In this document: positions 1 to 64,000 of the stretch, in pieces
How positions within the stretch are numbered: position 1 is the stretch's first letter
Layout: every line of letters starts with the position of its first letter
Source of the DNA: a phage
Length of the DNA stretch: 64,000 nucleotides
Direction: 5' to 3' (one strand)
Sequence record: PZ154897.1
Made by a program: the position numbers and the translations under genes
Notes under the pieces: generated by a model
What the model was told of the DNA's origin: nothing
The model's database searches: none
The model's input: only the letters and a program-made list of their open reading frames with translations

Positions 1-37
1 TTAATGTACTGAATTCCAAAAATCTTATTAATTATAT

Positions 38-235
38 TCATACTAATTCCTTTAATCCATAGATAGGAGATAATTCATCACCCATACGAAGATCTTCATT
101 TCCATCTACCCAGGAAACAATATAAGCCTCTTTTATTTGAATACCACTCCATTTAAATGGAGGTAGAACCTTAGAAATTAATCCAGGTATACCAACTCCC
201 TTTAATTCAACAGTTTGACCTAAAAAGAATTTCAT
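38..235 (-). CDS. hypothetical small protein (65 aa)
   Basis: ORF in co-directional early-gene array; no recognisable motif. Confidence 0.4.
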   Translation of the reverse strand: MKFFLGQTVELKGVGIPGLISKVLPPFKWSGIQIKEAYIVSWVDGNEDLRMGDELSPIYGLKELV

Positions 236-522
236 TAAAACCTCATCTGAAAACCATGCGATTTAACATTACCACCACCAATGTCAGAAATATTAATTTC
301 ACGCGCAATTGAAGGGTCAATGTCAATTTCACGATTGAGTTTAGTGATAGCTAAAGTATCGCGCCCATTTACAGTACGGAACTCTAAAGGACATACTACA
401 TTAACGTAGTTTTTAATCGATTCGCTGGTAGGTTGCAAATGAGCAGGAAGGTCTTTAGGCGCCTTAGAGAAAACTACTTCGCAGAAGTTTTTACGAGTAT
501 CAAAATAAGTAGTCATAAACAT
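235..522 (-). CDS. hypothetical protein (95 aa)
   Basis: ORF co-directional with neighbours, start overlaps next ORF. Confidence 0.45.
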   Translation of the reverse strand: MFMTTYFDTRKNFCEVVFSKAPKDLPAHLQPTSESIKNYVNVVCPLEFRTVNGRDTLAITKLNREIDIDPSIAREINISDIGGGNVKSHGFQMRF

Positions 523-539
523 AGTATTTTCCTCAGTAA

Positions 540-553
540 GGGGCCGAAGCCCC
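540..553 (-). other. intercistronic C(UUCG)G RNA hairpin (GGGGC-UUCG-GCCCC on minus-strand RNA)
   Basis: perfect 5-bp GC stem with UUCG tetraloop between ORFs 564..929 and 235..522; T-tract lies on plus-strand side only. Confidence 0.6.
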
Positions 554-563
554 TCATTTTATT

Positions 564-929
564 TTAAATATCAAATTCGTTAAGAACTACATCAAAGATT
601 GCTTCAAGATGCTCAGGTTTAGCTCTGTTACTCAGAATATGACGAATCCAAGTTTTAACCAGAAGCTTACGATTGACGCCATTCCAGCAAGGATGAGTAC
701 CTAAATCGCGTTGACGAAAATCATCATCTAATGCGATTTTAAAAGAAGAACCTTCTTTCGTGATTGAAACCGTGCTGCCATTTTCAAATCGCATATAAAC
801 GTAGTTAGGAGTCATATACTGTTCAATTTCGCATACTGATCCATTTTGATGTTTCCAAAGGCAGATAGTATCAATAGAACCTGCAATACCATTAGAAACA
901 TATTTACGTTCAAAGTTGATGTAGTTCAT
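564..929 (-). CDS. hypothetical protein (121 aa)
   Basis: ORF in early-gene array. Confidence 0.45.
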   Translation of the reverse strand: MNYINFERKYVSNGIAGSIDTICLWKHQNGSVCEIEQYMTPNYVYMRFENGSTVSITKEGSSFKIALDDDFRQRDLGTHPCWNGVNRKLLVKTWIRHILSNRAKPEHLEAIFDVVLNEFDI

Positions 930-997
930 TTTTATTCTCCGAGATGTTTAATTGCGGTACAGGTATATAATATCATATCCTGTACCAAAGTAAACAA

Positions 998-1330
998 TTA
1001 TTTTACTACTTTCCAGTGCTGCATGTCAAGTTTACCAACTTTTTTCATCTTCTCAATTAAGCGTTCGGCACGTTGGCGAGCTGTAACATAATACCATTCA
1101 CCCAATTCATTTTGTTCAATTTTTCCAACGATTACTGTATTCAATTCATAAATCCAACCAGTAAAGAAATTATGAACTTGGATTGTAAAGGTGAAATCTG
1201 TTCCCATACCTTCTGTTGTTTCTACTTCAATAATATCACCTTCAACTGCCATTAAGAACCACATAGTTTCATCATATTTACCATTGAAGCATTTAGTTTT
1301 AACTGTAGCGTTCAGATTAATCGTTTTCAT
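998..1330 (-). CDS. hypothetical protein (110 aa)
   Basis: ORF in early-gene array, preceded by early promoter. Confidence 0.45.
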   Translation of the reverse strand: MKTINLNATVKTKCFNGKYDETMWFLMAVEGDIIEVETTEGMGTDFTFTIQVHNFFTGWIYELNTVIVGKIEQNELGEWYYVTARQRAERLIEKMKKVGKLDMQHWKVVK

Positions 1331-1351
1331 TTTATTCTCCTTTGTTTGTGT

Positions 1352-1392
1352 AAGATAATACTATCACAAAGGAACTATACTGTAAACAACTT
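1352..1392 (-). promoter_or_regulatory. T4-type early promoter (-35 GTTTAC, extended -10 GTGATAGTAT)
   Basis: revcomp of 1383-1388 is GTTTAC, 18-nt spacer, -10 like TAGTAT; upstream of ORF 998..1330. Confidence 0.6.
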
Positions 1393-1415
1393 TGTGCAAT
1401 CTTTGGAAAATAAAA

Positions 1416-1438
1416 AAGGACTCCCGAAGGAGTCCTTA
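1416..1438 (-). terminator. rho-independent terminator, GGACUCC-UUCG-GGAGUCC hairpin followed by U-tract
   Basis: stem-loop then UUUUUAUUUU on minus-strand RNA just downstream of ORF 1441..1659; identical hairpin recurs at 54034-54056. Confidence 0.7.
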
Positions 1439-1440
1439 AC

Positions 1441-1659
1441 TTATGCTTTCTGCTTACCAAAACGAGAAGCATCATCTCGAAGAACCGCACGTGCTCGGCG
1501 CATGATCTTCTCAACAGTTTGATTGATACGAGAGTTCGACCCACGCTTGTAACCAGCGCGTTTAGAATCACCAACTTTCTTTTCAACTGCTTTCTTTGCT
1601 TTAGCTTGTTTTGCCATTATAAATTCTCTTTTAAATGAAAATGCAGGACTTATTGGCAT
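1441..1659 (-). CDS. small lysine-rich basic protein (start at 1659 or internal ATG 1617)
   Basis: ORF with AKQAKAKK-type basic N-terminus; start ambiguous. Confidence 0.4.
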   Translation of the reverse strand: MPISPAFSFKREFIMAKQAKAKKAVEKKVGDSKRAGYKRGSNSRINQTVEKIMRRARAVLRDDASRFGKQKA

Positions 1660-1855
1660 TGCCTGCGCAAGCCCTCAAGGGGAACATAGGTTTTGAATAT
1701 TTACCGACAGGATAACCATAAACCTCGTCAACATTCAAGAGGTACACCATAAAACTGCCGGGGTCTTAAAACTATAATGATTCGCAAATCATTAATCAGA
1801 CAGTTCGATGGCTCCTCGATTTTAGCTCACACTAAGGCAGTGAATCTCCAATAAA

Positions 1856-2104
1856 TTACTTCAGTGTTACCACAAAGTGACGAACTGCTTTTCGTGCAGC
1901 AGAAGCCAGAGGCTTAGCATACTTAAGTTCATCTTTTTCCTGAAGCTCAGCAGCTAATGCAGTTTGAGCAGGATTCAGATGTTTGAAATAACGCAGGATT
2001 TCAAGAGCTTCGGCTTCAACATCAATAGATGCGCCATAGTTTTCGTGACCATTATTCCATGCGTTTCGTTGCAGTTCAAGAGCGTGTTGTAATTGTTTAA
2101 TCAT
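1856..2104 (-). CDS. rIII: lysis inhibition accessory protein rIII (82 aa)
   Basis: 82 aa, position downstream of gene 31 as in T4; sequence matches my recollection of T4 rIII size and context. Confidence 0.8.
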   Translation of the reverse strand: MIKQLQHALELQRNAWNNGHENYGASIDVEAEALEILRYFKHLNPAQTALAAELQEKDELKYAKPLASAARKAVRHFVVTLK

Positions 2105-2243
2105 TTAAAAATTCTCGTTAGAGATTAAAACTCGGTAGTCACGTTCTTCTGAATTTCATCTTCTTTCGACAGATCTCTCAGTTGTAGACTACCACATAGA
2201 ATTGTTCGGTTAACTTATTATTCCGACACCCAATTCATATTAT

Positions 2244-2251
2244 TATTTATA
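2244..2251 (-). promoter_or_regulatory. candidate late promoter TATAAATA (about 140 nt upstream of rIII start)
   Basis: exact TATAAATA on minus strand immediately after gene 31 stop. Confidence 0.35.
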
Positions 2252-2587
2252 TCACTTATAAAGACACGGAATAGCTTTATAGTGACAGGTAACGAATTTT
2301 TGTTTAATTTCTTTTGGCTGCTTAAGACCCAGAGCTACAAAAGGATGTGGAACGTTTCGAATTTGACCAACTGGAAGAGAAGTCAAATCACCAACTTCGC
2401 AGAAACCTTCAGGAACATCAGGACCAACAGAGTGAATTACACACAGTTCAGGAACTTCACCTTGAACACGTTTACCGATAATAAGTCCTGATTCTGTAAC
2501 TTCTTCATCACCGGCTTGTGCAGGTTCAGAAACTAAAATAACATATTCACCGACAGCACGAATTGGTAGCTGTTGTACTTCAGACAT
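2252..2587 (-). CDS. 31: co-chaperonin gp31 (GroES-like), 111 aa
   Basis: 111 aa, begins [30 protein letters not shown], matches T4 gp31. Confidence 0.95.
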
Positions 2588-2607
2588 CGTTTTTCCTTTT
2601 TGTTAAC

Positions 2608-2640
2608 AGATGAATTAATAATAACAAATAATTCTTAAAG
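2608..2640 (-). promoter_or_regulatory. MotA-dependent middle promoter for gene 31 (MotA box TGCTTTA, 12-nt spacer, -10 TATTAT)
   Basis: minus strand reads aaaTGCTTTAagaattatttgtTATTAT upstream of gene 31 ATG. Confidence 0.65.
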
Positions 2641-2643
2641 CAT

Positions 2644-2952
2644 TTATTTACCAATAAATTGAAGCAAATGCTCAACTTTCATACCATTAACGGAAATCAA
2701 TTTGTCAATAGAAAAACCTCGCCATGCACCGAGCTCAACATCAAATACTGGAATCATATCAGTAGATTCTTTCCGAGTAGATTCAGTCAATTTACCAGTT
2801 TGCATGGTTGGCATAAAGTCTGCATCACGAGTACCTTTCATAGTACGAATAGTACCGTCAGACTTTTCAAAAACTACGTTTGAAATACCCATGGACAATT
2901 TAGTTTTCAAAATTTCACGAATTGCTACTTTCTGTTCAGTCGTCAGTTTCAT
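2644..2952 (-). CDS. hypothetical protein (102 aa; 31.1 position)
   Basis: ORF between 31 and cd. Confidence 0.45.
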   Translation of the reverse strand: MKLTTEQKVAIREILKTKLSMGISNVVFEKSDGTIRTMKGTRDADFMPTMQTGKLTESTRKESTDMIPVFDVELGAWRGFSIDKLISVNGMKVEHLLQFIGK

Positions 2953-3189
2953 TTATTTACCTATCACAGTTTTAATATGAGTTGTTCCACGTTCTTTAAG
3001 AGTGGAAAGCAACTTTTGGCATTTTTCTAAATCAGATTTCCAACTATACGGTCTATCAATACAAACCCATTCTGACTTATAATACTGCTTCCATTTAGAG
3101 AAAAAATACTTCTTATACTCTACAGCAAATGAAATGTTCTCGTTGGAATAAGAACTAATTGCTGTGAGTTGTACCAAACGAAATTTCAT
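2953..3189 (-). CDS. hypothetical protein (78 aa; 31.2 position)
   Basis: ORF between 31 and cd. Confidence 0.45.
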   Translation of the reverse strand: MKFRLVQLTAISSYSNENISFAVEYKKYFFSKWKQYYKSEWVCIDRPYSWKSDLEKCQKLLSTLKERGTTHIKTVIGK

Positions 3190-3770
3190 TATTCACCACA
3201 GAATTCGTTGATATTTTCCCAGTTTAACTTATTCAAGTTTTTCTTAGGAACATTAAACACTTCAATACCCGCATTTCGCAGAATATCATCCCAGCCAGGT
3301 TTATTTTTATCGTATGTTTCGCAATAAACCAGCTTTTTAATACCAGATTGAGCTATCGCTTTTGCACAATCTGGGCAAGGAGAAAGTGTTACATACATAG
3401 TAGCACCTTCAATTGAAGAACCATTTCGCGCAGCAAACAAAATCGCATTTAGTTCAGCATGAATTTCATTTTTAGACGACCACTCAGAGTGAGCACTACG
3501 ATGTTCTTTCGCCAAGACAAAACGATCAGTTGAACCAAACGATACACATTCGGGCTTATGACCTTGAATGATAGTGTGTTTAGGCTTATTCAGCAACCAA
3601 CCTTGCTCGGCAGCATAATCACAACAATTCACACCACCTGCCGGAGAACCGTTATATCCAGTAGAAATAATACGCCCATTCTTTTCAATTACTGCTCCTA
3701 CCTTCCAGGAGCAACATTTTGATTCTTGTGATACTAAATATGCAATTTGAAGTACTGTACTCGCTTTCAT
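3189..3770 (-). CDS. cd: dCMP deaminase (193 aa)
   Basis: cytidine/dCMP deaminase zinc motifs HAELNAI and PCPDCAKAI; same length as T4 Cd. Confidence 0.95.
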   Translation of the reverse strand: MKASTVLQIAYLVSQESKCCSWKVGAVIEKNGRIISTGYNGSPAGGVNCCDYAAEQGWLLNKPKHTIIQGHKPECVSFGSTDRFVLAKEHRSAHSEWSSKNEIHAELNAILFAARNGSSIEGATMYVTLSPCPDCAKAIAQSGIKKLVYCETYDKNKPGWDDILRNAGIEVFNVPKKNLNKLNWENINEFCGE

Positions 3771-4105
3771 TTCATAATCACCAGATAAGCAGATTTAGCA
3801 GTTTCAACACGATAAATTTCGTGACGAAGTTTAGTTATACTTTTAATAACAGAACTAATTATATTCTGCCCATCTTTAAAGCGGTTTTTCTTATCAATAA
3901 AAATTGCGCCAATCATCTTTTTGTGAAGCTCAACCGGATACTTCGTCACAATAATAGCATCATACACAGAAGGATGAATACTGTTCACCAGAGTATCATT
4001 CATTAAAGTTATTCTAATGAACTGTGCTGTTTCAGAGTCAAGCGCTCTATGATCGCCAGTATCATTTTCAAGACAATTATCAATTATATCAGTTAAATTC
4101 ATCAT
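3767..4105 (-). CDS. hypothetical protein (112 aa)
   Basis: ORF overlapping neighbours by 4 nt. Confidence 0.45.
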   Translation of the reverse strand: MMNLTDIIDNCLENDTGDHRALDSETAQFIRITLMNDTLVNSIHPSVYDAIIVTKYPVELHKKMIGAIFIDKKNRFKDGQNIISSVIKSITKLRHEIYRVETAKSAYLVIMK

Positions 4106-4338
4106 AGTACGCCATACACCCTTTGTGCTTCAACTAATCCATCAAAATCCAGTTTAAGATGTGTTATTTGGTCACCATCACCTGGATTCACAATTACTAA
4201 TACTGAACGAGGAGTCTCGGTAATAACACGAACCGATGTTTCAGGAAATCGTTCAGAAACCTTATTTACCAATTCTTGAGCAAATAGTTTAACTTTTTCT
4301 TGGAATTCTTTAACAGTAATTGGTTTTTCGCTTAGCAT
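4102..4338 (-). CDS. hypothetical protein (78 aa)
   Basis: ORF in array. Confidence 0.45.
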   Translation of the reverse strand: MLSEKPITVKEFQEKVKLFAQELVNKVSERFPETSVRVITETPRSVLVIVNPGDGDQITHLKLDFDGLVEAQRVYGVL

Positions 4339-4859
4339 GTTGATCCCAGCTCCTTACTTTCAACGTTTTTAACTAATTTGACAGAAACTAATTCGGCATC
4401 TTGGGTAATCATTACCGGGCCTTCTTCATACTCTTCAAGATATTCTAGAGCTTTCTTTTTAGCTTCTTCCTTCGTATCAGTTTGAGCATAGATATAGAAC
4501 ATACAACCAGTAATACCTACTACTTTCCACTTAATTTCTTTATCAGCTTTAATTTCAAATTTACTGACAGAATCATCTTTTTGAACTTCTTCGAAAAAAG
4601 AATATTCTAACATATAAGCAATTGAAAATAACGGGCTAACTTTATAGGATTCGCCCATTACATCAACAGCTTTATACCAGCAATCGTCAATTTCGCGTTT
4701 AATGCTAATAACATTTTTCGCAGGATCTATTTTTACTTTAAATGAATTTTCCCCAATAAACTGGGCAATTCGTTTATTAGCCCCGCAAGTTTCATTAAAA
4801 ATATCTTTATATCCAGCTTTAAAGCGATAAACCTTACCTTCTTCAAACCATTCGCTCAT
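4332..4859 (-). CDS. hypothetical protein (175 aa)
   Basis: ORF preceded by early promoter. Confidence 0.45.
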   Translation of the reverse strand: MSEWFEEGKVYRFKAGYKDIFNETCGANKRIAQFIGENSFKVKIDPAKNVISIKREIDDCWYKAVDVMGESYKVSPLFSIAYMLEYSFFEEVQKDDSVSKFEIKADKEIKWKVVGITGCMFYIYAQTDTKEEAKKKALEYLEEYEEGPVMITQDAELVSVKLVKNVESKELGSTC

Positions 4860-4884
4860 TTCAATTTCCTCATTTGTTTTGGTA

Positions 4885-4922
4885 GAGCTATAATATCACA
4901 ACTCTACCGTAAAGTAAACTAT
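4885..4922 (-). promoter_or_regulatory. T4-type early promoter (GTTTAC, 18 nt, TATTAT)
   Basis: revcomp of 4915-4920 is GTTTAC; -10 flanked by 7-bp inverted repeat GGTAGAG/CTCTACC. Confidence 0.6.
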
Positions 4923-5197
4923 TAAATTGCTTTGAATTCTGATGTCTGTGATTCAAAACGAATATCGCCTTTGATAACTAACTCAGCATCAAGACCAAAT
5001 ACGACAATGATATGCGCAGAACCTGGATACAGCGTAATGGCGATAGAATCCACCTGGTCTGGAAGCAAAGTGTTCAATACATGAGTCACTTGAGCATGAA
5101 TTCGAAGCTCAGCTGCGTTATCAAGCTTTTCAAACATATTATTAGCGATAATTTGGCTAAACACTACTTCTACGATTTTAGAATAAGTCGGAAACAT
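4922..5197 (-). CDS. hypothetical protein (91 aa)
   Basis: ORF in array. Confidence 0.4.
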   Translation of the reverse strand: MFPTYSKIVEVVFSQIIANNMFEKLDNAAELRIHAQVTHVLNTLLPDQVDSIAITLYPGSAHIIVVFGLDAELVIKGDIRFESQTSEFKAI

Positions 5198-5199
5198 AT

Positions 5200-5400
5200 T
5201 TACCTCACATAATTTTCTTCAAGCCAATCAATAACATCCAACGCATTATCAAAAGTTGAACCATCTACTTTGTCTTCTGTTTCATAATCAAGAACATCTA
5301 AACCTACTCTTCCATCAACAATAGGCCATAAACAAAATAGATATTTCTTTTCTTTTTCAATCTTATCACAAAGACGATAAATCTTTTCTATGTTATTCAT
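5200..5400 (-). CDS. hypothetical protein (66 aa)
   Basis: ORF in array. Confidence 0.4.
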   Translation of the reverse strand: MNNIEKIYRLCDKIEKEKKYLFCLWPIVDGRVGLDVLDYETEDKVDGSTFDNALDVIDWLEENYVR

Positions 5401-5589
5401 AAGTTTTCCATGGTAAAGGTAGTTTAGTTTTCTTTACTGTTAGTTCAACATCAGGATTCTTTTCTCTTAATTTAAGGCATTCCTCCCAAGCTCTGATTTC
5501 ACTAGTGAATATACAAAATTGCCCATTACTAGTACCAACTAAACCACTATTTACAATAACAATAGCCCAAGTTTCATGATGCCACGCCA

Positions 5590-5590
<1 letters not shown>
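5393..5590 (-). CDS. hypothetical protein (65 aa)
   Basis: ORF in array. Confidence 0.4.
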
Positions 5591-6802
<1,212 letters not shown>

Positions 6803-6806
<4 letters not shown>

Positions 6807-7039
6807 TTATTTTTCTCAACCAATGATTGAATATAATCATGCAGGTCTTTAGATGCTTTACCCCACTTATTTTGATATTCATTTTTAAGATTAGCCCGAG
6901 ATTGAGCTAATAAAACATCATTAGTTGGAGGTAAAGATTCTAATCGTTGAATCTGGCGTCCATAAATCATTGCAGCCATCTCGGATTCATAAATCAATCC
7001 TTTGAGATGTTCAAATTGATGCCATGAAATCATTTGCAT
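6803..7039 (-). CDS. hypothetical protein (78 aa)
   Basis: ORF in array. Confidence 0.4.
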
Positions 7040-7329
7040 TTATCCTCTTTTAGCTCTTGGCGATAATAACATATCATAGTTTTCTGATCATGTACATATC
7101 GTTTTACATCATTAAGCCAAATACGAAATTCCTGGGAATCTTCGAATGGCATACCGACCCAAGCTTTACCATCAATAACTTTAACTTGCCAAGATAGTTT
7201 AGCTTCATCATATGACTTTATTTGCACAGGCCAATTAGGATGAACTGTTTCTTTCTTTACTTCTAGAGGCTTTGTCGAACAACCAACTAGAAGACCAATA
7301 GATAATATTACTGCTGATAGTTTAATCAT
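7030..7329 (-). CDS. outer-membrane lipoprotein, probable o-spanin (T4 pseT.2-like)
   Basis: signal peptide with lipobox LLVGCS; adjacent to i-spanin-like gene. Confidence 0.55.
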   Translation of the reverse strand: MIKLSAVILSIGLLVGCSTKPLEVKKETVHPNWPVQIKSYDEAKLSWQVKVIDGKAWVGMPFEDSQEFRIWLNDVKRYVHDQKTMICYYRQELKEDKCK

Positions 7330-7679
7330 TTAGAAAGGTCCTGGATGTCTTCTGCGAACTTGTTGAAGGAGTTGTTGATTTGTTTTTCAACCAATCCTGG
7401 CTTATGAGCCACCACATCCGCCTTCTTTGCATCTTTGCGCAGTTTTTCATTTTCACGCTCAATAGCAGCAATTGCCTCACGATTTTTATTATTCATCGCA
7501 TCAATATAATTATACTGAATTCGCAAATTATCTAATGCTAAAGCGTTTTCATTGGCCGTTTTTGTAATTTCTACAACAGACGTTTCTAATCTTTCAATTT
7601 TACTTTTTAAAATTAAAGAAGTTCCGCCCAATGCGATTACAATTAATAACAAACCTGCTGTCGTATTACTTAATTGCAT
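7326..7679 (-). CDS. membrane-anchored coiled-coil protein, probable i-spanin (T4 pseT.3-like)
   Basis: N-terminal TM helix then charged coiled-coil; 117 aa. Confidence 0.55.
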   Translation of the reverse strand: MQLSNTTAGLLLIVIALGGTSLILKSKIERLETSVVEITKTANENALALDNLRIQYNYIDAMNNKNREAIAAIERENEKLRKDAKKADVVAHKPGLVEKQINNSFNKFAEDIQDLSK

Positions 7680-8176
7680 AAAGTTTTAATAACCTCTACA
7701 ATATCGTCTTGAGAAAGACCGTTAATTAAAATATGATGTTCAGCTGGAGATTTAGAAATTTTAAAGCATGCCTCAACATCTTCTGCCATATCTGATGCAC
7801 TACGATTTGGATTACTAATTCCAAGACGATGTTTTCCCGTTAAAGGATTAACGATGATATAGCATTTACAGCTGTTAATATGAACATTAGGTTGAGTCTG
7901 ATTAATGAACACATCACAATCATATTTCGCAAGCTGATTTTCTAAAAAGACTTTCATCTCCTCAACTGCATCAGGAAGCATATCACGGGCTTGCTCAAGA
8001 CGACGATTTCGATATTCTTTGATGGTCGTTTTCCGCTTAACTTGCTTAGCTAAATCTTTCTTAAGATCGGTGATATATCCAACTCGACGATTTCCTTTAA
8101 ATACAGAAATCCCATCTGTAGTATCACCGTATGCTTCAACGACCATTTCAGTAGTAATAAGCTGCAAATCCATCAT
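7670..8176 (-). CDS. alc: Alc-like protein (168 aa), positional call
   Basis: size and position between rnlA and the spanin pair as in T4; no motif-level confirmation. Confidence 0.45.
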   Translation of the reverse strand: MMDLQLITTEMVVEAYGDTTDGISVFKGNRRVGYITDLKKDLAKQVKRKTTIKEYRNRRLEQARDMLPDAVEEMKVFLENQLAKYDCDVFINQTQPNVHINSCKCYIIVNPLTGKHRLGISNPNRSASDMAEDVEACFKISKSPAEHHILINGLSQDDIVEVIKTLCN

Positions 8177-8199
8177 AAAGTCCTCATGTTATGTCAGTA

Positions 8200-8236
8200 A
8201 GTCTACTATAACACAACACGAGGGACTTGTAAACAG
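8200..8236 (-). promoter_or_regulatory. T4-type early promoter (GTTTAC -35)
   Basis: revcomp of 8229-8234 is GTTTAC, about 18 nt to TATAGT. Confidence 0.55.
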
Positions 8237-8237
8237 C

Positions 8238-9825
<1,588 letters not shown>

Positions 9826-9832
9826 AATAAAA

Positions 9833-9848
9833 TGGGCCTTGCGGCCCA
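9833..9848 (-). terminator. GC hairpin with GCAA loop followed by U-rich tract, between nrdB and denA
   Basis: minus-strand RNA GGGCC-GCAA-GGCCC then UUUUAUU. Confidence 0.45.
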
Positions 9849-9852
9849 CTCC

Positions 9853-11031
9853 TTAAAAGTATTTTTTAAAACTCATCATAACTTTATCATCAACATCATT
9901 ATCAATCTGTGCAACAAGGTAAGATGACAGTTCTACTTCTTGTGGCGCGGATTGAACATTATCAGAATTAAGATATTCACGAATCCAAGGATATGGGTGT
10001 TTAACCGGAGCATCGGTAATTGGGCATGGAAGACCACACTGTTTCATACGAGATACAGTTAAGTAATCAATAAAGCTCCACATGCTATTTGTATTTAATC
10101 CAGGAACATCACCATCTTTAAATAAATGAACTGCCCAGTCTTTTTCTTGACGGTTAACTTCCATGAAAATATCAACTGCTTCTTGTTCACACTCTTGAGC
10201 AATTTTAACCCATTCATCACCATCAGTTCCAAGCTGAAGTTGACGAATAATATATTGAGTGCCTTTAAGGTGAAGCTGCTCATCACGAGCAATGAACTTC
10301 ATAATCTTGGCATTACCTTCCATGATTTCCATGTTCTTATGGAAGTTAAATGTACACGCGAAAGATACGTAAAAACGAATAGCTTCCAGGGCGTTGATTA
10401 CATGAAGGCAAAGATAAAGAGATTTCATTAGTGCTCGTTTAGCTTCGGCTTCTTGTTTAATAGCTCGATTTAAACGAAAATCAGCATCAGGAGATTCTTT
10501 GGCTAGTTCTACAAATTCTTTAGCATTTTCCCATTCACGGGTCTTCTTAAGAACATCATCGTAATAGCGACCAATGGACTCAGCGCGTTTCATAATATCT
10601 TCATCTAATACAATCTCATCAAATACCTTTGACGGATCAGTATAAAGATTTCGCATGATATGGGTATATGAACGACTATGAATAGTTTCACTAAAAGTCC
10701 ATGTAGCAACCCATGTATCAAGACTTGGGTCTGAAATTAACGACATAAGTACAGCAGACGGTGCACGACCCTGAATGCTATCTAGAAGTGATTGATACTT
10801 CAGGTTATTAGTAAAAATATCTTGCTGATATTGAGGAAGCTTGTTAAATTGTGCAGCATCCATCATCAAGTTTACTTCTTCAGGACGCCAGAAAAATGAC
10901 AATTGCTTTTCGGTTAAATCTTCAAAAACTTTATGGCGTTGAATATCATAACGCGCAATACCAAGACCTGAACCGAAGAACATAGGTTCTTTTAAAACAT
11001 CAACTGGATTTGTATTAAAAACTGTAGACAT
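9853..11031 (-). CDS. nrdB: ribonucleotide reductase small subunit NrdB, uninterrupted (392 aa from ATG 11031)
   Basis: begins MSTVFNTNPVDVL; contiguous full-length ORF, no intron. Confidence 0.95.
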   Translation of the reverse strand: MSTVFNTNPVDVLKEPMFFGSGLGIARYDIQRHKVFEDLTEKQLSFFWRPEEVNLMMDAAQFNKLPQYQQDIFTNNLKYQSLLDSIQGRAPSAVLMSLISDPSLDTWVATWTFSETIHSRSYTHIMRNLYTDPSKVFDEIVLDEDIMKRAESIGRYYDDVLKKTREWENAKEFVELAKESPDADFRLNRAIKQEAEAKRALMKSLYLCLHVINALEAIRFYVSFACTFNFHKNMEIMEGNAKIMKFIARDEQLHLKGTQYIIRQLQLGTDGDEWVKIAQECEQEAVDIFMEVNRQEKDWAVHLFKDGDVPGLNTNSMWSFIDYLTVSRMKQCGLPCPITDAPVKHPYPWIREYLNSDNVQSAPQEVELSSYLVAQIDNDVDDKVMMSFKKYF

Positions 11032-11762
11032 TAATTTTTCCTCTTTAAAATTCTGCCGTGTTTCCAACCTGGCGGAATAATATCATCTTTACCTATAAGC
11101 GTGCATTCACTTCCATTATTAATCCATTTCTTACCGCGGATTCCTTTATAATCTCTTGGTTTTATTTTGTCAAACTTTGCATCAAGTTGATATGACCATC
11201 TAAATCCATAAGCATATTGAAATTTACCCTCGGCACAATATTTGATATTTGATCCGTTTCCATTAACTGACCGGGACGCTGCCGCAATAGAGTGAAAGGT
11301 TTCTATGAAATCCCCGTCTAATGAGAATTTATGTATTTCTATAGATGGGCATGCATATCTATTCACGTTTGATACATGCTGTTTAGTTTCGTTTTTATGG
11401 TGCTTGCCTAACATTCCTTTAGGATGAGGATTATTTTTCCAATATTTCTTAAAGAACTCAGAATTAGCTTTAGCAAATAATTTTCTGTGTAAGCTGTACA
11501 ATCTGTTATTAATTCTATTGCCAGCTTTATCTGTTGCCATTAACGTTAACGCAGAGGCAAGCCCAAAATGGCCTTCATTTATCTTACATAGTAGTAGATG
11601 AGCTATAAAATGTTCTCTGGCTGTTAATTCAACTAAATTTTCCTTATCATCAGAACCTCCCATACATCTAGGGATTATATGATGTGTCTCTTTATATTCT
11701 GATAAAGATTCCCGAGCCTGAGCTCGGGAAATTAGGTCGTTATAGATTTTTTGATAATTCAT
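11031..11762 (-). CDS. mobE: HNH homing endonuclease, MobE-like (243 aa)
   Basis: HNH motif HHIIPRCMGGSDDKENLVELTAREHFIAH; located between nrdA and nrdB as T4 mobE; stop/start overlap with both neighbours. Confidence 0.8.
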   Translation of the reverse strand: MNYQKIYNDLISRAQARESLSEYKETHHIIPRCMGGSDDKENLVELTAREHFIAHLLLCKINEGHFGLASALTLMATDKAGNRINNRLYSLHRKLFAKANSEFFKKYWKNNPHPKGMLGKHHKNETKQHVSNVNRYACPSIEIHKFSLDGDFIETFHSIAAASRSVNGNGSNIKYCAEGKFQYAYGFRWSYQLDAKFDKIKPRDYKGIRGKKWINNGSECTLIGKDDIIPPGWKHGRILKRKN

Positions 11763-14026
11763 TACAATTTACACGCTGCGCAATCATCGGCTTTTGGAGT
11801 TTCTATTTCGTAATCATCAGTACCGGAACCATCACGAGTATTATGATAATAGAAGTTTTTAATGCCATAATACCATCCGTATAGCATGTCATCAATCATT
11901 ATTGACATTGGAACCTTTCCTTTTGGAAAAATCTGCGGGTCATAATATGTATTTGCTGAAGCTGATTGACATACCCATTTAAGCATAATAGCTACCTGCG
12001 TAAGATAAGGTTTATTACCTTTCTTAGCTAATTTCCATGTATAATCATATAGGTCTATGTTATGTTCAATATTGGGCACGACTTGATTAAAGGAACCCTC
12101 TTTTGATTCTTTAACAGAGACTGGTCCACGTGGAGGCTCGATACCGTTTGTACTGTTAGAAACTTGGGAAGATGACTCACATGGCATAAGTGCTGATAAT
12201 GTGCTATTACGGATGCCAAAGAGCTTAAGGTCTTCCCGCAGCGCCGACCAGTCACAAACGTATTTTGGAGCTGCGATTTGGTCAATCTTTTTATTGTACC
12301 AGTCGATAGGTAATTCGCCTCGAGACCAACGAGTGTCTGAATAATATTCGCAAGGTCCTTTTTCTTTGGCGAGCTTAATGGATGCTTTAATGAGTCCATA
12401 CTGTAATCTCTCAAATAGTTCATGTGTTAAATCGTTAGCATCTTCATAAGAAGCAAAGTTACTTGCCAGCCAAGCTGCATAGTTGGTAACACCTACACCA
12501 AGATTTCGACGCTTTTTAGCTTTTTCTGCTTCAGGAACTGGATATCCTTGGTAATCCAAAAGATTATCAAGAGCACGAACTTGAACTTCTGCTAATTCAT
12601 TAATTTTATCTTGGTCTTGCCAATCGAAGTTATCCAACACAAATGCAGATAACGTACACAATCCAATTTCGGCATCAGGACTATTCACATCATTTGTTGG
12701 AATAGCAATTTCACAGCACAAATTACTCTGACGAATAGGTGCCTTTTCACGAATAAATGGAGTATAGTTATTCGTATTATCAATGAACTGTACATAAATC
12801 CTTGCTGTTCCTGATCGTTCAGTCATGAGTAGTTCAAACAGTTCACGTGCTTTAATACGCTTTTTACGAATATTAGGGTCTTTTTCTGCGGCTTCATATA
12901 ATTCACGGAAACGGTCTTGGTCTTTAAAATAAGAATAATAAAGCTCGCCACCCATTTCATGCGGACTGAACAAAGTAATGTAGTCGTTCTTTCCAAAACG
13001 TTCCATCATCAAATCATTCAGCTGGACGCCATAATCCATATGACGGATACGGTTTTCTTCTACACCTTTGTTATTTTTCAAAACGAGAAGATTTTCAACT
13101 TCCAAATGCCAAATAGGATAATAAGCAGTAGCAGCGCCGCCACGAATTCCACCCTGTGAGCATGATTTAACAGCAGTCTGAAAATGTTTCCAAAAAGGAA
13201 TAACACCAGTATGGCGTACTTCACCTGTGCCAATCTTAGAACCTTCAGCACGAATCATACCAACGTTAATGCCAATTCCAGCTCGTTTAGAAATATATTC
13301 AACAATTGAAGCGGAAGCCTTATTGATAGACTTCAATGAATCTCCTGCCTCAATAACAACACATGAACTAAACTGTCGAGTCGGAGTACGGCAACCAGCC
13401 ATAATAGGAGTTGGCAATGAAATCTGTCGAGTAGATACTGCTTCATAAAAACGAATAACATGTTTTAATCTATCAACAGGTTCATCTTGATGCAATGCCA
13501 TTCCAATAGTCATAAATGCAAACTGTGGAGTTTCATAAATTTGACCAGTGGTTTTATCTTTAACTAGATATTTTTCTTTTAATTGCATCGCCCCGGAATA
13601 AGTAAATTCCATATCCCGCTCGTGCTTAATTTTTGATTCTAAAAATGTAATTTCTTCTGCTGAATATTTTGACAATAATTCAGGGTCGTATTTACCTTCA
13701 TTTACACAGTAAGAAATATGGTCAATAAATGAACGTGGTTCATACTGCCCATAAACATGCTTACGAAGAGCAAACATTAAACACCGTGCAGCTACGTATT
13801 GATAATCAGGCTCTTCAACCGAAATAGAATTCGCAGCAGCCTTAATTACAATGGTTTGAATGTCATCAGTGGTCATTCCATCACGGAGATATGATTTAAT
13901 ATTTTCATATAATTCATAAGGATCTACAGATGTTCCTTCAGCTGCCCAAGATAAAACTTTAATAATTTTTTGCGGGTCAAAGCTCTGAGAAACACCACTA
14001 CTTTTGATAACATTAATTAATTGCAT
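11762..14026 (-). CDS. nrdA: ribonucleotide reductase large subunit NrdA (754 aa)
   Basis: ATP-cone N-terminus, catalytic Cys motifs; same length as T4 NrdA. Confidence 0.97.
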   Translation of the reverse strand: MQLINVIKSSGVSQSFDPQKIIKVLSWAAEGTSVDPYELYENIKSYLRDGMTTDDIQTIVIKAAANSISVEEPDYQYVAARCLMFALRKHVYGQYEPRSFIDHISYCVNEGKYDPELLSKYSAEEITFLESKIKHERDMEFTYSGAMQLKEKYLVKDKTTGQIYETPQFAFMTIGMALHQDEPVDRLKHVIRFYEAVSTRQISLPTPIMAGCRTPTRQFSSCVVIEAGDSLKSINKASASIVEYISKRAGIGINVGMIRAEGSKIGTGEVRHTGVIPFWKHFQTAVKSCSQGGIRGGAATAYYPIWHLEVENLLVLKNNKGVEENRIRHMDYGVQLNDLMMERFGKNDYITLFSPHEMGGELYYSYFKDQDRFRELYEAAEKDPNIRKKRIKARELFELLMTERSGTARIYVQFIDNTNNYTPFIREKAPIRQSNLCCEIAIPTNDVNSPDAEIGLCTLSAFVLDNFDWQDQDKINELAEVQVRALDNLLDYQGYPVPEAEKAKKRRNLGVGVTNYAAWLASNFASYEDANDLTHELFERLQYGLIKASIKLAKEKGPCEYYSDTRWSRGELPIDWYNKKIDQIAAPKYVCDWSALREDLKLFGIRNSTLSALMPCESSSQVSNSTNGIEPPRGPVSVKESKEGSFNQVVPNIEHNIDLYDYTWKLAKKGNKPYLTQVAIMLKWVCQSASANTYYDPQIFPKGKVPMSIMIDDMLYGWYYGIKNFYYHNTRDGSGTDDYEIETPKADDCAACKL

Positions 14027-14283
14027 AAGTCCTCAACTTGAAAATCGTCTTTAAACAATCGGTTAACTATATGAGCTATTATATCACCATGACACGGCTT
14101 TGGTTTACATGTGCATCCTAGCCTCATTCCACGTAAAGGCTCTAAATGTGCTTTAGTTATTTCTCCGGATTTAATTCGACGTATAAAATCTTTTTTGAAT
14201 AATTCAATGGCAGCCTCCCGGCTGCCAGCATCTTTACCGACGTAATTTCCCCCAAAATGTACCACGGTGAATATTAACATCAA
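14017..14283 (-). CDS. hypothetical protein (88 aa; nrdA.1 position)
   Basis: ORF in array. Confidence 0.5.
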   Translation of the reverse strand: MMLIFTVVHFGGNYVGKDAGSREAAIELFKKDFIRRIKSGEITKAHLEPLRGMRLGCTCKPKPCHGDIIAHIVNRLFKDDFQVEDLCN

Positions 14284-14297
14284 AGTCGGATTTGTAT

Positions 14298-14573
14298 TTA
14301 TTCACTACCTGGCATAGACGGCCCGCGCGGTGATAATTCGTCATATTGTTTTTCCGTTAAAACAGTAATATCATAGTAACAATCAGAAGAAGTTTTAACT
14401 GTGGAAATTTTATTATCAAAATACTCACGAGTCATTTTATGAGTATAATATTTTTTGCCATAAATGATAATAGGCTGTTCTGGTCCTGGAACTTCTAACT
14501 CGCTTGGATTAGGAAGTGTAAAAAGAACGACACCAGAAGTATCCTTAAATCGTAAAATCATATATCCTCTCAA
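14298..14573 (-). CDS. hypothetical protein (91 aa; nrdA.2 position)
   Basis: ORF in array. Confidence 0.5.
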
Positions 14574-14584
14574 TTAAATTAAAA

Positions 14585-14896
14585 TTACACCGCCATCTTT
14601 CCTTTAATTGGCGGGTGAGATTCGTAACCTTTAAGAACGAAATCTTTAGGCCTGAGTTTAAGAACATATTTTAATTGTTCTTTAGTAGAAAGATAGCGGA
14701 ATTTATAAGGTAGACCACTTATTACCAGCTCACAAAGCTCTTTAGGTTCACGACGTAAAATTTCTTTACATTGTTCTACGTGATTCATATAGATATGAGT
14801 ATTACCACCAGAAAATATCAAATCTCCTGGAATAAGATTACACATCTTAGCTACAATATGAACTAACGCAGCATATGATGCAATATTAAATGGAAG
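14585..14896 (-). CDS. td: thymidylate synthase, exon 2 (103 codons)
   Basis: LPFNIASYA...HPPIKGKMAV; in-frame continuation of exon 1 after intron removal. Confidence 0.9.
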   Translation of the reverse strand, partial: LPFNIASYAALVHIVAKMCNLIPGDLIFSGGNTHIYMNHVEQCKEILRREPKELCELVISGLPYKFRYLSTKEQLKYVLKLRPKDFVLKGYESHPPIKGKMAV

Positions 14897-15158
14897 CATT
14901 ATGTTCAGATAAGGTCGTTAATCTTATCCCGGAATTATATCCAGCTGCATGTCGCCATGCAGTTCAGACTATATCTTCAACTTGTTAAAGCAAGTTGTCT
15001 ATCGTTTCGAGTCACTTGACCCTACTCCCTAAAGGGATAGTCGTTAGGCATTTATGTAGAACCAAAGTCCTACAATTTAGCACGGGATTGTCTACTAGAG
15101 AGGTTCCCCGTTTAGATAGATTACAAGTATAAGTCACCTTATACTCAGGCCTCAATTA
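14897..15158 (-). ncRNA. group I self-splicing intron in td, 262 nt, no internal ORF
   Basis: starts UAAUUGAGGCCUGAGUAUAAGGUG after exon-1 ...CUUGGGU, ends ...AUCUGAACAUAAUG (terminal G); core matches T4 td intron as recalled, with P6 closed by a short loop instead of the I-TevI ORF. Confidence 0.85.
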
Positions 15159-15706
15159 ACCCAAGAAAACATCTACAGAACGTTGATACCACTGCAAATC
15201 CAAATAGCCATTACGCACATTAAACTGATAGAACATATGACAAGGCGGTAATGCCATATATTTAAGTTCAGCTGGATTCCACGCCGACACAATTTGACGC
15301 CTATCATTCGGCAGTTTTTTAATACGATCAATAACTTCTACAATTTGGTCTACACCGCCAAAATCACGCCACTGTTTTCCATAAATTGGACCAAGTTCAC
15401 CACTATGATATCCTAAATCTTTTGCTTGATTTTCGTAATTTTCATCCCAGACTGTTTTGCCTTGAATTAATGAATCATGCTGAATTAATCGTAAATCATT
15501 TACGTTAGTACTTCCTGACAAAAACCAAAGGAGCTCAGCAATACAAGCTTTCCAGGCGAGCTTCTTAGTCGTTACTGCAGGAAAACCTTTAGTTAAATCC
15601 CAGCGTAATTTAGTACCGAACAGAGCAATTGTTCCTGTGCCTGTTCGATCATCAGTTTCATAACCATTTTCCAGGATATCTTTAATTAAAAATTGGTATT
15701 GTTTCA

Positions 15707-15707
<1 letters not shown>
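15159..15707 (-). CDS. td: thymidylate synthase, exon 1 (183 codons from ATG 15707; ORF track used upstream TTG)
   Basis: MKQYQFLIKDILENGYETDDRTGTGT...; exon1+exon2 = 286 aa like T4 TS. Confidence 0.9.
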
Positions 15708-16736
<1,029 letters not shown>

Positions 16737-16746
16737 ATTATTTTCC

Positions 16747-16989
16747 TTAAACAGACTTTTTCACAATTTTCCAATCAGCTTTAAACTGTTCAACGTCAGA
16801 ATGATAAATCCAGAATCCTGCGCTTTCTCCATCCTCATAAAGAGGGCATCCATCGCATTCATCTTCCCATCCCATATCACGCAAAAGATGTTCAGCTTTT
16901 TCAACGAGTTCAGAATCTTTACCGATGATATTAAAATACCATTTACCTCTAACTTCTGAATCTTTGATGCTCTGGCGTTGTAATCTCAT
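16747..16989 (-). CDS. hypothetical protein (80 aa)
   Basis: ORF preceded by early promoter. Confidence 0.45.
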   Translation of the reverse strand: MRLQRQSIKDSEVRGKWYFNIIGKDSELVEKAEHLLRDMGWEDECDGCPLYEDGESAGFWIYHSDVEQFKADWKIVKKSV

Positions 16990-17011
16990 TTTATTCTCCT
17001 TAGTTGATAGG

Positions 17012-17046
17012 GTAATAGTATCACACTACTACCCTGTTGTAAACTA
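17012..17046 (-). promoter_or_regulatory. T4-type early promoter (GTTTAC, 18 nt, gtgtgaTACTAT)
   Basis: revcomp of 17039-17044 is GTTTAC; conserved downstream TACCCTATCAACTA. Confidence 0.6.
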
Positions 17047-17424
17047 CTTTTTGAAAGTTTTTCGCAAAAGTTCAATGATTTCATCTACATTGTTTTCGTC
17101 TACAATGCAGTGAATTTTTGTTACGCCAGAAACCTTGTCTTCTATTTCATCTTCTTCAGAAGTCGGTTCTTTATACTCGCGGAAACAATGAAATTCGTCT
17201 TCGCAAATTTCTAAAAGTCTATCTTTGAGGTAAAAATGCTTTCCATTTGCGCATTCAATGTGTTTTACTGCTTTATATCCATTAGCGACGGAAACTTCTT
17301 TAACTTCAAACCATCCGCCATTATCTCGAATAGCTTTAACTATTGATGAATTAGAACGTGGGCTATAATTAATAAATGTATCAATAAGTCTTGGAACAAG
17401 TTCATATTTTCTACCAGTATACAT
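17044..17424 (-). CDS. hypothetical protein (126 aa)
   Basis: ORF in array. Confidence 0.45.
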   Translation of the reverse strand: MYTGRKYELVPRLIDTFINYSPRSNSSIVKAIRDNGGWFEVKEVSVANGYKAVKHIECANGKHFYLKDRLLEICEDEFHCFREYKEPTSEEDEIEDKVSGVTKIHCIVDENNVDEIIELLRKTFKK

Positions 17425-17444
17425 TGCGTTTTCCTCATTTTAAT

Positions 17445-17462
17445 AGGGGCTTGATAGCCCCT
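17445..17462 (-). other. intercistronic GC hairpin (AGGGGC-loop-GCCCCU)
   Basis: 6-bp GC stem between ORFs. Confidence 0.4.
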
Positions 17463-17468
17463 TGATAA

Positions 17469-17696
17469 TTACTGCTCAATAAATCCTGTGTAAAATTCTA
17501 CATCTTCAGCATCCATACCGTCACAATATTCATTAACCATAAATTGTTTAAGACGATTTAAAGGACCTTCAATAACAACTGAAACATTGCAATTAGGATC
17601 ATTTAGTGCGCTTGTAATACGGAGTTCAGGATAACGATTACGAATAATTTCTTCAATATATTCAAAATCAACAACATCAATATCAATTTTAGCCAT
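17469..17696 (-). CDS. hypothetical acidic protein (75 aa) with own SD; also forms the C-terminal part of the gene 32 read-through frame
   Basis: ATG at 17696 preceded by AAGAGGAAAA. Confidence 0.5.
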
Positions 17697-18647
17697 GTTA
17701 TTTTCCTCTTTAATCATCATCAGCAGTATTGCCGATAGTTGTATAGTACCACAGTATGCTTTGGGGTCCGTGTCATCAGCACTAGATGAACTGCCAGAGC
17801 TTGAGCTCATAAAATCATCTTCAGTTTTTGTTTTGAAGTCATCAACATTGAATGCATCCAAATCATCAGCAACTTTATCAGCTTTCTTAGCGGCAGTTGC
17901 TGCGGCACCACCCATAGCAGCAGTTCCCATAACTTGACTGAACTTAGTGCTCAGTTCTTCAAACGATTTGAATTTATCTTTAGAAGTCATTTCAGAAAGG
18001 TCAACCATTTGTTCGAACAGTTCTTTCTGGAAAGATTCATCATCAATGTTTGGAATCGCAGATTGATTCAGGAATTTAGATTCGTCGTAGTTACTAAAAC
18101 CAGAAACTTGTTTAACTTTCAGTACAAAGTTAGCACCTTCCCACGGACAAGTTACATCAACAGGAGTTTCACCCATTTCAACATCAACTGCAATCATTGC
18201 ATTGATTTTATCCCAGATTTTCTTACCGAAACGATATTTAAATACTTTACCTTCATTTTCTGGAGCAGCTGGGTCTTTTACAACAAGAATGTTAGCCCAG
18301 TAAGAAGTTTTACGTTTAACAAGACCGTACTCTTTATTGTCAGTGTTATACAAATCATTTTTACTGATGTACTGACATACTGGACAAGAATCGTAATCAC
18401 CGTAGGTAGATGAGCATGTTTCGATATACCATTTACCATTTTTCTTGAAACCGTGATTTACAAGAAGTGCGAATGGTGCTTGTTCATCATTTTTAGACGG
18501 AAGAAAACGAATTACTGCTTGACCGTTACCCGCATTATCGAGTTTCAGTTTCCACTCGCCTTTATCTTCAGAAGAAAAACCACCTTTATTTCCAGCCAGT
18601 TTAGCCATTTGTGCAGCGAGTTCAGCAGTAGATTTACGTTTAAACAT
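17469..18647 (-). CDS. 32: single-stranded DNA-binding protein gp32; frame lacks a stop at the T4 position and continues to 17469 (392 aa)
   Basis: residues 1-294 match T4 gp32 through ...SSSSADDTD; the last 8 codons and stop of T4 (LDDLLNDL*) are absent and replaced by a promoter-like repeat. Confidence 0.85.
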
Positions 18648-18700
18648 TTTTATTTCCTTTTTTAATTTAATTAACAGTTGGTGCTATGACACTTTACCTC
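18648..18700 (-). promoter_or_regulatory. gene 32 translational operator / AU-rich leader
   Basis: minus strand ...UUAAUUAAAUUAAAAAAGGAAAUAAAAAUG, the classic gp32 autoregulatory leader. Confidence 0.65.
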
Positions 18701-19331
18701 ATAGCTGGCATAATTCGCAATACTCTGGGTCTTCGAGAGGTATCCAACCTGAGTTGAAATACTTTACCATCGATTTAGCAGTTGTATCAGTTATATTTAT
18801 ATTACCTTTAACTCTTCGCCATCCAGGAGTTTTACCGTACAGATTAGAGGATAATAATAACACATAATTCTCGTAAGCAATATGAGATAATTTCCAAGAC
18901 TCTATATTAGCTCGTGATGTTTTCCAAGGTCTAAAATCGTCACGGTTCATATAATTAGCCAATCTCATATGCTCTCTAACTTCCGGGTCTTTGGCTGGAT
19001 GAGTTTCACCACTCACACCAAATCCGCCGCCAGCATATACCAGATTAAAATAGTCTGGATTATCTCTGGCATTTACTTCAAGTTGGTATTTTCGCTCTGC
19101 TTCAATAACATCCAAATCATCATCAATTTGAATTATTTTAACGCTCGGTTTTTGAAGCATTACCGCATTTAAAAATCTTTTTTGTTTGCACGAGCTCCAG
19201 TATTCCTTTCCGGAAGAGTCATATATTATTCCATTCTCAAATGAGCAATTTAATTTACTGCCGATATAGTAGTACGGCGGAGTCTTATTTTTGACACGGT
19301 CTTCAAATGTAAACCAATATACTATATTCAT
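18699..19331 (-). CDS. segG: GIY-YIG homing endonuclease, SegG-like (210 aa)
   Basis: N-terminal IVYWF...YYYIGSK GIY-YIG motif; between genes 59 and 32 as T4 segG. Confidence 0.65.
   Translation of the reverse strand: MNIVYWFTFEDRVKNKTPPYYYIGSKLNCSFENGIIYDSSGKEYWSSCKQKRFLNAVMLQKPSVKIIQIDDDLDVIEAERKYQLEVNARDNPDYFNLVYAGGGFGVSGETHPAKDPEVREHMRLANYMNRDDFRPWKTSRANIESWKLSHIAYENYVLLLSSNLYGKTPGWRRVKGNINITDTTAKSMVKYFNSGWIPLEDPEYCELCQL
18794..18801 (-). promoter_or_regulatory. candidate late promoter TATAAATA about 150 nt upstream of gene 32
   Basis: exact TATAAATA on minus strand inside segG 3' end. Confidence 0.35.
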
Positions 19332-19332
19332 A

Positions 19333-19986
19333 TCAATACTTACAAGATTTCACAGTTTCAATGAAAACACTTTTAGCTTTCTGTGAATCAATATTTAAAA
19401 TTTTTCTATAAGCTTTTAACTTTATAGAATAATTATTCCAGACTAAATTATCAGTCTGTTCATCATGTTTATCGATTATATTTAAAAACGAATCAAGCAA
19501 GATAAACGTCTCAAACGAAATTATATTCGATTGAAGTAGTTTAAAAATATAACTTGATTGAACTTTTGGATTATACTCAAAGATTTCTTTAAAAGCAGAA
19601 ACTTCAACTTTTTTACTAAAATAATAAATGTTGCGAATATCTTCTTCAAACTTAAATTTAATTTGCTTTAAGCGTCCGATATATTCACGATAAAACACAA
19701 GTGCATCAGCGTCAGAGATGTCACCAATCCAAGCATCTTGGTTAGCAACAAGATTGCTTATAAAGATTAAGGCAAGTTCCTTTAATTTATATTTTTCTGA
19801 TAGCTTCTGGAAAAAATACTTATCCCTTCGCTTTTGATAAGCGGCATCAGACACCCGCATGCACCAATTATACTTAATTACATCATACTTTCCATTCATA
19901 TGTTGTTTTATCATTAAGTATAATTTATAAACTGATTTACCATCAATGTATCTTTCACCACCAGCAGGCATGCGGAGTTTAATCAT
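19333..19986 (-). CDS. 59: helicase loader gp59 (217 aa)
   Basis: begins MIKLRMPAGGERYIDGKSVYKLYLMIKQHMNGKYD; matches T4 gp59. Confidence 0.95.
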   Translation of the reverse strand: MIKLRMPAGGERYIDGKSVYKLYLMIKQHMNGKYDVIKYNWCMRVSDAAYQKRRDKYFFQKLSEKYKLKELALIFISNLVANQDAWIGDISDADALVFYREYIGRLKQIKFKFEEDIRNIYYFSKKVEVSAFKEIFEYNPKVQSSYIFKLLQSNIISFETFILLDSFLNIIDKHDEQTDNLVWNNYSIKLKAYRKILNIDSQKAKSVFIETVKSCKY

Positions 19987-20321
19987 AGTAGAAAATCTAA
20001 TGTATTAGTTTTTTCACAACGAACAACAGAAGGACGTAAAAGATTTTCGTCGATAGCTTCTGACTGAATTTTTTCAATTATACCCGAAGGAATAAATTTA
20101 GCAAATTGAGTTTCAGGAATAGAATTTTCTTCTAAGAATGCTGTTGTAGCTTCAAGATAACTCATTCCAAACTCTTCTACCATTTTTTCAATGATAAATC
20201 CATTTTCTTGGCGGTCAAGAAGCTTTGCTATTTCATCCTTTTCTTTCTTAATTGAAAGTTCTTTTTCTGAAAGACCGGTCTCATCGACCGGACGAATATC
20301 ATTTAGAGAAAACTGTGTCAT
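19983..20321 (-). CDS. 33: late transcription co-activator gp33 (112 aa from ATG 20321)
   Basis: MTQFSLNDIRPVDETGLSEKELSIKKEK... matches T4 gp33. Confidence 0.9.
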   Translation of the reverse strand: MTQFSLNDIRPVDETGLSEKELSIKKEKDEIAKLLDRQENGFIIEKMVEEFGMSYLEATTAFLEENSIPETQFAKFIPSGIIEKIQSEAIDENLLRPSVVRCEKTNTLDFLL

Positions 20322-20568
20322 AAAGTTCAACTACCTCTTCAGTTTCAGCTTCAAACACATCACGGTTATCTTTATGATACAAAGCTAATAGACGATTAAA
20401 CATCTTGCCATCAACGCCAAGTTCATCTTTGGCACGAATTCGAATATCTTTAATCAATTCATTATAACCAGAAATTTTCAGTTTATGATCAGATGCTTCT
20501 TTAATAAATTTAGCCAAGTCTTCGCCATGGATAGCTTCATCAAATTCAACCATTTCTTTTTTAGCCAT
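20299..20568 (-). CDS. dsbA: dsDNA-binding protein DsbA (89 aa)
   Basis: 89 aa, position between rnh and 33. Confidence 0.8.
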   Translation of the reverse strand: MAKKEMVEFDEAIHGEDLAKFIKEASDHKLKISGYNELIKDIRIRAKDELGVDGKMFNRLLALYHKDNRDVFEAETEEVVELYDTVFSK

Positions 20569-20576
20569 TATTCACC

Positions 20577-21494
20577 TCAAAATTCATTAATGCTATTAGT
20601 TAATTTAGAAAGACCCGCTTTTACAAAATATGAATAAATTTTGCCACGCGGTGGTAATTTATATGAATTATAGTAATTCACAATGTTTGAAGCAATATTA
20701 TCAGGAATATAATCAAAATCAATTAGAACTAAATTTTCTTTATACCGATTATATTCAGATTCAGTGAGAAGCACCTTAGCTTGCTCGCGGTCATTAGCAA
20801 TAGCTTCAACAATAGAGGTTTTCATTGAAGGAGTTCGTTCACCTTCAACTCTGGTAAACCAAAAGTCAGATCGTACTTTAACTGAAGCAACGTTATCCTT
20901 TTTGTCGCCTTTAAGGATTTTAGTCATACAGTCAATTTCAGCAGAACCGCTTTTAATTTTAACCCATTTCTTGTGCATCGGTGACCATTGCTTAACATTT
21001 GGGTATTTGTGAAGTTGAGTAAAGTCACCATCCGATGAAATGATTAAAATCTTGTGTCCTTCTAAAGAGAACTTTTTAACCAAAACAGCAATATGGTCAT
21101 CTGCTTCATACTTATCAATATCCATAACAATGTATGGCATATAAGCTTTCAATTCATCTATAACTTTATGACTGGATTCAAAATAACCTTCCCAATCCCA
21201 AGTAGATTCTTCTCGTGCTTTTCCACGGTTTTTCTTATAATAATAAGCGAAATCACGACGCCAGTATCCAGATTTCGCATTATCGATACACAGTACAATT
21301 TTAGTGTATCCAAGAGTTTTTGCTTTTTTGACATTAAACTTAATTGAGTTCAATATCAAATGACGAACCATTGATAAATTAATTTTTTCTTTATCTGGGA
21401 AGTTTACTAGAGCAGTTGAAAGTGCAATTTGACTAAAGTCAATTAAGCAGATTCCTTCTTTGTAATCTTCATCCAGCATCATTTCTAAATCCAT
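20577..21494 (-). CDS. rnh: RNase H / 5'-3' exonuclease (305 aa from ATG 21494)
   Basis: MDLEMMLDEDYKEGICLIDFSQIALST...; FEN-family acidic residues. Confidence 0.95.
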   Translation of the reverse strand: MDLEMMLDEDYKEGICLIDFSQIALSTALVNFPDKEKINLSMVRHLILNSIKFNVKKAKTLGYTKIVLCIDNAKSGYWRRDFAYYYKKNRGKAREESTWDWEGYFESSHKVIDELKAYMPYIVMDIDKYEADDHIAVLVKKFSLEGHKILIISSDGDFTQLHKYPNVKQWSPMHKKWVKIKSGSAEIDCMTKILKGDKKDNVASVKVRSDFWFTRVEGERTPSMKTSIVEAIANDREQAKVLLTESEYNRYKENLVLIDFDYIPDNIASNIVNYYNSYKLPPRGKIYSYFVKAGLSKLTNSINEF

Positions 21495-21519
21495 ATGAAC
21501 CTCGTTCAATTAGTGAGAT

Positions 21520-21555
21520 TTCTATTATATACCATCCGAATCTTAAAGTAAACAA
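21520..21555 (-). promoter_or_regulatory. T4-type early promoter for rnh
   Basis: revcomp of 21548-21553 is GTTTAC; -10 TATAAT-like. Confidence 0.55.
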
Positions 21556-21556
21556 G

Positions 21557-21564
21557 TATAAATA
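21557..21564 (+). promoter_or_regulatory. late promoter TATAAATA for gene 34
   Basis: exact TATAAATA 35 nt upstream of gene 34 ATG. Confidence 0.8.
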
Positions 21565-21598
21565 CTTATTATTGAAAACACAATAGGAGCCCGGGAGA

Positions 21599-24500
21599 AT
21601 GGCCGAGATTAAAAGAAAGTTCAGAGCAGAAGACGGTCTGGACGCAGGTGGCGATAAAATAATCAACGTAGCTTTAGCTGATCGTACCGTAGGAACTGAC
21701 GGTGTTAACGTTGATTACCTAATTCAAGAAAACACAGTTCAACAATACGATCCAACTCGTGGATATTTAAAAGATTTTGTAATCATTTATGATAACCGCT
21801 TTTGGGCTGCTATAAATGATATTCCAAAACCGGCAGGAACTTTTAATAGTGGACGCTGGAGAGCATTGCGTACTGATGCTAACTGGATTACAGTTTCATC
21901 GGGTTCATATCAATTAAAATCTGGTGAAGCTATTTCGGTTAACACTGCAGCCGGTAATGATATTACATTTACTTTACCATCTACCCCAATTGATGGTGAT
22001 ACTATCGTTCTCCAAGACATTGGAGGAAAACCTGGAGTTAACCAAGTTTTAATTGTAGCTCCAGTGCAAAGTATTGTAAACTTCAGAGGTCAGCAAGTAC
22101 GTTCAGTACTAATGACTCATCCAAAATCACAGTTGGTTTTAATTTTTAGTAATCGTCTGTGGCAAATGTATGTTGCTGATTATAGTAGAGAAGCTGTAGT
22201 TGTAACACCAGCGAATACTTATCAAGCGCAATCTAACGATTTTATCGTACGTAGATTTACTTCTGCTGCACCGATTAATATTAAACTTCCGAGATTTGCC
22301 AATCACGGCGATATTATTAATTTCGTCGATTTGGATAAATTAAACCCTCTTTATCATACAATTGTTACTACATACGATGAAACTACTTCAATACAAGAAG
22401 ATGGAACTCATTCTATTGAAGGACGTACATCTATTGATGGTTTCTTGATGTATGACGATAATGAAAAATTGTGGAGATTGTTTGACGGGGACAGTAAAGC
22501 ACGTTTACGTATTATAACAACTAATTCAAATATTCGTCCAAATGAAGAAGTTATGGTATTTGGTGCGAATAATGGAACAACTCAAACAATTGAGCTTCAG
22601 CTTCCAACTAATATTTCTGTTGGTGATACTGTTAAAATTTCCATGAATTACATGCGAAAAGGCCAAACAGTTAAAATCAAAGCTGCCGGTGAAGATAAAA
22701 TTGCTTCTTCAGTTCAATTGCTGCAATTCCCAAAACGTTCAGAATATCCGCCTGAAGCTGAATGGGTAACTGTTCAAGAATTAGTTTTTAACGGTGAAAC
22801 TAATTATGTTCCAGTTTTACAACTTGCTTATATAGAAGATTCTGACGGAAAATACTGGGTTGTACAACAAAACGTTCCAACTGTAGAAAGAGTTGATTCT
22901 TTAAATGATTCTACTAGAGCAAGATTAGGCGTGATTGCTTTAGCTACACAAGCGCAAGCTAATGTCGATTTAGAAAATTCTCCACAAAAAGAATTAGCAA
23001 TTACTCCAGAAACATTAGCTAACCGTACTGCTACAGAAACTCGTAGAGGTATCGCAAGAATAGCAACTACTGCTCAAGTGAATCAGAACACCACATTCTC
23101 TTTTGCTGATGATATTATCATCACTCCTAAAAAGCTGAATGAAAGAACTGCTACAGAAACTCGTAGAGGTGTTGCTGAAATTGCTACGCAACAGGAAACT
23201 AATGCAGGTACTGATGATACTACAATCATCACTCCTAAAAAGCTTCAAGCTCGACAAGGTTCTGAATCATTATCTGGTATTGTAACATTTGTATCTACTG
23301 CAGGAGCTACTCCAGCTTCTAGTCGTGAATTAAATGGTACAAACGTTTATAATAAAAACACTAATAATTTAGTTGTTTCGCCTAAAGCTCTGGATCAGTA
23401 TAAAGCTACTCCAACACAACAAGGTGCAGTAATTTTAGCAGTTGAAAGTGAAGTAATTGCTGGACAAAGCCAAGAAGGATGGGCAAATGCGGTTGTAACG
23501 CCAGAAACGTTACATAAAAAGACATCAACTGATGGAAGAATTGGTTTAATTGAAATTGCTACGCAAAGTGAAGTTAATACAGGAACTGATTATACTCGTG
23601 CAGTCACTCCTAAAACTTTAAATGACCGTATAGCAACTGAAAGTTTAAGTGGTATAGCTGAAATTGCTACACAAGTTGAATTCGACGCAGGCGTCGACGA
23701 TACTCGTATCTCTACACCATTAAAAATTAAAACTAGATTTAATAGTACTGATCGTACTTCTGTTGTTGCTCTATCTGGATTAGTTGAATCAGGAACTCTC
23801 TGGGACCATTATACCCTTAATATTCTTGAAGCAAATGAGACACAACGTGGTACACTTCGTGTAGCTACACAAGTTGAAGCTTCTGCAGGAACATTGGATA
23901 ATGTTTTGATAACTCCTAAAAAGCTTTTAGGTACTAAATCTACTGAAGCACAGGAAGGTGTTATTAAAGTTGCAACTCAGTCTGAAACTGTGACTGGAAC
24001 GTCAGCAAATACTGCTGTATCTCCAAAAAATTTAAAATGGATTGCGCAGAGTGAACCTACTTGGGCAGCTACTACTGCGATAAGAGGCTTTGTTAAAACT
24101 TCATCTGGTTCAATTACATTTGTTGGTAATGATACAGCTGGTTCTACGCAGGACTTAGAGTTATATGAGAAAAATAGCTATGCAGTATCACCATATGAAT
24201 TAAACCGTGTATTAGCAAATTATTTGCCATTAAAAGCAAAAGCCGCTGACACAAATTTATTGGATGGTCTAGATTCATCCCAGTTCATTCGTAGGGATAT
24301 TGCACAGACGGTTAATGGTTCACTAACCTTAACCCAACAAACGAATCTGAGTGCCCCTCTTGTATCATCTAGTACTGCTACGTTTGGCGGATCAGTTTCG
24401 GCAAACAGCACATTAACTATTTCTAATACTGGAACGGCAACTCGTCTGATATTTGAGAAAGGACCTCAAACTGGAACTAACCCAGCGCAGACGATGACTA

Positions 24501-25468
24501 TCAGAGTTTGGGGAAATCAGTTTGGTGGCGGTTCAGATACAACACGTTCTACTGTATTTGAAGTTGGTGATGAAACGTCTAATCACTTTTATTCTCAACG
24601 TAATAAAGCTGGGAATATAACGTTTAGTATCAATGGTACTGTGATGCCGATAAATGTCAATGCTTCGGGTTCTTTGAACGCGAACGGTGTTGCAACATTT
24701 GGTAGTTCAGTTACTGCTAATGGTGAATTCATCAGCAAGTCTGCAAATGCTTTCAGAGCAATAAACGGTGATTACGGATTCTTTATTCGCAACGATGCTG
24801 CTAACACCTATTTTATGCTTACTGCATCGGGTGATCAGACTGGCGGATTTAATGGATTACGTCCTTTAGCTATTAACAATGCATCCGGTCAAGTAACGAT
24901 TGGTGAAAGCTTAATCATTGCCAAAGGTGCTACTATAAATTCAGGTGGTTTAACTGTTAACTCGAGAATTCGTTCTCAGGGCACTAAAACATCTGACTTA
25001 TATACCCGTGCGCCAACATCTGATACTGTAGGATTCTGGTCAATTGACATTAATGATTCAGCTACTTATAACCAGTTCCCAGGTTATTTTAAAATGGTTG
25101 AAAAAACTAATGAAGTGACTGGGCTTCCGTACTTAGAACGTGGCGAAGAAGTTAAATCTCCTGGTACATTAACTCAGTTTGGTAACACACTTGATTCGCT
25201 TTACCAAGATTGGATTACTTATCCAACGACTCCAGAAGCACGTACCACTCGCTGGACACGTACATGGCAGAAAACCAAAAATTCTTGGTCGAGTTTTGTT
25301 CAGGTATTTGATGGAGGTAACCCTCCTCAACCATCTGATATCGGTGCTTTACCATCTGATAATGCTACAATGGGGAATCTTACTATTCGTGATTTCTTAC
25401 GAATTGGTAATGTTCGTATTATTCCTGACCCAGTGAATAAAACGGTTAAATTTGAATGGGTTGAATAA
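21599..25468 (+). CDS. 34: long tail fiber proximal subunit gp34 (1289 aa)
   Basis: same length as T4 gp34; internal ATETRRG...TPKKL repeats. Confidence 0.97.
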   Translation: MAEIKRKFRAEDGLDAGGDKIINVALADRTVGTDGVNVDYLIQENTVQQYDPTRGYLKDFVIIYDNRFWAAINDIPKPAGTFNSGRWRALRTDANWITVSSGSYQLKSGEAISVNTAAGNDITFTLPSTPIDGDTIVLQDIGGKPGVNQVLIVAPVQSIVNFRGQQVRSVLMTHPKSQLVLIFSNRLWQMYVADYSREAVVVTPANTYQAQSNDFIVRRFTSAAPINIKLPRFANHGDIINFVDLDKLNPLYHTIVTTYDETTSIQEDGTHSIEGRTSIDGFLMYDDNEKLWRLFDGDSKARLRIITTNSNIRPNEEVMVFGANNGTTQTIELQLPTNISVGDTVKISMNYMRKGQTVKIKAAGEDKIASSVQLLQFPKRSEYPPEAEWVTVQELVFNGETNYVPVLQLAYIEDSDGKYWVVQQNVPTVERVDSLNDSTRARLGVIALATQAQANVDLENSPQKELAITPETLANRTATETRRGIARIATTAQVNQNTTFSFADDIIITPKKLNERTATETRRGVAEIATQQETNAGTDDTTIITPKKLQARQGSESLSGIVTFVSTAGATPASSRELNGTNVYNKNTNNLVVSPKALDQYKATPTQQGAVILAVESEVIAGQSQEGWANAVVTPETLHKKTSTDGRIGLIEIATQSEVNTGTDYTRAVTPKTLNDRIATESLSGIAEIATQVEFDAGVDDTRISTPLKIKTRFNSTDRTSVVALSGLVESGTLWDHYTLNILEANETQRGTLRVATQVEASAGTLDNVLITPKKLLGTKSTEAQEGVIKVATQSETVTGTSANTAVSPKNLKWIAQSEPTWAATTAIRGFVKTSSGSITFVGNDTAGSTQDLELYEKNSYAVSPYELNRVLANYLPLKAKAADTNLLDGLDSSQFIRRDIAQTVNGSLTLTQQTNLSAPLVSSSTATFGGSVSANSTLTISNTGTATRLIFEKGPQTGTNPAQTMTIRVWGNQFGGGSDTTRSTVFEVGDETSNHFYSQRNKAGNITFSINGTVMPINVNASGSLNANGVATFGSSVTANGEFISKSANAFRAINGDYGFFIRNDAANTYFMLTASGDQTGGFNGLRPLAINNASGQVTIGESLIIAKGATINSGGLTVNSRIRSQGTKTSDLYTRAPTSDTVGFWSIDINDSATYNQFPGYFKMVEKTNEVTGLPYLERGEEVKSPGTLTQFGNTLDSLYQDWITYPTTPEARTTRWTRTWQKTKNSWSSFVQVFDGGNPPQPSDIGALPSDNATMGNLTIRDFLRIGNVRIIPDPVNKTVKFEWVE

Positions 25469-25476
25469 GAGGTATT

Positions 25477-26592
25477 ATGGAAAAATTTATGGCAGAGTTT
25501 GGACAAGGATATGTCCAAACGCCATTTTTATCGGAAAGTAATTCAGTAAGATATAAAATAAGTATAGCGGGTTCTTGCCCGCTTTCTACTGCAGGACCAT
25601 ACGTTAAATTTCAAGATAATCCTGTTGGAAGTCAAACATTTAGCGCAGGTCTTCATTTAAGAGTTTTTGACCCTTCCACCGGAGCATTAGTTGATAGTAA
25701 GTCATATGCTTTTTCTACTTCAAATGATACTACATCAGCTGCTTTTGTTAGTTTCATGAATTCTTTGACGAATAACAGACTTGTTGCTATATTAACTAGC
25801 GGAAAGGTTAATTTTCCTCCTGAAGTAGTATCTTGGCTAAGAACCGCAGGAACGTCTGCTTTTCCATCTGATTCTATATTGTCAAGATTTGACGTATCAT
25901 ATGCTGCTTTTTACACTTCTTCTAAAAGAGCTATTGCATTAGAGCATGTTAAATTAAGTAATAGAAAAAGCACAGACGACTATCAAACTATTTTAGATGT
26001 TGTATTTGACAGTTTAGAAGATGTTGGAGCTACCGGCTTTCCAAGAAGAACATATGAAAGCACCGAGCAATTTATGTCAGCAGTCGGTGGAACTAATAAT
26101 GAAATTGCGCGATTGCCAACTTCAGCTGCTATAAGTAAACTCTCTGATTATAATTTAATTCCTGGTGATGTTCTTTATCTTAAAGCTCAGTTATATGCTG
26201 ATGCCGATTTACTTGCTCTTGGAACTACAAATATATCTATCCGTTTTTATAATGCATCGAATGGATATATTTCTTCAACACAAGCTGAGTTTACCGGGCA
26301 AGCTGGGTCTTGGGAATTAAAAGAAGATTATGTAGTTGTTCCAGAAAACGCTGTGGGATTTACGATATACGCACAAAGAACAGCACAAGCTGGTCAAGGT
26401 GGCATGAGAAATTTAAGCTTTTCTGAAGTGTCAAGAAATGGAGGTATTTCGAAACCCGCTGAATTTGGCGTCAATGGCATTCGTGTTAATTATATCTGTG
26501 AATCTGCTTCACCTCCGGATATAATGGTACTTCCTACACAAGCATCGTCTAAAACTGGTAAAGTGTTTGGGCAAGAATTTAGAGAAGTATAA
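25477..26592 (+). CDS. 35: long tail fiber hinge connector gp35 (371 aa)
   Basis: begins MEKFMAEFGQGYVQTPFLSESNSVRYK. Confidence 0.95.
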   Translation: MEKFMAEFGQGYVQTPFLSESNSVRYKISIAGSCPLSTAGPYVKFQDNPVGSQTFSAGLHLRVFDPSTGALVDSKSYAFSTSNDTTSAAFVSFMNSLTNNRLVAILTSGKVNFPPEVVSWLRTAGTSAFPSDSILSRFDVSYAAFYTSSKRAIALEHVKLSNRKSTDDYQTILDVVFDSLEDVGATGFPRRTYESTEQFMSAVGGTNNEIARLPTSAAISKLSDYNLIPGDVLYLKAQLYADADLLALGTTNISIRFYNASNGYISSTQAEFTGQAGSWELKEDYVVVPENAVGFTIYAQRTAQAGQGGMRNLSFSEVSRNGGISKPAEFGVNGIRVNYICESASPPDIMVLPTQASSKTGKVFGQEFREV

Positions 26593-26598
26593 ATTGAG

Positions 26599-26625
26599 GG
26601 AGCCTTCGGGTTCCCTTTTTCTTTA
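26599..26625 (+). terminator. rho-independent terminator after gene 35 (GGGAGCC-UUCG-GGUUCCC + U-tract)
   Basis: hairpin followed by TTTTTCTTT, immediately before the gene 36 late promoter. Confidence 0.65.
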
Positions 26626-26631
26626 TAAATA
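26624..26631 (+). promoter_or_regulatory. late promoter TATAAATA for gene 36
   Basis: exact TATAAATA 24 nt upstream of gene 36 ATG. Confidence 0.8.
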
Positions 26632-26654
26632 CTATTAAAATAAAGGGGCATACA

Positions 26655-27317
26655 ATGGCTGATTTAAAAGTAGGTTCAACAACTGGAGGCTCTGTCATTT
26701 GGCATCAAGGAAATTTTCCATTGAATCCAGCCGGTGACGATGTACTCTATAAATCATTTAAAATATATTCAGAATATAATAAACCACAAGCTGTTGATAA
26801 CGATTTCGTTTCTAAAGCTAATGGTGGTACTTACGCCGCGACTGTTCGATTTAATGGAGGCGTACATGTTCCTACTATAGGTAGTAGTCAACAGTGTGGC
26901 GTTTATCCAGGCAACGGTGATGCAGCTACTTTTGCTATGGCAAATATTGACATCGTTTCGTGGAATGGTATCGGTTTTAAATCATCACAAGGTTCAGCAG
27001 ACCGAACTGTTGTAATTAATGCACGTAATGGTGATATTAGTACAAAAGGCGTTGTGACAGCAGTAGGTCAAATAAGAAGTAATGCAGTTTCTCCTGTATC
27101 AGCAAATGACCTTACTAGAAAGGACTACGTTGATGGAGCAATAAATACTGTTACGGCAAATGCGAACTCTAGAGTGTTACGATCTGGCGACACTATGACG
27201 GGTAACTTAACCGCACCAAACTTTTTCTCGCAGAATCCTGCATCTCAACCTTCACACGTTCCACGATTTGACCAAATCGTAATTAAGGATTCTGTTCAAG
27301 ATTTCGGCTATTATTAA
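26655..27317 (+). CDS. 36: long tail fiber distal connector gp36 (220 aa)
   Basis: size and position; N-terminus [23 protein letters not shown]. Confidence 0.9.
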
Positions 27318-27325
27318 GAGGACTT

Positions 27326-30300
27326 ATGGCTACTTTAAAACAAATACAATTTAAAAGAAGCAAAACCGCAGGTGCACGTCCTGCTGCTTCAGTATTAGCC
27401 GAAGGTGAATTGGCTATAAACTTAAAAGATAGAACAATTTTTACTAAAGACGATTCAGGAAATATCATTGATTTAAGCATTTCTGCTGGCGGTAATATCA
27501 GTGGAAATATCACTCAAACTGGTGATTATACACAGACTGGAAAATTTAATTTAATTGGTCCGCAAATTGTAGCAAGCGGTGGATATATTGAGTTTAATTA
27601 TCGTACTACTGGAAGTGGGTCTTGGGCCGGTCAACACACCGCAAAAGCTCCAATTTTTGTAGATTTAAGCTCAGCTACTTCCACATCTGAATATAATCCT
27701 ATAATTAAACAACGCTTTAAAGATGGAACTTTTTCATTAGGTACTTTAGTTTCTGAAGGTTCGTTGAAGATTCATTATATCAATGAATCTGGCGATTCGA
27801 AATATTGGACGTTTCGACGTGATGGCGGATTTACTGTTGACGGCGGAGGTTTAGCAGTATCAGGAGGTAGTATAACTACATCTGGAAATATTGCAGCTCT
27901 CGGAAATATTACTTCACCTCAGATTAATACTAAAAATATTATTTTAGATACAAAAGCATTCGGACAATACGATTCGCAGTCATTAGTTCAATATGTTTAT
28001 CCTGGAACAGGCGAAGAAAATGGTATAAACTATCTTCGTAAAGTTCGAGCTAAATCAGGTGGAACTATTTACCATGAAATTGCTTCTGCGCAGACTGGTA
28101 AGAATGATGAAATTTCTTGGTGGACTGGAAATTCGCTTACTACTAAATTAATGGGTCTTCGTAATGATGGCGCAATGGTATTACGTCGTTCACTTGCTAT
28201 TGGCACAATTACCACTGATGAAAATACTAACAACTATGGTTCTCCTACTCCAATGGGAGAAAGATATATTGCTTTGGGTGATGCTGCAACTGGTTTAAAA
28301 TATATTAAGCAAGGCGTTTATGATTTAGTAGGTAATTGGAATTCTGTTGCTTCTATTACTCCTGATAGTTTCCGTAGTACTCGTAAAGCATTATTTGGAC
28401 GTTCAGAAGACCAAGGCGGAACCTGGACAATGCCTGGAACGAACGCTGCTCTCTTGTCTGTTCAAACCCAGGCAGATGTGAATAACGCAGGCGATGGTCA
28501 AACCCACATTGGATATAATTCTGGCGGTAAATTTTCCCATTATTTCCGCGGTAAAGGCCAAACCAACATTAATACGCAGGAAGGTATGGAAATTAACCCT
28601 GGTATTTTGAAATTGGTAACTGGCTCTAATAACGTACAGTTTTATGCTAACGGAACGGTATCTTCAATACAAAGAATTAAATTTGATAACGGAGTAATTC
28701 TTACTGGTGCTAGACCTGACGGTATTCAACTTGACGCTCCTACATCAGCAGATGGCACTAAAACTATACTGTGGGCTGGTGGTACTCGCGCAGGTCAGAA
28801 TAAAAGTTATGTATCTATTAAAGCATGGGGTAATTCATTTAACGCATCTGGCGATCGTGCTCGTGAAACAGTTTTTGAAGTGGCTGACGGGCAGGGATAT
28901 TATTTTTATGCACAACGCACTACTCCTGCATCAGGTCAAACAGTAGGTCCGGTTAACTTTAAATTTAACGGAACTGTCGAAACAGGCCATATCATAGGCC
29001 TTGGAAATATAAGTGCCTCCGGTACAGGTTCTTTTGGTGGCAATGTTACCATGTCTAATGGTTTGTTTGTCCAAGGTGGTTCTTCTATTACTGGGCAAGT
29101 TAAAATCGGCGGAACATCAGATGCATTAAGAATTTGGAATGCTGAATATGGCGCAATTTTCCGTCGTTCTGAAGATAAGTTTTATATTATTCCAACCCCA
29201 CAGAATGCGGGTGAATCAGGTGGCATTTCTAATTTACGTCCGTTCTATATTACATTAAGTAATGGTAAAGTTTCCATGGATCATGATGTAGATATCGGTG
29301 GCGGTAGATTTAAAGTAGAAGTGGCTGGAACAACATCAGGGCAACGTATTACAGTTAATATGGCATCAGATGCTATTAGACTAAATGCTCCAACGCAAGA
29401 GTCTTCTAACTTCATCCAAGGACGTAAAGCAGATGTTCCGAAATGGTATTTAGGTATTGGCGATGGCGGCAACGTCGTTCGTATGCACAGTTACACCTAC
29501 TCCCACGGTATTGCATTAAACTCTGATACGGTTGATATAGCTAAACCTCTTAGAATAGGTTCAGCTCAATTAGGTACTGATGGTAATATTACTGGCGGTT
29601 CTGGTAATTTTGCTAACTTGAATACCACAATAAATAACCTTAAGACGGATATTGTCTCAAGTTATCCAATTGGTGCTCCGATTCCTTGGCCTACTGATAC
29701 ACCTCCTGAAGGTTATGCCATCATGGAAGGTCAAACATTTGATGCCAACTTGTATCCTAAGTTAGCTGCGGTGTATCCTTCCGGCGCTCTGCCTGATATG
29801 CGTGGTCAAACTATCAAGGGTAAACCATCCGGGCGTGCTGTATTAAGTACAGAAGCAGACGGTGTTAAGTCACATAGCCATAGTGCAAGTGCATCAAACA
29901 CAGATTTGGGTACTAAGACCACTTCTAGTTTTGATTACGGCAGCAAAACGACTTCAAGCTTTGATTATGGTACTAAGACCAGTAATACCACTGGCAACCA
30001 TAACCATACAGTGAGTGGTAATACTGGTTCCGCTGGTGCTCACCAACATGCGCGTTCAGGCCCTCAGATGCAAGGCGGCATACCCACTAGCATATTCTAT
30101 GATGGATACAATAGTGCGGGTCCAAACGGCAACGCTAAAATCACTGGAACCGTGAGCGGTGCTACTGCATCGTCGAATATGGCCAAAACTTCTTCAGACG
30201 GTGCCCACACCCATAGTTGGTCTGGTACTACTAGCGCTACTGGTAACCATGCTCATACTGTGGGTATTGGTGCTCATACACACACTGTAGGCATTGGTGC

Positions 30301-30418
30301 TCATACTCACACGGTAGCTATTGGTTCCCATGGACATACAATAACTGTAAATGCCACAGGAAATACAGAAAACACAGTTAAAAACGTTGCTTTTAACTAT
30401 ATCGTTCGTTTAGCATAA
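27326..30418 (+). CDS. 37: long tail fiber distal subunit gp37 (1030 aa), receptor-binding
   Basis: C-terminal His-rich HxH repeats ([16 protein letters not shown]...) typical of T4 gp37. Confidence 0.95.
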
Positions 30419-30423
30419 GGAGA

Positions 30424-30443
30424 AGGGACTTCTGTCCCTTTTT
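30424..30443 (+). terminator. terminator-like hairpin after gene 37 (AGGGAC-UUCU-GUCCCU + U-tract)
   Basis: stem-loop followed by TTTTT. Confidence 0.5.
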
Positions 30444-30448
30444 ATAAT

Positions 30449-31000
30449 ATGAAACTCTATCACTATTATTTTGACACTAAAGAATTTTACAAAGAAGAAA
30501 ATTATAAACCATTAAAAGGCGTAGGATTTCCGGCTCATTCGACACCAAAAAAACCTTTAGACCCTAAAGAAGGCTATGCTGTTATATTTGACGAACGCGA
30601 ACAAGAATGGGTTTATGTTGAAGACCATCGTGGAAAAACAGTATGGACATATGATAAGCAAAAAATTGTTATTGACACTCCAGGTGCTCTTCAAAATGTT
30701 ACTACAGAAGAACCTGGTGAATTTGACATTTGGACCGGCGACGGGTGGAAGGAAGATGAAGCATATAAACGCGTAGTTCAACGTGATAAGAAAATTCATG
30801 AACTCTATAAATTATTCAGTGTTTTAAGTTCTCTTATTGACGCAGAGGTTGCTAATAGAGAAGAAAAACGAAAATTTAAAGAGCTCAAAAAATTCTTTGC
30901 CCTTTTAGAAAAACATGAACATCTTGGCGGCGAATTCCCTAAATTCCCTGACCTTGAAAACAAATCTATTTTCAAAGCGATTATAAATATCTTTAAGTAA
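30449..31000 (+). CDS. 38: gp38 tail-fiber assembly chaperone, T4 type (183 aa)
   Basis: 183 aa like T4 gp38; directly downstream of 37. Confidence 0.85.
   Translation: MKLYHYYFDTKEFYKEENYKPLKGVGFPAHSTPKKPLDPKEGYAVIFDEREQEWVYVEDHRGKTVWTYDKQKIVIDTPGALQNVTTEEPGEFDIWTGDGWKEDEAYKRVVQRDKKIHELYKLFSVLSSLIDAEVANREEKRKFKELKKFFALLEKHEHLGGEFPKFPDLENKSIFKAIINIFK
30982..30989 (+). promoter_or_regulatory. late promoter TATAAATA for holin gene t
   Basis: exact TATAAATA 21 nt upstream of t ATG, inside 3' end of gene 38. Confidence 0.75.
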
Positions 31001-31009
31001 GGAGGTATT

Positions 31010-31669
31010 ATGGCAACACCAAAAGTATCATTTTCGCCTAGTGATATTCTATTTGGGTTGCTAGATCGTATTTTCAAAGATAACGCTACTGGAAAGGTTT
31101 TAATGTCACGAGTAGCGGTAATTATTCTTTTGTTCCTAATGGCACTAATATGGTACAAAGGAAGTATTTTGCTGGATTATTATGTAAGAGCTAAGTATGA
31201 TACTTATACTGAAATAATCCAAAAAGAACGAGCTTTACGTTTTGAATCTGCGGCTCTAGAACAACTGCAAATAGTTCATATCTCATCTGGTGCAGATTTT
31301 AGTGCTGTGTATTCTTTCAGACCTAAAAACTTAAATTATTTCGTCGACCTTATAGCTTATGAAGGCAAACTACCTAGCACAATTTCTGAAAAGTCCCTTG
31401 GTGGATTCCCAGTGGATAAAACGGCTAATGAATATATGGTTCATTTAAGTGGCCGTCATTTCTCATCTAAATCAGAATTTGCATTTTTGCCTACAAAATC
31501 TAAGACTGCCGAACTTTCTTATATGTATAGTTGTCCATACTTTAATTTGGATAACATCTACGCTGGAACTGTGACGATGTATTGGTATAAGGGGAGTAAT
31601 ATACTTGAGGAAGATCGCTTAGCGGCTATATGCAACCAAGCGATCCGAATACTAGGAAGGGCTAAATAA
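31010..31669 (+). CDS. t: holin T (219 aa)
   Basis: MATPKVSFSPSDILFGLLDRIFKDNATGKV..., single TM then large periplasmic domain; matches T4 holin. Confidence 0.95.
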   Translation: MATPKVSFSPSDILFGLLDRIFKDNATGKVLMSRVAVIILLFLMALIWYKGSILLDYYVRAKYDTYTEIIQKERALRFESAALEQLQIVHISSGADFSAVYSFRPKNLNYFVDLIAYEGKLPSTISEKSLGGFPVDKTANEYMVHLSGRHFSSKSEFAFLPTKSKTAELSYMYSCPYFNLDNIYAGTVTMYWYKGSNILEEDRLAAICNQAIRILGRAK

Positions 31670-31942
31670 TTAGTTGTTAGAATACATCGCTAAATGACGA
31701 TAAATATTTTCAAAACCTTCATTGAATTCACTAATCAGTGTTTTCTTTTCTTCGGCAGTTAAATTTGTAATTAGTTTTCTGAACGAATTCTGATTTAGCT
31801 GCCGACCATCTTTTTTAATTCCAATCTCATTCAAGAATCCGATGAAACTTGCTCGGTCTTCAACAATATCTTCCCTAGAGAATTTAATCAAAATAGAAGC
31901 AATAGTAATAATTTCACGTACGATTTCAATGTCTTTATTCAT
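31670..31942 (-). CDS. asiA: anti-sigma70 factor AsiA (90 aa)
   Basis: MNKDIEIVREIITIASILIKFSREDIVE...; 90 aa. Confidence 0.95.
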   Translation of the reverse strand: MNKDIEIVREIITIASILIKFSREDIVEDRASFIGFLNEIGIKKDGRQLNQNSFRKLITNLTAEEKKTLISEFNEGFENIYRHLAMYSNN

Positions 31943-31971
31943 AACGTTTTATTCATTCCACTTAGTTGATA

Positions 31972-32008
31972 TGGATATAGTACCATTATCAGTGTTGATT
32001 GTAAACGG
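31972..32008 (-). promoter_or_regulatory. T4-type early promoter for asiA
   Basis: revcomp of 32001-32006 is GTTTAC; extended -10 TGGTACTAT. Confidence 0.6.
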
Positions 32009-32150
32009 CTTTTTCTACGCTTTTAACGTAATCAATGTAGTCTTCCTGTTCGTACGAGTGTAAGGCTAAGAATGAGGCCAATAGTTCATTATAGACTAAA
32101 GCCTCACGCTCACGTTCGGCCTCTACTACGTTCTGAAGATTATGACTCAT
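31989..32150 (-). CDS. hypothetical small protein (start uncertain; ORF track extends to 32204)
   Basis: ORF whose 3' end overlaps the asiA promoter. Confidence 0.3.
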   Translation of the reverse strand: MSHNLQNVVEAEREREALVYNELLASFLALHSYEQEDYIDYVKSVEKAVYNQH

Positions 32151-32439
32151 ATTGTTCCTTATAACTATCAATATAGTCCTGTATGTCGAAGAATGACATT
32201 TCATATTCTAGGACATTAAGAGCCCGTTCTTCAGTATAGTCAGAACCAAAGACGATAGTGATTTCACCAGGCTTCATATGATTGAAATCGACACTAAAAG
32301 GAATACGAGAACATACTTCGTCTGCCATATCTACGATAACACTACGACACACTTCTCGGTTAACCTGATAAAGCTCTGCAAGTTCTTCACATCGAATAAC
32401 AAGTTCAGTGGCAGGATTTTCTTTGATTTTAGTAAGCAT
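32140..32439 (-). CDS. acidic protein (99 aa), Arn-like candidate
   Basis: strongly acidic, position near asiA where T4 encodes Arn; no sequence-level confirmation. Confidence 0.35.
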   Translation of the reverse strand: MLTKIKENPATELVIRCEELAELYQVNREVCRSVIVDMADEVCSRIPFSVDFNHMKPGEITIVFGSDYTEERALNVLEYEMSFFDIQDYIDSYKEQYES

Positions 32440-32513
32440 AGTCTTTACCCTTATGTTTTTGTTTGCGTTTAGATTGAAGTTCTGATTTCTTCTTGTCCTT
32501 ATGGACAGAAGCC

Positions 32514-32741
32514 TTATTGAAATCGTGTTTTGCTACAAGATTGTTCATAATGATTTATAACCTCGTTTAAACATTTACTAGTGAAAGAAAACTTTTTAGC
32601 CACAGAACATTCGATAATGTGCTCTTTCAAATCTTTAGAGTCGGTATAACCCATCTCAGTAATAAAGTGGCGAATTAAAGCTTTATTCTTATCATTAACA
32701 GAATTAAAATAATCTGCTTTAGAATCAATTATTCTCATCAT
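32514..32741 (-). CDS. hypothetical protein (75 aa)
   Basis: ORF in array. Confidence 0.4.
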   Translation of the reverse strand: MMRIIDSKADYFNSVNDKNKALIRHFITEMGYTDSKDLKEHIIECSVAKKFSFTSKCLNEVINHYEQSCSKTRFQ

Positions 32742-33006
32742 CTAATTTCCTTAATTGATATTGCAACGAGCTAATAATTTCTTCGTTCATTTTAATATAC
32801 ATGTCGCGCAAGAAAGGTTTTAACCCATCACGAATAATTGCTAACGTATCACCTTTACATAAATTAACCAAATAAGGATGGTCTAAAGCATCCCAACCAG
32901 GCTGATTAGCATACATACCATAGTTTTCTTCCATCATATGATTAAGACGTTTGATATCTTGGATACGTGATTCAATAGCATCTTTCTGGAGTTGTTTAAT
33001 ATTCAT
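32725..33006 (-). CDS. hypothetical protein (93 aa)
   Basis: ORF in array. Confidence 0.4.
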   Translation of the reverse strand: MNIKQLQKDAIESRIQDIKRLNHMMEENYGMYANQPGWDALDHPYLVNLCKGDTLAIIRDGLKPFLRDMYIKMNEEIISSLQYQLRKLDDENN

Positions 33007-33467
33007 TAATAAAGGTCCTCAGAGTAAAGTTCTTTTTCACTACCACCACGTTCAATACGCACTTGTCCAGCATAAGTTGCAATAATCATTGCTTCTTCAC
33101 GTGTCCAATAATTACTATATTGGTCAATAAACCCTTGGTCATCATCACAAACTTGCTGAGTAACTAATTGGGGTTTAACTACATCTAAAACTGCTGCCAT
33201 ATCTTTAGAATAATGACGAGCACCCGGAATAATAAGAGTTCGTCCATCTTTTAATTTAAAACGGTTGGCTGCGCAAACAATCCGTCGTTGGTACTTTTGG
33301 TTTTCATCCCAGTATGCAGACTGCCAACAGATTTCCGGAACTTCTGCAAGAATATCTTCTTCTGTGCATTTATAACCATGTGCTTTAAATTTTTCAACAA
33401 GACTTTCTGGAGTCTCACGAGATAAAGGAACATTCAGCATTTTTAAACGATTAATAAATGGATTCAT
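33006..33467 (-). CDS. hypothetical protein (153 aa)
   Basis: ORF in array. Confidence 0.45.
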
Positions 33468-33793
33468 TTAAACCATCCTTTAATACGCTGCCATAAAGTT
33501 TTCTGTTGAGCTTTGTTAACACCAATTGAGCGAATAACTGGTTGAGATTCCTGGAATTCTTTATAATCAGCAAGGTAAATTTCGTAAGCTGCATCCGTAA
33601 ATGAACTTATCGCTGCCATAAAATTATTGCGAATACCTACTGGAGCATCTTTACTTTCACGAATAATCATGTATTTACCGGTCTTAATCTTTACGATAGT
33701 TCCAAGATAAGCTCCATGGTACCAGATATCCCACCCCTCTTGAGTGGGTTCTGCACAACGACGAAGTTCATTGATAATTTCTAACTTGTTCAT
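33464..33793 (-). CDS. hypothetical protein (109 aa)
   Basis: ORF in array. Confidence 0.45.
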
Positions 33794-33803
33794 TATTTAT
33801 TCC

Positions 33804-34439
33804 TCACAGTTCAGATGCTACAGTAATTACAGCTTCAATGTTTTCTGCCGAGCGTTTAATGTCAAGATACACATTACCGTTTTTAGCGATTTTACATGAC
33901 ATTCCGATATCAGTAAATTTCTGAATATGATGTTCCATCATTTTGTATCCAAAAATTCGCATATTTCCATTGTTGTTAATTTCAAAATTACGAATTCCGT
34001 GAGTGCGTTTTTCTAAAATAGCAAGATAGTTACTACGATAAGTTTCAACCTTTTTAAGAACAAATCCATTTTCATCTAAAAGTTTTAACATGAAGTCTTT
34101 ATCTTCTTCCATATCAGAAGTAATCTCGCGAGCTTTACGAGTTGCTCGTTTTTTCAGCAGTTCAGGAGCGTTTTCCTGCGCGTATAAAGTTGCCGCATTT
34201 GAAATAATATCCTGAGCTTCACCTGTAATGATTAATCCATCACCAGATTTCTCTACCAGGCCTTTTTTAATCAATACCCCAATATTACTATTAACTACTG
34301 CATTACCTAAATCTGGATGCACCTCACGAACTTCTGCAGCTGTAATGAAATCTTTCTTAGCAATGGTAATTAAAATCGCAGCAGTTTTTTCATTCAGAAC
34401 ATCGTTAGAAGCTTTGATGATGTAAGTTACTTTAGACAT
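33804..34439 (-). CDS. motA: middle-transcription activator MotA (211 aa)
   Basis: MSKVTYIIKASNDVLNEKTAAILITIAKKDFITAAEV...; matches T4 MotA. Confidence 0.95.
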   Translation of the reverse strand: MSKVTYIIKASNDVLNEKTAAILITIAKKDFITAAEVREVHPDLGNAVVNSNIGVLIKKGLVEKSGDGLIITGEAQDIISNAATLYAQENAPELLKKRATRKAREITSDMEEDKDFMLKLLDENGFVLKKVETYRSNYLAILEKRTHGIRNFEINNNGNMRIFGYKMMEHHIQKFTDIGMSCKIAKNGNVYLDIKRSAENIEAVITVASEL

Positions 34440-34519
34440 TTTCTAATCTCCGTAATTCTGTATCAGTAGTTGATAGTTGTATAGTACCACAGTATGCTTT
34501 GGTCGGCTCTCCCTAAAAT

Positions 34520-34669
34520 TTACTGCATGACTGTGATAACTGTCATAATAACACGTTGAATTCCGAATGCAAGAAGACCTCCTGCTACGGCTTGAACAAC
34601 ACCTAAACCCGCCAGTAAAATACTACCGGATACTAATGCAGCGCTTGTAATACCTATGAATGGACTCAT
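34520..34669 (-). CDS. small hydrophobic membrane protein (49 aa)
   Basis: ATG overlaps gene 52 stop (ATGA); hydrophobic throughout. Confidence 0.4.
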   Translation of the reverse strand: MSPFIGITSAALVSGSILLAGLGVVQAVAGGLLAFGIQRVIMTVITVMQ

Positions 34670-35994
34670 TTGATTTCCTCTAAATCTTTGGTGTATTCTG
34701 TAACTACATCAGTAGTTTTCCAATATTCGTTTTCTTCTTTTTTAGCTTTAGCTTCTTCAGCAAGTTTCTTTGCTTCGTCAGAAGTCATATGAAAAATGTT
34801 CATTCCAACTAGTTTATCAACATAAGAAGAATACATATCAATTTTAGAAAGTTCTTCGGTCAGTTCTTTGCGAGTTTTACCTTGTACAACAATTTCACCT
34901 GAAATTACTTTCTTAATGAAATGTGCCTTAGCAAAAGCTAAACGAAATGCTGATTCAGTTTCTTTGATTTTGTTATCAATTCGTTTTTGGACATAAGTTT
35001 TACGAACTTCAACGAAGTCTTTAATTAAATCAACTACGTTATCGTAAACTTGCAGCTTTCCTTTCTCATTAATAACGGTAATATTCTGGGAACGACGCTC
35101 AATCAACCCGAAGTCTTTCATAATTTTTGCATGGCGTTCTTCTTCGTTATCACTCAAAGAGTATTCTTTACGGATTTTAACTTTGAAGCCAAAGCCATGC
35201 TCACCACAAGCATCATCCCATGTAATGAAGCCTTTATCTTCAAGTGGGTCTAAGATTTTACTCACATAAGTTTCACGATCATACTTATACGGAATCTCAG
35301 TGATATTCATTTGAGTTCGTGAAGTAAACTTGTACGTTCCACGAATTTCATATTGACCGTCAATTTCAACGACTTCACCACGAAATTCTGGGAATTCTAC
35401 CTTCGGTTTAGTTACTTTCTTTCCTTGAAGAGCTTGTAGTACAGCTTTCTTGACAGAAGAAACACTATGAGGAAGAATGTAAGTTGCATAACCAGTTGCA
35501 ATACCGGAAACACCATTAAGAAGAACAGTAGGAATAATAGGCAAATAGAAAGCAGGCGGAATGTGTTCTTTATCTTGATGTACCGGAGCATATTCAGTAT
35601 CTTTATATACGTTATAGAAATTTTTACTTACGCGAGCAAAAATATAACGACTTGCCGCTGCTTTTTGAACGGTACGAGAACCAAAGTTTCCTTGACCGTC
35701 TAACAGAGGAAAGTTATTATTCCAAGTGTTAGCCATCAAAGCCCCCGCATCTTGTGCAGAGTTTTCACCATGATGATATCCAAGGTCTGCTACACCACCT
35801 GCAATAGAAGCAAGTTTGTGAAACTTATCTTTATTTCCTCGCGCCAAATCAAGAGCTCGAGCAATAACAAATCGTTGGACTGGCTTAAATCCATCAATCA
35901 TATTTGGAATAGCACGATTTTCAACCGTGTACATAGCATAAGCCAGTGCTTCATTATCAATGATACTTTTTAAATCGCGATTATTCAGTTGCAT
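34666..35994 (-). CDS. 52: DNA topoisomerase II medium subunit gp52 (442 aa)
   Basis: GyrA-like breakage-reunion domain; same length as T4 gp52. Confidence 0.95.
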   Translation of the reverse strand: MQLNNRDLKSIIDNEALAYAMYTVENRAIPNMIDGFKPVQRFVIARALDLARGNKDKFHKLASIAGGVADLGYHHGENSAQDAGALMANTWNNNFPLLDGQGNFGSRTVQKAAASRYIFARVSKNFYNVYKDTEYAPVHQDKEHIPPAFYLPIIPTVLLNGVSGIATGYATYILPHSVSSVKKAVLQALQGKKVTKPKVEFPEFRGEVVEIDGQYEIRGTYKFTSRTQMNITEIPYKYDRETYVSKILDPLEDKGFITWDDACGEHGFGFKVKIRKEYSLSDNEEERHAKIMKDFGLIERRSQNITVINEKGKLQVYDNVVDLIKDFVEVRKTYVQKRIDNKIKETESAFRLAFAKAHFIKKVISGEIVVQGKTRKELTEELSKIDMYSSYVDKLVGMNIFHMTSDEAKKLAEEAKAKKEENEYWKTTDVVTEYTKDLEEIK

Positions 35995-35998
35995 AAAT

Positions 35999-36139
35999 TT
36001 ACCATACTAGTGAATGTAGTGCCATAATAACATCAGAAATGAAAAGCACGACTTGAATTAATCCGAACATTACTCCATAATATAGTGCTATCAATAAAAT
36101 AGCAAGGGCTACCGAGTAGCCCAAGATTTTCTTAATCAT
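35999..36139 (-). CDS. small hydrophobic protein (46 aa)
   Basis: short ORF overlapping next small ORF. Confidence 0.3.
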   Translation of the reverse strand: MIKKILGYSVALAILLIALYYGVMFGLIQVVLFISDVIMALHSLVW

Positions 36140-36287
36140 TAGATAACAACGCAAATGTTAAATATGCACACATACCCTGGGCTAAAGCTTGTGAAAACAC
36201 ACTGCTAGCATCGATACAGATAGTTAAAACACATGCTACTATCCAACAAATAAATGAAATAACTCCTAATAGTTTTGCGATATTCAT
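36132..36287 (-). CDS. small membrane protein (51 aa), Ac-like by size and position
   Basis: 51 aa, GAGGAAA SD; position between 52 and stp. Confidence 0.4.
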   Translation of the reverse strand: MNIAKLLGVISFICWIVACVLTICIDASSVFSQALAQGMCAYLTFALLSND

Positions 36288-36294
36288 ATTTTCC

Positions 36295-36375
36295 TCACTG
36301 GCGTCCGAAGACGCCTTTAGTTTTAAGATTGTTACGATAGAACTGCATCACATGTTCATTATGGAAATTACTCAT
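36295..36375 (-). CDS. stp: Stp peptide (26 aa)
   Basis: [26 protein letters not shown]; ATG overlaps ndd stop; contains C(UUCG)G hairpin. Confidence 0.8.
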
Positions 36376-36830
36376 TAATATGCCTGCAAAACAAATTTAA
36401 AGTTATCAGCCAACATACGGTTCATTTCTTCAAGCGTTTGATACTCAGAATGATGATTACGAGTAAACGCTAAAGCTAACTGACCTTTTCCAAATCCCGT
36501 CGTCAGAGGTTTCATCTTAGAAGCAGGTAGATAAAATACTGTGTATGGAACATTATTATTTGCAATAGTACGCGCAAGCTGAGATCGACGCTGGCGAATA
36601 TGACTTAGAACTGCACTGAATCCTTGCTTAGAACGCTGATTACCTACATAAAATCGTGCAGATACACATGGACTATCAAATGGACCACCAAATTTGCTCA
36701 CTAAAAAGTAAAATCCAGGGTTAGACAAAATGTCTTTATGCGGAGTTCCAAAAACCCATTCACCGCCCTTGATTGTACCAATAACAGTTGCGCCTGCATT
36801 ATTCAAATCAGTAACAGTCATATATTTCAT
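36375..36830 (-). CDS. ndd: nucleoid disruption protein Ndd (151 aa), positional call
   Basis: 151 aa, directly upstream of stp as in T4. Confidence 0.6.
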
Positions 36831-36889
36831 GTTAATTTCCTCTAATTATTTTCTACTCCAAGGCCGCATGAATGCACACGGCCGATAAA

Positions 36890-37105
36890 TTAATCGTCGC
36901 AGTCGACGCTCAATTCCCAGAACTCTTCTACAGTATAAGTTTCAGTATCATTTTCAATACAGAAACGTTCATTGCTGTTGTTTGCTAAAGTAGCGTTAAC
37001 TGTCATTTTCTCGCTAGTGCTCTTAAGAGGAGAAATACGAATTAACTGATCACCATTATCTAAGCAAAAAATTTCGCCAACTTTTATATCTTTAAAAAAT
37101 TTCAT
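36890..37105 (-). CDS. hypothetical protein (71 aa)
   Basis: ORF in array. Confidence 0.4.
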   Translation of the reverse strand: MKFFKDIKVGEIFCLDNGDQLIRISPLKSTSEKMTVNATLANNSNERFCIENDTETYTVEEFWELSVDCDD

Positions 37106-37220
37106 AATTCACCTCAAGGAGTATAAAATCCAAATGCAGTTGTTGACCATCCCATCCAATATGGGATATTTGCGCCAATGTAAAATACAAGAATATAAAA
37201 CCAAATGCTTAGTAAATTCA

Positions 37221-37439
37221 TTATTTTACACCATTCCAAATTGTTTCAACCACAGATTTCAAACCATTTTGGTGAATATCCATTCCGACAACCGCCATCA
37301 AATAGATTCCAACCACAACTGAACCCAAGGCGAAAATCAGCATGAAAATGAATAAAGCTGGAAAAATATTATCGAAAAACCATTCCATAAATGTAAAAGC
37401 ACTGCGTTTACGCTTCATATTTTCCTCACATAAATCCAA
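37221..37439 (-). CDS. hypothetical membrane protein (72 aa)
   Basis: two predicted TM helices. Confidence 0.4.
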   Translation of the reverse strand: MDLCEENMKRKRSAFTFMEWFFDNIFPALFIFMLIFALGSVVVGIYLMAVVGMDIHQNGLKSVVETIWNGVK

Positions 37440-37539
37440 AGTAAGCGTTTAATACATCAATCATTAAAATGATTGGGAATATACTTAAAACTACTAGTAT
37501 TATAACTACATTCCATATAGCTTTAACAATCTTTTTCAT
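37426..37539 (-). CDS. small membrane protein (37 aa from ATG 37539)
   Basis: GGAGG SD upstream of ATG; ORF-track version runs through promoter. Confidence 0.35.
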   Translation of the reverse strand: MKKIVKAIWNVVIILVVLSIFPIILMIDVLNAYFGFM

Positions 37540-37564
37540 TTTCTGTTCCTCCGTAGTTGATAGG

Positions 37565-37600
37565 GTAATAATACCACAGAGGAACAGTCTTGTAAACAAC
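37565..37600 (-). promoter_or_regulatory. T4-type early promoter (GTTTAC, 18 nt, TGGTATTAT)
   Basis: revcomp of 37592-37597 is GTTTAC. Confidence 0.6.
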
Positions 37601-37782
37601 TTTTTTAAAAATATTCGTAATAAATGTGAATACCAACTACTACTGCTGAAACTTGCGCAACCCACCATGCACAAGCAATAAGTACAGAATTCAAAATTTT
37701 CATAATAACCTCATCACAAAAGTAAATGTTAAACAAATTAATGGAATACTAATTAACCAAACGAAACACCACCATAATGAAC

Positions 37783-38046
37783 TCATAGTTCAATCTCAGC
37801 GATTTTCATTTCATTACTATTAATAGCCGCTTTAAGACTATCTGAAAGAATTACATTCCAGTGGTCATTCATATGACCATTAACTAAGCGTGTAATTTCT
37901 TCGGGAGTTGAAAAATAAGGCGTATCAGACTCCCAATGCGATAGTCCCAAGCGAGTATAAATCATACCTTCATCACCGCTAGAATATTCAACTGACACAA
38001 ACTCATCAGTTATTTTATGTTTAGCGTAATAAAATTTAAATTTCAT
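37783..38046 (-). CDS. hypothetical protein (87 aa)
   Basis: GGAGG SD; downstream of early promoter. Confidence 0.45.
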   Translation of the reverse strand: MKFKFYYAKHKITDEFVSVEYSSGDEGMIYTRLGLSHWESDTPYFSTPEEITRLVNGHMNDHWNVILSDSLKAAINSNEMKIAEIEL

Positions 38047-38069
38047 TTTTACTCCTCCGTAGCTGATAG

Positions 38070-38106
38070 TTGTATAGTACCACGGTCCTTGTGGTATGTA
38101 AACTGT
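38070..38106 (-). promoter_or_regulatory. T4-type early promoter (GTTTAC, 18 nt, TGGTACTAT)
   Basis: revcomp of 38099-38104 is GTTTAC. Confidence 0.6.
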
Positions 38107-38119
38107 TTTGTGAAAATTT

Positions 38120-38677
38120 TTAAATGGAAAGATACCATCCGTTGTAGTTGCTTTTTCTTACAACCTTACGAAGGTCTTCTCTATCACCGATGAACTTCGG
38201 AGTGTACTGGATGACACCTGGATGAATTTCTTTAGTGTTGAATATAATTATACAGTCAGCGACTTGGTGATTCAGAATGGGCCCTAGATTTATTCCAGAA
38301 CCGTATGGATACTCTCCGCTGCATCCGGTTGTTACCGAAATCCAACGTGAGTCAGTTTGGTGTGTCTTAACTTCTACACGAAGCCCACAGTATTTTGGAT
38401 GCGCCAATACATCCCATGCGTATGTATACGGGTCATTAACATCCTCTTGGCCTTTGTTAACATACCCGCTTAGCCAATCTGCTACAAAAAACTCTGCATA
38501 TACAGCGATACGACATCTTTCAATAACTTCTGCTTTATCCTGATTAGGATTTTGTTTTAAAGAGTATCTTGCTGTATCAGCAATTTTGACCTTCATTTCA
38601 CTAGTCAAATCATTGTTCGATAGGGTAAATGTTGGAATCTGAAATAGTCTCTGTAAACCCGGATTCGTTTTCTGCAT
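38120..38677 (-). CDS. denB: endonuclease IV DenB (185 aa), positional call
   Basis: 185 aa like T4 DenB, upstream of rIIB side. Confidence 0.6.
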   Translation of the reverse strand: MQKTNPGLQRLFQIPTFTLSNNDLTSEMKVKIADTARYSLKQNPNQDKAEVIERCRIAVYAEFFVADWLSGYVNKGQEDVNDPYTYAWDVLAHPKYCGLRVEVKTHQTDSRWISVTTGCSGEYPYGSGINLGPILNHQVADCIIIFNTKEIHPGVIQYTPKFIGDREDLRKVVRKSNYNGWYLSI

Positions 38678-38743
38678 TAAACTTTCCTTTTACGTCGGAA
38701 TCACTGATATTCATATAATAAATCATAGTTTCTCTTAAAACAA

Positions 38744-38760
38744 AAGGGCCGAAGCCCTTT
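38744..38760 (-). other. intercistronic C(UUCG)G hairpin
   Basis: AAAGGGC-UUCG-GCCCUUU on minus-strand RNA. Confidence 0.55.
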
Positions 38761-38763
38761 ATT

Positions 38764-38958
38764 TTATTTGAATTGTGCAATTCTTTTCTCTAAACAATCT
38801 GCATAAGATTTCATTGAGATAAACTGCGAAAGCAACAGTTCTTGCTCAACTGCATTAACCGTTGAAAACTTTTCACTTTCTAAAAATTTGCTCAATGCAT
38901 TAATTTTGAGCATTAATTGATCGTATTCTTCTTTTACTCGTGCTTGATAACCTAACAT
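38764..38958 (-). CDS. hypothetical protein (64 aa)
   Basis: ORF between rIIB and denB. Confidence 0.4.
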   Translation of the reverse strand: MLGYQARVKEEYDQLMLKINALSKFLESEKFSTVNAVEQELLLSQFISMKSYADCLEKRIAQFK

Positions 38959-38972
38959 AATTTTCCTTAGTT

Positions 38973-38988
38973 AAGGGCCGAAGCCCTT
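38973..38988 (-). other. C(UUCG)G hairpin at rIIB stop
   Basis: AAGGGC-UUCG-GCCCUU. Confidence 0.5.
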
Positions 38989-39925
38989 ATTTAAATTGTT
39001 CAGTAACGTCTTCAACTACTTCGTATTGGCAGGTACGCATTTTAGCATCGTTGTAATCAATTGGAATTGATACTACATCGCGAGGATGTACTTTAACTTT
39101 TACAACTCGGCTGGTTGAACTGCCAAAGTGACGAATATAAGATTTAGAACACACATGCAGACCATGAGAACAAGTTTGTGTATCATCGTCATTCACACGA
39201 GTACGTGGCATTTTAACTACTTTACCCGGACTGTTATCAAAGGTGTTTGAGTGACAGTCAAAGTAATTGCTACGAACTACTTTCCAAGCATAGAAGTAAC
39301 CATCTTCTGTAATTTCAATATCGTTTGCTACCAAGAAATCAAAGAGTCGAGATACCGCTTTTTGGCTTGGGTTTTCCAACAGATTTTCCAAGAACGGAAA
39401 ATAAAATTCAAAGTTTTCGCCTTTTTCCATCGAGTCAAGAATACGATCAACCAAACCAGACCGCAATTCAATATTTTGATAGAACAGGCTTCCACCTTCA
39501 ATTCGAACATCGCCGGAAATATATTTTTCAACAGCGCGACGAACATTAATTTTTTGTGCCGCTTCTTCCAATTTATCTGCAACAAGCAGATTAAGAATTT
39601 CCTGGAAGTTTGAATGAGTATTAGGAGTTGCGTTATAAGTTACACCGTCAACAGTAATTGAAATGAATTTTTTAGATGCATTCCAAATAATGTCAGATTT
39701 AGCAACTGGAGCAATAACTGCATCGCTATTAACTTTAACTGTAATATCACCGCTAATAGTAACTTTAGGGCGTTTAGCTTCTTCAGCATTTTTCAAAACA
39801 CGACGGATTGTGTCAACCGATACATCCTTCCAATAAGCCAATTCCTGTTGGGTGTAATTACCGCTTGAATACAGTTTAACAATTTCAGCTTGTTCGTTTT
39901 TGGTCAGGCATTTAATATTGTACAT
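38987..39925 (-). CDS. rIIB: rIIB protein (312 aa)
   Basis: 312 aa, adjacent to rIIA. Confidence 0.85.
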   Translation of the reverse strand: MYNIKCLTKNEQAEIVKLYSSGNYTQQELAYWKDVSVDTIRRVLKNAEEAKRPKVTISGDITVKVNSDAVIAPVAKSDIIWNASKKFISITVDGVTYNATPNTHSNFQEILNLLVADKLEEAAQKINVRRAVEKYISGDVRIEGGSLFYQNIELRSGLVDRILDSMEKGENFEFYFPFLENLLENPSQKAVSRLFDFLVANDIEITEDGYFYAWKVVRSNYFDCHSNTFDNSPGKVVKMPRTRVNDDDTQTCSHGLHVCSKSYIRHFGSSTSRVVKVKVHPRDVVSIPIDYNDAKMRTCQYEVVEDVTEQFK

Positions 39926-39936
39926 AATTTTCCTTA

Positions 39937-42114
39937 TTAGGCCGCAAGGGCCTTCATAGTTTTAGCGATTTGAGAAACTTCATCATCACTTAAAGAGTTG
40001 CGATATCCGATGAAGTCGGAAACAATACGGAATTTCTTGGTAAACTCAGCAACCATTTTATCACTGTTTTTTGAAGCATTATTTGATAATACATCAAAAA
40101 GATTAGTTACTGTCCAGATGTCATGACCGATGGTATCTCTTCCACCATTAAAATATACACCCTGTAATGAACTAACCATATTAGCAAGTCGTGTATATTC
40201 TTCAGAAACTTCATCTACACTGAAGTACTTCATCATAAAATCTAACTCAGGATACTTGATAATTTTATCAATATATCGTTTAGCTGAACTTGAATAACCT
40301 ACATACTTATCATAATCTACATCATCAAAAGCATCTACATATAAATCACGCAGAGTTTCAAAAATACATTGGCACTGACCGAGTTCTTTTACCTTTTTCT
40401 GTAAAAGCGGACGAATAACATAAAATTCATTAATGCCAATAAGATTAGCCATACGAATCAAAATATTCATAGATGGATGACAGAGAGATGTAGTACCATC
40501 CATAGAGAAAATATCAGAACGATGCATATACGCTACATAACCAGTAATTTCATCTGCTTCTGATGTGAGCGTAAACAGTTCCTCTTTTTCCCAGCGCCCA
40601 TCTTTAATTTCAAACTTAAATACTGTAGCAGCTTTAGGACGAGGAGCTTTACTTTTAACTACCTTTGGAATATAGCTTTTAACTAAAGCTTCAATTTCTG
40701 ACAAATAATGAATGTTAACTTCATCACTTTCAAACATTGCCATAATATCAGGAAGTAAATCAATCTGTGATTCTACTTCCGGATTAATAAACAGAAGACG
40801 CTCGTTGTGATGAATATTTAAAGTGTTATTAAATTCACTATCATCTAATGCACGTGCTAATCCACGGACAATATTAACACGATTTTTAATATTATCAATA
40901 ACGATATTAATTTTTGTTGTATTAATACCAAACAGACGATAACTTGATGCAACGGCTGAAGTTTCATGGCTTTGCTTAATGCGTTTCAGTCGAGGGTCAA
41001 GATTTACTTCATACACAACCCCTGCATTGCATAACTTACTGTCAGGTTCAAACATGCTTTGCATCTTCTTATATGACAGATTTTTAGTCGTGAATTTGAC
41101 CGAATTACTAATCATATAATCTCGAGCAGAATATCCCATCTTCATCAATTCACGGTATGTATGACGAGGAGATGTAGATTCTTTAAATCGTTTTACATCT
41201 TCATTAAATGCCTTCTCACTGAGCTCTTTAACACGCTCAATAATATTTTTACGAGTACGATCATCTAGTGAAAGAGCCTCACGCGATGGAGCAATATCAA
41301 GTGAACCCATTGGAAACTTAATGTAATTCACTTCATTACGAATGCTTAACCAGTTACGGTCTCTAATAACACCGTCTATAGGATAAACAATACCACCATA
41401 GATAGCATATAATCCACCACGATCTGGCCAGTATCTTTCTGGATTTACGCCGTAATAATCATCAAAATCAGGAAAATAATCAATTTCGCGGTCAAGACCA
41501 TTAATGATAGCCAAATCTTTGAATGGTCGCATGATATAAGAAACTTCATAAGCAAAGTTTCTAAAGTCTTTTTCTTCAACTGGAACTACGATTTCAATAC
41601 CAGTTTTATCGTCTGGACCCATTTCTTTTACGAATGTAGGTTTAATCTGCGGACCGTCACCATCCATGTAAGCTACATAACCACGAATTTCGCCTTTATG
41701 ATATGAAGTGATACTAAACGTATCAGTATAACTAAACGGAGATTTAGAACCTAAACCAAATCCACCAATGAAATCATTAGATTCAGCCTTAGATGAACTG
41801 AAGTATGAATTATACAACCCAGGAGAATTATCATCACCCTGAATATCAAAATCGCTCATACCCGGACCAAAATCTCGACAAACAAATCGCGGATCTAATC
41901 GTCCTGGAACTTGAATGATAAATTTTTCAGGATTTCCATTAAGAGCATGGGCATCAATCATGTTGGTAATCAATTCACGAACCACTGCGCGAATCTTGTT
42001 TGTATACAAATCAGATGACAGAATTTTAAATACTTTAGGAGACGCTGTGATGCTAAATGCTTTTGATTTAGAACCATTACCAAGAATTGTTTCTTTTTCA
42101 GTGGTGATAATCAT
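39937..42114 (-). CDS. rIIA: rIIA protein (725 aa)
   Basis: 725 aa, GHKL-like ATPase N-terminus. Confidence 0.9.
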
Positions 42115-42124
42115 AATTTCCTCA

Positions 42125-42328
42125 TTAATTCATATTGCGTTTAATAACTTCAGCAACTTCTAGTAGTTCATCTTTAGTTGCAGTGTCGGATTGAATTTTA
42201 TCTCTAATATCCTTAAAGCGGTTTTTAAACTCTTCGGCTTCTCCCATATCGAAAAAGCGTTGAATGATTCTATATTCTCGATGAACTGCTTTATCAAATA
42301 GTTCTAAATTTACTTTATATGATTTCAT
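42125..42328 (-). CDS. hypothetical protein (67 aa; rIIA.1 position)
   Basis: ORF in array. Confidence 0.45.
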
Positions 42329-42349
42329 TTCAATATCCTCATTTGCCCA

Positions 42350-42386
42350 ATTAATTATACCACATCCTTGTGGTAAAGTAAACTAT
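42350..42386 (-). promoter_or_regulatory. T4-type early promoter
   Basis: revcomp of 42379-42384 is GTTTAC; -10 GGTATAAT. Confidence 0.6.
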
Positions 42387-44203
42387 TGGCTCATCCATTC
42401 TTTACGAAGGTCAGCATTATCTCCCATGAGCATTTCAAAAAGCTCTTTCCAGTTCTCAGGAAGTTTAACAACATCATAAACTGGGTTTTGAATCATCTCA
42501 CGATATTCAGATTTTTCCAAAGAGCCAAGTCCCTTAATATAACGGATGCTATGTTTAGGTAGAGCATCTTTGGCACTCTCATATTCAGCGACTGTATAAA
42601 ACCATTCTTGTTTTTTACCGACCTGAGCGATGATTACAGGAGTTTTGACAAAGCGAATTCTTCCTTGTTCAAACAGTTCTGGCCAATTACTAAAAAATCC
42701 GAGCAGAGAAGGATAAATGCTTCCTAGACCATCATGGTCAGCATCGGTCATAATTGCAATATTATGATAATTCAAGTTTTCGGCTTTTTCACCAAGAACT
42801 AATCCAGTGATTGCGCAAATATCAAACAGTTCTTTGTTTTTAAGCATATCAGCATATGACATACCCCAACTGTTGAGAACTTTACCACGTAATGGATAAC
42901 CACCATGAAGTTCTTTATCACGAACATCAATAAGATATCCAATAGCAGAATCACCCTCAGTCAAGAAAAGAGTAGTATCAGCATCTTTACCACAAAGATT
43001 CGCTTTAATATGTTTATGAACCTTAGCTTTAGAAGCCTTTTTAGCTGCTTTAGTTTCTGCTGCTTTTTCTGCCGCCAATTTACGAGCAAGGGCAGCTTCA
43101 ATGATTGGCATTAAAATTGCTTCATTATTTAAAATAGCACGTGAAATCTTTTTAGCATCAAGCTGAATATGACTACGGATTTCACCAAATGGAGAAGTAA
43201 GTCGTTCTTTAGTTTGAGAATCAAATCGCATGTTTTTCATATCACGGACAAACATAACGATAGTCAAACATTCTTTGACACGTGCTTTAGTTACATCAAT
43301 TTTGAATTTACGTTTGATTTGTGGAATAAGGTCTTCACAAATATCATCCATAACGCAGTCAATGTGATGGCCACCATTCTTAGTATGAATGTTATTGACG
43401 TATGTTAATTGACGAAAACCATCCGGTGAACGACCAACAGCAATAGAACAATTTTCTTGTTCTTGAACGATAGCATGTTCATCATACTGTCGTGCATATT
43501 TCTTAAAATTACCCTGAACCTTTTTACCATTAAAGGTAAATTGAATATCAGGATAAACTACTGCAAGTGTCTGGAGACGATCCAGTGTAATGTCAAGATA
43601 AACTTGAGATAGCTCATTAGTTTCAAATGACATAAAATCAGGAATGAAAGTAACGCGAGTTCCTTTCCATTTTCCAGGAATAGTTTCCCACGATTTATTT
43701 TCCATGCCATTTGAACAACGAACTACAATATTATTTTGACCATCGCCGGTTTCACCGACAAACATCACAGAAAAAATATTAGTTAAACTAGAACCAACAC
43801 CATTCATACCACCAGTGACGCGTTCTTTATCATCACCGAAGTTACCACCTGCTTTTGGAATAGTCCATGCAGCAACTGGACCAGGAATTTCTTCACCGGT
43901 AGGTGTTTTAACCATCGCCTGTGGAATACCGCGACCGTTATCTTCAACTGTTACTTGATTGTTTTTAATAGTAACATTAATTTTATTTGCGAATTTAAAC
44001 TTAGTACGAATACCTTCATCTACTGAGTTATCGATAATTTCATCAATAAGCTTAACAAGACCAGGTACATACTGAACACTTTCCCATTTACCAAACAGAA
44101 AGCGCTCATGCATTTCATTAGCTGAAGAGCCAATGTACATGCCGCTACGCTTTTTGATATGTTCAATATCGCTCAGAATTTTAATTTCATTCTTAATCAT
44201 CAC
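42383..44203 (-). CDS. 39: DNA topoisomerase II large subunit gp39, unsplit (606 aa)
   Basis: GHKL ATPase plus Toprim in one continuous ORF. Confidence 0.95.
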   Translation of the reverse strand: MMIKNEIKILSDIEHIKKRSGMYIGSSANEMHERFLFGKWESVQYVPGLVKLIDEIIDNSVDEGIRTKFKFANKINVTIKNNQVTVEDNGRGIPQAMVKTPTGEEIPGPVAAWTIPKAGGNFGDDKERVTGGMNGVGSSLTNIFSVMFVGETGDGQNNIVVRCSNGMENKSWETIPGKWKGTRVTFIPDFMSFETNELSQVYLDITLDRLQTLAVVYPDIQFTFNGKKVQGNFKKYARQYDEHAIVQEQENCSIAVGRSPDGFRQLTYVNNIHTKNGGHHIDCVMDDICEDLIPQIKRKFKIDVTKARVKECLTIVMFVRDMKNMRFDSQTKERLTSPFGEIRSHIQLDAKKISRAILNNEAILMPIIEAALARKLAAEKAAETKAAKKASKAKVHKHIKANLCGKDADTTLFLTEGDSAIGYLIDVRDKELHGGYPLRGKVLNSWGMSYADMLKNKELFDICAITGLVLGEKAENLNYHNIAIMTDADHDGLGSIYPSLLGFFSNWPELFEQGRIRFVKTPVIIAQVGKKQEWFYTVAEYESAKDALPKHSIRYIKGLGSLEKSEYREMIQNPVYDVVKLPENWKELFEMLMGDNADLRKEWMSQ

Positions 44204-44225
44204 TTATCCTCGTTTGGTTTCGGGA

Positions 44226-44254
44226 ATATTATACTCCAGTAATCATAAAGCTAA
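44226..44254 (-). promoter_or_regulatory. candidate MotA-box middle promoter for gene 39
   Basis: minus strand tAGCTTTAtgattactggagTATAAT. Confidence 0.4.
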
Positions 44255-44270
44255 AGGCCCGAAGGCCTTT
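44253..44270 (-). other. intercistronic C(UUCG)G hairpin
   Basis: AAAGGCC-UUCG-GGCCUUU. Confidence 0.5.
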
Positions 44271-44530
44271 TATTTAAAACGAATAGTCGAATCCTTGAAG
44301 AATAGTCCAGAACATACTGTTCCTTCTACTTTCTGCCCAGTAGGTCCAATAGCACGAAATCCAGTATGTTGGAAATCATTTTCAGAGCAACCGAACCAAT
44401 TATATCCAGTGATTTCAATATTAGTAAAACCACTTGAAGACAAAACTTTAGTTGCATTATCAGCATCAGTACATCCTACTAAAGACACTGCTAATACTAA
44501 TGCTGCAATAGAACGATTAATATATTTCAT
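44270..44530 (-). CDS. putative lipoprotein (86 aa)
   Basis: signal peptide with lipobox LVGCT. Confidence 0.5.
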   Translation of the reverse strand: MKYINRSIAALVLAVSLVGCTDADNATKVLSSSGFTNIEITGYNWFGCSENDFQHTGFRAIGPTGQKVEGTVCSGLFFKDSTIRFK

Positions 44531-44532
44531 AA

Positions 44533-44709
44533 TTACCCTTTAAGCAAGTCGTAAAATCCACCATTCACATGCTTAGGAGCGGAAACTAACCGAATAGCAA
44601 TCCGATGACAATCAGGACATACATCAGTATCCCTTTCAGAAATTTTCTTGATTTTTTCGTATTCTTTTGCACAGTCTTTGGATTGACATTTATAATCATA
44701 AAGCGGCAT
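44533..44709 (-). CDS. zinc-ribbon protein (58 aa, CxxC...CxxC)
   Basis: YDYKCQSKDC...CPDCH; AAGGAA SD. Confidence 0.5.
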   Translation of the reverse strand: MPLYDYKCQSKDCAKEYEKIKKISERDTDVCPDCHRIAIRLVSAPKHVNGGFYDLLKG

Positions 44710-44711
44710 AA

Positions 44712-45137
44712 TTATTCCTTAAAGTGAGCTTTCAACATCTGATACAAGGACCATGCTTGTTCATTATTTTCAATAGTAACTTTCATTACCGGGAATTCTG
44801 TGAAATCTTCTATTTGTTCTTGCTCTTTCTCTTCCTGCTCTTGCTCTTCAGCTGCCTGGTATGGATTTTCAACTTCATCAAAGAATTCAGCTTCGCTCGC
44901 TGAAAGCCAGATAAAATCTTCATCCAAAATATCTTTACCAGAAGATAACGCCAATTTTCCACTAGATGTCACAAGTTTAGTAGGACGACCAAGATAGTCA
45001 ATATCTGTAACTCTAAAAGGTTCCATACCTAAACGTCGTGCATAAATTCCGTTTTCAGTATGATATTTAATAAATTTTTCTTGAGCTTGTTTATTTTTAA
45101 ATTGATACCATTTATTAACTTCAAATTTAATAGCCAT
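44712..45137 (-). CDS. hypothetical protein (141 aa), goF-like by size and position
   Basis: same length as T4 goF; acidic [11 protein letters not shown] tract. Confidence 0.35.
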
Positions 45138-45352
45138 TAATAAATTTCCTTCCAGTAAGTTGTACCGTCTTCAGTGATTTCACGAAATACGCCATAAATT
45201 GGTTGTTTATCACCGACTTTCTCATACACATAAACAGAAGTCAAGTGAGTAAACTTGCTAGTATGTTCCTTTTGAACTACTACCAAATTTGGATCAAATA
45301 ATACATCTTCAAATTCATCATTAGTGCAATTCTGAACAATTTTACGTTTCAT
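45137..45352 (-). CDS. hypothetical protein (71 aa), cef-like by size and position
   Basis: 71 aa. Confidence 0.35.
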
Positions 45353-45523
45353 TACAATTTCCTCATTAATTGAACATTGGAGCGATGCGTTTCAGAAGAG
45401 TATCAGCACCTTTAACGAATTATCCATTTTATTCTCCAAGTTGTTTTCTGTATCAGTAGTTGATATTGATATAGTACCATAATCAACTACTGATGTATAT
45501 AGTTTTATGAAAAATTTTAAACT

Positions 45524-46021
45524 TTATGCACAGCGAGCTTTGCTATAGTGTTTAATCCAACTTTCAGGAATGGCTTTGTATGTTCCTAAAAATACCGCAT
45601 TGTACAACTTAACGCCATCTTCTACCCACTGATCGGTAATGTATGCGCACATAGCACGAGTACGGTGTTTTTGAACAACCCCTTCCTCATCTTCAGTAAA
45701 TTCGAATTCATAAGGAGCAATGAACTTAATAGCTTGACCGAGTTTCCACTTAAAGTCTACACCTACATGCGAAGTATCAATCGTTTCAATTCCTTTAGCG
45801 GGAACAGCTTTCAAAAACGCAGATTCAAGAAATTTCGCACGAACATAGCCAAACTGAGGTTTAGACTTTCCATCTTTAGGAATGATACGCACTTTTACTT
45901 CAGAATCTTCATCTTTAACACCATGTTTAAGCTGAATGCTTACAATTTCGACCAATTTTCCTGCTGCTTTAGAACGGGATTTATCAGATACACGAGCAAT
46001 TTCACCAATATTAATAATCAT
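45524..46021 (-). CDS. hypothetical protein (165 aa), motB-like by position
   Basis: C-terminal motif TDQWVEDGVKL shared with next ORF. Confidence 0.4.
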   Translation of the reverse strand: MIINIGEIARVSDKSRSKAAGKLVEIVSIQLKHGVKDEDSEVKVRIIPKDGKSKPQFGYVRAKFLESAFLKAVPAKGIETIDTSHVGVDFKWKLGQAIKFIAPYEFEFTEDEEGVVQKHRTRAMCAYITDQWVEDGVKLYNAVFLGTYKAIPESWIKHYSKARCA

Positions 46022-46061
46022 AGTTATCTCTCACTTGTTAAAAAGATTTTATACTCCACAG

Positions 46062-46097
46062 GACCATTATACTCTGGCCCCAAGAGTTTGTAAACTA
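46062..46097 (-). promoter_or_regulatory. T4-type early promoter
   Basis: revcomp of 46090-46095 is GTTTAC; -10 TATAAT. Confidence 0.55.
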
Positions 46098-46640
46098 TTA
46101 ATTCAAAATAGCTACCACTGCACTACGAGGTACTACACTAAAATCACCTGCATGAACAACATTCAGAAGTTCAACGCCATCTTCAATCCACTGGTCTGTT
46201 ACCCAACCACAGACCGAAACAAATGGGGTCTTAATAGCTACAGCACGAGTTAGAAGGTCAGTAGGGTCTTGTTCTTCAACTTCTTGGAACAGGATGAACC
46301 CTTCTTCATAAACCAGGATTTTCTCTATTTTGTTATTGTCTAAACGACGACCGTGGACAATATAAGATTTAGTAAACCATTTACTTTTTTCAAAGTCTTC
46401 AACAATAAATTCGCCTTCGCCAAAAACAACAGTCAGAGTTTTATGGCCGGAAATCAAGGCATTAGTTTTAATTTTAGGTTCAACCAGTTTGTAAGTTTTG
46501 CCGATTTCAATAGCGGTAGTCATAGTAGGTTCCTTAATTTCCAGCGGTTTAACAGGGCATACATAAGTGCTTACAACATCAAAATCAATCAGTTTAGCTA
46601 CCGGATTTGGAGTGTATTCAGGATTATAATTAAATTTCAT
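46098..46640 (-). CDS. hypothetical protein (180 aa), paralog of 45524..46021
   Basis: shares TDQWIEDGVEL motif. Confidence 0.45.
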   Translation of the reverse strand: MKFNYNPEYTPNPVAKLIDFDVVSTYVCPVKPLEIKEPTMTTAIEIGKTYKLVEPKIKTNALISGHKTLTVVFGEGEFIVEDFEKSKWFTKSYIVHGRRLDNNKIEKILVYEEGFILFQEVEEQDPTDLLTRAVAIKTPFVSVCGWVTDQWIEDGVELLNVVHAGDFSVVPRSAVVAILN

Positions 46641-46642
46641 AA

Positions 46643-47182
46643 TTATCTCATTTCAATAAAATCTACGAGTTCAGCATGCGATTTGCGGAACATTACTTGG
46701 CGTCCGCCAATGATAACTTGGTCATCTGGCACTTCGTATACAGCAAGATAAAATCCCTTAGAAGATAATTCTTCACGCTCTTCTCGTGTGAACCATCTCA
46801 TCATATCATATTCGCTAGCGAAAGCAAAATGATAAAGACCTATAAACCATCCTGGAATATGATATTCTACTCCAACATAATCTTTCTTGAACTTAGTATT
46901 AATTACGATATTAGCATTTTTAACTAATAATTTGTCTTCATGTGGAAGAGGAATTCTTTTATTATCATTACTATGATGCATAAAATTAGGTCTGTCATAA
47001 CCTACGTGTAATAACCACTCTTCGCTCCATGAATCTATTATACTCCTGTATGGCGTTATTTGACCACAAAGATTTCGACGTATTGTTATAGCATCTTCAT
47101 TATTAAGAATACTAAAAGATGATTCAACACGATAAATTTTCATTTTATTATCCTCAGTAGCTATGGTGTTATAATACCACAA
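46643..47182 (-). CDS. hypothetical protein (179 aa)
   Basis: ORF in array. Confidence 0.45.
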   Translation of the reverse strand: MWYYNTIATEDNKMKIYRVESSFSILNNEDAITIRRNLCGQITPYRSIIDSWSEEWLLHVGYDRPNFMHHSNDNKRIPLPHEDKLLVKNANIVINTKFKKDYVGVEYHIPGWFIGLYHFAFASEYDMMRWFTREEREELSSKGFYLAVYEVPDDQVIIGGRQVMFRKSHAELVDFIEMR

Positions 47183-47202
47183 CTAACCGAGGAAGTAAAC
47201 AA
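47165..47202 (-). promoter_or_regulatory. T4-type early promoter
   Basis: revcomp of 47195-47200 is GTTTAC; -10 GGTATTAT. Confidence 0.55.
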
Positions 47203-47206
47203 CTTT

Positions 47207-47890
47207 TTATCGTTTTGTTGGAAGAGATAGAGGATCGCAATCTTCCTCTGATGGAGCATCTTCAAGACCCATAGCGTATCGCAAAGCATACTTCATCATC
47301 AGGATGTCTTTCGCACAGTCATGAATAGAATTATGCGCAACAAATCCATCTAAAGTTCCCTTTGGAAGGGGACACGTTGTCATATCACGAACAAGTAGAA
47401 GTGCTTCAATTCTGGTACGAATATCACGCTGATTCCAGAATTTACATGGTTCTAACTTAAATGTGTCAAGTTCATTCTCAGAAACGCCATTAAGACGTTG
47501 AATATCGCGAATGAGATCGACTAAAATTGGAAAATCAAACGACATTCCACGGCACCAGCCTTGAGATTTCCAAGGATCGATGTTATGTGCATTGATGTAA
47601 TCATTAAATTTTACAATACCATCGATAGTGCTTACATCTTCATCTGATGGCGCAATATTTTTTCGAGCTTCAGGAGACTGATTTTTCCACCATTCGATAG
47701 TGCTTTTAGTAAAAAGACGATGTCCTTTTTGGCTTTTTAAATCAAATTTGATTTTAATGCCACGTGAAACTAATTCATCAAATGTTTCAACTACTTCTGG
47801 GTTAGGGTCAAAGGCAATAACAGCCAAATCAATAACAGCTGCCTTTTCACCGCTTCCCATTGTTTCAAAATCTATAATAAAATCAAACAT
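47207..47890 (-). CDS. dexA: exonuclease A, DEDDh 3'-5' exonuclease (227 aa from ATG 47890)
   Basis: Exo I motif FDFIIDFETMG and Exo III motif HNSIHDCAKD. Confidence 0.75.
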   Translation of the reverse strand: MFDFIIDFETMGSGEKAAVIDLAVIAFDPNPEVVETFDELVSRGIKIKFDLKSQKGHRLFTKSTIEWWKNQSPEARKNIAPSDEDVSTIDGIVKFNDYINAHNIDPWKSQGWCRGMSFDFPILVDLIRDIQRLNGVSENELDTFKLEPCKFWNQRDIRTRIEALLLVRDMTTCPLPKGTLDGFVAHNSIHDCAKDILMMKYALRYAMGLEDAPSEEDCDPLSLPTKR

Positions 47891-48128
47891 TAATAATCGC
47901 CTTATAAAGATTGCTAATTTCACCTAAAATGTAATCACTGATTGTAACAGTTTTCACTTCACCACAAAAGAATTCTAACGCAATCAAATCTCGTTCAATT
48001 TCTTCTAGTTGAAGCATTAACTTGCCTGATTTAATTTTTACATTTGTACAATTTTTACTATAAGCTATTTCATAAATTTCGCTCACTTTATCTTGGAGCA
48101 GATAAAACTGATCTTTAGTTATTTCCAC
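47883..48128 (-). CDS. hypothetical protein (81 aa)
   Basis: ORF in array. Confidence 0.4.
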   Translation of the reverse strand: MEITKDQFYLLQDKVSEIYEIAYSKNCTNVKIKSGKLMLQLEEIERDLIALEFFCGEVKTVTISDYILGEISNLYKAIINV

Positions 48129-48149
48129 GAATAGCTTCCTTAAATTTAA

Positions 48150-49469
48150 TCATACATAAAACACATCATAACGACCACGAGTGACACCAACATAAAGAAG
48201 CTGCTGAGCTAGTTCAGCATCTGCATAATGAATACAAGGCGTATAGATGAAAGCACGATCTACAGACATGCCCTGAGCTTTGTGGAATGTTGATGCAGGA
48301 AGTGCTTTCACTTTACTAAACTGTGATTTAGCATCCCAAAAATCACTCCACGGAGCTTTTCCGCCTTTATTCCAATTTTTATAAGTTTCTGCCGTTTTAC
48401 CTAAAAATAAGTTAAACTTATACAGCTCTTCATCAGATGAAATTATTTTAATCTTTTCACGATAATATTCATCATCGCCGTAAGTTTCTACTGTTAAATC
48501 CCAATGACGAATTAGATATTCTCCAGAAACACCGCGAGCTTTAACAAATGTTGATGTATACTCTGCTTCTATAATACGAACTAATTGTCCGTTATTAAAA
48601 ATAATTTCTGACACAGGCTTTCCATCAATTTTATATGTTTTAATTAACGGTTCCTGCATTACAATAATTTCACCGACAATAAAATCTTTATCAGTTTCAA
48701 AAATCTTTTTACGAATAATGCTATTTAACTTATCAACAGATTTATTCGTAAATGCCATTACACGATTTTCAAACAAATCATCTAAAGATTTGACGATTGA
48801 AAAATAATTTACCATAAAATCGCGTAAAGCGGTATCACCAGTAAATCCACGTACTCCATGTCCGTCAACAATTTTATCATAAATCCACTTACCGTTACGA
48901 ACATCAGTAGCTACATCAATAATAGGAGCATTACTGCGTTTAACTTCAGTAAGTTCACACTGATAAAAATCTTTGTGTGTAAAGAATGGACTGATATAAG
49001 CAGTATTTTCTCCTGGGTCAACAGGTCTAATTTGCTTATTATCGCCTATTCCAATTATAGTACACCACGGCGGGATAGTTGAAAGCAGAATTTTAAATAG
49101 CTTTCTATCATACATTGACACTTCGTCGCAGATTAATACCCTGCATTTAGCTAAATCTGGTACTTCCTTCTGTTCAAAAAGAACGTTTTCTTCATACGTA
49201 ACTGGGTTAATTTTAAGAATACTATGAATAGTACTTGCTTCTTTCCCCGACAGTTTTGAAAGAATCTTTTTAGCTGCATGTGTAGGAGCTGCTAAAATAA
49301 TACCAGTTTCACCCGTAGATATTAAAGCTTCAATGATGAACTTAGTAAGAGTAGTCTTACCAGTACCAGCAGGTCCATTAATAGTTACATGATGTTTCTT
49401 TTCTTTAATAGCCCTCATAACAATGTTAAAGGCATTTTTCTGGCCTTCGGTCAAATCATCAAATGTCAT
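48150..49469 (-). CDS. dda: Dda DNA helicase (439 aa)
   Basis: MTFDDLTEGQKNAFNIVM..., Walker A GPAGTGKTT; matches T4 Dda. Confidence 0.97.
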   Translation of the reverse strand: MTFDDLTEGQKNAFNIVMRAIKEKKHHVTINGPAGTGKTTLTKFIIEALISTGETGIILAAPTHAAKKILSKLSGKEASTIHSILKINPVTYEENVLFEQKEVPDLAKCRVLICDEVSMYDRKLFKILLSTIPPWCTIIGIGDNKQIRPVDPGENTAYISPFFTHKDFYQCELTEVKRSNAPIIDVATDVRNGKWIYDKIVDGHGVRGFTGDTALRDFMVNYFSIVKSLDDLFENRVMAFTNKSVDKLNSIIRKKIFETDKDFIVGEIIVMQEPLIKTYKIDGKPVSEIIFNNGQLVRIIEAEYTSTFVKARGVSGEYLIRHWDLTVETYGDDEYYREKIKIISSDEELYKFNLFLGKTAETYKNWNKGGKAPWSDFWDAKSQFSKVKALPASTFHKAQGMSVDRAFIYTPCIHYADAELAQQLLYVGVTRGRYDVFYV

Positions 49470-49777
49470 CGTAAATTCCCTGCAATTGGTATACTAACAA
49501 TACGCCCAGTATCTAAAATTCGCTGATATAATCTTTGTGTGTCTACATCAGGCTTAACATGTTTAACTTCTATTTTATTAAACCAAAATTTACGTGGAGT
49601 CTCAACTAATCTTGGAATTCCCTTGCCTAAAGCTAGTTGATACTGCTCTTTAAGAGTGGTAAATACTTTGTCAGCAATATTCCATTCAAAAAATACAGCA
49701 GGACGATGTTCATCAAGTGGAACTGGCGCCGTAAATCCGTCTTTGTCTCGGTAAACTATCGCATATACATAAACCAT
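49466..49777 (-). CDS. hypothetical protein (103 aa)
   Basis: ORF in array. Confidence 0.45.
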   Translation of the reverse strand: MVYVYAIVYRDKDGFTAPVPLDEHRPAVFFEWNIADKVFTTLKEQYQLALGKGIPRLVETPRKFWFNKIEVKHVKPDVDTQRLYQRILDTGRIVSIPIAGNLR

Positions 49778-49778
49778 A

Positions 49779-50525
49779 TTATCCTCGGATAAGTTTAAAA
49801 ATTGAACAATTCAGCGGGTATCCTCTTTTCAGTTTAAGTTTATCAATAAAAGACAAATTTTGATACCGCTCTACACCTTGAATAATTTTATCACACATAT
49901 CATATTGCATTTCTGCTTCTGACAGCTTTTTCACAGTTTTCCAATCCGAGCCTTTAAGAAGAACGTTCAATTTAACAACTTCAGCGCCTTCTGCTATACG
50001 AGAACCATCAATACGAGCTTTGAGTGCTACAATCGTTAGCTTAACGTCAGAAGTTTGTTTTGATTTAGAAAGCTGAGAAATGTGTTCAATTCGGTTTTCA
50101 CGTTTTTTCTGTATAGCTTTAATTTGATTATAAGTCTTTTTGATTTTAGCCCATTTCTTTTCATCTAAATTTAGTTTATGAACTTTTTTCGCAGATGAAC
50201 GACCAATTCGCAAAGCAAATAAATCACGCTTTTCAATCAACTCTTCTAAAGTATAATCAGAACGAAATGTATTATACTTTTTCTTTACTGCAATAACATT
50301 CCCTTTAATGTATCCAACATTATTATCAAAACGTTCTAATGATAATTTCTCTCCTTCAATACGATTATCAAAAGGTTCTCCTGAGTAAGCGCAAACTTTC
50401 TGATCTAAAATGTTCTTAATGTAATTGAAGTCTAAGTTAAAATCTTTAGAACGTCTTTTAGCAGATGCCTGAGTATGCTCTAAACGACGTGTAATTTTAC
50501 GAATTTGATTTTTAGACAGTTTCAT
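49779..50525 (-). CDS. hypothetical basic protein (248 aa), Srd-like by position
   Basis: position between dda.1 and modA. Confidence 0.4.
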   Translation of the reverse strand: MKLSKNQIRKITRRLEHTQASAKRRSKDFNLDFNYIKNILDQKVCAYSGEPFDNRIEGEKLSLERFDNNVGYIKGNVIAVKKKYNTFRSDYTLEELIEKRDLFALRIGRSSAKKVHKLNLDEKKWAKIKKTYNQIKAIQKKRENRIEHISQLSKSKQTSDVKLTIVALKARIDGSRIAEGAEVVKLNVLLKGSDWKTVKKLSEAEMQYDMCDKIIQGVERYQNLSFIDKLKLKRGYPLNCSIFKLIRG

Positions 50526-50549
50526 ATTTTTCTCACGGACGGGTTAACT

Positions 50550-50587
50550 ACTTATACTATAACATTTTTACTTCAGCTTGTAAACAA
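50550..50587 (-). promoter_or_regulatory. T4-type early promoter
   Basis: revcomp of 50580-50585 is GTTTAC; -10 TATAGTATAAG. Confidence 0.55.
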
Positions 50588-50596
50588 CTTTATGAA

Positions 50597-50624
50597 AAAT
50601 GCTTTAAAACTTTCATGGTATAAT
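50597..50624 (+). promoter_or_regulatory. MotA-type middle promoter motif on plus strand (aaaaaTGCTTTA, 12 nt, TGgTATAAT)
   Basis: consensus MotA box 50600-50606, spacer 12, extended -10 at 50616-50624; points antisense into modA. Confidence 0.45.
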
Positions 50625-50641
50625 GAATCTAAGTCCTTCCA

Positions 50642-51244
50642 TTATAGATTAAATCCTTCAAAGTCAAGAGTATAGATAGTGTACGTTGAATACTTTTTAT
50701 ACTCATATCTATCTGCAATTCTAAATACACTTCCAGCTGGTATCATTACTTCTTGTTCATCTGAAACTAATTCCATATTACGATAACGATGGCTATCTGG
50801 AAACTTAAAACTCGGACTATATTCTTTACAACGTAGAGCTTTTATAGCATACTCCTGAAAATTAAATACCATAGGAGCTTTGAATTCAAAAATAACCTGT
50901 GTGTTATACTCTAAACCGGAAGCAAAATGTAGAGCTATATTTTTATCATATGAAGCTGATACTACTTTATCAAATGTAATAATATCAATTCCTTGATTTA
51001 ATATTTGTTTAGTCTCAACTGGAACACCTCTCCAAAGAGGTTTATCGTTTGGAACCAAACGAGATTTGATTATTTCATTTAACCAAGTATGGTCATCTGG
51101 CTTATTAGTAATACAATGAATTAAAAGTTCAATTTCAGATAAATTAAACCCTTCAGAAAGTAATTCTTCACGAATAGAAGCACGCACCGATGCATCCATT
51201 GATTTTATTTTAAAATCTTTTAGTTGCATTACTGAGTATTTCAT
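50642..51244 (-). CDS. modA: ADP-ribosyltransferase ModA-like (200 aa)
   Basis: 200 aa, tandem with paralog; size and position match T4 ModA. Confidence 0.55.
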   Translation of the reverse strand: MKYSVMQLKDFKIKSMDASVRASIREELLSEGFNLSEIELLIHCITNKPDDHTWLNEIIKSRLVPNDKPLWRGVPVETKQILNQGIDIITFDKVVSASYDKNIALHFASGLEYNTQVIFEFKAPMVFNFQEYAIKALRCKEYSPSFKFPDSHRYRNMELVSDEQEVMIPAGSVFRIADRYEYKKYSTYTIYTLDFEGFNL

Positions 51245-51864
51245 TCAACTACCTCAATATCATACACTTTAAATGTTCCAAATGAATCGTGTAATTTTTC
51301 TTTTGAAATAGAAGTTATTTTATACTTTCCAATTGGAATCATCCATTCTTGTTCACGCACAATCATCATTAAGTTATCAGTGCGTTCTGAATCTAATCCA
51401 TCAGTATCTTCATATGTGTACTTAAATTCAGTATTAGGAGAAGAAAGTATAATATCGCTGATATGGTCAGAGTAATTAAAAGCTTTATCAGTTTTTAAGC
51501 GAAATATTATTTCAGTGAAATACTCAACATAAGAAAAACCGCACGCTGTGTGCAAACTAGTAGTAAATGAATCTACTCTGTTCGTTGAAAACACTTCTTC
51601 AACTTGTAAATCTTTAATGAGTTCTTTTGTCGATTTTGATATACCACGATATAGCTGATAAGGTGATTTAGTTAAATGCTTTTTGACGATTTTATTCAAC
51701 TGCCGATGAAGAGCTTCATTCTTTTTGGCTTCCATACATTGCCAAAGAACTGACTGTTCAAAGTCAGTAAATTTTTCACAGACCTTTTTATACATATCAT
51801 ATTGAAAATCAACGCTTTCAGCTTTTATAGATAACTGTTCAACATCTGCAAGATTAATAATCAT
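51241..51864 (-). CDS. modB: ADP-ribosyltransferase ModB-like (207 aa from ATG 51864)
   Basis: paralog of upstream ORF; size matches T4 ModB. Confidence 0.55.
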   Translation of the reverse strand: MIINLADVEQLSIKAESVDFQYDMYKKVCEKFTDFEQSVLWQCMEAKKNEALHRQLNKIVKKHLTKSPYQLYRGISKSTKELIKDLQVEEVFSTNRVDSFTTSLHTACGFSYVEYFTEIIFRLKTDKAFNYSDHISDIILSSPNTEFKYTYEDTDGLDSERTDNLMMIVREQEWMIPIGKYKITSISKEKLHDSFGTFKVYDIEVVE

Positions 51865-51886
51865 GATAGCCTCCATATACTTCAGA

Positions 51887-51922
51887 AGCTATCATATCAT
51901 TGTTAGGAAGGAAAGTAAACAA
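51887..51922 (-). promoter_or_regulatory. T4-type early promoter
   Basis: revcomp of 51915-51920 is GTTTAC. Confidence 0.5.
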
Positions 51923-51931
51923 CTTTTTGAA

Positions 51932-52114
51932 TTATTTTGCCCAGGGAGCCCAGGGCGGAGGGTCAAGATGGTATGAAGCTAGTTCTTCTAGAAGAGCATC
52001 TGGGGCTTCAATTCCATAATTCTGTAATACTATACGGTACTCTTTCTTATAATCACTGGAATCATTCTGGATATTCGTAGAATGATTATCTTCTAACATC
52101 TCAAATAAATCCAT
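51932..52114 (-). CDS. hypothetical protein (60 aa)
   Basis: ORF in array. Confidence 0.4.
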   Translation of the reverse strand: MDLFEMLEDNHSTNIQNDSSDYKKEYRIVLQNYGIEAPDALLEELASYHLDPPPWAPWAK

Positions 52115-52122
52115 ATTAATTC

Positions 52123-52593
52123 CTAGCGATAAAAACCAAAATGACGATTAGCTTCAGCAATCTTTCTTTCTTCTTCGGACATTCTCCAGCGTAGTCCAAC
52201 ATCAAAATGAGCCCAGACCATCCTAACAAATGCATTTATATCTTTAATATCTTCAATAATGAATGTTTTACTTTTAAAAGGCTGACTCGCTAATTTAACT
52301 TTATCATCTTCAAACAGGTCAAAAAGACCATATTCATGAGCTCTTTTATAGCCTTTAATAGTTAAAGCTTCAGAAGAAGAAAACGGTGAATCAGTATTCT
52401 GCAAAATATCTTCAGTATGCTTTATAATTAGAATAATATTTTCTGGATATTTTCTTTCCTTTATATCTTTAATTAAAATATCCGGATTTTCTGCTAAAGG
52501 AATAATTAACGAGCAATTTTTATCAAGTGTATTTACCGATTTACCTTCTTTAGACATAAATTCTATTGAATAATGTTTTGCTACTTCAATCAT
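52123..52593 (-). CDS. hypothetical protein (156 aa)
   Basis: ORF in array. Confidence 0.45.
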
Positions 52594-52738
52594 GGGATTT
52601 CCTTTTGCCTACTAATGGACCATCAGGAATTTTGTTTTCCTGGATATATTTCTCATTTTCTTCCATCATTTTACTACCGATTTTAAGAAGCAAATCCAGT
52701 GCTTCATTTGCTTTAGCTTTAGCCTCTTCCAGCGTCAT
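52586..52738 (-). CDS. hypothetical small protein (50 aa)
   Basis: short ORF filling gap, overlapping stop/start. Confidence 0.3.
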
Positions 52739-52746
52739 ATCTTTGT

Positions 52747-52950
52747 TCACGATTTATCCCCATAGATGTCTCTCATCAATTTAAGCGCTGAGCGTTCTAA
52801 TTTCTTTTCTTTCTCAGCACTAATCATTGATTTCATCCATTCTTCCGATTCGTTCTGCATTTCTTTATTTGCTTGTTCAACCCAACCATCGTCAATATAC
52901 ATTGAGTTTGGTCTATTGAACCATTCAAGCATTTTCTTCAGAACTTTCAT
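52747..52950 (-). CDS. hypothetical protein (67 aa)
   Basis: ORF in array. Confidence 0.4.
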
Positions 52951-53422
52951 TTGTTTTACCTAAAACAATAGTAGGAGCATCGTCAAATTCATGAATTTTT
53001 AGCAATTTTGGATTTAAATTATTCCATACATAATAAATAAAGTATGATAAAGCATCTTCACTCGCAATTATAAATTTATTTCCTTCATTTATTTTCCAGT
53101 CATATACTGAATCGTACGAATAAAAAGATAAAGGATTACCATTATATTGTTCTGCGCTAACATTAATGTATTCGGATTTAGTAAATGCTTCAATTGCTCT
53201 AAACGGACTATTTGGCACAGTTTCAATAATTCCGATCTTTTTAAGTTTTATTTCAGCATCTTCTGGAACTGGCATTGAAACGAAATTTTCTACGAGATAC
53301 ATAGGGTTACGATAACCCTTATCAATCATTACGGCTACAGTAATTGGAACATCTTTAGCAAACGACATGCTATTACTGCTAATATACATTTCAAACAAAA
53401 TCGCTTCCATAATTTTCCTCAA
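52925..53422 (-). CDS. hypothetical protein (165 aa)
   Basis: ORF in array. Confidence 0.45.
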
Positions 53423-53751
53423 TCACAAGATGTAGATGAACAGCTAGAATCACAAGAACTTCCGCATGAATCACCTGCCCATACATGAACAGGGACATTT
53501 GTATCATATGAATCAGAACTAGACTGTGTGTTAGATGATGTAGTAGGTGTTGACCAGCGCCAAGGATTTTTATAATATTCTTGGGCTTCTTCATAAGTCA
53601 TAGTAACTGCTTCTACTGTTCCATCTCCCATATAAACATACTCAACTACAGTTAAAGGAAGGTAGTCATTTGAAATAGGAACTACACCTTCTCCAGGAGT
53701 CGTAGAGAAAAAATCCGTAAAGAAACTTTTAAACCAATTAAAGATAAACAT
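53419..53751 (-). CDS. hypothetical protein with Ser/Cys-rich C-terminal tail (110 aa)
   Basis: C-terminus [15 protein letters not shown]. Confidence 0.45.
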
Positions 53752-53963
53752 TACAAAAAGCCTCTTTGAAATTCGACTCTTTGAAATCCACCCCAGTCAG
53801 TATATCGCATTTCAGCATTGAACTCGACTGAACCATCTGCATGCATCATGAATGAATGCGTGACGACATCACAATCCCAGCTTTTCATACCCCATTTATC
53901 AGAGATAGCTTTATCAAGAACCTTCTGAAGGTCTTCATTTGGTTTAATCCAACGATTTAACAT
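53751..53963 (-). CDS. hypothetical protein (70 aa)
   Basis: ORF downstream of early promoter. Confidence 0.45.
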   Translation of the reverse strand: MLNRWIKPNEDLQKVLDKAISDKWGMKSWDCDVVTHSFMMHADGSVEFNAEMRYTDWGGFQRVEFQRGFL

Positions 53964-53987
53964 AGTGCTCTCCTCTATAAGATAATT

Positions 53988-54020
53988 CTATTATACCATA
54001 CTCATTTTGGAAAGTAAACC
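53988..54020 (-). promoter_or_regulatory. T4-type early promoter
   Basis: revcomp of 54013-54018 is GTTTAC; -10 TGGTATAA. Confidence 0.55.
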
Positions 54021-54033
54021 ATAAAATGAAAAA

Positions 54034-54056
54034 AGGACTCCCGAAGGAGTCCTTGA
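54034..54056 (-). terminator. rho-independent terminator after soc (identical hairpin to 1416-1438)
   Basis: GGACUCC-UUCG-GGAGUCC then UUUUUUCAUUUU on minus-strand RNA. Confidence 0.7.
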
Positions 54057-54060
54057 ATTA

Positions 54061-54297
54061 TTAACCACCTATTGCTGTAGGCGTAAACATTGCAGCATTC
54101 TTAGTTTTCCAGTCAGCTGCATCAGAAACTACAGTAGAATATGCCGCCTTTTCAGAAGGAAAGGTCTGATAATGAGAATCTGCAATACGATGCTCGTTAG
54201 AATAAATTTCAAACGGAACAGAAACTTCCATACCTTTAACTTCTTTGCCTTCACCCGCTGGATGAGTAAAGGTCTTGATGTTAACGAAACCACCCAT
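54061..54297 (-). CDS. soc: small outer capsid protein Soc (78 aa)
   Basis: ...HYQTFPSEKAAYSTV... matches T4 Soc; late promoter upstream. Confidence 0.85.
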   Translation of the reverse strand: MGGFVNIKTFTHPAGEGKEVKGMEVSVPFEIYSNEHRIADSHYQTFPSEKAAYSTVVSDAADWKTKNAAMFTPTAIGG

Positions 54298-54328
54298 AAT
54301 AAACTCCTTTATTGTTTAATTACAGATG

Positions 54329-54336
54329 TATTTATA
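54329..54336 (-). promoter_or_regulatory. late promoter TATAAATA for soc
   Basis: exact TATAAATA on minus strand about 32 nt upstream of soc ATG. Confidence 0.75.
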
Positions 54337-54506
54337 TCAATCTTCAATGAAAACTTGTGCCAGGAATTCATGCTCATCTTGAATTTGTTTATATAAAGCC
54401 ATTACAGCATTTATGTTAGAGCTATCTACTTTAAGTTGATAAGCATACCACTCATATAAATTAATTAAAGCTTTTTGACGTCTAATAAATTCTTCTTTGG
54501 ATATTT

Positions 54507-54707
54507 TCATTTTGAATGCTCTATAATTAATTTTAAGGCTTCTTCACTTACAAAAATTTCGTCAGGGCTTTCTTCTGCAACCCAATCAACCATACGAAGC
54601 TGATTAGATAAGAGCTCATATGTGAGCTCCTTGTCATAATCTTTAAATAGCTGGTCAATACGTTTCTTGTGGGCTTTCTTAAGTTGACGTTTATTTAAAC
54701 GAGCCAT
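54507..54707 (-). CDS. hypothetical basic protein (66 aa)
   Basis: ORF between soc and gene 56. Confidence 0.4.
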   Translation of the reverse strand: MARLNKRQLKKAHKKRIDQLFKDYDKELTYELLSNQLRMVDWVAEESPDEIFVSEEALKLIIEHSK

Positions 54708-55225
54708 TAATAACCTCGGTCTTGACGAGCGAAATTTTCAGCATTTTTCAGATAATAAAGTTTAAAGATTTCTTCAGCTGACATTCCAAGAGCAATGAAT
54801 TTATTCATGAAAAAGTGAAATTGATCAATCAGTTCAAATTTAATTTCAAGTTGATCTTCAGGAGATAAATCTTGAATTTTCTTGGATTGCATTTCAGAAT
54901 AACGTTTCTTCCAAGGTTTCCATACAGCAGAAGCTTCTTTTTCACCATTACTCATACCACCAAGAGAAGTATATAACTCGCGAGTTTCGTCTGCGATATA
55001 ATCGTCTTGGTTTCGCAGCCAAGCAAGAACTTCTCCTGCAGTTTCAAGTGAATCGGGATGACGATTTGTTTCTGGTTTATCATTAGCCAAACGAATCTGT
55101 AAATGCCGCTGCATGTCAAGCATAACCTGCAATGGGTCAATACTGTGCATAATATACTCAGCATATGCACGATTTGCTTTATCAACACCTTCGATCAAAT
55201 GAGCACATTCATTAAAGTGAGCCAT
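54707..55225 (-). CDS. 56: dCTP pyrophosphatase gp56 (171 aa from ATG 55225)
   Basis: MazG-like all-alpha NTP pyrophosphatase; size matches T4 gp56. Confidence 0.8.
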   Translation of the reverse strand: MAHFNECAHLIEGVDKANRAYAEYIMHSIDPLQVMLDMQRHLQIRLANDKPETNRHPDSLETAGEVLAWLRNQDDYIADETRELYTSLGGMSNGEKEASAVWKPWKKRYSEMQSKKIQDLSPEDQLEIKFELIDQFHFFMNKFIALGMSAEEIFKLYYLKNAENFARQDRGY

Positions 55226-55285
55226 TAGTTTTCCTTTCAATTCATTAATAAGTTAAATAATTATATCATTTGAGTATGTAAGCAA

Positions 55286-56077
<792 letters not shown>

Positions 56078-56134
56078 TCATTTATTGCAGCAAAAACGAA
56101 TTGTGATAAATATTATTTTTAAGGAGGACAGCGC

Positions 56135-56335
56135 ATGGTACAAAAATTAATGGCACTTGTTAATGCCATCAAAGGTAATAAAAAACGTATAGCTTTTACT
56201 ATTTCTGCTATGATAGGAATTTTACTTTGGAATTTTGTTTTATCGCCAGTTGCTATTGCTCATGGCGTTAGTATTCCAGTAATTACTCTTGATACATTCG
56301 TAGATTTAGCATTTGCTTTGGTTGGGTTAATTTAA
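56135..56335 (+). CDS. small membrane protein (66 aa) on opposite strand
   Basis: AAGGAGG SD 7 nt before ATG; two hydrophobic segments; intergenic between dam and 61. Confidence 0.45.
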   Translation: MVQKLMALVNAIKGNKKRIAFTISAMIGILLWNFVLSPVAIAHGVSIPVITLDTFVDLAFALVGLI

Positions 56336-57360
56336 ATCTTAGCATATTTAGATAGCCGCATTTTAGCCATCAGCCCCTGCGCAATATTATTTTTCATATA
56401 TTCCATAATTTGTTCAGGGGTTGCACCTTCCTTTCTAATCATATCATTGACATCTTTTGATTTCCAGGGAGATTTATCCCAAAACATAACCCTTTCTCCT
56501 GCATCAACTAATTTAGTCATTCGTTTAATAGTGTCAGGGTGACGAGGTTCATTATCTAAAACCCATACACGTCTATCTTTAAATGGAACAATTTCTAGGT
56601 CTAATTGACCACCAGTAATAGCTATACCATTTTCAATAAAAAGTGAATCTATAGGTCCTTCTAGAACATATACATCACCATCTTTAACCCGTTCGACACC
56701 ATAGATTTTTGTTGCCTCAGGATAAGCTTTGATGGTGATATATTTTTGAGGAGCATCTTTCTTTAATGCGCGTCCTTGAAAAGACTCAGCTTTTCCATTA
56801 GCATTATAAATTGGAATAACAAGACGAGGCTCAGGTATTTCCTTTTTATATGTTCCTGGCGCTATACTATTAACTAATTTAGGCCATTCGGTTGTAAACC
56901 AAAGATATTTCCATTTATCCTTTGGAATACAGCGAGCTTTTACATATTTTATAATTGGATGGCCTTCCGCCAGTTTATCTAATCTAACACATGACGGAAG
57001 AGATTTAATTATTTTCTTCTCAGGTTGTTTAGGAAGTTCTTTAGGTTTTTCTACTGGACGACTTTTACCTTTTTCTTTTCTTATTTCAAAGATATACTCA
57101 CGATATAAATCAGGTTCAAACTCCTTTAGATATATTCCGATTGGTGCATGATAGTTACAGTTATAACAATGAATATTTCCTTCATTATTATCACCATAAT
57201 ACCATCCACGGGCTTTATTTTGGTCGGTTTTTGAATCTCCACAAACAGGACATCTAAACCGCAATTTAAAAGTTGAACTATTATTTACTTGTGTGAATTT
57301 AGGTAAATGAGCTAATGCACGGTATGCAAACTCATTATCAATCCAAGGTATTGATGACAT
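56332..57360 (-). CDS. 61: DNA primase gp61 (342 aa)
   Basis: zinc motif CPVCGDS...CYNC and Toprim region; same length as T4 gp61. Confidence 0.9.
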   Translation of the reverse strand: MSSIPWIDNEFAYRALAHLPKFTQVNNSSTFKLRFRCPVCGDSKTDQNKARGWYYGDNNEGNIHCYNCNYHAPIGIYLKEFEPDLYREYIFEIRKEKGKSRPVEKPKELPKQPEKKIIKSLPSCVRLDKLAEGHPIIKYVKARCIPKDKWKYLWFTTEWPKLVNSIAPGTYKKEIPEPRLVIPIYNANGKAESFQGRALKKDAPQKYITIKAYPEATKIYGVERVKDGDVYVLEGPIDSLFIENGIAITGGQLDLEIVPFKDRRVWVLDNEPRHPDTIKRMTKLVDAGERVMFWDKSPWKSKDVNDMIRKEGATPEQIMEYMKNNIAQGLMAKMRLSKYAKI

Positions 57361-57362
57361 TT

Positions 57363-57527
57363 TTACTCTTCTTTTTCTTTAGATTCCTCTTTTTTCTTTT
57401 TAGGAATCTGTTCAGGGCCTTTATTTACTACAGCGCCTGATGTTGTTCCAGTAGAGATATTTTCAGGACTACCACCTGAATCTCCAGCGACCATATCTTC
57501 TTTGATAAATTCTTTATATGTTTTCAT
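57363..57527 (-). CDS. hypothetical small protein (54 aa)
   Basis: AGAGG SD, stop adjacent to gene 61 start. Confidence 0.35.
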   Translation of the reverse strand: MKTYKEFIKEDMVAGDSGGSPENISTGTTSGAVVNKGPEQIPKKKKEESKEKEE

Positions 57528-57528
57528 A

Positions 57529-58155
57529 TTAACCTCTATTCATAAAAGCATTAAAAATTTGGTCATCAATAGAAACATTTACTTTAGACTGTTTTTCTGA
57601 TGGTAATTCATATCCACATATTACAATTTTGTGATCAATATCAAAATACACAGAAGCAATATGATTAATGATGTTTTCAGTAAAGTCTAAATCAACATCA
57701 ATATCTTTTTGACCAAAGCCCAAAGGATAAATAATGCGAGTAATTCGATTATCTTTAACAAAGATTCCACCGACATACTCTGTACTGCGTTTAAAGTCTA
57801 CACGCCGACGAAATGAAAAATATTCAGGCTCTTTATGAGCTCGGCTCATAGGGCACAACGAATAACTAGAATAAGAGATGTCAAATCCTACGCCTTCAAT
57901 ATGAACTAAATTGTCATGATTAAACCAATTATAATCATATGCCAAGTCCATTAGATTGTCATATGTGAAAGGCACCGGATTAACATCATTGGTCACAAGC
58001 ATATAATTAGCAACTGCTATAATTTCATTATTTTTAACGAATACAAACCGTGGCTGATGCGAATGGCCTGGACCTGCGTTTTCACGATTAATGATATAAC
58101 ACTGGGCACCTTTATATTTGTACGTGTCTTTACACTTGTGCATTTGATAAAGCAT
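57529..58155 (-). CDS. hypothetical protein (208 aa)
   Basis: ORF in array. Confidence 0.45.
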   Translation of the reverse strand: MLYQMHKCKDTYKYKGAQCYIINRENAGPGHSHQPRFVFVKNNEIIAVANYMLVTNDVNPVPFTYDNLMDLAYDYNWFNHDNLVHIEGVGFDISYSSYSLCPMSRAHKEPEYFSFRRRVDFKRSTEYVGGIFVKDNRITRIIYPLGFGQKDIDVDLDFTENIINHIASVYFDIDHKIVICGYELPSEKQSKVNVSIDDQIFNAFMNRG

Positions 58156-58448
58156 TATTCACCTACCACTTCAGCGATGATATTTTTATTATTAAAGTTT
58201 TTATCGCAATACAGAACATAATTATACTGCATTACACCACCAGACTTAAGTTGTTTTTGCACTTCAGCTTTCATTTCAGGACGATCACGCTCAACGATAT
58301 TCATAATATCTGCTTCAATTTGAGTTTCAACCTCAGTCTGATCCGCAGTCATAGACCATTCGCACAAATCTTTATCATAACCTGCCATAGCAGGCTGAGC
58401 AGCACAAGAAGCTAAAGCAAAAATTGCAGCAAAAACAAATTTTTTCAT
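58155..58448 (-). CDS. putative secreted protein (97 aa from ATG 58448)
   Basis: signal peptide MKKFVFAAIFALASCAAQPAMA; GAGGAG SD. Confidence 0.45.
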   Translation of the reverse strand: MKKFVFAAIFALASCAAQPAMAGYDKDLCEWSMTADQTEVETQIEADIMNIVERDRPEMKAEVQKQLKSGGVMQYNYVLYCDKNFNNKNIIAEVVGE

Positions 58449-58509
58449 GATTAATCTCCTCAGTAGTTTATGTTTATATAGTATCTCAATTTCCAATAAA
58501 AGTAAACAG

Positions 58510-58809
58510 TTATTTTAAAACTTTTGCGTAATCACATGTTACAAACTGTTTCTCTAGCTTAACGATCTTACGAAAATACCTTTTACACTGACGAATCTGC
58601 CGCTTCGTAGGGCGAACAGCAAACTTAATAAATTCCACTCGACCAAATGGAGGACTTTCTTCTGCTGGAATATCTAGCACCAATTCCCACGTATCTGCAA
58701 TAAGTGCTTTGAATTGAGTATTTTTCCTGACGTTATACGGAGTAGGTTTAAATAAAACAATATGCATATTATCCTCGGCAATCCACTTCACATACTTTCT
58801 TGTCATCAA
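58510..58809 (-). CDS. hypothetical protein (99 aa)
   Basis: ORF in array. Confidence 0.4.
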   Translation of the reverse strand: MMTRKYVKWIAEDNMHIVLFKPTPYNVRKNTQFKALIADTWELVLDIPAEESPPFGRVEFIKFAVRPTKRQIRQCKRYFRKIVKLEKQFVTCDYAKVLK

Positions 58810-58951
58810 TGAAAGCTTTAACTAATGCTTTATTAACTTCAGCATATTGAGTAGTAGCCCATTGAACGTCATCTTTCATCATTGTGATTTCTTTAGTAAA
58901 CATGCTTTCATTCTTAAACCACCCCATAAAAACTACCTTTACCAATTCCAT
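58769..58951 (-). CDS. hypothetical protein (60 aa)
   Basis: ORF downstream of early promoter. Confidence 0.35.
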   Translation of the reverse strand: MELVKVVFMGWFKNESMFTKEITMMKDDVQWATTQYAEVNKALVKAFIDDKKVCEVDCRG

Positions 58952-58979
58952 AACGATCTCCTCATTTAACCAACAAGAC

Positions 58980-59012
58980 TACTATACCATAGTCTTGTCA
59001 GCTTGTAAACTA
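58980..59012 (-). promoter_or_regulatory. T4-type early promoter
   Basis: revcomp of 59005-59010 is GTTTAC; -10 TGGTATAGT. Confidence 0.55.
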
Positions 59013-60437
59013 AAATTTTAATTCATTTGCCAAAGCATCTAACTGGGCTCGAGTAGATTCATTTCTTTGATAGCGATTCTGTTCAGCCTGAATCTGTTGT
59101 GAACCTGCTACTTCGTTCACTTCAGTTGGAGTAGAATCTTGTTCAATTTCTACCCATTTCTGATTTCCTTTTTGAACACCCATCAAAAACTTATTCCATT
59201 TATTCTTATCACCATATCGTGATTTGATTTGCTTAATGAGTTGTTGTTCAGCAGCTGCTAGCTCCTCGGTTTCAATGACCGCAAGCATAAAATCAGCTGT
59301 TGCTGGAAGACCGGCAGATTCTGCGATATCACTCATGTTAACATCAGAAGAATCCCAAGCTTGTTTACCAACCTGTGCTGCAGTCCAAAGAACAGTTTCG
59401 GTTTCAACAGCCAGAGCACGCAATTCTTCTGCAATAGCTTTAACAGTTGTGTAACTATTTTCTGAATAAACTCTAATGCGGCAAGATTTACAAATACCTA
59501 GATAGTCGACAATAATGATTGTTGGAACAAAATTCTTCTTGAGCTTCAATTCATTCAAGAGAGACCTGAATGTGTTAGCATCTGCTCCACCAGTAGGATA
59601 CTGTTTAACGATTAAACGACCAAGAGTAGATTTCTCACGCCATTTTTCCATTTTTCCTTTATATTCAGCGTAAGAAATATGCCCATCATCAATGTCATCA
59701 AGAGAAACATCGAGCATATTAGCGTCAATACGTTTAGCACAGACTTCTTCAGCCATTTCCATGGAAATGTAAAGAACATTATGTCCGAGCTGCAAATAAT
59801 CTGCTGCCAATGAACACAGACCTAATGACTTACCGACGTTAACACCAGCCATTAAAACGTTCAGTGTTCCAGTTTCAGCTCCGCCTTTAGTAATTTTATT
59901 TAGAATTTTGAGTTTAAATGGAACCTTACGAGCTTTATTCATATAAGATAGCCAACGTGCTTCATAGTCATCCATCCAATCATGACCAACGTAGCTATCA
60001 AATGAAATTGATAATGCTTGGCGCATGATGTCAGGAATAGCACCAACATCCGGCATTTTCTTATTTCGTTTTTCCGGAGGAAGCTCAGCATTAGTTTGAA
60101 TTTCGATTATTTTAGACGTAGCATTAAACATCGCCTTTTGCTGAACATATTTTTCTGTTTCTTTTACTAACCAGCTGTGGTCTTCCGGAGAATCAGCCAG
60201 TTTTGAAATAAGTGTTTTTACACCAGAATATTCTGTTTCAGTAAATGAACTATTTTCTAATGCAACATTTAACGCATTAATAGATGGAACGCTATGATAC
60301 TCATTGACATGAGATTTAATTAATTTGAATGTATTTTTAGCTGGACCACTTTCAAAATATTCTGAATCCATATATGGCCAAACTTTTGAAAAATAAGCTT
60401 GATCAAATATGAGATGAGAAAGAATAATTTCTACCAC
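59010..60437 (-). CDS. 41: replicative DNA helicase gp41 (475 aa, GTG start)
   Basis: MVEIILSHLIFDQAYFSKVWPYMD...; Walker A GVNVGKS; AAGGAG SD before GTG. Confidence 0.97.
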   Translation of the reverse strand: MVEIILSHLIFDQAYFSKVWPYMDSEYFESGPAKNTFKLIKSHVNEYHSVPSINALNVALENSSFTETEYSGVKTLISKLADSPEDHSWLVKETEKYVQQKAMFNATSKIIEIQTNAELPPEKRNKKMPDVGAIPDIMRQALSISFDSYVGHDWMDDYEARWLSYMNKARKVPFKLKILNKITKGGAETGTLNVLMAGVNVGKSLGLCSLAADYLQLGHNVLYISMEMAEEVCAKRIDANMLDVSLDDIDDGHISYAEYKGKMEKWREKSTLGRLIVKQYPTGGADANTFRSLLNELKLKKNFVPTIIIVDYLGICKSCRIRVYSENSYTTVKAIAEELRALAVETETVLWTAAQVGKQAWDSSDVNMSDIAESAGLPATADFMLAVIETEELAAAEQQLIKQIKSRYGDKNKWNKFLMGVQKGNQKWVEIEQDSTPTEVNEVAGSQQIQAEQNRYQRNESTRAQLDALANELKF

Positions 60438-60446
60438 ACTTACTCC

Positions 60447-60809
60447 TTAAAAGAATTTAAATTTTTTCTTTGACCTTTTATTAAATGCATCTTGTAGTTG
60501 CATTGTAATACATTTTTCTACATGAGGAGCTAACTCAGCTTTTCTTTCTTGGTCAAGAACAGCAAAGTCCATTACAACCTTTCCATCAACCCAATCCAGT
60601 TTAGTTACATACACTATATGTGTAGAACCATCTTCTAGTTTAATGACAATCTCCTGGATAACATTTTCCATGGCAGATTTAATTATCTTAAGAGATTCAT
60701 TAAAAAGACGTTCTTTTCTTTCTTCTTCCCCCTCCGAAGAGGGGGATTCATCGATAATTTCTAGATCTAAATCTAAATCATCTTTATTCATTAAATTCTT
60801 CCATATCAC
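60447..60809 (-). CDS. hypothetical acidic protein (120 aa; gene 40 position)
   Basis: position between uvsX and 41; start uncertain. Confidence 0.4.
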   Translation of the reverse strand: MIWKNLMNKDDLDLDLEIIDESPSSEGEEERKERLFNESLKIIKSAMENVIQEIVIKLEDGSTHIVYVTKLDWVDGKVVMDFAVLDQERKAELAPHVEKCITMQLQDAFNKRSKKKFKFF

Positions 60810-61965
60810 TTAACTGATCTAGGTCAGTTTCTAAATCAGCTGCTGATTTGTTTTTACTTTCTGGAGATTTAAATTTTTCAACCTTTGAGTTAATCAATTC
60901 ATCAACTTCAGCTTCAACAATTTCATTACTATCAATAGCACCTAACTGATAAGCACGTTTAATAGCATCTCGGAATGGCTGATGCTTAAATAAAGGACCC
61001 CAGAATGTAGTGCAGTTGGTATCTTTTGCACGCCAAGATTTTTCTTCGCGAATCATCTCGCCTGTTTCTTCGTCAAGAAATTCACGAGCATACCAGCCAT
61101 TTTTAGGTTTTACTACAAATCCTAATTCAAGAGCCATATCTAACAATCCAGAATAAGGATCGATACCACCGTCAAATTTAACATCAATAAAGAATTTACT
61201 TTTTTCTTTAACAGTACGAGATTTTTCTACATTTAGAACAAATTGATACCCCTGAAGATCAGAACCATCTTTAATCTGGCGCTTACCGATAATGAATACA
61301 GTATCAGCCGAATACATTACGCCTGTACCACCTGTCATCACGGTTTTACTAAACATTTCAATTGTTTCAATTGTATGGTTAACCGCAACACATGGAATAT
61401 TTTTAATGCTAAAATAAGGAGTAACAATACGGAATAATGACTTCAGTGATTTAGCACGAGTCATATCTGCCACAGATTTTTCATTCAAGGCATCTTCCGT
61501 TTCTTTCTTAGAAGCCATATTACCGATTGAGTCGATGAATACAATAACTTTTTCACCGCGCTCAATAGCTTCAAGCTGATTCACCATATCAATTTTCAGC
61601 TGTTCAACTGACTGGATTGGCGTATGAATTACTCGTTCCGGGTCAACCCCCATGGATCGCAAATAAGCTGGAGTAATACCAAATTCACTATCATAGAATA
61701 GACAAACCGCGTCAGGATATTTGTTCAAATATGCCGCAACCATAGTCAAAGACATATTTGATTTAAAGTGTTTAGAAGGCCCTGCGAAAATAGTTAAACC
61801 AGACTGCATACCGCCATCAATCGCACCAGAAATAGCAATATTGAGCATTGGAATTTTTGTACGGATTACATCCTTTTCATTAAAGAATTTAGATGTAGTC
61901 AGTTCAGCAGTCATTTTAGAAGTGGAAGCTTTAATCAAACGGGATTTTAAATCTGCAATAGACAT
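60784..61965 (-). CDS. uvsX: UvsX recombinase, RecA-like (393 aa)
   Basis: MSIADLKSRLIKASTSK...; Walker A GPSKHFKS. Confidence 0.97.
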   Translation of the reverse strand: MSIADLKSRLIKASTSKMTAELTTSKFFNEKDVIRTKIPMLNIAISGAIDGGMQSGLTIFAGPSKHFKSNMSLTMVAAYLNKYPDAVCLFYDSEFGITPAYLRSMGVDPERVIHTPIQSVEQLKIDMVNQLEAIERGEKVIVFIDSIGNMASKKETEDALNEKSVADMTRAKSLKSLFRIVTPYFSIKNIPCVAVNHTIETIEMFSKTVMTGGTGVMYSADTVFIIGKRQIKDGSDLQGYQFVLNVEKSRTVKEKSKFFIDVKFDGGIDPYSGLLDMALELGFVVKPKNGWYAREFLDEETGEMIREEKSWRAKDTNCTTFWGPLFKHQPFRDAIKRAYQLGAIDSNEIVEAEVDELINSKVEKFKSPESKNKSAADLETDLDQLSDMEEFNE

Positions 61966-62042
61966 TCATTTTTTCCATAGGCATCATTATATTTTCCTCA
62001 CTGGTTAAAGATAGAGTAATTATAACACAATAAATTTAGGCA

Positions 62043-62891
62043 TTAATCAACCGCTATTGGATGAATAGCATTAAACTTATGAAACGCTTCTGATTTTTCT
62101 TTGCGCGAAACACACATGCGAAGAACCTTTAATGGCTCGTCTTCTTCACCCAACGATTTTCGTTTTTCAATATTAGAAGTTTTCCAACGAGCTTGCTCTG
62201 GAAACTCTTTATTGATTTGCTCAAGAGCTCTATTATGTTTTGAATTACTACGAATTGAGCTGCATCCACCGGGAGCCTGCGCTTTTCCAGATACAACCAA
62301 ATATTTGAACAAGGCCAAATGCGGATAACCTTGATTAATTAAATTGAGAAATGCATACATATCTTCGCATAAATCAATTTTTCCATACCCAATTTGTTCT
62401 GTTGTAAGTTTTCCAAGGTCATACCATGTATTCGTGAATCCATATGAATTTTCACGGTAATTACCCCAAGATGAAGTAATTTTAAAAATAGGTAGACGAG
62501 CATGGCCATGATAATACCCGCAATCCATGGCATCTTCAACGTATTGAATCAATTCATAGAACTGCTCACGGGTTAACTGATTAATTTTATCTACGCAGCG
62601 ACGATCATCTTTCTTTCGCATTGAACTCATACGAATAGTAGTATCATCATCAATCATCCAAATTCGTTGACCTGCATACATATCAGTAATCGCTTTACGA
62701 GTACCAGCAATTCCATTGACATCATCAGGAATAGTTATAATTTTAGCTCTAGACCCATAGGCATCATAATAAGCTTTTTCTTCATGTTCACGCACTACAA
62801 TATGGGGTTCATAATCAGTCGGAAACATATCAAGGGCAGAAACTGCCCCTACACGTTGATAACTTGGAATTACAAATTGAATCATTTCCAC
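62043..62891 (-). CDS. putative glycosyltransferase (282 aa), GT-A-like, at the beta-gt locus
   Basis: hydrophobic stretch then DDD (IWMIDDDTTI) typical of a DxD motif; does not resemble T4 beta-gt as I recall it. Confidence 0.5.
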   Translation of the reverse strand: MEMIQFVIPSYQRVGAVSALDMFPTDYEPHIVVREHEEKAYYDAYGSRAKIITIPDDVNGIAGTRKAITDMYAGQRIWMIDDDTTIRMSSMRKKDDRRCVDKINQLTREQFYELIQYVEDAMDCGYYHGHARLPIFKITSSWGNYRENSYGFTNTWYDLGKLTTEQIGYGKIDLCEDMYAFLNLINQGYPHLALFKYLVVSGKAQAPGGCSSIRSNSKHNRALEQINKEFPEQARWKTSNIEKRKSLGEEDEPLKVLRMCVSRKEKSEAFHKFNAIHPIAVD

Positions 62892-63622
62892 TCACCGTTA
62901 TAATCTTTTTTCATAATATGAGTTTCGCCAGTATTCCACCAATGATCAACCAAGTAAAAATGACGAGAATATACATGAAGACTTCCAACATTCCATATAA
63001 TAGAACCTGCTTTATACTGACGAGTTGAATCGCCTGCATTCAAATCAGATACTAATTTATCTAATACGTATTTTTGCCATGCATAATCATTACGGAATCC
63101 GAAGACCACGTCATTTGAGCGCATGCTTACTACTGCATTGACTTTCTTATCACGAATCAGGTACTGTACTGTATTAGTACACATGAAATCTGACATGCCA
63201 TCTTTATTGTAGTCAAACTGCATAGATGGACGAGTATAAATCATGATACCACGTCGAGAATCAGGATTTTGACCAAGTTCAGCTAAACACATGTCATATT
63301 GAGCATAGTTATCTTCTGACCAGATAGCCCAACCATAATTCGAGTTAATTTCACCTTTAGAAGATGCTACCTGTTGCCAAATCTTTGGTGTTTCACCTGG
63401 AATATCTTTAACAAACAGACTTTGAGACTTGTACCATTCAAGTTCACGCTGAATGTATTCATCATTAAGAGCGCCAAAAATAAACGGTTCATCTGCTACA
63501 AATGATGCGCCAATAATTTCAATAGTTTTAACACCAGTTTTATCAACTACGAAATCTTTTTCCTTTAATGCAGTTCCCAAATGAAGACGGATTTCTTCAA
63601 CTGTCATAGAGTCACTAATCAT
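62882..63622 (-). CDS. 42: dCMP hydroxymethylase gp42 (246 aa)
   Basis: thymidylate-synthase-like fold, 246 aa as in T4. Confidence 0.95.
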   Translation of the reverse strand: MISDSMTVEEIRLHLGTALKEKDFVVDKTGVKTIEIIGASFVADEPFIFGALNDEYIQRELEWYKSQSLFVKDIPGETPKIWQQVASSKGEINSNYGWAIWSEDNYAQYDMCLAELGQNPDSRRGIMIYTRPSMQFDYNKDGMSDFMCTNTVQYLIRDKKVNAVVSMRSNDVVFGFRNDYAWQKYVLDKLVSDLNAGDSTRQYKAGSIIWNVGSLHVYSRHFYLVDHWWNTGETHIMKKDYNGEWK

Positions 63623-63629
63623 TTAAACC

Positions 63630-63779
63630 TCAATTGATACATTCATATTTAACTTGTAACAGTAATAAACCCCAACCTAAAATAATAGTTGGAATCATAA
63701 GAGGAACCGTTACACTATAGTATATACTTATTATAATCATCAAGATTAAAAGCAATGCTGATATAATTTTGCTTTTCAT
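63630..63779 (-). CDS. small hydrophobic membrane protein (49 aa)
   Basis: ATG overlaps upstream stop (ATGA). Confidence 0.35.
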   Translation of the reverse strand: MKSKIISALLLILMIIISIYYSVTVPLMIPTIILGWGLLLLQVKYECIN

Positions 63780-63997
63780 TCCTTCTCTCTGATGATAATT
63801 ACCTGATTTGGCTGCGCAGACTTTTTAGTTTCACCTGCAATTGACCAAATAAATGTAATAAACCAACCAATAATTGACCAGTTAAACAGTAAAGATGTGA
63901 AAAAGATTCCTACTGTCGATTTTGACCCACGCATCAAGGCGATAAACCATGGAAGCATGTATATAATAATAGCCAACACGCCTGAAACTAAAACCAC
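63776..63997 (-). CDS. membrane protein (73 aa), Imm-like by position
   Basis: two TM helices; located next to gene 42 where T4 encodes imm. Confidence 0.45.
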   Translation of the reverse strand: MVLVSGVLAIIIYMLPWFIALMRGSKSTVGIFFTSLLFNWSIIGWFITFIWSIAGETKKSAQPNQVIIIREKE

Positions 63998-64000
63998 AAA

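Follow-up and report, generated by a model that had tools for sequence, protein, structure and literature searches.

The locus described here lies in a 64,000-nt stretch of phage DNA (the window) and contains gene 39, which encodes the large subunit of topoisomerase II. The ORF listing gives a single open reading frame on the minus strand at 42383..44203, counted as 606 aa from a GTG codon at 44203. The frame reads through this interval with no internal stop, as expected from the earlier note, which had described one unsplit ORF here. Its length of 606 aa needed a small correction, however. The second codon is an ATG (44200..44198) in frame with the GTG at 44203, a GAGGA Shine–Dalgarno-like motif lies 7 nt upstream of this ATG, and the same methionine begins the gene 39 annotations of T2 and T6 (1818 nt) as well as the PDB sequence. 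Because of the GAGGA spacing and these shared starts, the best placement of gene 39 is likely 42383..44200, with the ATG at 44200 as start codon and a product of 605 aa. It should accordingly be annotated as a single topoisomerase II large subunit of 605 aa that begins at this ATG; no recoding is expected. A promoter and terminator scan of 41900..45400 returned sites no more numerous than in shuffled sequence.

Pfam searches of gp39 identified the domains expected of such a subunit, a GHKL ATPase, a transducer and a Toprim region. The matches were to HATPase_c (residues 48–150, E = 1.9e-9), to DNA_gyraseB, the transducer or second domain of GyrB (residues 251–385, E = 1.5e-13), and to TOPRIM_C (residues 520–605, E = 4.2e-7). 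The core Toprim model, PF01751, had no match in gp39 at E ≤ 0.001. The ATPase glycine motifs are present at residues 87 (DxGxG) and 131 (GxxGxG), and residues 1–380 match the crystal structure of the T6 ATPase domain (9IMJ). Among solved structures, 8YLU chain C matches best; it is also 605 aa long and differs at one residue. This chain is T6 gp39, which was purified with gp52, relaxes DNA and has reported structures; the Toprim metal pocket of the T6 enzyme consists of E415, D486 and D488 (PMC11461880). All three residues are present in the window's gp39, in the contexts LTEGDS and MTDADHDG. The Toprim assignment is based on TOPRIM_C, on the catalytic residues and on the identity to the T6 structure. 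The proposal that ATPase and Toprim are encoded together in one ORF is borne out by these Pfam domains, by the E...DxD residues and by colinearity with T4 (see below).

T6 (MH550421) and T2 (MH751506) each carry a 605-aa, 1818-nt gene 39 at 2447..4264, and both reference annotations remark that the T4 gene is split. The unsplit form that the earlier note ascribed to T2/T6-type phages is thus what their records contain. T6 gp39 (YP_010067157.1; PDB 8YLU, 8YO1, 8YOD; Nat Commun 2024, PMC11461880) shares 604 of 605 residues with the window's protein, and has the same domain order, Toprim E415/D486/D488 and the same neighbours, rIIA.1 and 39.1. The two proteins differ at residue 526, which is Q here and H in T6. 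T2 gp39, likewise 605 aa, is identical at 603 residues, the differences being F70L and T173D. At the DNA level, gene 39 is 96.0 per cent identical to T6 and 96.1 per cent identical to T2, in each case with no gaps over 1818 nt.

The flanking genes are also arranged as in other T-even phages. Immediately downstream of gene 39, as in T4, T2 and T6, is rIIA.1 (42125..42328, minus strand; Pfam T4_RIIA1, E = 1.4e-33), followed by rIIA (39937..42114). Immediately upstream is gene 39.1 (44270..44530, minus strand), which at 86 aa has the T2/T6 length and is 97 per cent identical in DNA to T6 4334..4594. By eye, the N-terminus of its product appears lipoprotein-like. Further upstream is gene 39.2, which encodes a zinc-ribbon protein (44533..44709). 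At the junction of 39.1 and 39.2 (~44531), the window is without a 372-nt ORF, similar to RB69ORF005c, that is found between these genes in T2, T6 and many relatives. This ORF accounts for the roughly 377 nt of extra length in many relatives; we considered an insertion in gene 39 as its source and rejected it. In the database, the locus matches vB_EcoM_IME537 (MT179807 / NC_054921) most closely, with 99.4 per cent identity over 2601 nt; within this 2601-nt locus the gene order is equal, including 39.1 and 39.2.

In T4, the same enzyme is encoded with the same flanking genes, but in two pieces. The T4 record agrees with the description in the earlier note, with genes 39 and 60 placed around mobA and a 50-nt bypass in gene 60. 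The parts common to both phages are 96–98 per cent identical in protein. Alignment by BLASTP (606-aa numbering) was colinear and free of gaps: residues 2–474 match T4 gp39 1–473 at 98 per cent identity, and residues 473–606 match T4 gp60 27–160 at 96 per cent. The split in T4, at residue 473, separates the Toprim Glu from the DxD motif, so the Toprim site is shared by two polypeptides in T4, unlike here.

DNA homology to T4 ends at window position 42783 (T4 3911) and restarts at 42718 (T4 2793). Between these breakpoints, 64 nt in the window (42719..42782, minus strand, codons 473–494) stand opposite 1117 nt in T4. These 64 nt are the 'parental' segment of the gene. The 1117 nt of T4 comprise the last 43 codons of gene 39, which form a 43-aa C-terminal extension (CTE) of gp39; the mobA pseudogene and 60.1; and codons 1–46 of gene 60 (a 30-aa N-terminal extension, or NTE, and the diverged homR) with the 50-nt untranslated gap. 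In T4 this gap sits between Gly46 (GGA) and Leu47 of gene 60, the equivalents of Gly491 and Leu492 here. In a codon comparison with T4 2803..2852, the window has contiguous codons for Asp490-Gly491-Leu492 (GAT GGT CTA; 42725..42733, minus strand): it reads GAT GGT CTA GGA AGC, whereas T4 reads GAT GGA, the 50-nt gap ending in GGA, and then TTA GGT TCT.

We then searched the whole 64-kb window for the components of the T4 insert. Using tblastn, the T4 CTE, NTE, gp60.1 and MobA fragment gave chance-level matches only, with no match for gp60.1. Searching for the bypass and its flanks with blastn-short likewise gave chance-level matches only. A match to the mobA fragment at 11628..11720 was rejected, as it was merely the HNH motif of an unrelated MobE-like ORF. 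The gene 39 junction holds no insert, with neither an HNH mobA gene nor a remnant of one.

This organization has a published counterpart. In the Manning & Atkins preprint, the MobA element is a ~1.1-kb cassette whose insertion removes 64 nt from the 'parental' Topo2L gene, and close genome pairs with and without the MobA insert are reported (10.1101/2022.08.31.505936). The window agrees with the published parental allele in every respect, including the size of the 64-nt deletion. As summarized in that work, Bonocora et al. (2011, PNAS), with T2 as the experimental recipient, found nicking of gene 39 by MobA and transfer of both the split and the bypass in mixed infection; the review PMC2988022 gives a further account of the primary homing-endonuclease papers. 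The part of T2 gene 39 nicked by MobA has its counterpart within the segment at 42719..42782, which departs from the T2 target segment by only 3 synonymous positions. Given this near-identity to the T2 target, the allele would be expected to be susceptible, as a recipient, to homing by MobA.

To determine how frequent the unsplit form is, we used a 261-nt junction query (42620..42880) and scored a record as contiguous when one place covered at least 80 per cent of the query. Of 512 phage records that matched, 468 (~91 per cent) had a contiguous junction. The T4-specific 1117 nt were present in forty-three records, among them several T4 isolates. The unsplit gene is the majority state in Tequatrovirus, and T4 is the outlier at gene 39. 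Since the unsplit form is the majority state, it marks no special lineage; the arrangement is common, well documented and already known. Its significance lies mostly in correct annotation, as the textbook reference T4 is an atypical genome at gene 39. The phage also falls among the ~90 per cent of Tequatrovirus genomes potentially receptive to the MobA/bypass cassette.

Taken together, we conclude with a probability of roughly 93 per cent that gp39 is the intact large subunit of a T-even type IIA topoisomerase in its uninvaded 'parental' state. Nothing that we found speaks against this assignment. On this reading, a MobA homing-endonuclease cassette of ~1.1 kb replaced the 64 nt in T4 and in a smaller share of its relatives, dividing Toprim into a gp39 part with the Glu and a gp60 part with the DxD and importing the 50-nt bypass gap. 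The present phage would either never have received the cassette or have lost it wholly through recombination, two histories that would look alike in the sequence, and gene 39 would be translated conventionally. The partner DNA-cleavage subunit is encoded by gene 52 (34666..35994, minus strand), an intact 442-aa ORF identified by its T4 gene 52 length and its syntenic position, inside a block 91.6 per cent identical to T4 161584..167025. As solved for T6, gp39 would pair with gp52 to form an A2B2 enzyme, which would serve phage replication by relaxing and decatenating DNA. ATP-dependent relaxation or decatenation activity may be expected of this enzyme from its near-identity (604/605) to the assayed T6 protein.

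The alternative that fares best is that the unsplit state is secondary, with an ancestral MobA cassette cleanly lost, for example through recombination with an uninvaded phage in a co-infected cell. T-even genomes are mosaic. Gene 39 is 99.4 per cent identical to IME537, while the surrounding 24 kb reach at most ~95 per cent identity to any record. Aeromonas phages that lost MobA by 'hit and run' have also been described (10.1101/2022.08.31.505936). However, the hit-and-run cases described there retain the CTE and NTE peptides, neither of which was found here, and the 64-nt segment belongs to the T2/T6 type, not to the diverged homR borne by the cassette. With the unsplit allele as the majority state, no loss event is needed, and we regard this alternative as very unlikely.

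A variant of the parental reading is that the allele is uninvaded but immune, the 3 synonymous differences from T2 in 42719..42782 conferring natural resistance to nicking by MobA. We would give this only a slim outside chance; if true, it could help explain the rarity of the cassette (~8 per cent of records).

It is scarcely conceivable that the ORF is intact in appearance only, and is instead decaying, non-functional or broken by a hidden frameshift. The check for a frameshift or stop found neither: gene 39 has no internal stop and aligns without gaps to T2 and T6 gp39 across all 605 residues, with two and one residues differing, respectively. There are 71 codon differences from T6, with synonymous and nonsynonymous changes in a ratio of 70 : 1, and sixty-nine from T2 (67 : 2). 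Because nearly all of these differences are synonymous, the comparison indicates strong purifying selection on gene 39, as would be expected of a functional gene rather than a chance ORF. Every catalytic residue checked is present.

The idea that the assembly collapsed a real insertion and so produced the contiguous gene can be given almost no credence: assembly oddities do exist in public records of this locus, but the identical contiguous junction occurs in 468 independent records, including the T2 and T6 references, and the junction sequence is in frame and conserved. One such oddity is the near-identical record of Shigella phage CT01 (OK018184.1), which we considered as a second type of split and rejected. 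Its gene 39 is interrupted by 641 nt at 3417..4057. About 570 nt of this insert (query 46–618) match ycaP-ycaO in all 5,426 of 5,426 E. coli genomes, at up to 99.7 per cent identity, and the insert is followed by a duplication of ~400 nt of gene 39 from position 4058. The CT01 record is probably an assembly chimera unrelated to MobA.

We also compared the content of selfish elements with that of T4. The T4 span syntenic with the window is 128924..168903 plus 1..26597. There T4 has seven homing-endonuclease loci (I-TevIII, mobE, I-TevI, segG, mobA, segF and segA), two introns of group I and, in addition, the bypass gap. Against T4's seven loci and two introns, the window has two endonuclease genes and one ORF-less intron. 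The suggestion that this phage belongs to a lineage with fewer selfish elements than T4 therefore holds for the 64-kb span, but the lineage is not clean, as it has a td intron, a MobE-like gene and segG. T4 has 15 homing endonucleases in total (10.1101/2022.08.31.505936), so a lower count elsewhere is the expected pattern. The tally is a descriptive lineage marker and not a discovery.

The individual differences are as follows. The nrdB gene is intronless, as the earlier note had stated; T4 138457..139056, the nrdB intron with I-TevIII, is missing from the window. I-TevI had been reported as missing too, and its ORF is indeed gone (T4 143716..144469), but td still has a 262-nt intron. This ORF-less group I intron (14897..15158, minus strand; Rfam RF00028, 76 bits) lies between td exons at about 15159..15719 and 14585..14896, and the 754 nt that carry I-TevI in T4 are missing. 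The bounds 14897..15158 follow the splice sites that we take to be those of T4. A short form of the td intron occurs in ~38 of 260 intron-bearing phage records, some of them 58 nt longer than the one in the window. Synteny comparison and tblastn found no mobA cassette, segF or segA in the window. Two small ORFs occupy the position of segF. In place of segA and beta-gt there is a replacement region (61953..62900) with a gene for a 282-aa beta-glucosyl-HMC-alpha-glucosyltransferase (phrog_842; ORF 62043..62891, minus strand), presumably pointing to a gentiobiosyl DNA modification of the T2/T6 type. The insertions specific to the window contain small ORFs of unknown function only, none of them endonuclease-like.

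The first of the two endonuclease genes lies between nrdA and nrdB (11031..11762, minus strand) and encodes a MobE-like HNH protein of 243 aa, with HNH and NUMOD1 domains and a match to the homing endonuclease family phrog_655. Its first 104 residues are 64 per cent identical to T4 MobE. In T4, mobE is 141 aa long and is followed by nrdB.1, and the C-terminal part of the 243-aa ORF has no T4 counterpart. The ORF may be a full-length MobE variant or a Hef-type replacement, a kind of replacement reportedly described by Sandegren and colleagues in NAR in 2005 (Sandegren et al. 2005). The second gene encodes SegG, a GIY-YIG homing endonuclease that adjoins gene 32 (18702..19331, minus strand). It is 99.5 per cent identical to T4, which exceeds the identity of the surrounding DNA (~94.5 per cent), and this excess would fit a recent acquisition by homing.

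A few other differences from T4 were observed along the window. Five small ORFs, all on the minus strand, have no positional counterpart in T4 (4332..4859, 6495..6806, 15707..15913, 16491..16736 and 37783..38046), and every one of them has a match to a PHROG family of unknown function. The 68-aa ORF at 15707..15913 separates frd from td, two genes with a direct overlap in T4. Most of the other DNA in the window is 92–97 per cent identical to T4. The distal tail-fibre region (27475..31942), which takes in genes 37 and 38 and the beginning of t, is 74–78 per cent identical to T4 with gaps, and looks like the usual hypervariable module for host range.

Follow-up and report, generated by a model that had tools for sequence, protein, structure and literature searches.

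Covarying arms around a putative early promoter of cef in a T4-type phage suggest a PeSL-type cassette

Upstream of the cef gene of a T4-type phage, a perfect 13-bp inverted repeat brackets the -10 element of a putative early promoter, and the orthologous promoters of other genera carry, in the same place, repeats of different sequence whose arms still pair. We put at roughly 0.6 the probability that this element is a cassette of the PeSL (promoter-early stem-loop) type, a known design of T4-like phages with a strong early promoter inside a stem-loop. On this reading selection maintains the complementarity of the two arms, and not a sequence for some protein to recognise. Among PeSLs it falls in the subclass whose stem-loop overlaps the -10 box. 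The perfect 13-bp repeat is most likely not a repressor binding site. What replaces the repressor-operator reading is a picture in which T-even early promoters are routinely built inside hairpins with co-evolving arms. This picture bears on how densely packed early transcription units stay separate, on what to make of software-called "terminators" in T4-like genomes, and on why promoter cassettes are hotspots of gene gain and loss. The cef hairpin is a clean test case for it; single-arm and compensatory mutants are easy to design.

The window, by which we mean the whole stretch of 64,000 nucleotides that was analysed (sequence record PZ154897.1), comes from a T4-type phage, a Tequatrovirus. 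A query of 301 bases around the repeat matches 508 phage records, nearly all of them Tequatrovirus at 95-99.7% identity, with T4, T2, T6, RB32, and PST among them. The genes around the repeat are all on the minus strand: topoisomerase gp39 (42383-44203), goF (44712-45137), cef (45137-45352), and motB (45524-46021, with its stop codon at 45524-45526). The motA gene (33804-34439) lies with gp52, 11 kb from the repeat locus.

An earlier note on this DNA, made from the letters, had described a perfect 13-bp inverted repeat, and the repeat is exact: ATCAGTAGTTGAT at 45452-45464 and ATCAACTACTGAT at 45482-45494 (plus strand), 17 nt apart. The 17-nt core reads TATGGTACTATATCAAT on the minus strand and contains TGGTACTATA, also as that note had it. 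The repeat continues inwards, so to speak, to arms of 20 nt with 85% complementarity and a 3-nt loop. Each 13-bp arm is in itself a small dyad, ATCA-N5-TGAT, and the centres of the two half-sites are 30 bp apart. It is one of two in the window that are perfect over 13 bp or more and have a loop no longer than 40 nt; first-order Markov simulations average 0.09 such repeats, and 9% of them produce one or more. The only other one is found at 19866-19878 / 19913-19925 (AATTATACTTAAT / ATTAAGTATAATT, 34-nt loop); it is A/T-rich and lies within a 217-aa coding ORF on the minus strand.

Folded as RNA, 91 nt of the repeat region reach -24.9 kcal/mol (z = -5.75; none of 200 shuffles equals it), and the DNA fold of the region has -11.5 kcal/mol (z = -5.5). 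In the predicted RNA hairpin, a stem of 13 bp is followed by a 2x2 internal loop, 5 further bp, and a triloop, at about -20 kcal/mol. Measured over -30 to +16 of the promoter it has -20.1 kcal/mol, which places it in the 0.1% tail of random 46-mers. The 91-nt fold adds an outer 8-bp helix that joins the UP region to UGGAGAAU. No Rfam family matches within 45000-46100.

The repeat was also said to bracket a promoter -10, and it does. On the minus strand we find, in order, TATACA, 17 nt, and TGG-TACTAT, which is the arrangement of a sigma-70-type early promoter with a TGn extension. The extended -10, TGG TACTAT (45471-45479), lies apically in the hairpin, whose triloop CUA is the centre of the -10, and TACTAT matches the TAYWAT of the T-even consensus at 6/6 positions. 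The -35-like hexamer TATACA (45494-45499), across a 17-nt spacer, matches 5/6 of the T4/PST early consensus TTTACW and makes a weaker -35 than the GTTTAC that most early promoters have. The upstream arm (ATCAGTAGTTGAT on the minus strand, 45482-45494) fills the spacer from -30 to -18. The downstream arm (ATCAACTACTGAT on the minus strand, 45452-45464) would be the first 13 nt of the transcript, +1 to +13; it begins after six bases beyond the -10, and the predicted +1, placed by its spacing from the -10, is 7 nt after the -10. Further upstream, an A/T-rich (88%) UP-like region (45502-45525) overlaps the stop codon of motB. At its 3' end, the cassette has a Shine-Dalgarno sequence and a start codon, GGAG-N7-ATG (45424-45437), and 14 nt (45438-45451) separate the 13-bp arm from the GGAG.

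That this site is an active promoter is suggested by its identity with the T4 motA promoter, a proven early promoter. The -10 and the leader are the same at both sites, from -16 to +19 the two are nearly identical, and the depositor's annotation of the T4 motA record Z48569 gives GTTTACA as -35 and TACTAT as minus_10_signal. In the window, the paralogous copy of the -10 and leader, GGTACTATACAACTATCAACTACTGATACAGAA at 34456-34488 (minus strand), belongs to the motA promoter and has no complementary spacer arm. A module made of -10, leader, Shine-Dalgarno, and ATG, with the downstream arm in its leader, is thus common to the cef and motA promoters and to the e.8 promoter of RB69, where the spacer arm is absent as well. 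The RB69 copy (AY303349.1, 73179-73284, just before e.8) has the same -10/leader/SD/ATGGATAAT module next to an unrelated spacer, with two canonical terminators upstream. Judging by the sequences, this copy is consistent with promoter cassettes moving between loci.

Existing annotation has little to say about the cef site. A generic sigma-70 promoter and terminator scan called neither a promoter nor a terminator there, and the GenBank records of T4, PST, T6, and M89919 have no regulatory feature at this position. Two other GenBank records label the hairpin "terminator", and these labels are software calls. Our search of the literature, outside of which lay the 1992 comC-alpha paper and the T4 genome review, found no T4 start-site or 3'-end maps.

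Directly behind the cassette, T2, RB27, and many other relatives have an intact 89-aa gene of unknown function (phrog_3720). In T4 and in the window, 209 bp of this gene have been lost between AAAA microhomologies, an indel that adjoins the cef promoter cassette. What follows the Shine-Dalgarno sequence in the window is an 11-codon ORF, MDNSLKVLILF* (45392-45427, minus strand), which we considered as a conserved peptide and rejected; it is the frame-shifted scar of the 89-aa gene.

The cef promoter is not alone in having a hairpin. The earlier note had claimed that inverted repeats around the -10 recur at early promoters of this genome, and they do. Both of the examples it gave are there: GGTAGAG/CTCTACC at 4902-4908/4881-4887, and AGGGTA/TACCCT around the -10 at 17020. 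Locating early promoters by the pattern GTTTAC-N18-TAnnAT, we find that 10 of 19 in the window have a fold of -12 kcal/mol or lower over -30 to +16, compared to 3.1% of random 46-mers (Mann-Whitney p = 2.5e-5). Among the window's early promoters, just one has a stronger hairpin than cef, which ranks second. Of 51 promoters in a non-redundant set drawn from 12 genomes, 45% reach -12 kcal/mol against a background of 4.8%.

The arms are specific to each promoter. A spacer pairs with its own leader at -9.8 kcal/mol and with swapped partners at -5.5 kcal/mol (permutation p < 5e-5), and the longest perfect run of pairs is 5.45 with the own partner versus 4.03 with a swapped one. Since own pairing beats swapped pairing, the complementarity is not a by-product of the promoter consensus. 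Within one genome the sequence of the arm varies from promoter to promoter: ATCAGTAGTTGAT, GGTAGAG, AGGGTA, GGTACAGG, ACAAGACTA, and CTGTTCCTC.

The hairpins come in two registers. In one, the centre falls between -12 and -11, and the arms span about -27 to -15 and about -8 to +4. The axis of the cef hairpin is near -9, compared to -11.5 for this common register. In the other, the 3' arm extends as far as the Shine-Dalgarno sequence, as where 37573-37587 pairs with 37543-37557 (CTGTTCCTC/GAGGAACAG), from spacer to Shine-Dalgarno. The minus-strand promoters at 37543-37587, 47151-47194, 1340-1373, and 8170-8235 have a spacer that pairs with the Shine-Dalgarno region of their own gene, an example of the pairing being CTGTTCCTCTGTGGT / ACTACGGAGGAACAG. 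By the predicted folds, such pairing would mask the ribosome site in read-through RNA and leave it free in promoter-proximal RNA.

How does evolution treat the arms? Among close relatives, it leaves them alone. The repeat has the same sequence in T4, T2, T6, and PST. Of 498 records, 433 match the 57 nt of promoter and hairpin at 100% identity, while the neighbouring 57 nt do so in just 15 of 493. The arms are invariant in every Tequatrovirus sequence that was aligned, and all the single differences that we inspected in Tequatrovirus fall outside the arms. This invariance is a sign of constraint and not of covariation, because the whole promoter is equally invariant.

To see changes in the arms one has to look at more divergent sequences. 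At the same position of the cef promoter, other genera have GGTCTAT/ATAGACC, GGTGTAGGAG/CTCCTACACC, AGGGCTAT/ATAGCCCT, and GGTAGGAGC/GCTCCTACC. In a set of eight orthologous cef promoters from other genera, which were unselected, and three window promoters, which were picked for showing the repeat, 90% of the cells are paired over the 10 pairs scored, and 7 of the 10 pairs change on both sides. Not one shuffle out of 500 does as well, and registers slid out of place pair at 33-50%. Pairing is kept while both sides change, which is to be expected of base pairing and speaks against an operator shared for a protein.

A class of elements with these properties has been described in T4-type phages. 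PeSLs consist of an AT-rich region, a sigma-70-like early promoter, a stem-loop, and a Shine-Dalgarno sequence with ATG, and their stem-loops are commonest in the interval that separates -35 from -10 or overlapping the -10 box (Arbiol et al. 2010, PMC2839356; Comeau et al. 2014, PMC4122927). They were first described in RB49 and phi1 (PMC2839356), and later in PST and T4 with the consensus TTTACW-N17-TAYWAT (PMC4122927). The cef cassette has each of these parts. It is intergenic, begins at the upstream stop codon, and fills the motB-cef gap. Its promoter fits the T-even consensus (-35 5/6, N17, -10 6/6), its stem-loop is stable and overlaps the promoter (-20.1 kcal/mol; z = -5.75), its AT-rich region at 45502-45525 is 88% A+T, and it ends in GGAG-N7-ATG. 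It also has the indels and dispersed copies of PeSLs, in the form of the 209-bp indel and of the modules at motA and RB69 e.8. There are differences too. The stem at cef is A/T-rich, unusually long and perfect (13 bp), and has no U-tract, and it is unlike the published motifs GGGG..CCCC (RB49) and AGNA..TCNT (PST). According to the PeSL authors, one G/C-rich PeSL stem-loop lowered downstream lacZ as strongly as rrnB T1; this terminator or attenuator activity belongs to a different stem-loop, and at cef it is a possibility.

Under the PeSL reading, the hairpin would work in RNA and in only one kind of transcript. Transcription from the cef promoter would start at about the first base of the downstream arm. 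The promoter's own mRNA would then lack the upstream arm and stay unfolded, because its start lies at the downstream arm. RNA that reads through from motB holds both arms, and the hairpin would form solely there, where we infer that it serves as an insulating mark at the border of the upstream transcript with the cef unit. Possible routes are attenuation of read-through, formation of a 3' end that is protected, or obstruction of decay or of ribosomes. As a side effect, the conserved cassettes would be preferred points of recombination. In the published work on PeSLs, crossovers within them are documented, and a recombination protein that binds the stem-loops is offered as a speculation.

The route is unlikely to be classical intrinsic termination, because no U-tract follows the hairpin and only 4 of the 13 arm pairs are G:C. 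The element resembles a Rho-independent terminator in being a stable RNA hairpin just after a stop codon, but those have a G/C-rich stem and a U-rich tail, and cef has neither. As a candidate, then, the intrinsic terminator was rejected: the stem is G/C-poor, the tail is ACAGAAAACA, and the generic terminator scan misses it.

There are several other ways to explain the repeat. The earlier note had suggested an operator, at which a dimeric phage or host regulator would bind the two 13-bp arms and repress or time the cef promoter. Palindromic repressor operators do overlap promoters, as those of the lac, lambda, and LexA type, and the resemblance is real: a perfect symmetry flanks the -10 and the +1, the classic position of a repressor, each arm is itself a small dyad, and the arms are invariant in more than 430 genomes. 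It may be added that how T4 early promoters are shut off has yet to be explained (Hinton 2010). But a half-site recognised by a protein is expected to keep its sequence across sites and relatives, and the cef arms are not shared by other promoters and co-vary between genera, so that the symmetry is kept via covariation and not via sequence as in those operators. The half-site centres, 30 bp apart, are also too far from each other for the usual spacing of a dimer (centres about 10-21 bp). A search for the palindrome elsewhere in the genome, which the earlier note had proposed, finds the full palindrome once per genome, and the downstream arm turns up as a family-typical early leader that has no partner at motA or RB69 e.8. 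Nor is any candidate regulator known; MotB, encoded next door to the cef promoter, is reported to bind DNA non-specifically, which counts against an operator as well. We find this explanation very improbable. Another explanation is translational masking as in T4 e, soc, 49, and I-TevI, in which structure in the read-through RNA hides the ribosome-binding site of the next gene, whose translation is thereby confined to transcripts that begin at its own promoter. The leader hairpins of those genes form only in upstream-initiated RNA, in a design whose promoter sits within the 5' arm (Uzan and Miller 2010, PMC3014915). The cef element shares with them a promoter in or beside the 5' arm and the contrast between upstream-initiated RNA, which would fold, and promoter-proximal RNA, which would not. 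At least four window promoters pair their spacer with a Shine-Dalgarno sequence, and the outer 8-bp helix of the 91-nt fold brings in UGGAGAAU at cef itself. However, the T4 e-type hairpins sequester the SD or AUG and belong to late or middle promoters, whereas cef has an early sigma-70 promoter and its 13-bp arms stop 14 nt before the GGAG, which lies outside of them although within the weak outer helix. The predicted accessibility of the SD changes little from own-promoter to read-through RNA, at 0.01 versus 0.05 in the window and 0.29 versus 0.12 in T2, and the ORF behind the SD in the window phage is a mere deletion scar. Masking at cef is improbable to us, if a shade less so than an operator.

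Two more explanations put the repeat to work in DNA, or to no work at all. In DNA, a cruciform or single-strand hairpin could modulate the opening of the promoter, or could be a hotspot of recombination or template switching for the shuffling of PeSLs. The register common to most of the promoter hairpins is centred at -12/-11, where melting nucleates; the DNA hairpin is stable (the z-score of -5.5 given above); indels and module exchange take place at the cef cassette; and crossovers are documented inside PeSLs. There are precedents: Horwitz and Loeb reportedly described a cruciform-regulated promoter in 1988, and the virion RNA polymerase of phage N4 uses hairpin promoters. These resemble cef in having an inverted repeat that is centred on a promoter element and could extrude, but they need supercoiling-driven extrusion or a dedicated polymerase, and nothing at cef indicates either one. 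Besides, a cruciform would split the -10 and destroy the -35/-10 geometry, consensus dinucleotides (T-15:A-8, A/G-16:T-7) that nucleate the stem can account for the fixed register, and the sister hairpins that take in the Shine-Dalgarno sequence have meaning only in RNA. No computational test separates the RNA level from the DNA level. The sense fold is stronger than the antisense fold in 18 of 24 strong hairpins, a bias that random coding-strand 46-mers have as well (71%), and inside stems G:T mismatches number 8 and A:C mismatches 5 (p = 0.58). With a canonical upstream terminator at just 5 of 51 promoters, there are too few to ask whether the hairpin substitutes for a terminator. Action in DNA seems to us unlikely, on the whole. 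A stronger version of it, in which complementarity between the spacer and the first transcribed bases is a register-locked design rule of T-even early promoters that acts on the promoter itself, we hold to be very doubtful. In it, the axis would lie between -12 and -11, with the cef element as the most extreme example, and the means could be a hairpin or cruciform in the DNA, or pairing of the nascent 5' RNA back to the non-template spacer; if true, the rule would contribute to the rapid shut-off of T4 early promoters or to their unusual strength. Finally, the repeat could be non-adaptive, if one templated mutation (a quasi-palindrome or strand switch) copied the complement of the leader into the spacer, where it persists through conservation of the promoter. 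A perfect 13-bp block beside an imperfect inner stem looks like such an event, the arms are no more invariant in Tequatrovirus than the entire promoter, so there is no site-specific sign of selection on pairing, and the copies at motA and e.8 work without the arm. Against this, the orthologous cef promoters of several other genera independently carry hairpins in the same place with different sequences, and hairpins are about ten-fold enriched at early promoters. A by-product is in our opinion quite unlikely, though not as unlikely as masking.

A few more observations concern the surroundings of early promoters in this phage. The upstream stop codon often abuts or overlaps the -35 (..TAGTTTAC), for instance at 4895, 17020, 42359, 46071, and 58986. 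Because of this, the promoter is the whole intergenic region, and that may explain why an RNA structure must overlap the promoter. Elsewhere, two identical copies of a 22-nt terminator hairpin, AAGGACTCCTTCGGGAGTCCTT, which has UUCG as its loop and a T-run after it, are found at 54033-54054 and at 1416-1437 (minus strand), both just upstream of an early promoter. RB69 has a nearly identical one, AAGGAATCCTTCGGGATTCCTT. It looks like a reused terminator module.

The motA promoter of the window phage has an oddity of its own. It is missing 48 bp that are present in T4 and GRNsp7, with the junction at 34503/34504 (plus strand, within 34481-34520). Absent with this piece are the 3' arm of the upstream terminator along with its T-run, the UP region, and the -35 GTTTAC, and what the promoter retains is just the TGn-extended -10. 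Natural variation could account for the loss, as could mutation in the laboratory or a mistake in assembly at the hairpin. When the 136 nt of this region are used as a query, which gives 533 matching records, each full-length match among those listed spans 182-186 nt, and these full-length records all carry the extra ~48 bp.

What the first reader, a model, noticed from the sequence alone, without database searches (positions are those of the whole stretch)
56135..56335. Plus-strand small membrane protein gene embedded in the minus-strand dam-61 region
A 66-aa ORF with two hydrophobic segments is preceded by a near-perfect SD (AAGGAGG, 7-nt spacer) and lies almost entirely in intergenic DNA, ending 4 nt into the gene 61 stop region. 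Everything around it is on the opposite strand, so it would need its own promoter; a near-match to the late motif (GATAAATA) lies upstream.
Basis: seen in the sequence. Interest (0 to 1): 0.45.

Follow-up and report, generated by a model that had tools for sequence, protein, structure and literature searches.

The report
Unannotated T4 late small membrane gene
The 66-codon plus-strand ORF between dam and the primase gene is a real, conserved small membrane-protein gene of T4-like phages. It probably has its own late promoter, is listed as "hypothetical protein" in hundreds of relatives, is missing from the T4 reference annotation, and has no known function.

Summary
Window 56135..56335 (+) is a 66-aa ORF with SD AAGGAGG, a 7-nt spacer, a 4-nt overlap with the stop of gene 61, and GATAAATA 22 nt upstream of the ATG.

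It is a real gene:
- It belongs to PHROG 2024 (E 1.9e-30), the RB69ORF029w / RB32ORF030w / VR7ORF033w family.
- It lies at the same place and on the same strand, between 56/dam and 61, in at least 8 genera of Tevenvirinae.
- It is under purifying selection (dN/dS about 0.1-0.15), and all indels are in frame.
- T4 itself carries it (17738..17938 +), but NC_000866 and AF158101 do not annotate it.

Upstream, only three elements survive across genera: (N)ATAAATA, a GGAG Shine-Dalgarno and the ATG. The motif is a perfect TATAAATA in one genus and AATAAATA in three lineages. T4 early and middle transcripts all run on the other strand, so a variant gp55 late promoter is the best reading.

The protein has a basic N-terminus, one long hydrophobic helix with invariant W-N-x4-P, and a short acidic amphipathic C-terminal helix. 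The likely topology is N-in/C-out with a single span. The second "hydrophobic segment" is probably not an independent TM helix.

No functional homologue was found by sequence or fold. Expression was not tested. Verdict: already known as a catalogued ORF, function unknown, modest interest.

The parts
56105..56112 (+). GATAAATA, a T4 late-promoter-like motif (TATAAATA with G at -13). The predicted transcription start is about 56118-56121.
   Evidence: Read in the sequence. ATAAATA is conserved at the equivalent place in nine of the ten lineages compared; Gelderlandvirus has ATTAAATA. The first base varies: G, A, C or T. Published data show position -13 is the tolerant position: A(-13) at 9 of 50 T4 sites (PMC2988020), and -13 is poorly conserved in relatives (PMC1524935). 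Activity was not tested.
56121..56127 (+). Shine-Dalgarno AAGGAGG, 7 nt before the ATG.
   Evidence: one match in the window, 0.09 expected. GGAG is conserved in all genera.
56135..56335 (+). 66-codon ORF plus stop codon: a small membrane protein of the PHROG 2024 / RB69ORF029w family.
56135..56188 (+). Residues 1-18: N-terminal amphipathic helix ending in the basic cluster KGNKKR (net charge +5). Predicted to be cytoplasmic.
   Evidence: AlphaFold model, H2-11. Charge counts in 9 lineages. Topology is inferred from the positive-inside rule.
56189..56260 (+). Residues 19-42: the hydrophobic transmembrane helix, with invariant W32, N33 and P38 and near-invariant A40.
   Evidence: helix 15-42, pLDDT about 90. 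The RB69 orthologue was predicted to have a TM at 21-41.
56261..56332 (+). Residues 43-66: conserved loop (near-invariant G44 and P48, 90% or more of sequences) plus a 14-residue amphipathic helix carrying D53 and D57. Predicted to be periplasmic or interfacial, and not an independent TM helix.
56137..56172 (-). Terminator-like hairpin on the minus strand (11-bp stem, 4-nt loop, then TTTTTG) embedded in codons 5-13 of the ORF. It probably ends or stabilises gene 61 transcripts.
   Evidence: It is present in the Tequatrovirus sequences folded but absent in Mosigvirus and Gaprivervirus, so it cannot explain conservation of the ORF.
56332..57360 (-). Gene 61 (DNA primase), convergent with the ORF and overlapping it by 4 nt.
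55286..56068 (-). The dam methyltransferase gene, which bounds the intergenic gap on the other side.

Best explanation
This is a genuine protein-coding gene of T-even phages, present in T4 but missing from its reference annotation.

Transcription (inferred): it is transcribed clockwise from its own variant gp55-type late promoter (GATAAATA). Translation starts from a strong Shine-Dalgarno sequence on a short leader.

Product (inferred): a 66-aa inner-membrane protein. The basic N-terminus stays in the cytoplasm. One long, weakly hydrophobic helix carrying the invariant W-N-x4-P motif spans the membrane. A 24-residue tail (G-x3-P loop plus a short acidic amphipathic helix) sits at the periplasmic face or folds back along the helix.

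Role (guess): it probably works late in infection by binding another membrane protein through that conserved intramembrane/interfacial motif. The most plausible arena is envelope or lysis-timing control.

Status of each step:
- Shown: the ORF, its signals, family membership, synteny, purifying selection, and the conserved promoter/SD footprint.
- Inferred: late transcription, membrane insertion and topology.
- Guess: the partner and the process.
For: - The ORF and its signals are verified.
- The window protein matches PHROG 2024 at E 1.9e-30, and all tested genera fall in the same family at E 1e-24 to 1e-28.
- tblastn with the window protein finds 693 phage records, 686 of them covering at least 80% of the protein.
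- The position and strand are the same, next to gene 61, in Tequatro-, Mosig-, Gapriver-, Gelderland-, Marfa-, Dhaka-, Mosuguk- and Jiaodavirus, whether or not dam is present.
- Selection: 9-14 synonymous against 4-6 non-synonymous changes within clades, binomial P 3e-5 to 3e-3. Variable sites by codon position are 7/2/12 and 6/1/13. dS is saturated between genera while 46-55% amino-acid identity remains. Indels are in frame.
- Upstream DNA is unalignable between genera except for ATAAATA, GGAG and the ATG. Marfavirus has a perfect TATAAATA; WG01, RB69-like phages and dam-less Tequatroviruses have AATAAATA.
[quoted passage not shown] Position -13 is poorly conserved in relatives (PMC1524935).
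- In this window, perfect TATAAATA sites precede the ORFs I take from size and position to be genes 34, 36, t and soc, at similar distances.
- Structure: AlphaFold model with pLDDT 82.7, helix 15-42 plus helix 52-65.
- The N-part carries a net positive charge and the C-part a zero or negative charge in all 9 lineages.
- The RB69 orthologue was published as having one TM at 21-41 and no signal peptide.
Against: - No transcription, translation or protein data could be reached. The T4 dRNA-seq TSS table is not held as text.
- G at -13 is a rarer deviation than A.
- The 2006 HMM scan of RB69 listed no late promoter before ORF029w.
- The predicted leader is very short, with the SD 0-3 nt from the 5' end.
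- The T6 record has ATT in place of ATG, and a few records carry truncated copies. The gene is therefore probably dispensable in the laboratory.
- The TM helix is only marginally hydrophobic on the Hessa scale (0 to +3.6 kcal/mol).
- Nothing links the protein to any particular process. There are no Pfam or NCBIfam hits, no remote homologues among 1.84 billion representative proteins, and no significant fold matches.
Confidence: 0.72

Rival explanations
1. Chance ORF. The DNA would be conserved for minus-strand reasons (a terminator after gene 61, or promoter/leader elements of dam or 56), and no protein would be made.
For: A terminator-like hairpin on the minus strand lies inside codons 5-13. 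The ORF is not annotated in T4. Spurious ORFs of similar length are common in this AT-rich window.
Against: The hairpin is Tequatrovirus-specific, whereas the ORF persists in at least 8 genera with saturated synonymous divergence. Substitutions show a third-position excess and dN/dS of 0.1-0.15. Indels are in frame. The SD and ATG are conserved. No minus-strand ORF overlaps it.
Confidence: 0.03
2. A holin, pinholin or antiholin-type lysis protein: two TM segments that oligomerise, or that regulate the T holin.
For: Its size, the predicted late expression, a weakly hydrophobic SAR-like first helix and a second hydrophobic segment. One UniProt entry for the OE5505 homologue is named 'Holin'.
Against: It has no charged cytoplasmic C-terminal tail. 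It is not next to an endolysin or to t, and sits among replication genes instead. No holin family matches in Pfam, NCBIfam or PHROG. The second segment is not predicted to insert. The 'Holin' name is a single automatic label, whereas every NCBI name seen for this and the other homologues is 'hypothetical protein'. From established knowledge, T4 already has the T, RI and RIII lysis-timing system.
Confidence: 0.1
3. A cleaved secretory precursor. Residues 1-42 would act as a long signal peptide (P38 at -5, A40 at -3, A/T/S42 at -1), releasing a 24-residue acidic amphipathic peptide into the periplasm.
For: P38 is invariant, A40 is near-invariant, residue 42 is small, and G44 is near-invariant (90% or more). 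Together these fit the -5/-3/-1 signal-peptidase pattern across the family.
Against: The n-region (18 aa) and h-region (about 19-23 aa) are much longer than in cleaved signal peptides. SignalP was negative for RB69ORF029w. The AlphaFold model shows a continuous helix up to residue 42.
Confidence: 0.08
4. The main product is a late antisense RNA. The promoter would drive transcription into gene 61 to silence primase mRNA late in infection, and the peptide would be secondary.
For: The arrangement is convergent, with a 4-nt overlap in many genera. No plus-strand intrinsic terminator was found in the next 4 kb. Both strands are known to be transcribed at different times at several T4 sites (PMC2988020). 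The T4 dRNA-seq study reports 22 antisense TSSs.
Against: Protein-level selection and a strong SD are not needed for an antisense RNA. In Gapriverviruses a second paralogous ORF lies between the first ORF and gene 61, which argues for coding use. This reading can coexist with the best explanation.
Confidence: 0.1
5. A superinfection-exclusion or immunity protein like Imm.
For: It is a small inner-membrane protein, and sp (spackle) lies about 2 kb away.
Against: Its strand and promoter point to late expression. From established knowledge, Imm and Sp are early genes. No similarity to any described family was found.
Confidence: 0.07

Closest known systems
RB69ORF029w / RB32ORF030w / VR7ORF033w (PHROG 2024, function unknown)
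   Same: Same family (E 1.9e-30, full length), same size, same position and strand next to gene 61. The exact window protein is deposited as a hypothetical protein, for example AWD91638.1.
   Different: Nothing essential differs. The window and T4 carry the A-type subfamily. Other genera carry a B-type paralogue, and Gapriverviruses carry both in tandem.
T4 late genes driven by variant gp55 promoters (TATAAATA class)
   Same: A 7-of-8 match whose only deviation is at -13. The polarity is clockwise, the leader is short and AT-rich, and the distance to the ATG is like that of the ORFs taken to be genes 36, t and soc in this window.
   Different: G at -13 rather than the usual T or A. The site lies inside an early-gene block, and its activity has never been shown.
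T4 RI antiholin and other SAR (signal-anchor-release) proteins
   Same: A small N-in/C-out protein whose single helix is only weakly hydrophobic, being rich in A/G/S/T or carrying an Asp in the B-type.
   Different: No sequence similarity. The periplasmic part is only about 24 residues, whereas RI has a folded domain of about 70 residues (from memory). Release from the membrane was not tested.
Class II holins and pinholins (for example phage 21 S68)
   Same: About 65-70 aa with two consecutive hydrophobic stretches.
   Different: No charged C-terminal tail, no lysis-cassette context, no holin-family match, and a second stretch that is not predicted to span the membrane.
T4 Imm (small membrane immunity protein)
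   Same: A small phage inner-membrane protein encoded among replication genes.
   Different: Imm is an early gene on the other strand with two clear TM helices (from established knowledge). No homology was detected.

Membership tests
PHROG 2024 / RB69ORF029w family | Full-length match to the family profile | tested here: met
   E 1.9e-30, residues 2-66 against profile positions 1-65 of 65. Homologues from 6 further genera score E 1e-24 to 1e-28.
PHROG 2024 / RB69ORF029w family | Conserved position: on the strand opposite to, and convergent with, primase gene 61, downstream of 56/dam | tested here: met
PHROG 2024 / RB69ORF029w family | Core motif W-N-x4-P-x-A-x3-G-x3-P | tested here: met
   W32, N33 and P38 are invariant. 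A40, G44 and P48 are invariant or nearly so across 11-29 diverse sequences.
T4 late (gp55-dependent) transcription unit | TATAAATA at -13 to -6 | tested here: inconclusive
   The window has GATAAATA, a 7-of-8 match. Position -13 is the known tolerant position. Orthologous sites read TATAAATA, AATAAATA, CATAAATA or ATTAAATA. The motif was not picked up by the 2006 RB69 late-promoter HMM scan.
T4 late (gp55-dependent) transcription unit | Polarity compatible only with late transcription | tested here: met
   The ORF is on the same strand as the large ORFs I take to be genes 34, 36 and t in this window. [quoted passage not shown]
T4 late (gp55-dependent) transcription unit | An RNA 5' end about 6 nt downstream of the motif that appears late and depends on gp55, gp33 and gp45 | not testable with these tools
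   A T4 dRNA-seq dataset exists, but its TSS table is not held as text.
Holins (class II / pinholin) | Match to a described holin family | tested here: not met
   Pfam gave 0 hits at E<=10, NCBIfam gave 0 hits, and the PHROG category is 'unknown function'.
Holins (class II / pinholin) | Charged hydrophilic C-terminal cytoplasmic tail | tested here: not met
   The protein ends ...AFALVGLI, and no basic residue occurs after R18.
Holins (class II / pinholin) | Gene located in a lysis cassette next to an endolysin or spanin gene | tested here: not met
   The neighbours are dam, 56 and 61 in all genera examined.
Holins (class II / pinholin) | Lethal hole formation on expression | not testable with these tools
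   This needs an experiment.
Integral inner-membrane small protein | At least one hydrophobic helix long enough to span the bilayer, with positive-inside flanks | tested here: met
   The model has a helix at 15-42 with pLDDT about 90. Kyte-Doolittle scores are 1.5-2.0. N-terminal charge is +1 to +5 and C-terminal charge 0 to -3 in 9 lineages. A published prediction gives a TM at 21-41 for the RB69 orthologue. Actual insertion was not shown.

The most novel reading that the evidence does not exclude
T4 has carried an overlooked late gene for decades. Its product would be a 66-aa signal-anchored membrane protein with a SAR-like, marginally stable helix, and it would be an unrecognised component of the T-even lysis-timing / lysis-inhibition or envelope machinery. 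The late transcript from its promoter might additionally run antisense into the primase gene. The existence of two paralogous types, carried in tandem by Gapriverviruses, would then suggest a heteromeric membrane module.
Probability: 0.15. Interest if true: 0.6.

Novelty: already known. Interest (0 to 1): 0.3.

Why it matters
T4 is the reference genome for a very large phage group. NC_000866 and AF158101 still lack this gene, so expression atlases, proteomics searches and knock-down screens built on that annotation cannot detect it. It is one of the few plus-strand coding units inside the early replication-gene block, and it would add a variant late promoter there. Small phage membrane proteins often control lysis, exclusion or host interactions. 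A conserved one without a function is therefore a cheap and well-defined target for a knockout. The finding itself is not surprising: the ORF has been annotated in relatives since RB69.

Tried and rejected
- Pfam and NCBIfam scans gave no hits.
- An exhaustive profile search of 1.84 billion representative proteins with an A-type profile returned only 6 proteins. All are family members or fragments.
- A wider profile search gave about 120 clusters, apparently all from this family; every long contig is 100-193 kb, the size of T4-like phage genomes. The names were 'hypothetical protein' or obvious mislabels.
- Foldseek against BFVD and PDB gave only the family itself plus non-significant helical hairpins. 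The AFDB library was unavailable.
- Product names 'putative head morphogenesis protein' (T6), 'dCTP pyrophosphatase' (CGG4-1, SEA1), 'DNA packaging ATPase' (SAKp28) and 'Holin' (UniProt, OE5505) were rejected as artefacts. In the T6 record the neighbouring genes are plainly mislabelled, for example gp56 as ferredoxin. In CGG4-1 the real gp56 sits next door.
- A sigma-70 promoter reading was rejected. No plus-strand match was found, and the TGTG context is not conserved.
- The minus-strand hairpin was rejected as the cause of conservation, because it is genus-specific.
- There is no paralogue elsewhere in the window.
- Literature searches for the ORF names, for T4 ribosome profiling and for small proteins found nothing on this gene. 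Miller et al. 2003 is not held.

Full report
**1. What is in the sequence**

The window is a Tequatrovirus (T4-like) genome in T4 orientation. On the minus strand, gp56 lies at 54707..55240, dam at 55286..56068 and primase gene 61 at 56332..57360.

The flagged ORF runs 56135..56335 on the plus strand. It has 66 codons and a TAA stop. AAGGAGG sits at 56121-56127 with a 7-nt spacer, and GATAAATA sits at 56105-56112. The ORF stop (56333-56335) and the gene 61 stop (56332-56334, complement) share a 4-nt overlap.

AAGGAGG-N7-ATG occurs once in the 64 kb, against 0.09 expected. There are six VATAAATA sites on the plus strand, and only this one is followed by an SD and an ORF. The perfect TATAAATA sites in the window precede the ORFs I take, from size and position, to be genes 34, 36, t and (on the minus strand) soc, at 20-34 nt from the ATG.

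**2. Is it a gene?**

Yes, on comparative grounds.

- *Family and distribution.* The protein matches PHROG 2024 ('unknown function') end to end at E 1.9e-30. tblastn with the window protein finds it in 693 phage records, 686 of them covering at least 80% of the protein. Identity is 85-100% in Tequatrovirus, about 50-55% in Mosigvirus and 46% in Gaprivervirus.
- *Wider reach.* Searches with more distant members extend the family to Gelderland-, Marfa-, Dhaka-, Mosuguk- and Jiaodavirus, and to Enterobacter, Edwardsiella and Citrobacter phages. Every one tested falls in PHROG 2024 at E 1e-24 to 1e-28.
- *Synteny.* In every locus opened, the ORF is on the strand opposite its neighbours, convergent with gene 61 and downstream of 56 or dam. 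This holds whether or not dam, segF or another insert is present.
- *Selection within clades.* Changes are mostly synonymous: 11 synonymous against 4 non-synonymous, 9 against 4, and 14 against 6. Binomial P is 6e-5, 6e-4 and 3e-5 against neutral expectation, and dN/dS is about 0.1-0.15.
- *Codon positions.* Variable sites fall 7/2/12 (Tequatrovirus) and 6/1/13 (Mosigvirus) on codon positions 1/2/3.
- *Between genera.* Synonymous sites are saturated (pS 0.6-0.8) while the protein keeps 46-55% identity.
- *Indels.* They come in whole codons.
- *No competing minus-strand ORF.* None overlaps.

T4 itself has the ORF at 17738..17938 (+), with 5 conservative substitutions relative to the window. Neither NC_000866 nor AF158101 annotates it. 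The exact T4 protein is absent from NCBI's protein sets, whereas the exact window protein is deposited many times as 'hypothetical protein'.

**3. Promoter**

Upstream sequences from ten lineages are unalignable except for three elements: ATAAATA, a GGAG Shine-Dalgarno and the ATG.

The motif in each lineage:

| Lineage | Motif |
|---|---|
| Window, T4, Mosugukvirus | GATAAATA |
| dam-less Tequatroviruses, RB69-like Mosigviruses, Dhakavirus | AATAAATA |
| Gaprivervirus | CATAAATA |
| Marfavirus | TATAAATA (perfect) |
| Gelderlandvirus | ATTAAATA |

It lies 13-22 nt before the ATG in the ten lineages. In Jiaodavirus, a second site further upstream (GATAAATA, 33 nt before the ATG) would give a longer leader.

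The review of T4 late transcription gives the following for the 50 listed T4 late sites: 32 are perfect, 9 have A at -13, and the others carry single deviations or, in one case, a TA-to-AT swap. [quoted passage not shown] Nolan et al. found position -13 poorly conserved in relatives (PMC1524935).

A sigma-70 reading finds no support. I therefore read this as a variant gp55 late promoter.

Caveats: G at -13 is a rarer variant. The 2006 HMM scan of RB69 did not list a site here. The leader would be very short. I could not reach any TSS data, because the T4 dRNA-seq study reports 150 phage TSSs including 22 antisense ones but its table is not held as text.

**4. The protein**

The profile search of 1.84 billion representatives with the A-type alignment returned only six family members or fragments. 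A broader profile gave about 120 clusters. There are no Pfam or NCBIfam matches.

In the 29-sequence alignment W32, N33 and P38 are invariant and G44 and P48 are present in at least 90% of sequences; in the 11-sequence alignment A40 is near-invariant. AlphaFold with that 29-sequence alignment gives pLDDT 82.7. The model has helix 2-11, a 28-residue helix at 15-42, an extended loop at 43-51 and a 14-residue helix at 52-65.

On the Hessa scale the first hydrophobic stretch scores 0 to +3.6 kcal/mol and the C-terminal one +5 to +11 kcal/mol. The N-part is net positive and the C-part neutral or negative in all nine lineages. This points to a single N-in/C-out span with a short periplasmic or interfacial tail. 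It agrees with the published prediction for RB69ORF029w of one TM at 21-41 and no signal peptide. A helical hairpin is not excluded.

The helix is only marginally hydrophobic. It is rich in A/G/S/T in the A-type and carries an Asp in the B-type, which resembles SAR domains. The conserved P(-5), A(-3), small(-1) pattern before H43/G44 also resembles a signal-peptidase site. I keep that as a minor rival.

Fold searches gave nothing significant beyond the family itself.

**5. Function**

Nothing ties the protein to a process. The 'Holin', 'head morphogenesis', 'dCTP pyrophosphatase' and 'DNA packaging ATPase' labels on single homologues are annotation artefacts. The holin criteria that could be tested fail: no charged C-terminal tail, no lysis-cassette context, no family match.

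My best guess is a late-acting small modulator at the inner membrane, perhaps in lysis timing or envelope control. This is inference only.

Because no plus-strand terminator follows within 4 kb, the late transcript may also run antisense into gene 61.

The ATT start in the T6 record and a few truncated copies suggest the gene is dispensable in culture.

**6. Verdict**

The second segment, however, is probably not a second TM helix.

The object is already known as a catalogued hypothetical ORF (RB69ORF029w, RB32ORF030w, VR7ORF033w, PHROG 2024). What this work adds:
- It is missing from the T4 reference annotation.
- Its variant late promoter is phylogenetically footprinted.
- It comes in two paralogous types, which Gapriverviruses carry in tandem.

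Interest is modest.

Noticed in passing
window 56137-56172 (-): A terminator-like hairpin (11-bp stem, 4-nt loop, then TTTTTG) on the minus strand lies inside codons 5-13 of the plus-strand ORF, about 160 nt downstream of the gene 61 stop. It is present in the Tequatroviruses checked, including T4, but not in Mosigvirus or Gaprivervirus. It is probably a terminator or stabiliser for gene 61 transcripts that shares sequence with the ORF.
   Followed up: partly
L013 1495-1901 and L015 1495-1901 (VR26 and VR25); L005 2495-2970 (VR7): Gapriverviruses carry two paralogues of the small ORF in tandem on the plus strand: an A-type, then a B-type starting 8 nt after the A-type stop. The B-type is the only form in Dhaka-, Marfa-, Gelderland- and Mosugukvirus. 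In the VR7 record the second copy is unannotated and has a frameshift near its C-terminus. This second copy accounts for the apparent 207-nt gap before gene 61.
   Followed up: partly
window 56069-56134; L003 3127-3238; L002 1669-2229 (-): The DNA between the dam start and the small ORF varies in length. It is 66 nt in the window and about 110 nt in T4. Other Tequatroviruses carry a 186-aa minus-strand ORF (PHROG 8706, function unknown) abutting dam. That ORF has a weak, sub-threshold Pfam similarity to the GATC-specific DpnII restriction endonuclease (E 0.002). This could be a nuclease partner of Dam, but it is unconfirmed. In Jiaodavirus 5N a homing endonuclease occupies the equivalent spot.
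   Followed up: partly
L007 2501-2503 (T6 record AP018814, coordinates 16228-16230): The T6 record has ATT in place of the ATG start codon of the small ORF, and the annotators called a shorter ORF from Met6. This is either a weak non-canonical start, a loss of expression in this stock, or a sequencing error.
   Followed up: no
L007 (AP018814) and L019 (NC_031065): Product names in these records are unreliable. In T6, gp56 is labelled 'ferredoxin', soc 'terminase small subunit' and the small ORF 'putative head morphogenesis protein'. In CGG4-1 the small ORF is labelled 'dCTP pyrophosphatase'. Such labels propagate into UniRef.
   Followed up: yes
L006 2457-2653 (phage ECCR664, OL631257): The small ORF is split by a frameshift in this 134-kb, sparsely annotated record. 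This is probably an assembly-quality problem rather than gene loss.
   Followed up: no
window 8774 (+), 18801 (-), 2251 (-): Three perfect TATAAATA sites are not followed within 80 nt by an ATG-initiated ORF of 40 codons or more. They may be late promoters with long leaders, antisense late promoters, or chance matches.
   Followed up: no

Follow-up and report, generated by a model that had tools for sequence, protein, structure and literature searches.

A gene between uvsX and gene 42 of a Tequatrovirus that almost certainly encodes a T2/T6-type beta-glucosyl-HMC-alpha-glucosyltransferase

Phage T4 carries a 351-aa beta-glucosyltransferase gene (beta-gt), accompanied by the homing endonuclease gene segA, in the interval between uvsX and gene 42. 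In the stretch of DNA analysed here (64,000 nucleotides of the phage sequence record PZ154897.1, hereafter the window), this interval holds a different open reading frame (ORF), and no segA was found between it and uvsX. Which enzyme occupies the locus, and which sugars would the phage DNA carry as a result? An earlier sequence-only reading of the window had made the same comparison with T4, correctly as to T4, and had proposed either a beta-alpha-glucosyltransferase of the T2/T6 type or another hmC-sugar transferase. It had placed the ORF between uvsX and gene 42, which the Pfam matches of both flanking genes bear out. The features of the locus are as follows.

60784..61965, minus strand: uvsX recombinase, downstream neighbour (Pfam T4_UVSX_C, E 4.7e-39, plus RecA)
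62043..62885, minus strand: predicted beta-alpha-gt/TAGT coding sequence, 280 aa plus stop, start as annotated in relatives
62643..62651, minus strand: DXD (DDD) motif, codons D79-D80-D81, after the hydrophobic strand I75-W-M-I78
62882..62896, minus strand: predicted translational coupling junction, read from the sequence and conserved in T2, T6 and N2
62882..63622, minus strand: gene 42, dCMP hydroxymethylase, upstream neighbour (Pfam PF00303 Thymidylat_synt, E 1.2e-15)

The ORF is uninterrupted from 62043 to 62891 (minus strand) and has 282 aa if read from the in-frame GTG at 62891; its translation in the ORF listing includes ...GQRIWMIDDDTTIRM... and ...AGQRIWMIDDDTTIRM.... The 282-aa frame reported by the sequence-only reading is thus real, but its start has to be moved two codons downstream, to the ATG at 62885, giving a product of 280 aa. 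This ATG is the annotated start in the T2, N2, PP01, Solly and BGP orthologues. A GGTGAG Shine-Dalgarno sequence (62891-62896) lies 5 nt upstream of the ATG (62883-62885), which overlaps the TGA stop of gene 42 (62882-62884) as ATGA. We compared the codons of the gene with those of seven relatives: synonymous and non-synonymous differences numbered 34:0 against PP01, 38:5 against T2 and 43:7 against T6, with 34:3 and 38:8 in further pairs. The large excess of synonymous differences argues that the gene is functional and under purifying selection. Judged from its sequence, the ORF at 62043..62885 is clearly a real gene.

A scan for promoters and terminators across 60500-64000 gave results at chance level (12 found against 14.5 expected, and 2 against 1.5). 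It flagged a 9-bp hairpin (GGGGCAG-TTT-CTGCCC plus flanking pairs) at 62831-62851 on the minus strand, within codons 12-18 of the transferase gene; this hairpin is conserved in T2, T6 and N2.

The order and orientation of uvsX, the transferase gene and gene 42 are the same in T2, T6, N2, IME537, Solly, BGP and PP01, and all relatives have gene 42 annotated as dCMP hydroxymethylase. A 49-aa ORF (63630-63779, minus strand) with two hydrophobic segments (MKSKIISALLLILMIIISIYYSVTVPLMIPTIILGWGLLLLQVKYECIN) fills the stretch between gene 42 and imm, with a 4-nt overlap on the imm stop. About 36 residues at its C-terminus are conserved in T4, T2, T6, PP01, N2 and IME537, where they carry no annotation, and its counterpart in Solly and BGP is labelled only "Phage protein". 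It is possibly an under-annotated small membrane protein beside the superinfection-immunity genes.

HMM searches with the transferase matched glycosyltransferase families. PHROG 842 ("beta-glucosyl-HMC-alpha-glucosyltransferase") matched over the full protein length with E 1.2e-89, and Pfam PF20691 (TET-associated glycosyltransferase, TAGT) matched with 38.8 bits, above its curated cut-off of 27.5 bits, with the whole 205-position profile covered. In direct comparison, the 280-aa product was 98.2% identical to its counterpart in T2, 97.5% to that in T6, 98.9% in Solly, 97.2% in BGP and 100% in PP01. The PP01 orthologue is annotated "b-gt: beta-glucosyl-HMC-alpha-glucosyl-transferase", and is only 96% identical in DNA despite the identical protein. 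Full-length homology with both the T2/T6 enzymes and the profile thus places the protein in the TAGT family. We also considered the T4-type beta-gt family (GT-B, PF09198) and rejected it: the best BLASTP E-value against T4 beta-gt was 3.4, the Pfam search of the protein gave no PF09198 match, and tblastn found no match to T4 beta-gt anywhere in the 64-kb window.

The sequence-only reading had taken a hydrophobic stretch followed by DDD as the signature of a GT-A fold. In an alignment of nine sequences, a shallow one drawn from 11 homologues in a large protein database (identities 78-32%), DDD is invariant down to 32% identity. The N-terminal IPSY.R, the D175 of a CED motif and G206-G207-x-S209-x-x-R212 do not vary either. 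AlphaFold2 run on the single sequence reached a pLDDT of 39.7, too low to use, and we therefore worked with an alignment-based model, which is moderately confident (pLDDT 70.5, pTM 0.72). Its N-terminal nucleotide-binding half has pLDDT 81-94, and two loops, residues 127-151 and 193-211, fall below 50. The DDD follows directly after a predicted strand (74-77), and the model matches GT-A enzymes, in agreement with the earlier reading of the motif. A GT-A fold with a conserved DXD is as expected for a TAGT member, and on the model the transferase is predicted to be a GT-A-fold, GT2-like enzyme.

Sequence and profile searches of the PDB found no solved structure for the TAGT family. The direct sequence search returned chance matches only (E about 1), to RNA-binding proteins whose His-tags match an HGH in the transferase. 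A profile of the nine-sequence alignment gave one sub-threshold match (E 0.25), to the GT2 beta-glucosyltransferase AvpGT (9jma); this weak match pairs IPSYqR with IPTYNR and WMLDDD with FLDDDD.

Together with the synteny, motif conservation and purifying selection observed here, the 98% identity to the T2 and T6 enzymes, the PHROG 842 and PF20691 matches, the GT-A fold and the DDD indicate that the gene almost certainly encodes the T2/T6-type beta-glucosyl-HMC-alpha-glucosyltransferase (beta-alpha-gt, ggt or TAGT), the enzyme of the second glucose, with the reaction and DNA pattern that go with it. The first of the two earlier proposals is thus supported.

The enzyme is widespread. A megablast search with the locus matched 591 phage records, nearly all Tequatrovirus, and tblastn with the transferase matched 690 records, 472 of them at 95% identity or more; a second group, at 60-80% identity, comes from Klebsiella and Enterobacter phages. 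T4-type beta-gt at 90% identity or more was found in only 29 phage records, compared with about 470 for the enzyme in the window. By these record counts, and as reported (PMC13216743), most Tequatroviruses have the beta-alpha-gt genotype, and T4 is the exception. Since hundreds of sequenced T4-like phages carry the enzyme nearly unchanged, the gene is an ordinary one. Enzyme, locus, fold and product have all been described already, and our analysis adds nothing to current knowledge of them; it is of use only for annotating and typing the phage and for predicting its DNA sugar pattern.

Several public records of the locus show irregularities. In the T6 record MH550421.1, at about 3951-3953 in locus coordinates, codon 10 of the ggt orthologue reads TAG instead of CAA; the annotated gene starts at Met20 and gives a protein of 261 aa, which would lose the first beta-strand (IQFVIPSY). 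The TAG, which is odd given that T6 is the reference phage for 72% gentiobiosylation, may have arisen by mutation in the stock or from an error in sequencing. RB55 (KM607002.1) has at 24367-25419 a gene with 100% identity to T4 beta-gt that is mislabelled "beta-glucosyl-HMC-alpha-glucosyl-transferase". Several records also call the TAGT gene "beta-glucosyltransferase", and annotations often confuse these two unrelated enzymes of the locus.

Overall, the window belongs to an ordinary Tequatrovirus of mosaic make-up and shares 95-97% identity with many genomes; it has two further peculiarities. Gene 32 (ssDNA-binding protein; 17469..18647, minus strand) is a 392-aa ORF instead of one of about 301 aa. 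Alignment with phage N2 showed a clean 107-nt deletion (junction near 17764/17765) that takes out the last 8 codons of gp32 (LDDLLNDL, the acidic C-terminal tail), the stop, a hairpin-plus-T-run terminator and a spacer, and fuses gp32 in frame to a downstream small ORF. Phage phiC600P9 has the same junction, annotated as a 1179-nt ssDNA-binding protein gene, and vB_Eco-B1.1 probably shares the fusion; most relatives are without it. Since the C-terminus of gp32 mediates contacts with replication proteins, it is curious that a phage with such a fusion should be viable. The thymidylate synthase gene td is split by a group I intron (about 14897-15158, minus strand; Rfam RF00028 match at 14945-15168, 76 bits, E 1.6e-17) into exon ORFs at 15156..15719 and 14585..14899. 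At only about 260 nt, this intron is too short for a homing endonuclease ORF; that of T4 td, about 1 kb long, encodes I-TevI.

In T2 and T6, alpha-gt glucosylates hmC in DNA and a second enzyme then adds a beta-1,6 glucose, giving alpha-gentiobiosyl-hmC (PMC13216743, PMC13390438). From this literature on near-identical enzymes, we infer by analogy the reaction of the window enzyme, which would be the same as that of the T2/T6 enzymes, and the modification pattern of the phage DNA. Gene 42 would be the source of the hmC precursor, and so of the hmC in phage DNA on which the glucosyltransferases ultimately act. After replication, alpha-gt would first alpha-glucosylate this hmC; the transferase, with UDP-glucose as donor, would then link a second glucose beta-1,6 to the alpha-glucosyl-hmC, yielding alpha-gentiobiosyl-hmC. 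A beta product from an alpha-linked donor means that the anomeric configuration would be inverted. On the model, DDD may bind the diphosphate of UDP and a divalent metal, and the enzyme would then be a metal-dependent transferase that contacts UDP-glucose through this motif. We found no match to alpha-gt in the 64-kb window by tblastn; in the nearest genome, IME537, alpha-gt has genes 47 and 55 as neighbours and lies about 11 kb further on than the window reaches, so its presence in this phage is suggested by the relatives.

With T4 beta-gt missing, the DNA should carry hmC, alpha-glucosyl-hmC and alpha-gentiobiosyl-hmC, and no beta-glucosyl-hmC; these are the most probable sugars that the gene indicates. 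Such a pattern has precedent: LC-MS has already shown gentiobiosyl-hmC in place of beta-glucosyl-hmC in phages whose enzymes are 97-99% identical to this one (PMC13390438). In Solly, NR1 and CP, of the Durham collection, hmC made up about a third and alpha-gentiobiosyl-hmC about two thirds, BGP had hmC, glucosyl- and gentiobiosyl-hmC at about 1:2:2, and beta-glucosyl-hmC was found in none of them (PMC13390438). These phages recur among our database matches with near-identical transferase genes. The sugar pattern bears on sensitivity to modification-dependent defences, among them enzymes of the GmrSD/BrxU type and to the alpha-glucosyl-specific glycosylase Brig1 (PMC13216743, PMC13390438).

How much gentiobiosyl-hmC the gene would produce is a separate matter. 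The share of cytosines that it replaces is about 5% in T2 but about 72% in T6 (PMC13390438), despite enzymes that are about 98% identical, so the degree of diglucosylation is not predictable from sequence. The gene might therefore contribute little here, as in T2, whose enzyme is also 98% identical to ours, leaving a pattern of essentially alpha-monoglucosyl-hmC and free hmC; the allele in the window differs from that of T2 at 5 residues and from that of the high-gentiobiosyl Solly at 3, which gives no level. We regard so small a contribution as unlikely, because the strong purifying selection speaks for an important function, and because all ten Durham Tequatroviruses measured had 40-67% gentiobiosyl-hmC (PMC13390438), next to which the T2 level looks like the exception. 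It is very improbable that the K92/I101/K226 allele, which PP01 shares, sets a level of its own, unlike those of T2 (about 5%), the BGP type (about 40%) and the T6/Solly type (about 67-72%); expression, alpha-gt or other genes could just as well determine the level. The few variable residues of this otherwise invariant enzyme are at positions 11, 40, 55, 92, 101, 106, 226 and 251; if they do control the level, a comparison of alleles could explain the long-noted difference between T2 and T6.

A transferase of the same family might also use another sugar (e.g., arabinose, as in RB69-type phages) or another acceptor (beta-glucosyl-hmC or bare hmC), with a modification unlike that of T2 and T6. 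TAGT homologues do occur beside beta-GT or without any other glycosyltransferase, acceptors may differ among members (PMC13216743), and distant homologues at 48-66% identity are found in Serratia, Klebsiella and Enterobacter phages. The window protein, however, is no distant member. With 98-100% identity to the T2, T6 and PP01 enzymes, it lends no support to the other hmC-sugar transferase of the earlier proposal, and we rejected an arabinosyl- or other sugar transferase on the identity to T2 and T6. Phages whose enzymes differ from it at 3-8 residues have gentiobiosyl-hmC by LC-MS (PMC13390438), and the nearest genome pairs the enzyme with alpha-gt, not with beta-gt, all of which makes a different specificity extremely unlikely. 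That the ORF is a decayed, non-functional remnant is scarcely conceivable: the TAG at codon 10 of the public T6 record does indicate that disrupted alleles occur in some stocks, but the ORF here runs unbroken between the conserved ATG and the conserved stop and has all family-invariant residues. A pseudogene is further at odds with the T2/T6 identity and with dS far above dN, down to the complete lack of non-synonymous changes among the 34 differences from PP01, and was rejected.

The T2/T6-type beta-alpha-glucosyltransferase thus remains the preferred assignment, and the T2 and T6 enzymes are its closest known counterparts: both have 280 aa, a start that overlaps the gene 42 stop and a place between uvsX and gene 42, all as in the window. 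K92, I101 and K226 of the window enzyme are R, V and R in both T2 and T6, and R11 and P251 are H and S in T2 alone; the substitutions are few and conservative, and their sequence suggests no functional difference. The GT2-type GT-A enzymes (AvpGT 9jma, TarP 6h1j and bacterial cellulose synthase 9fmv) are far more remote, at 7-17% identity, below sequence significance. They act on lipid-linked, teichoic-acid or polysaccharide acceptors, whereas the transferase here would place its sugar on DNA, and they offer no confident counterpart for its C-terminal 100 residues or so. T4 beta-gt (structure PDB 1JG7, cited in PMC13216743) sits at the corresponding position, with gene 42 upstream and uvsX downstream, and it too takes glucose from UDP-glucose, makes a beta linkage and has phage hmC DNA as its substrate (PMC13216743). 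It is, however, a GT-B enzyme of PF09198 with 351 aa, in contrast to the predicted GT-A fold and 280 aa of the window transferase, and the two share no detectable sequence similarity. The acceptor of T4 beta-gt is bare hmC in DNA, whereas that of the T2/T6-type enzyme is alpha-glucosyl-hmC.
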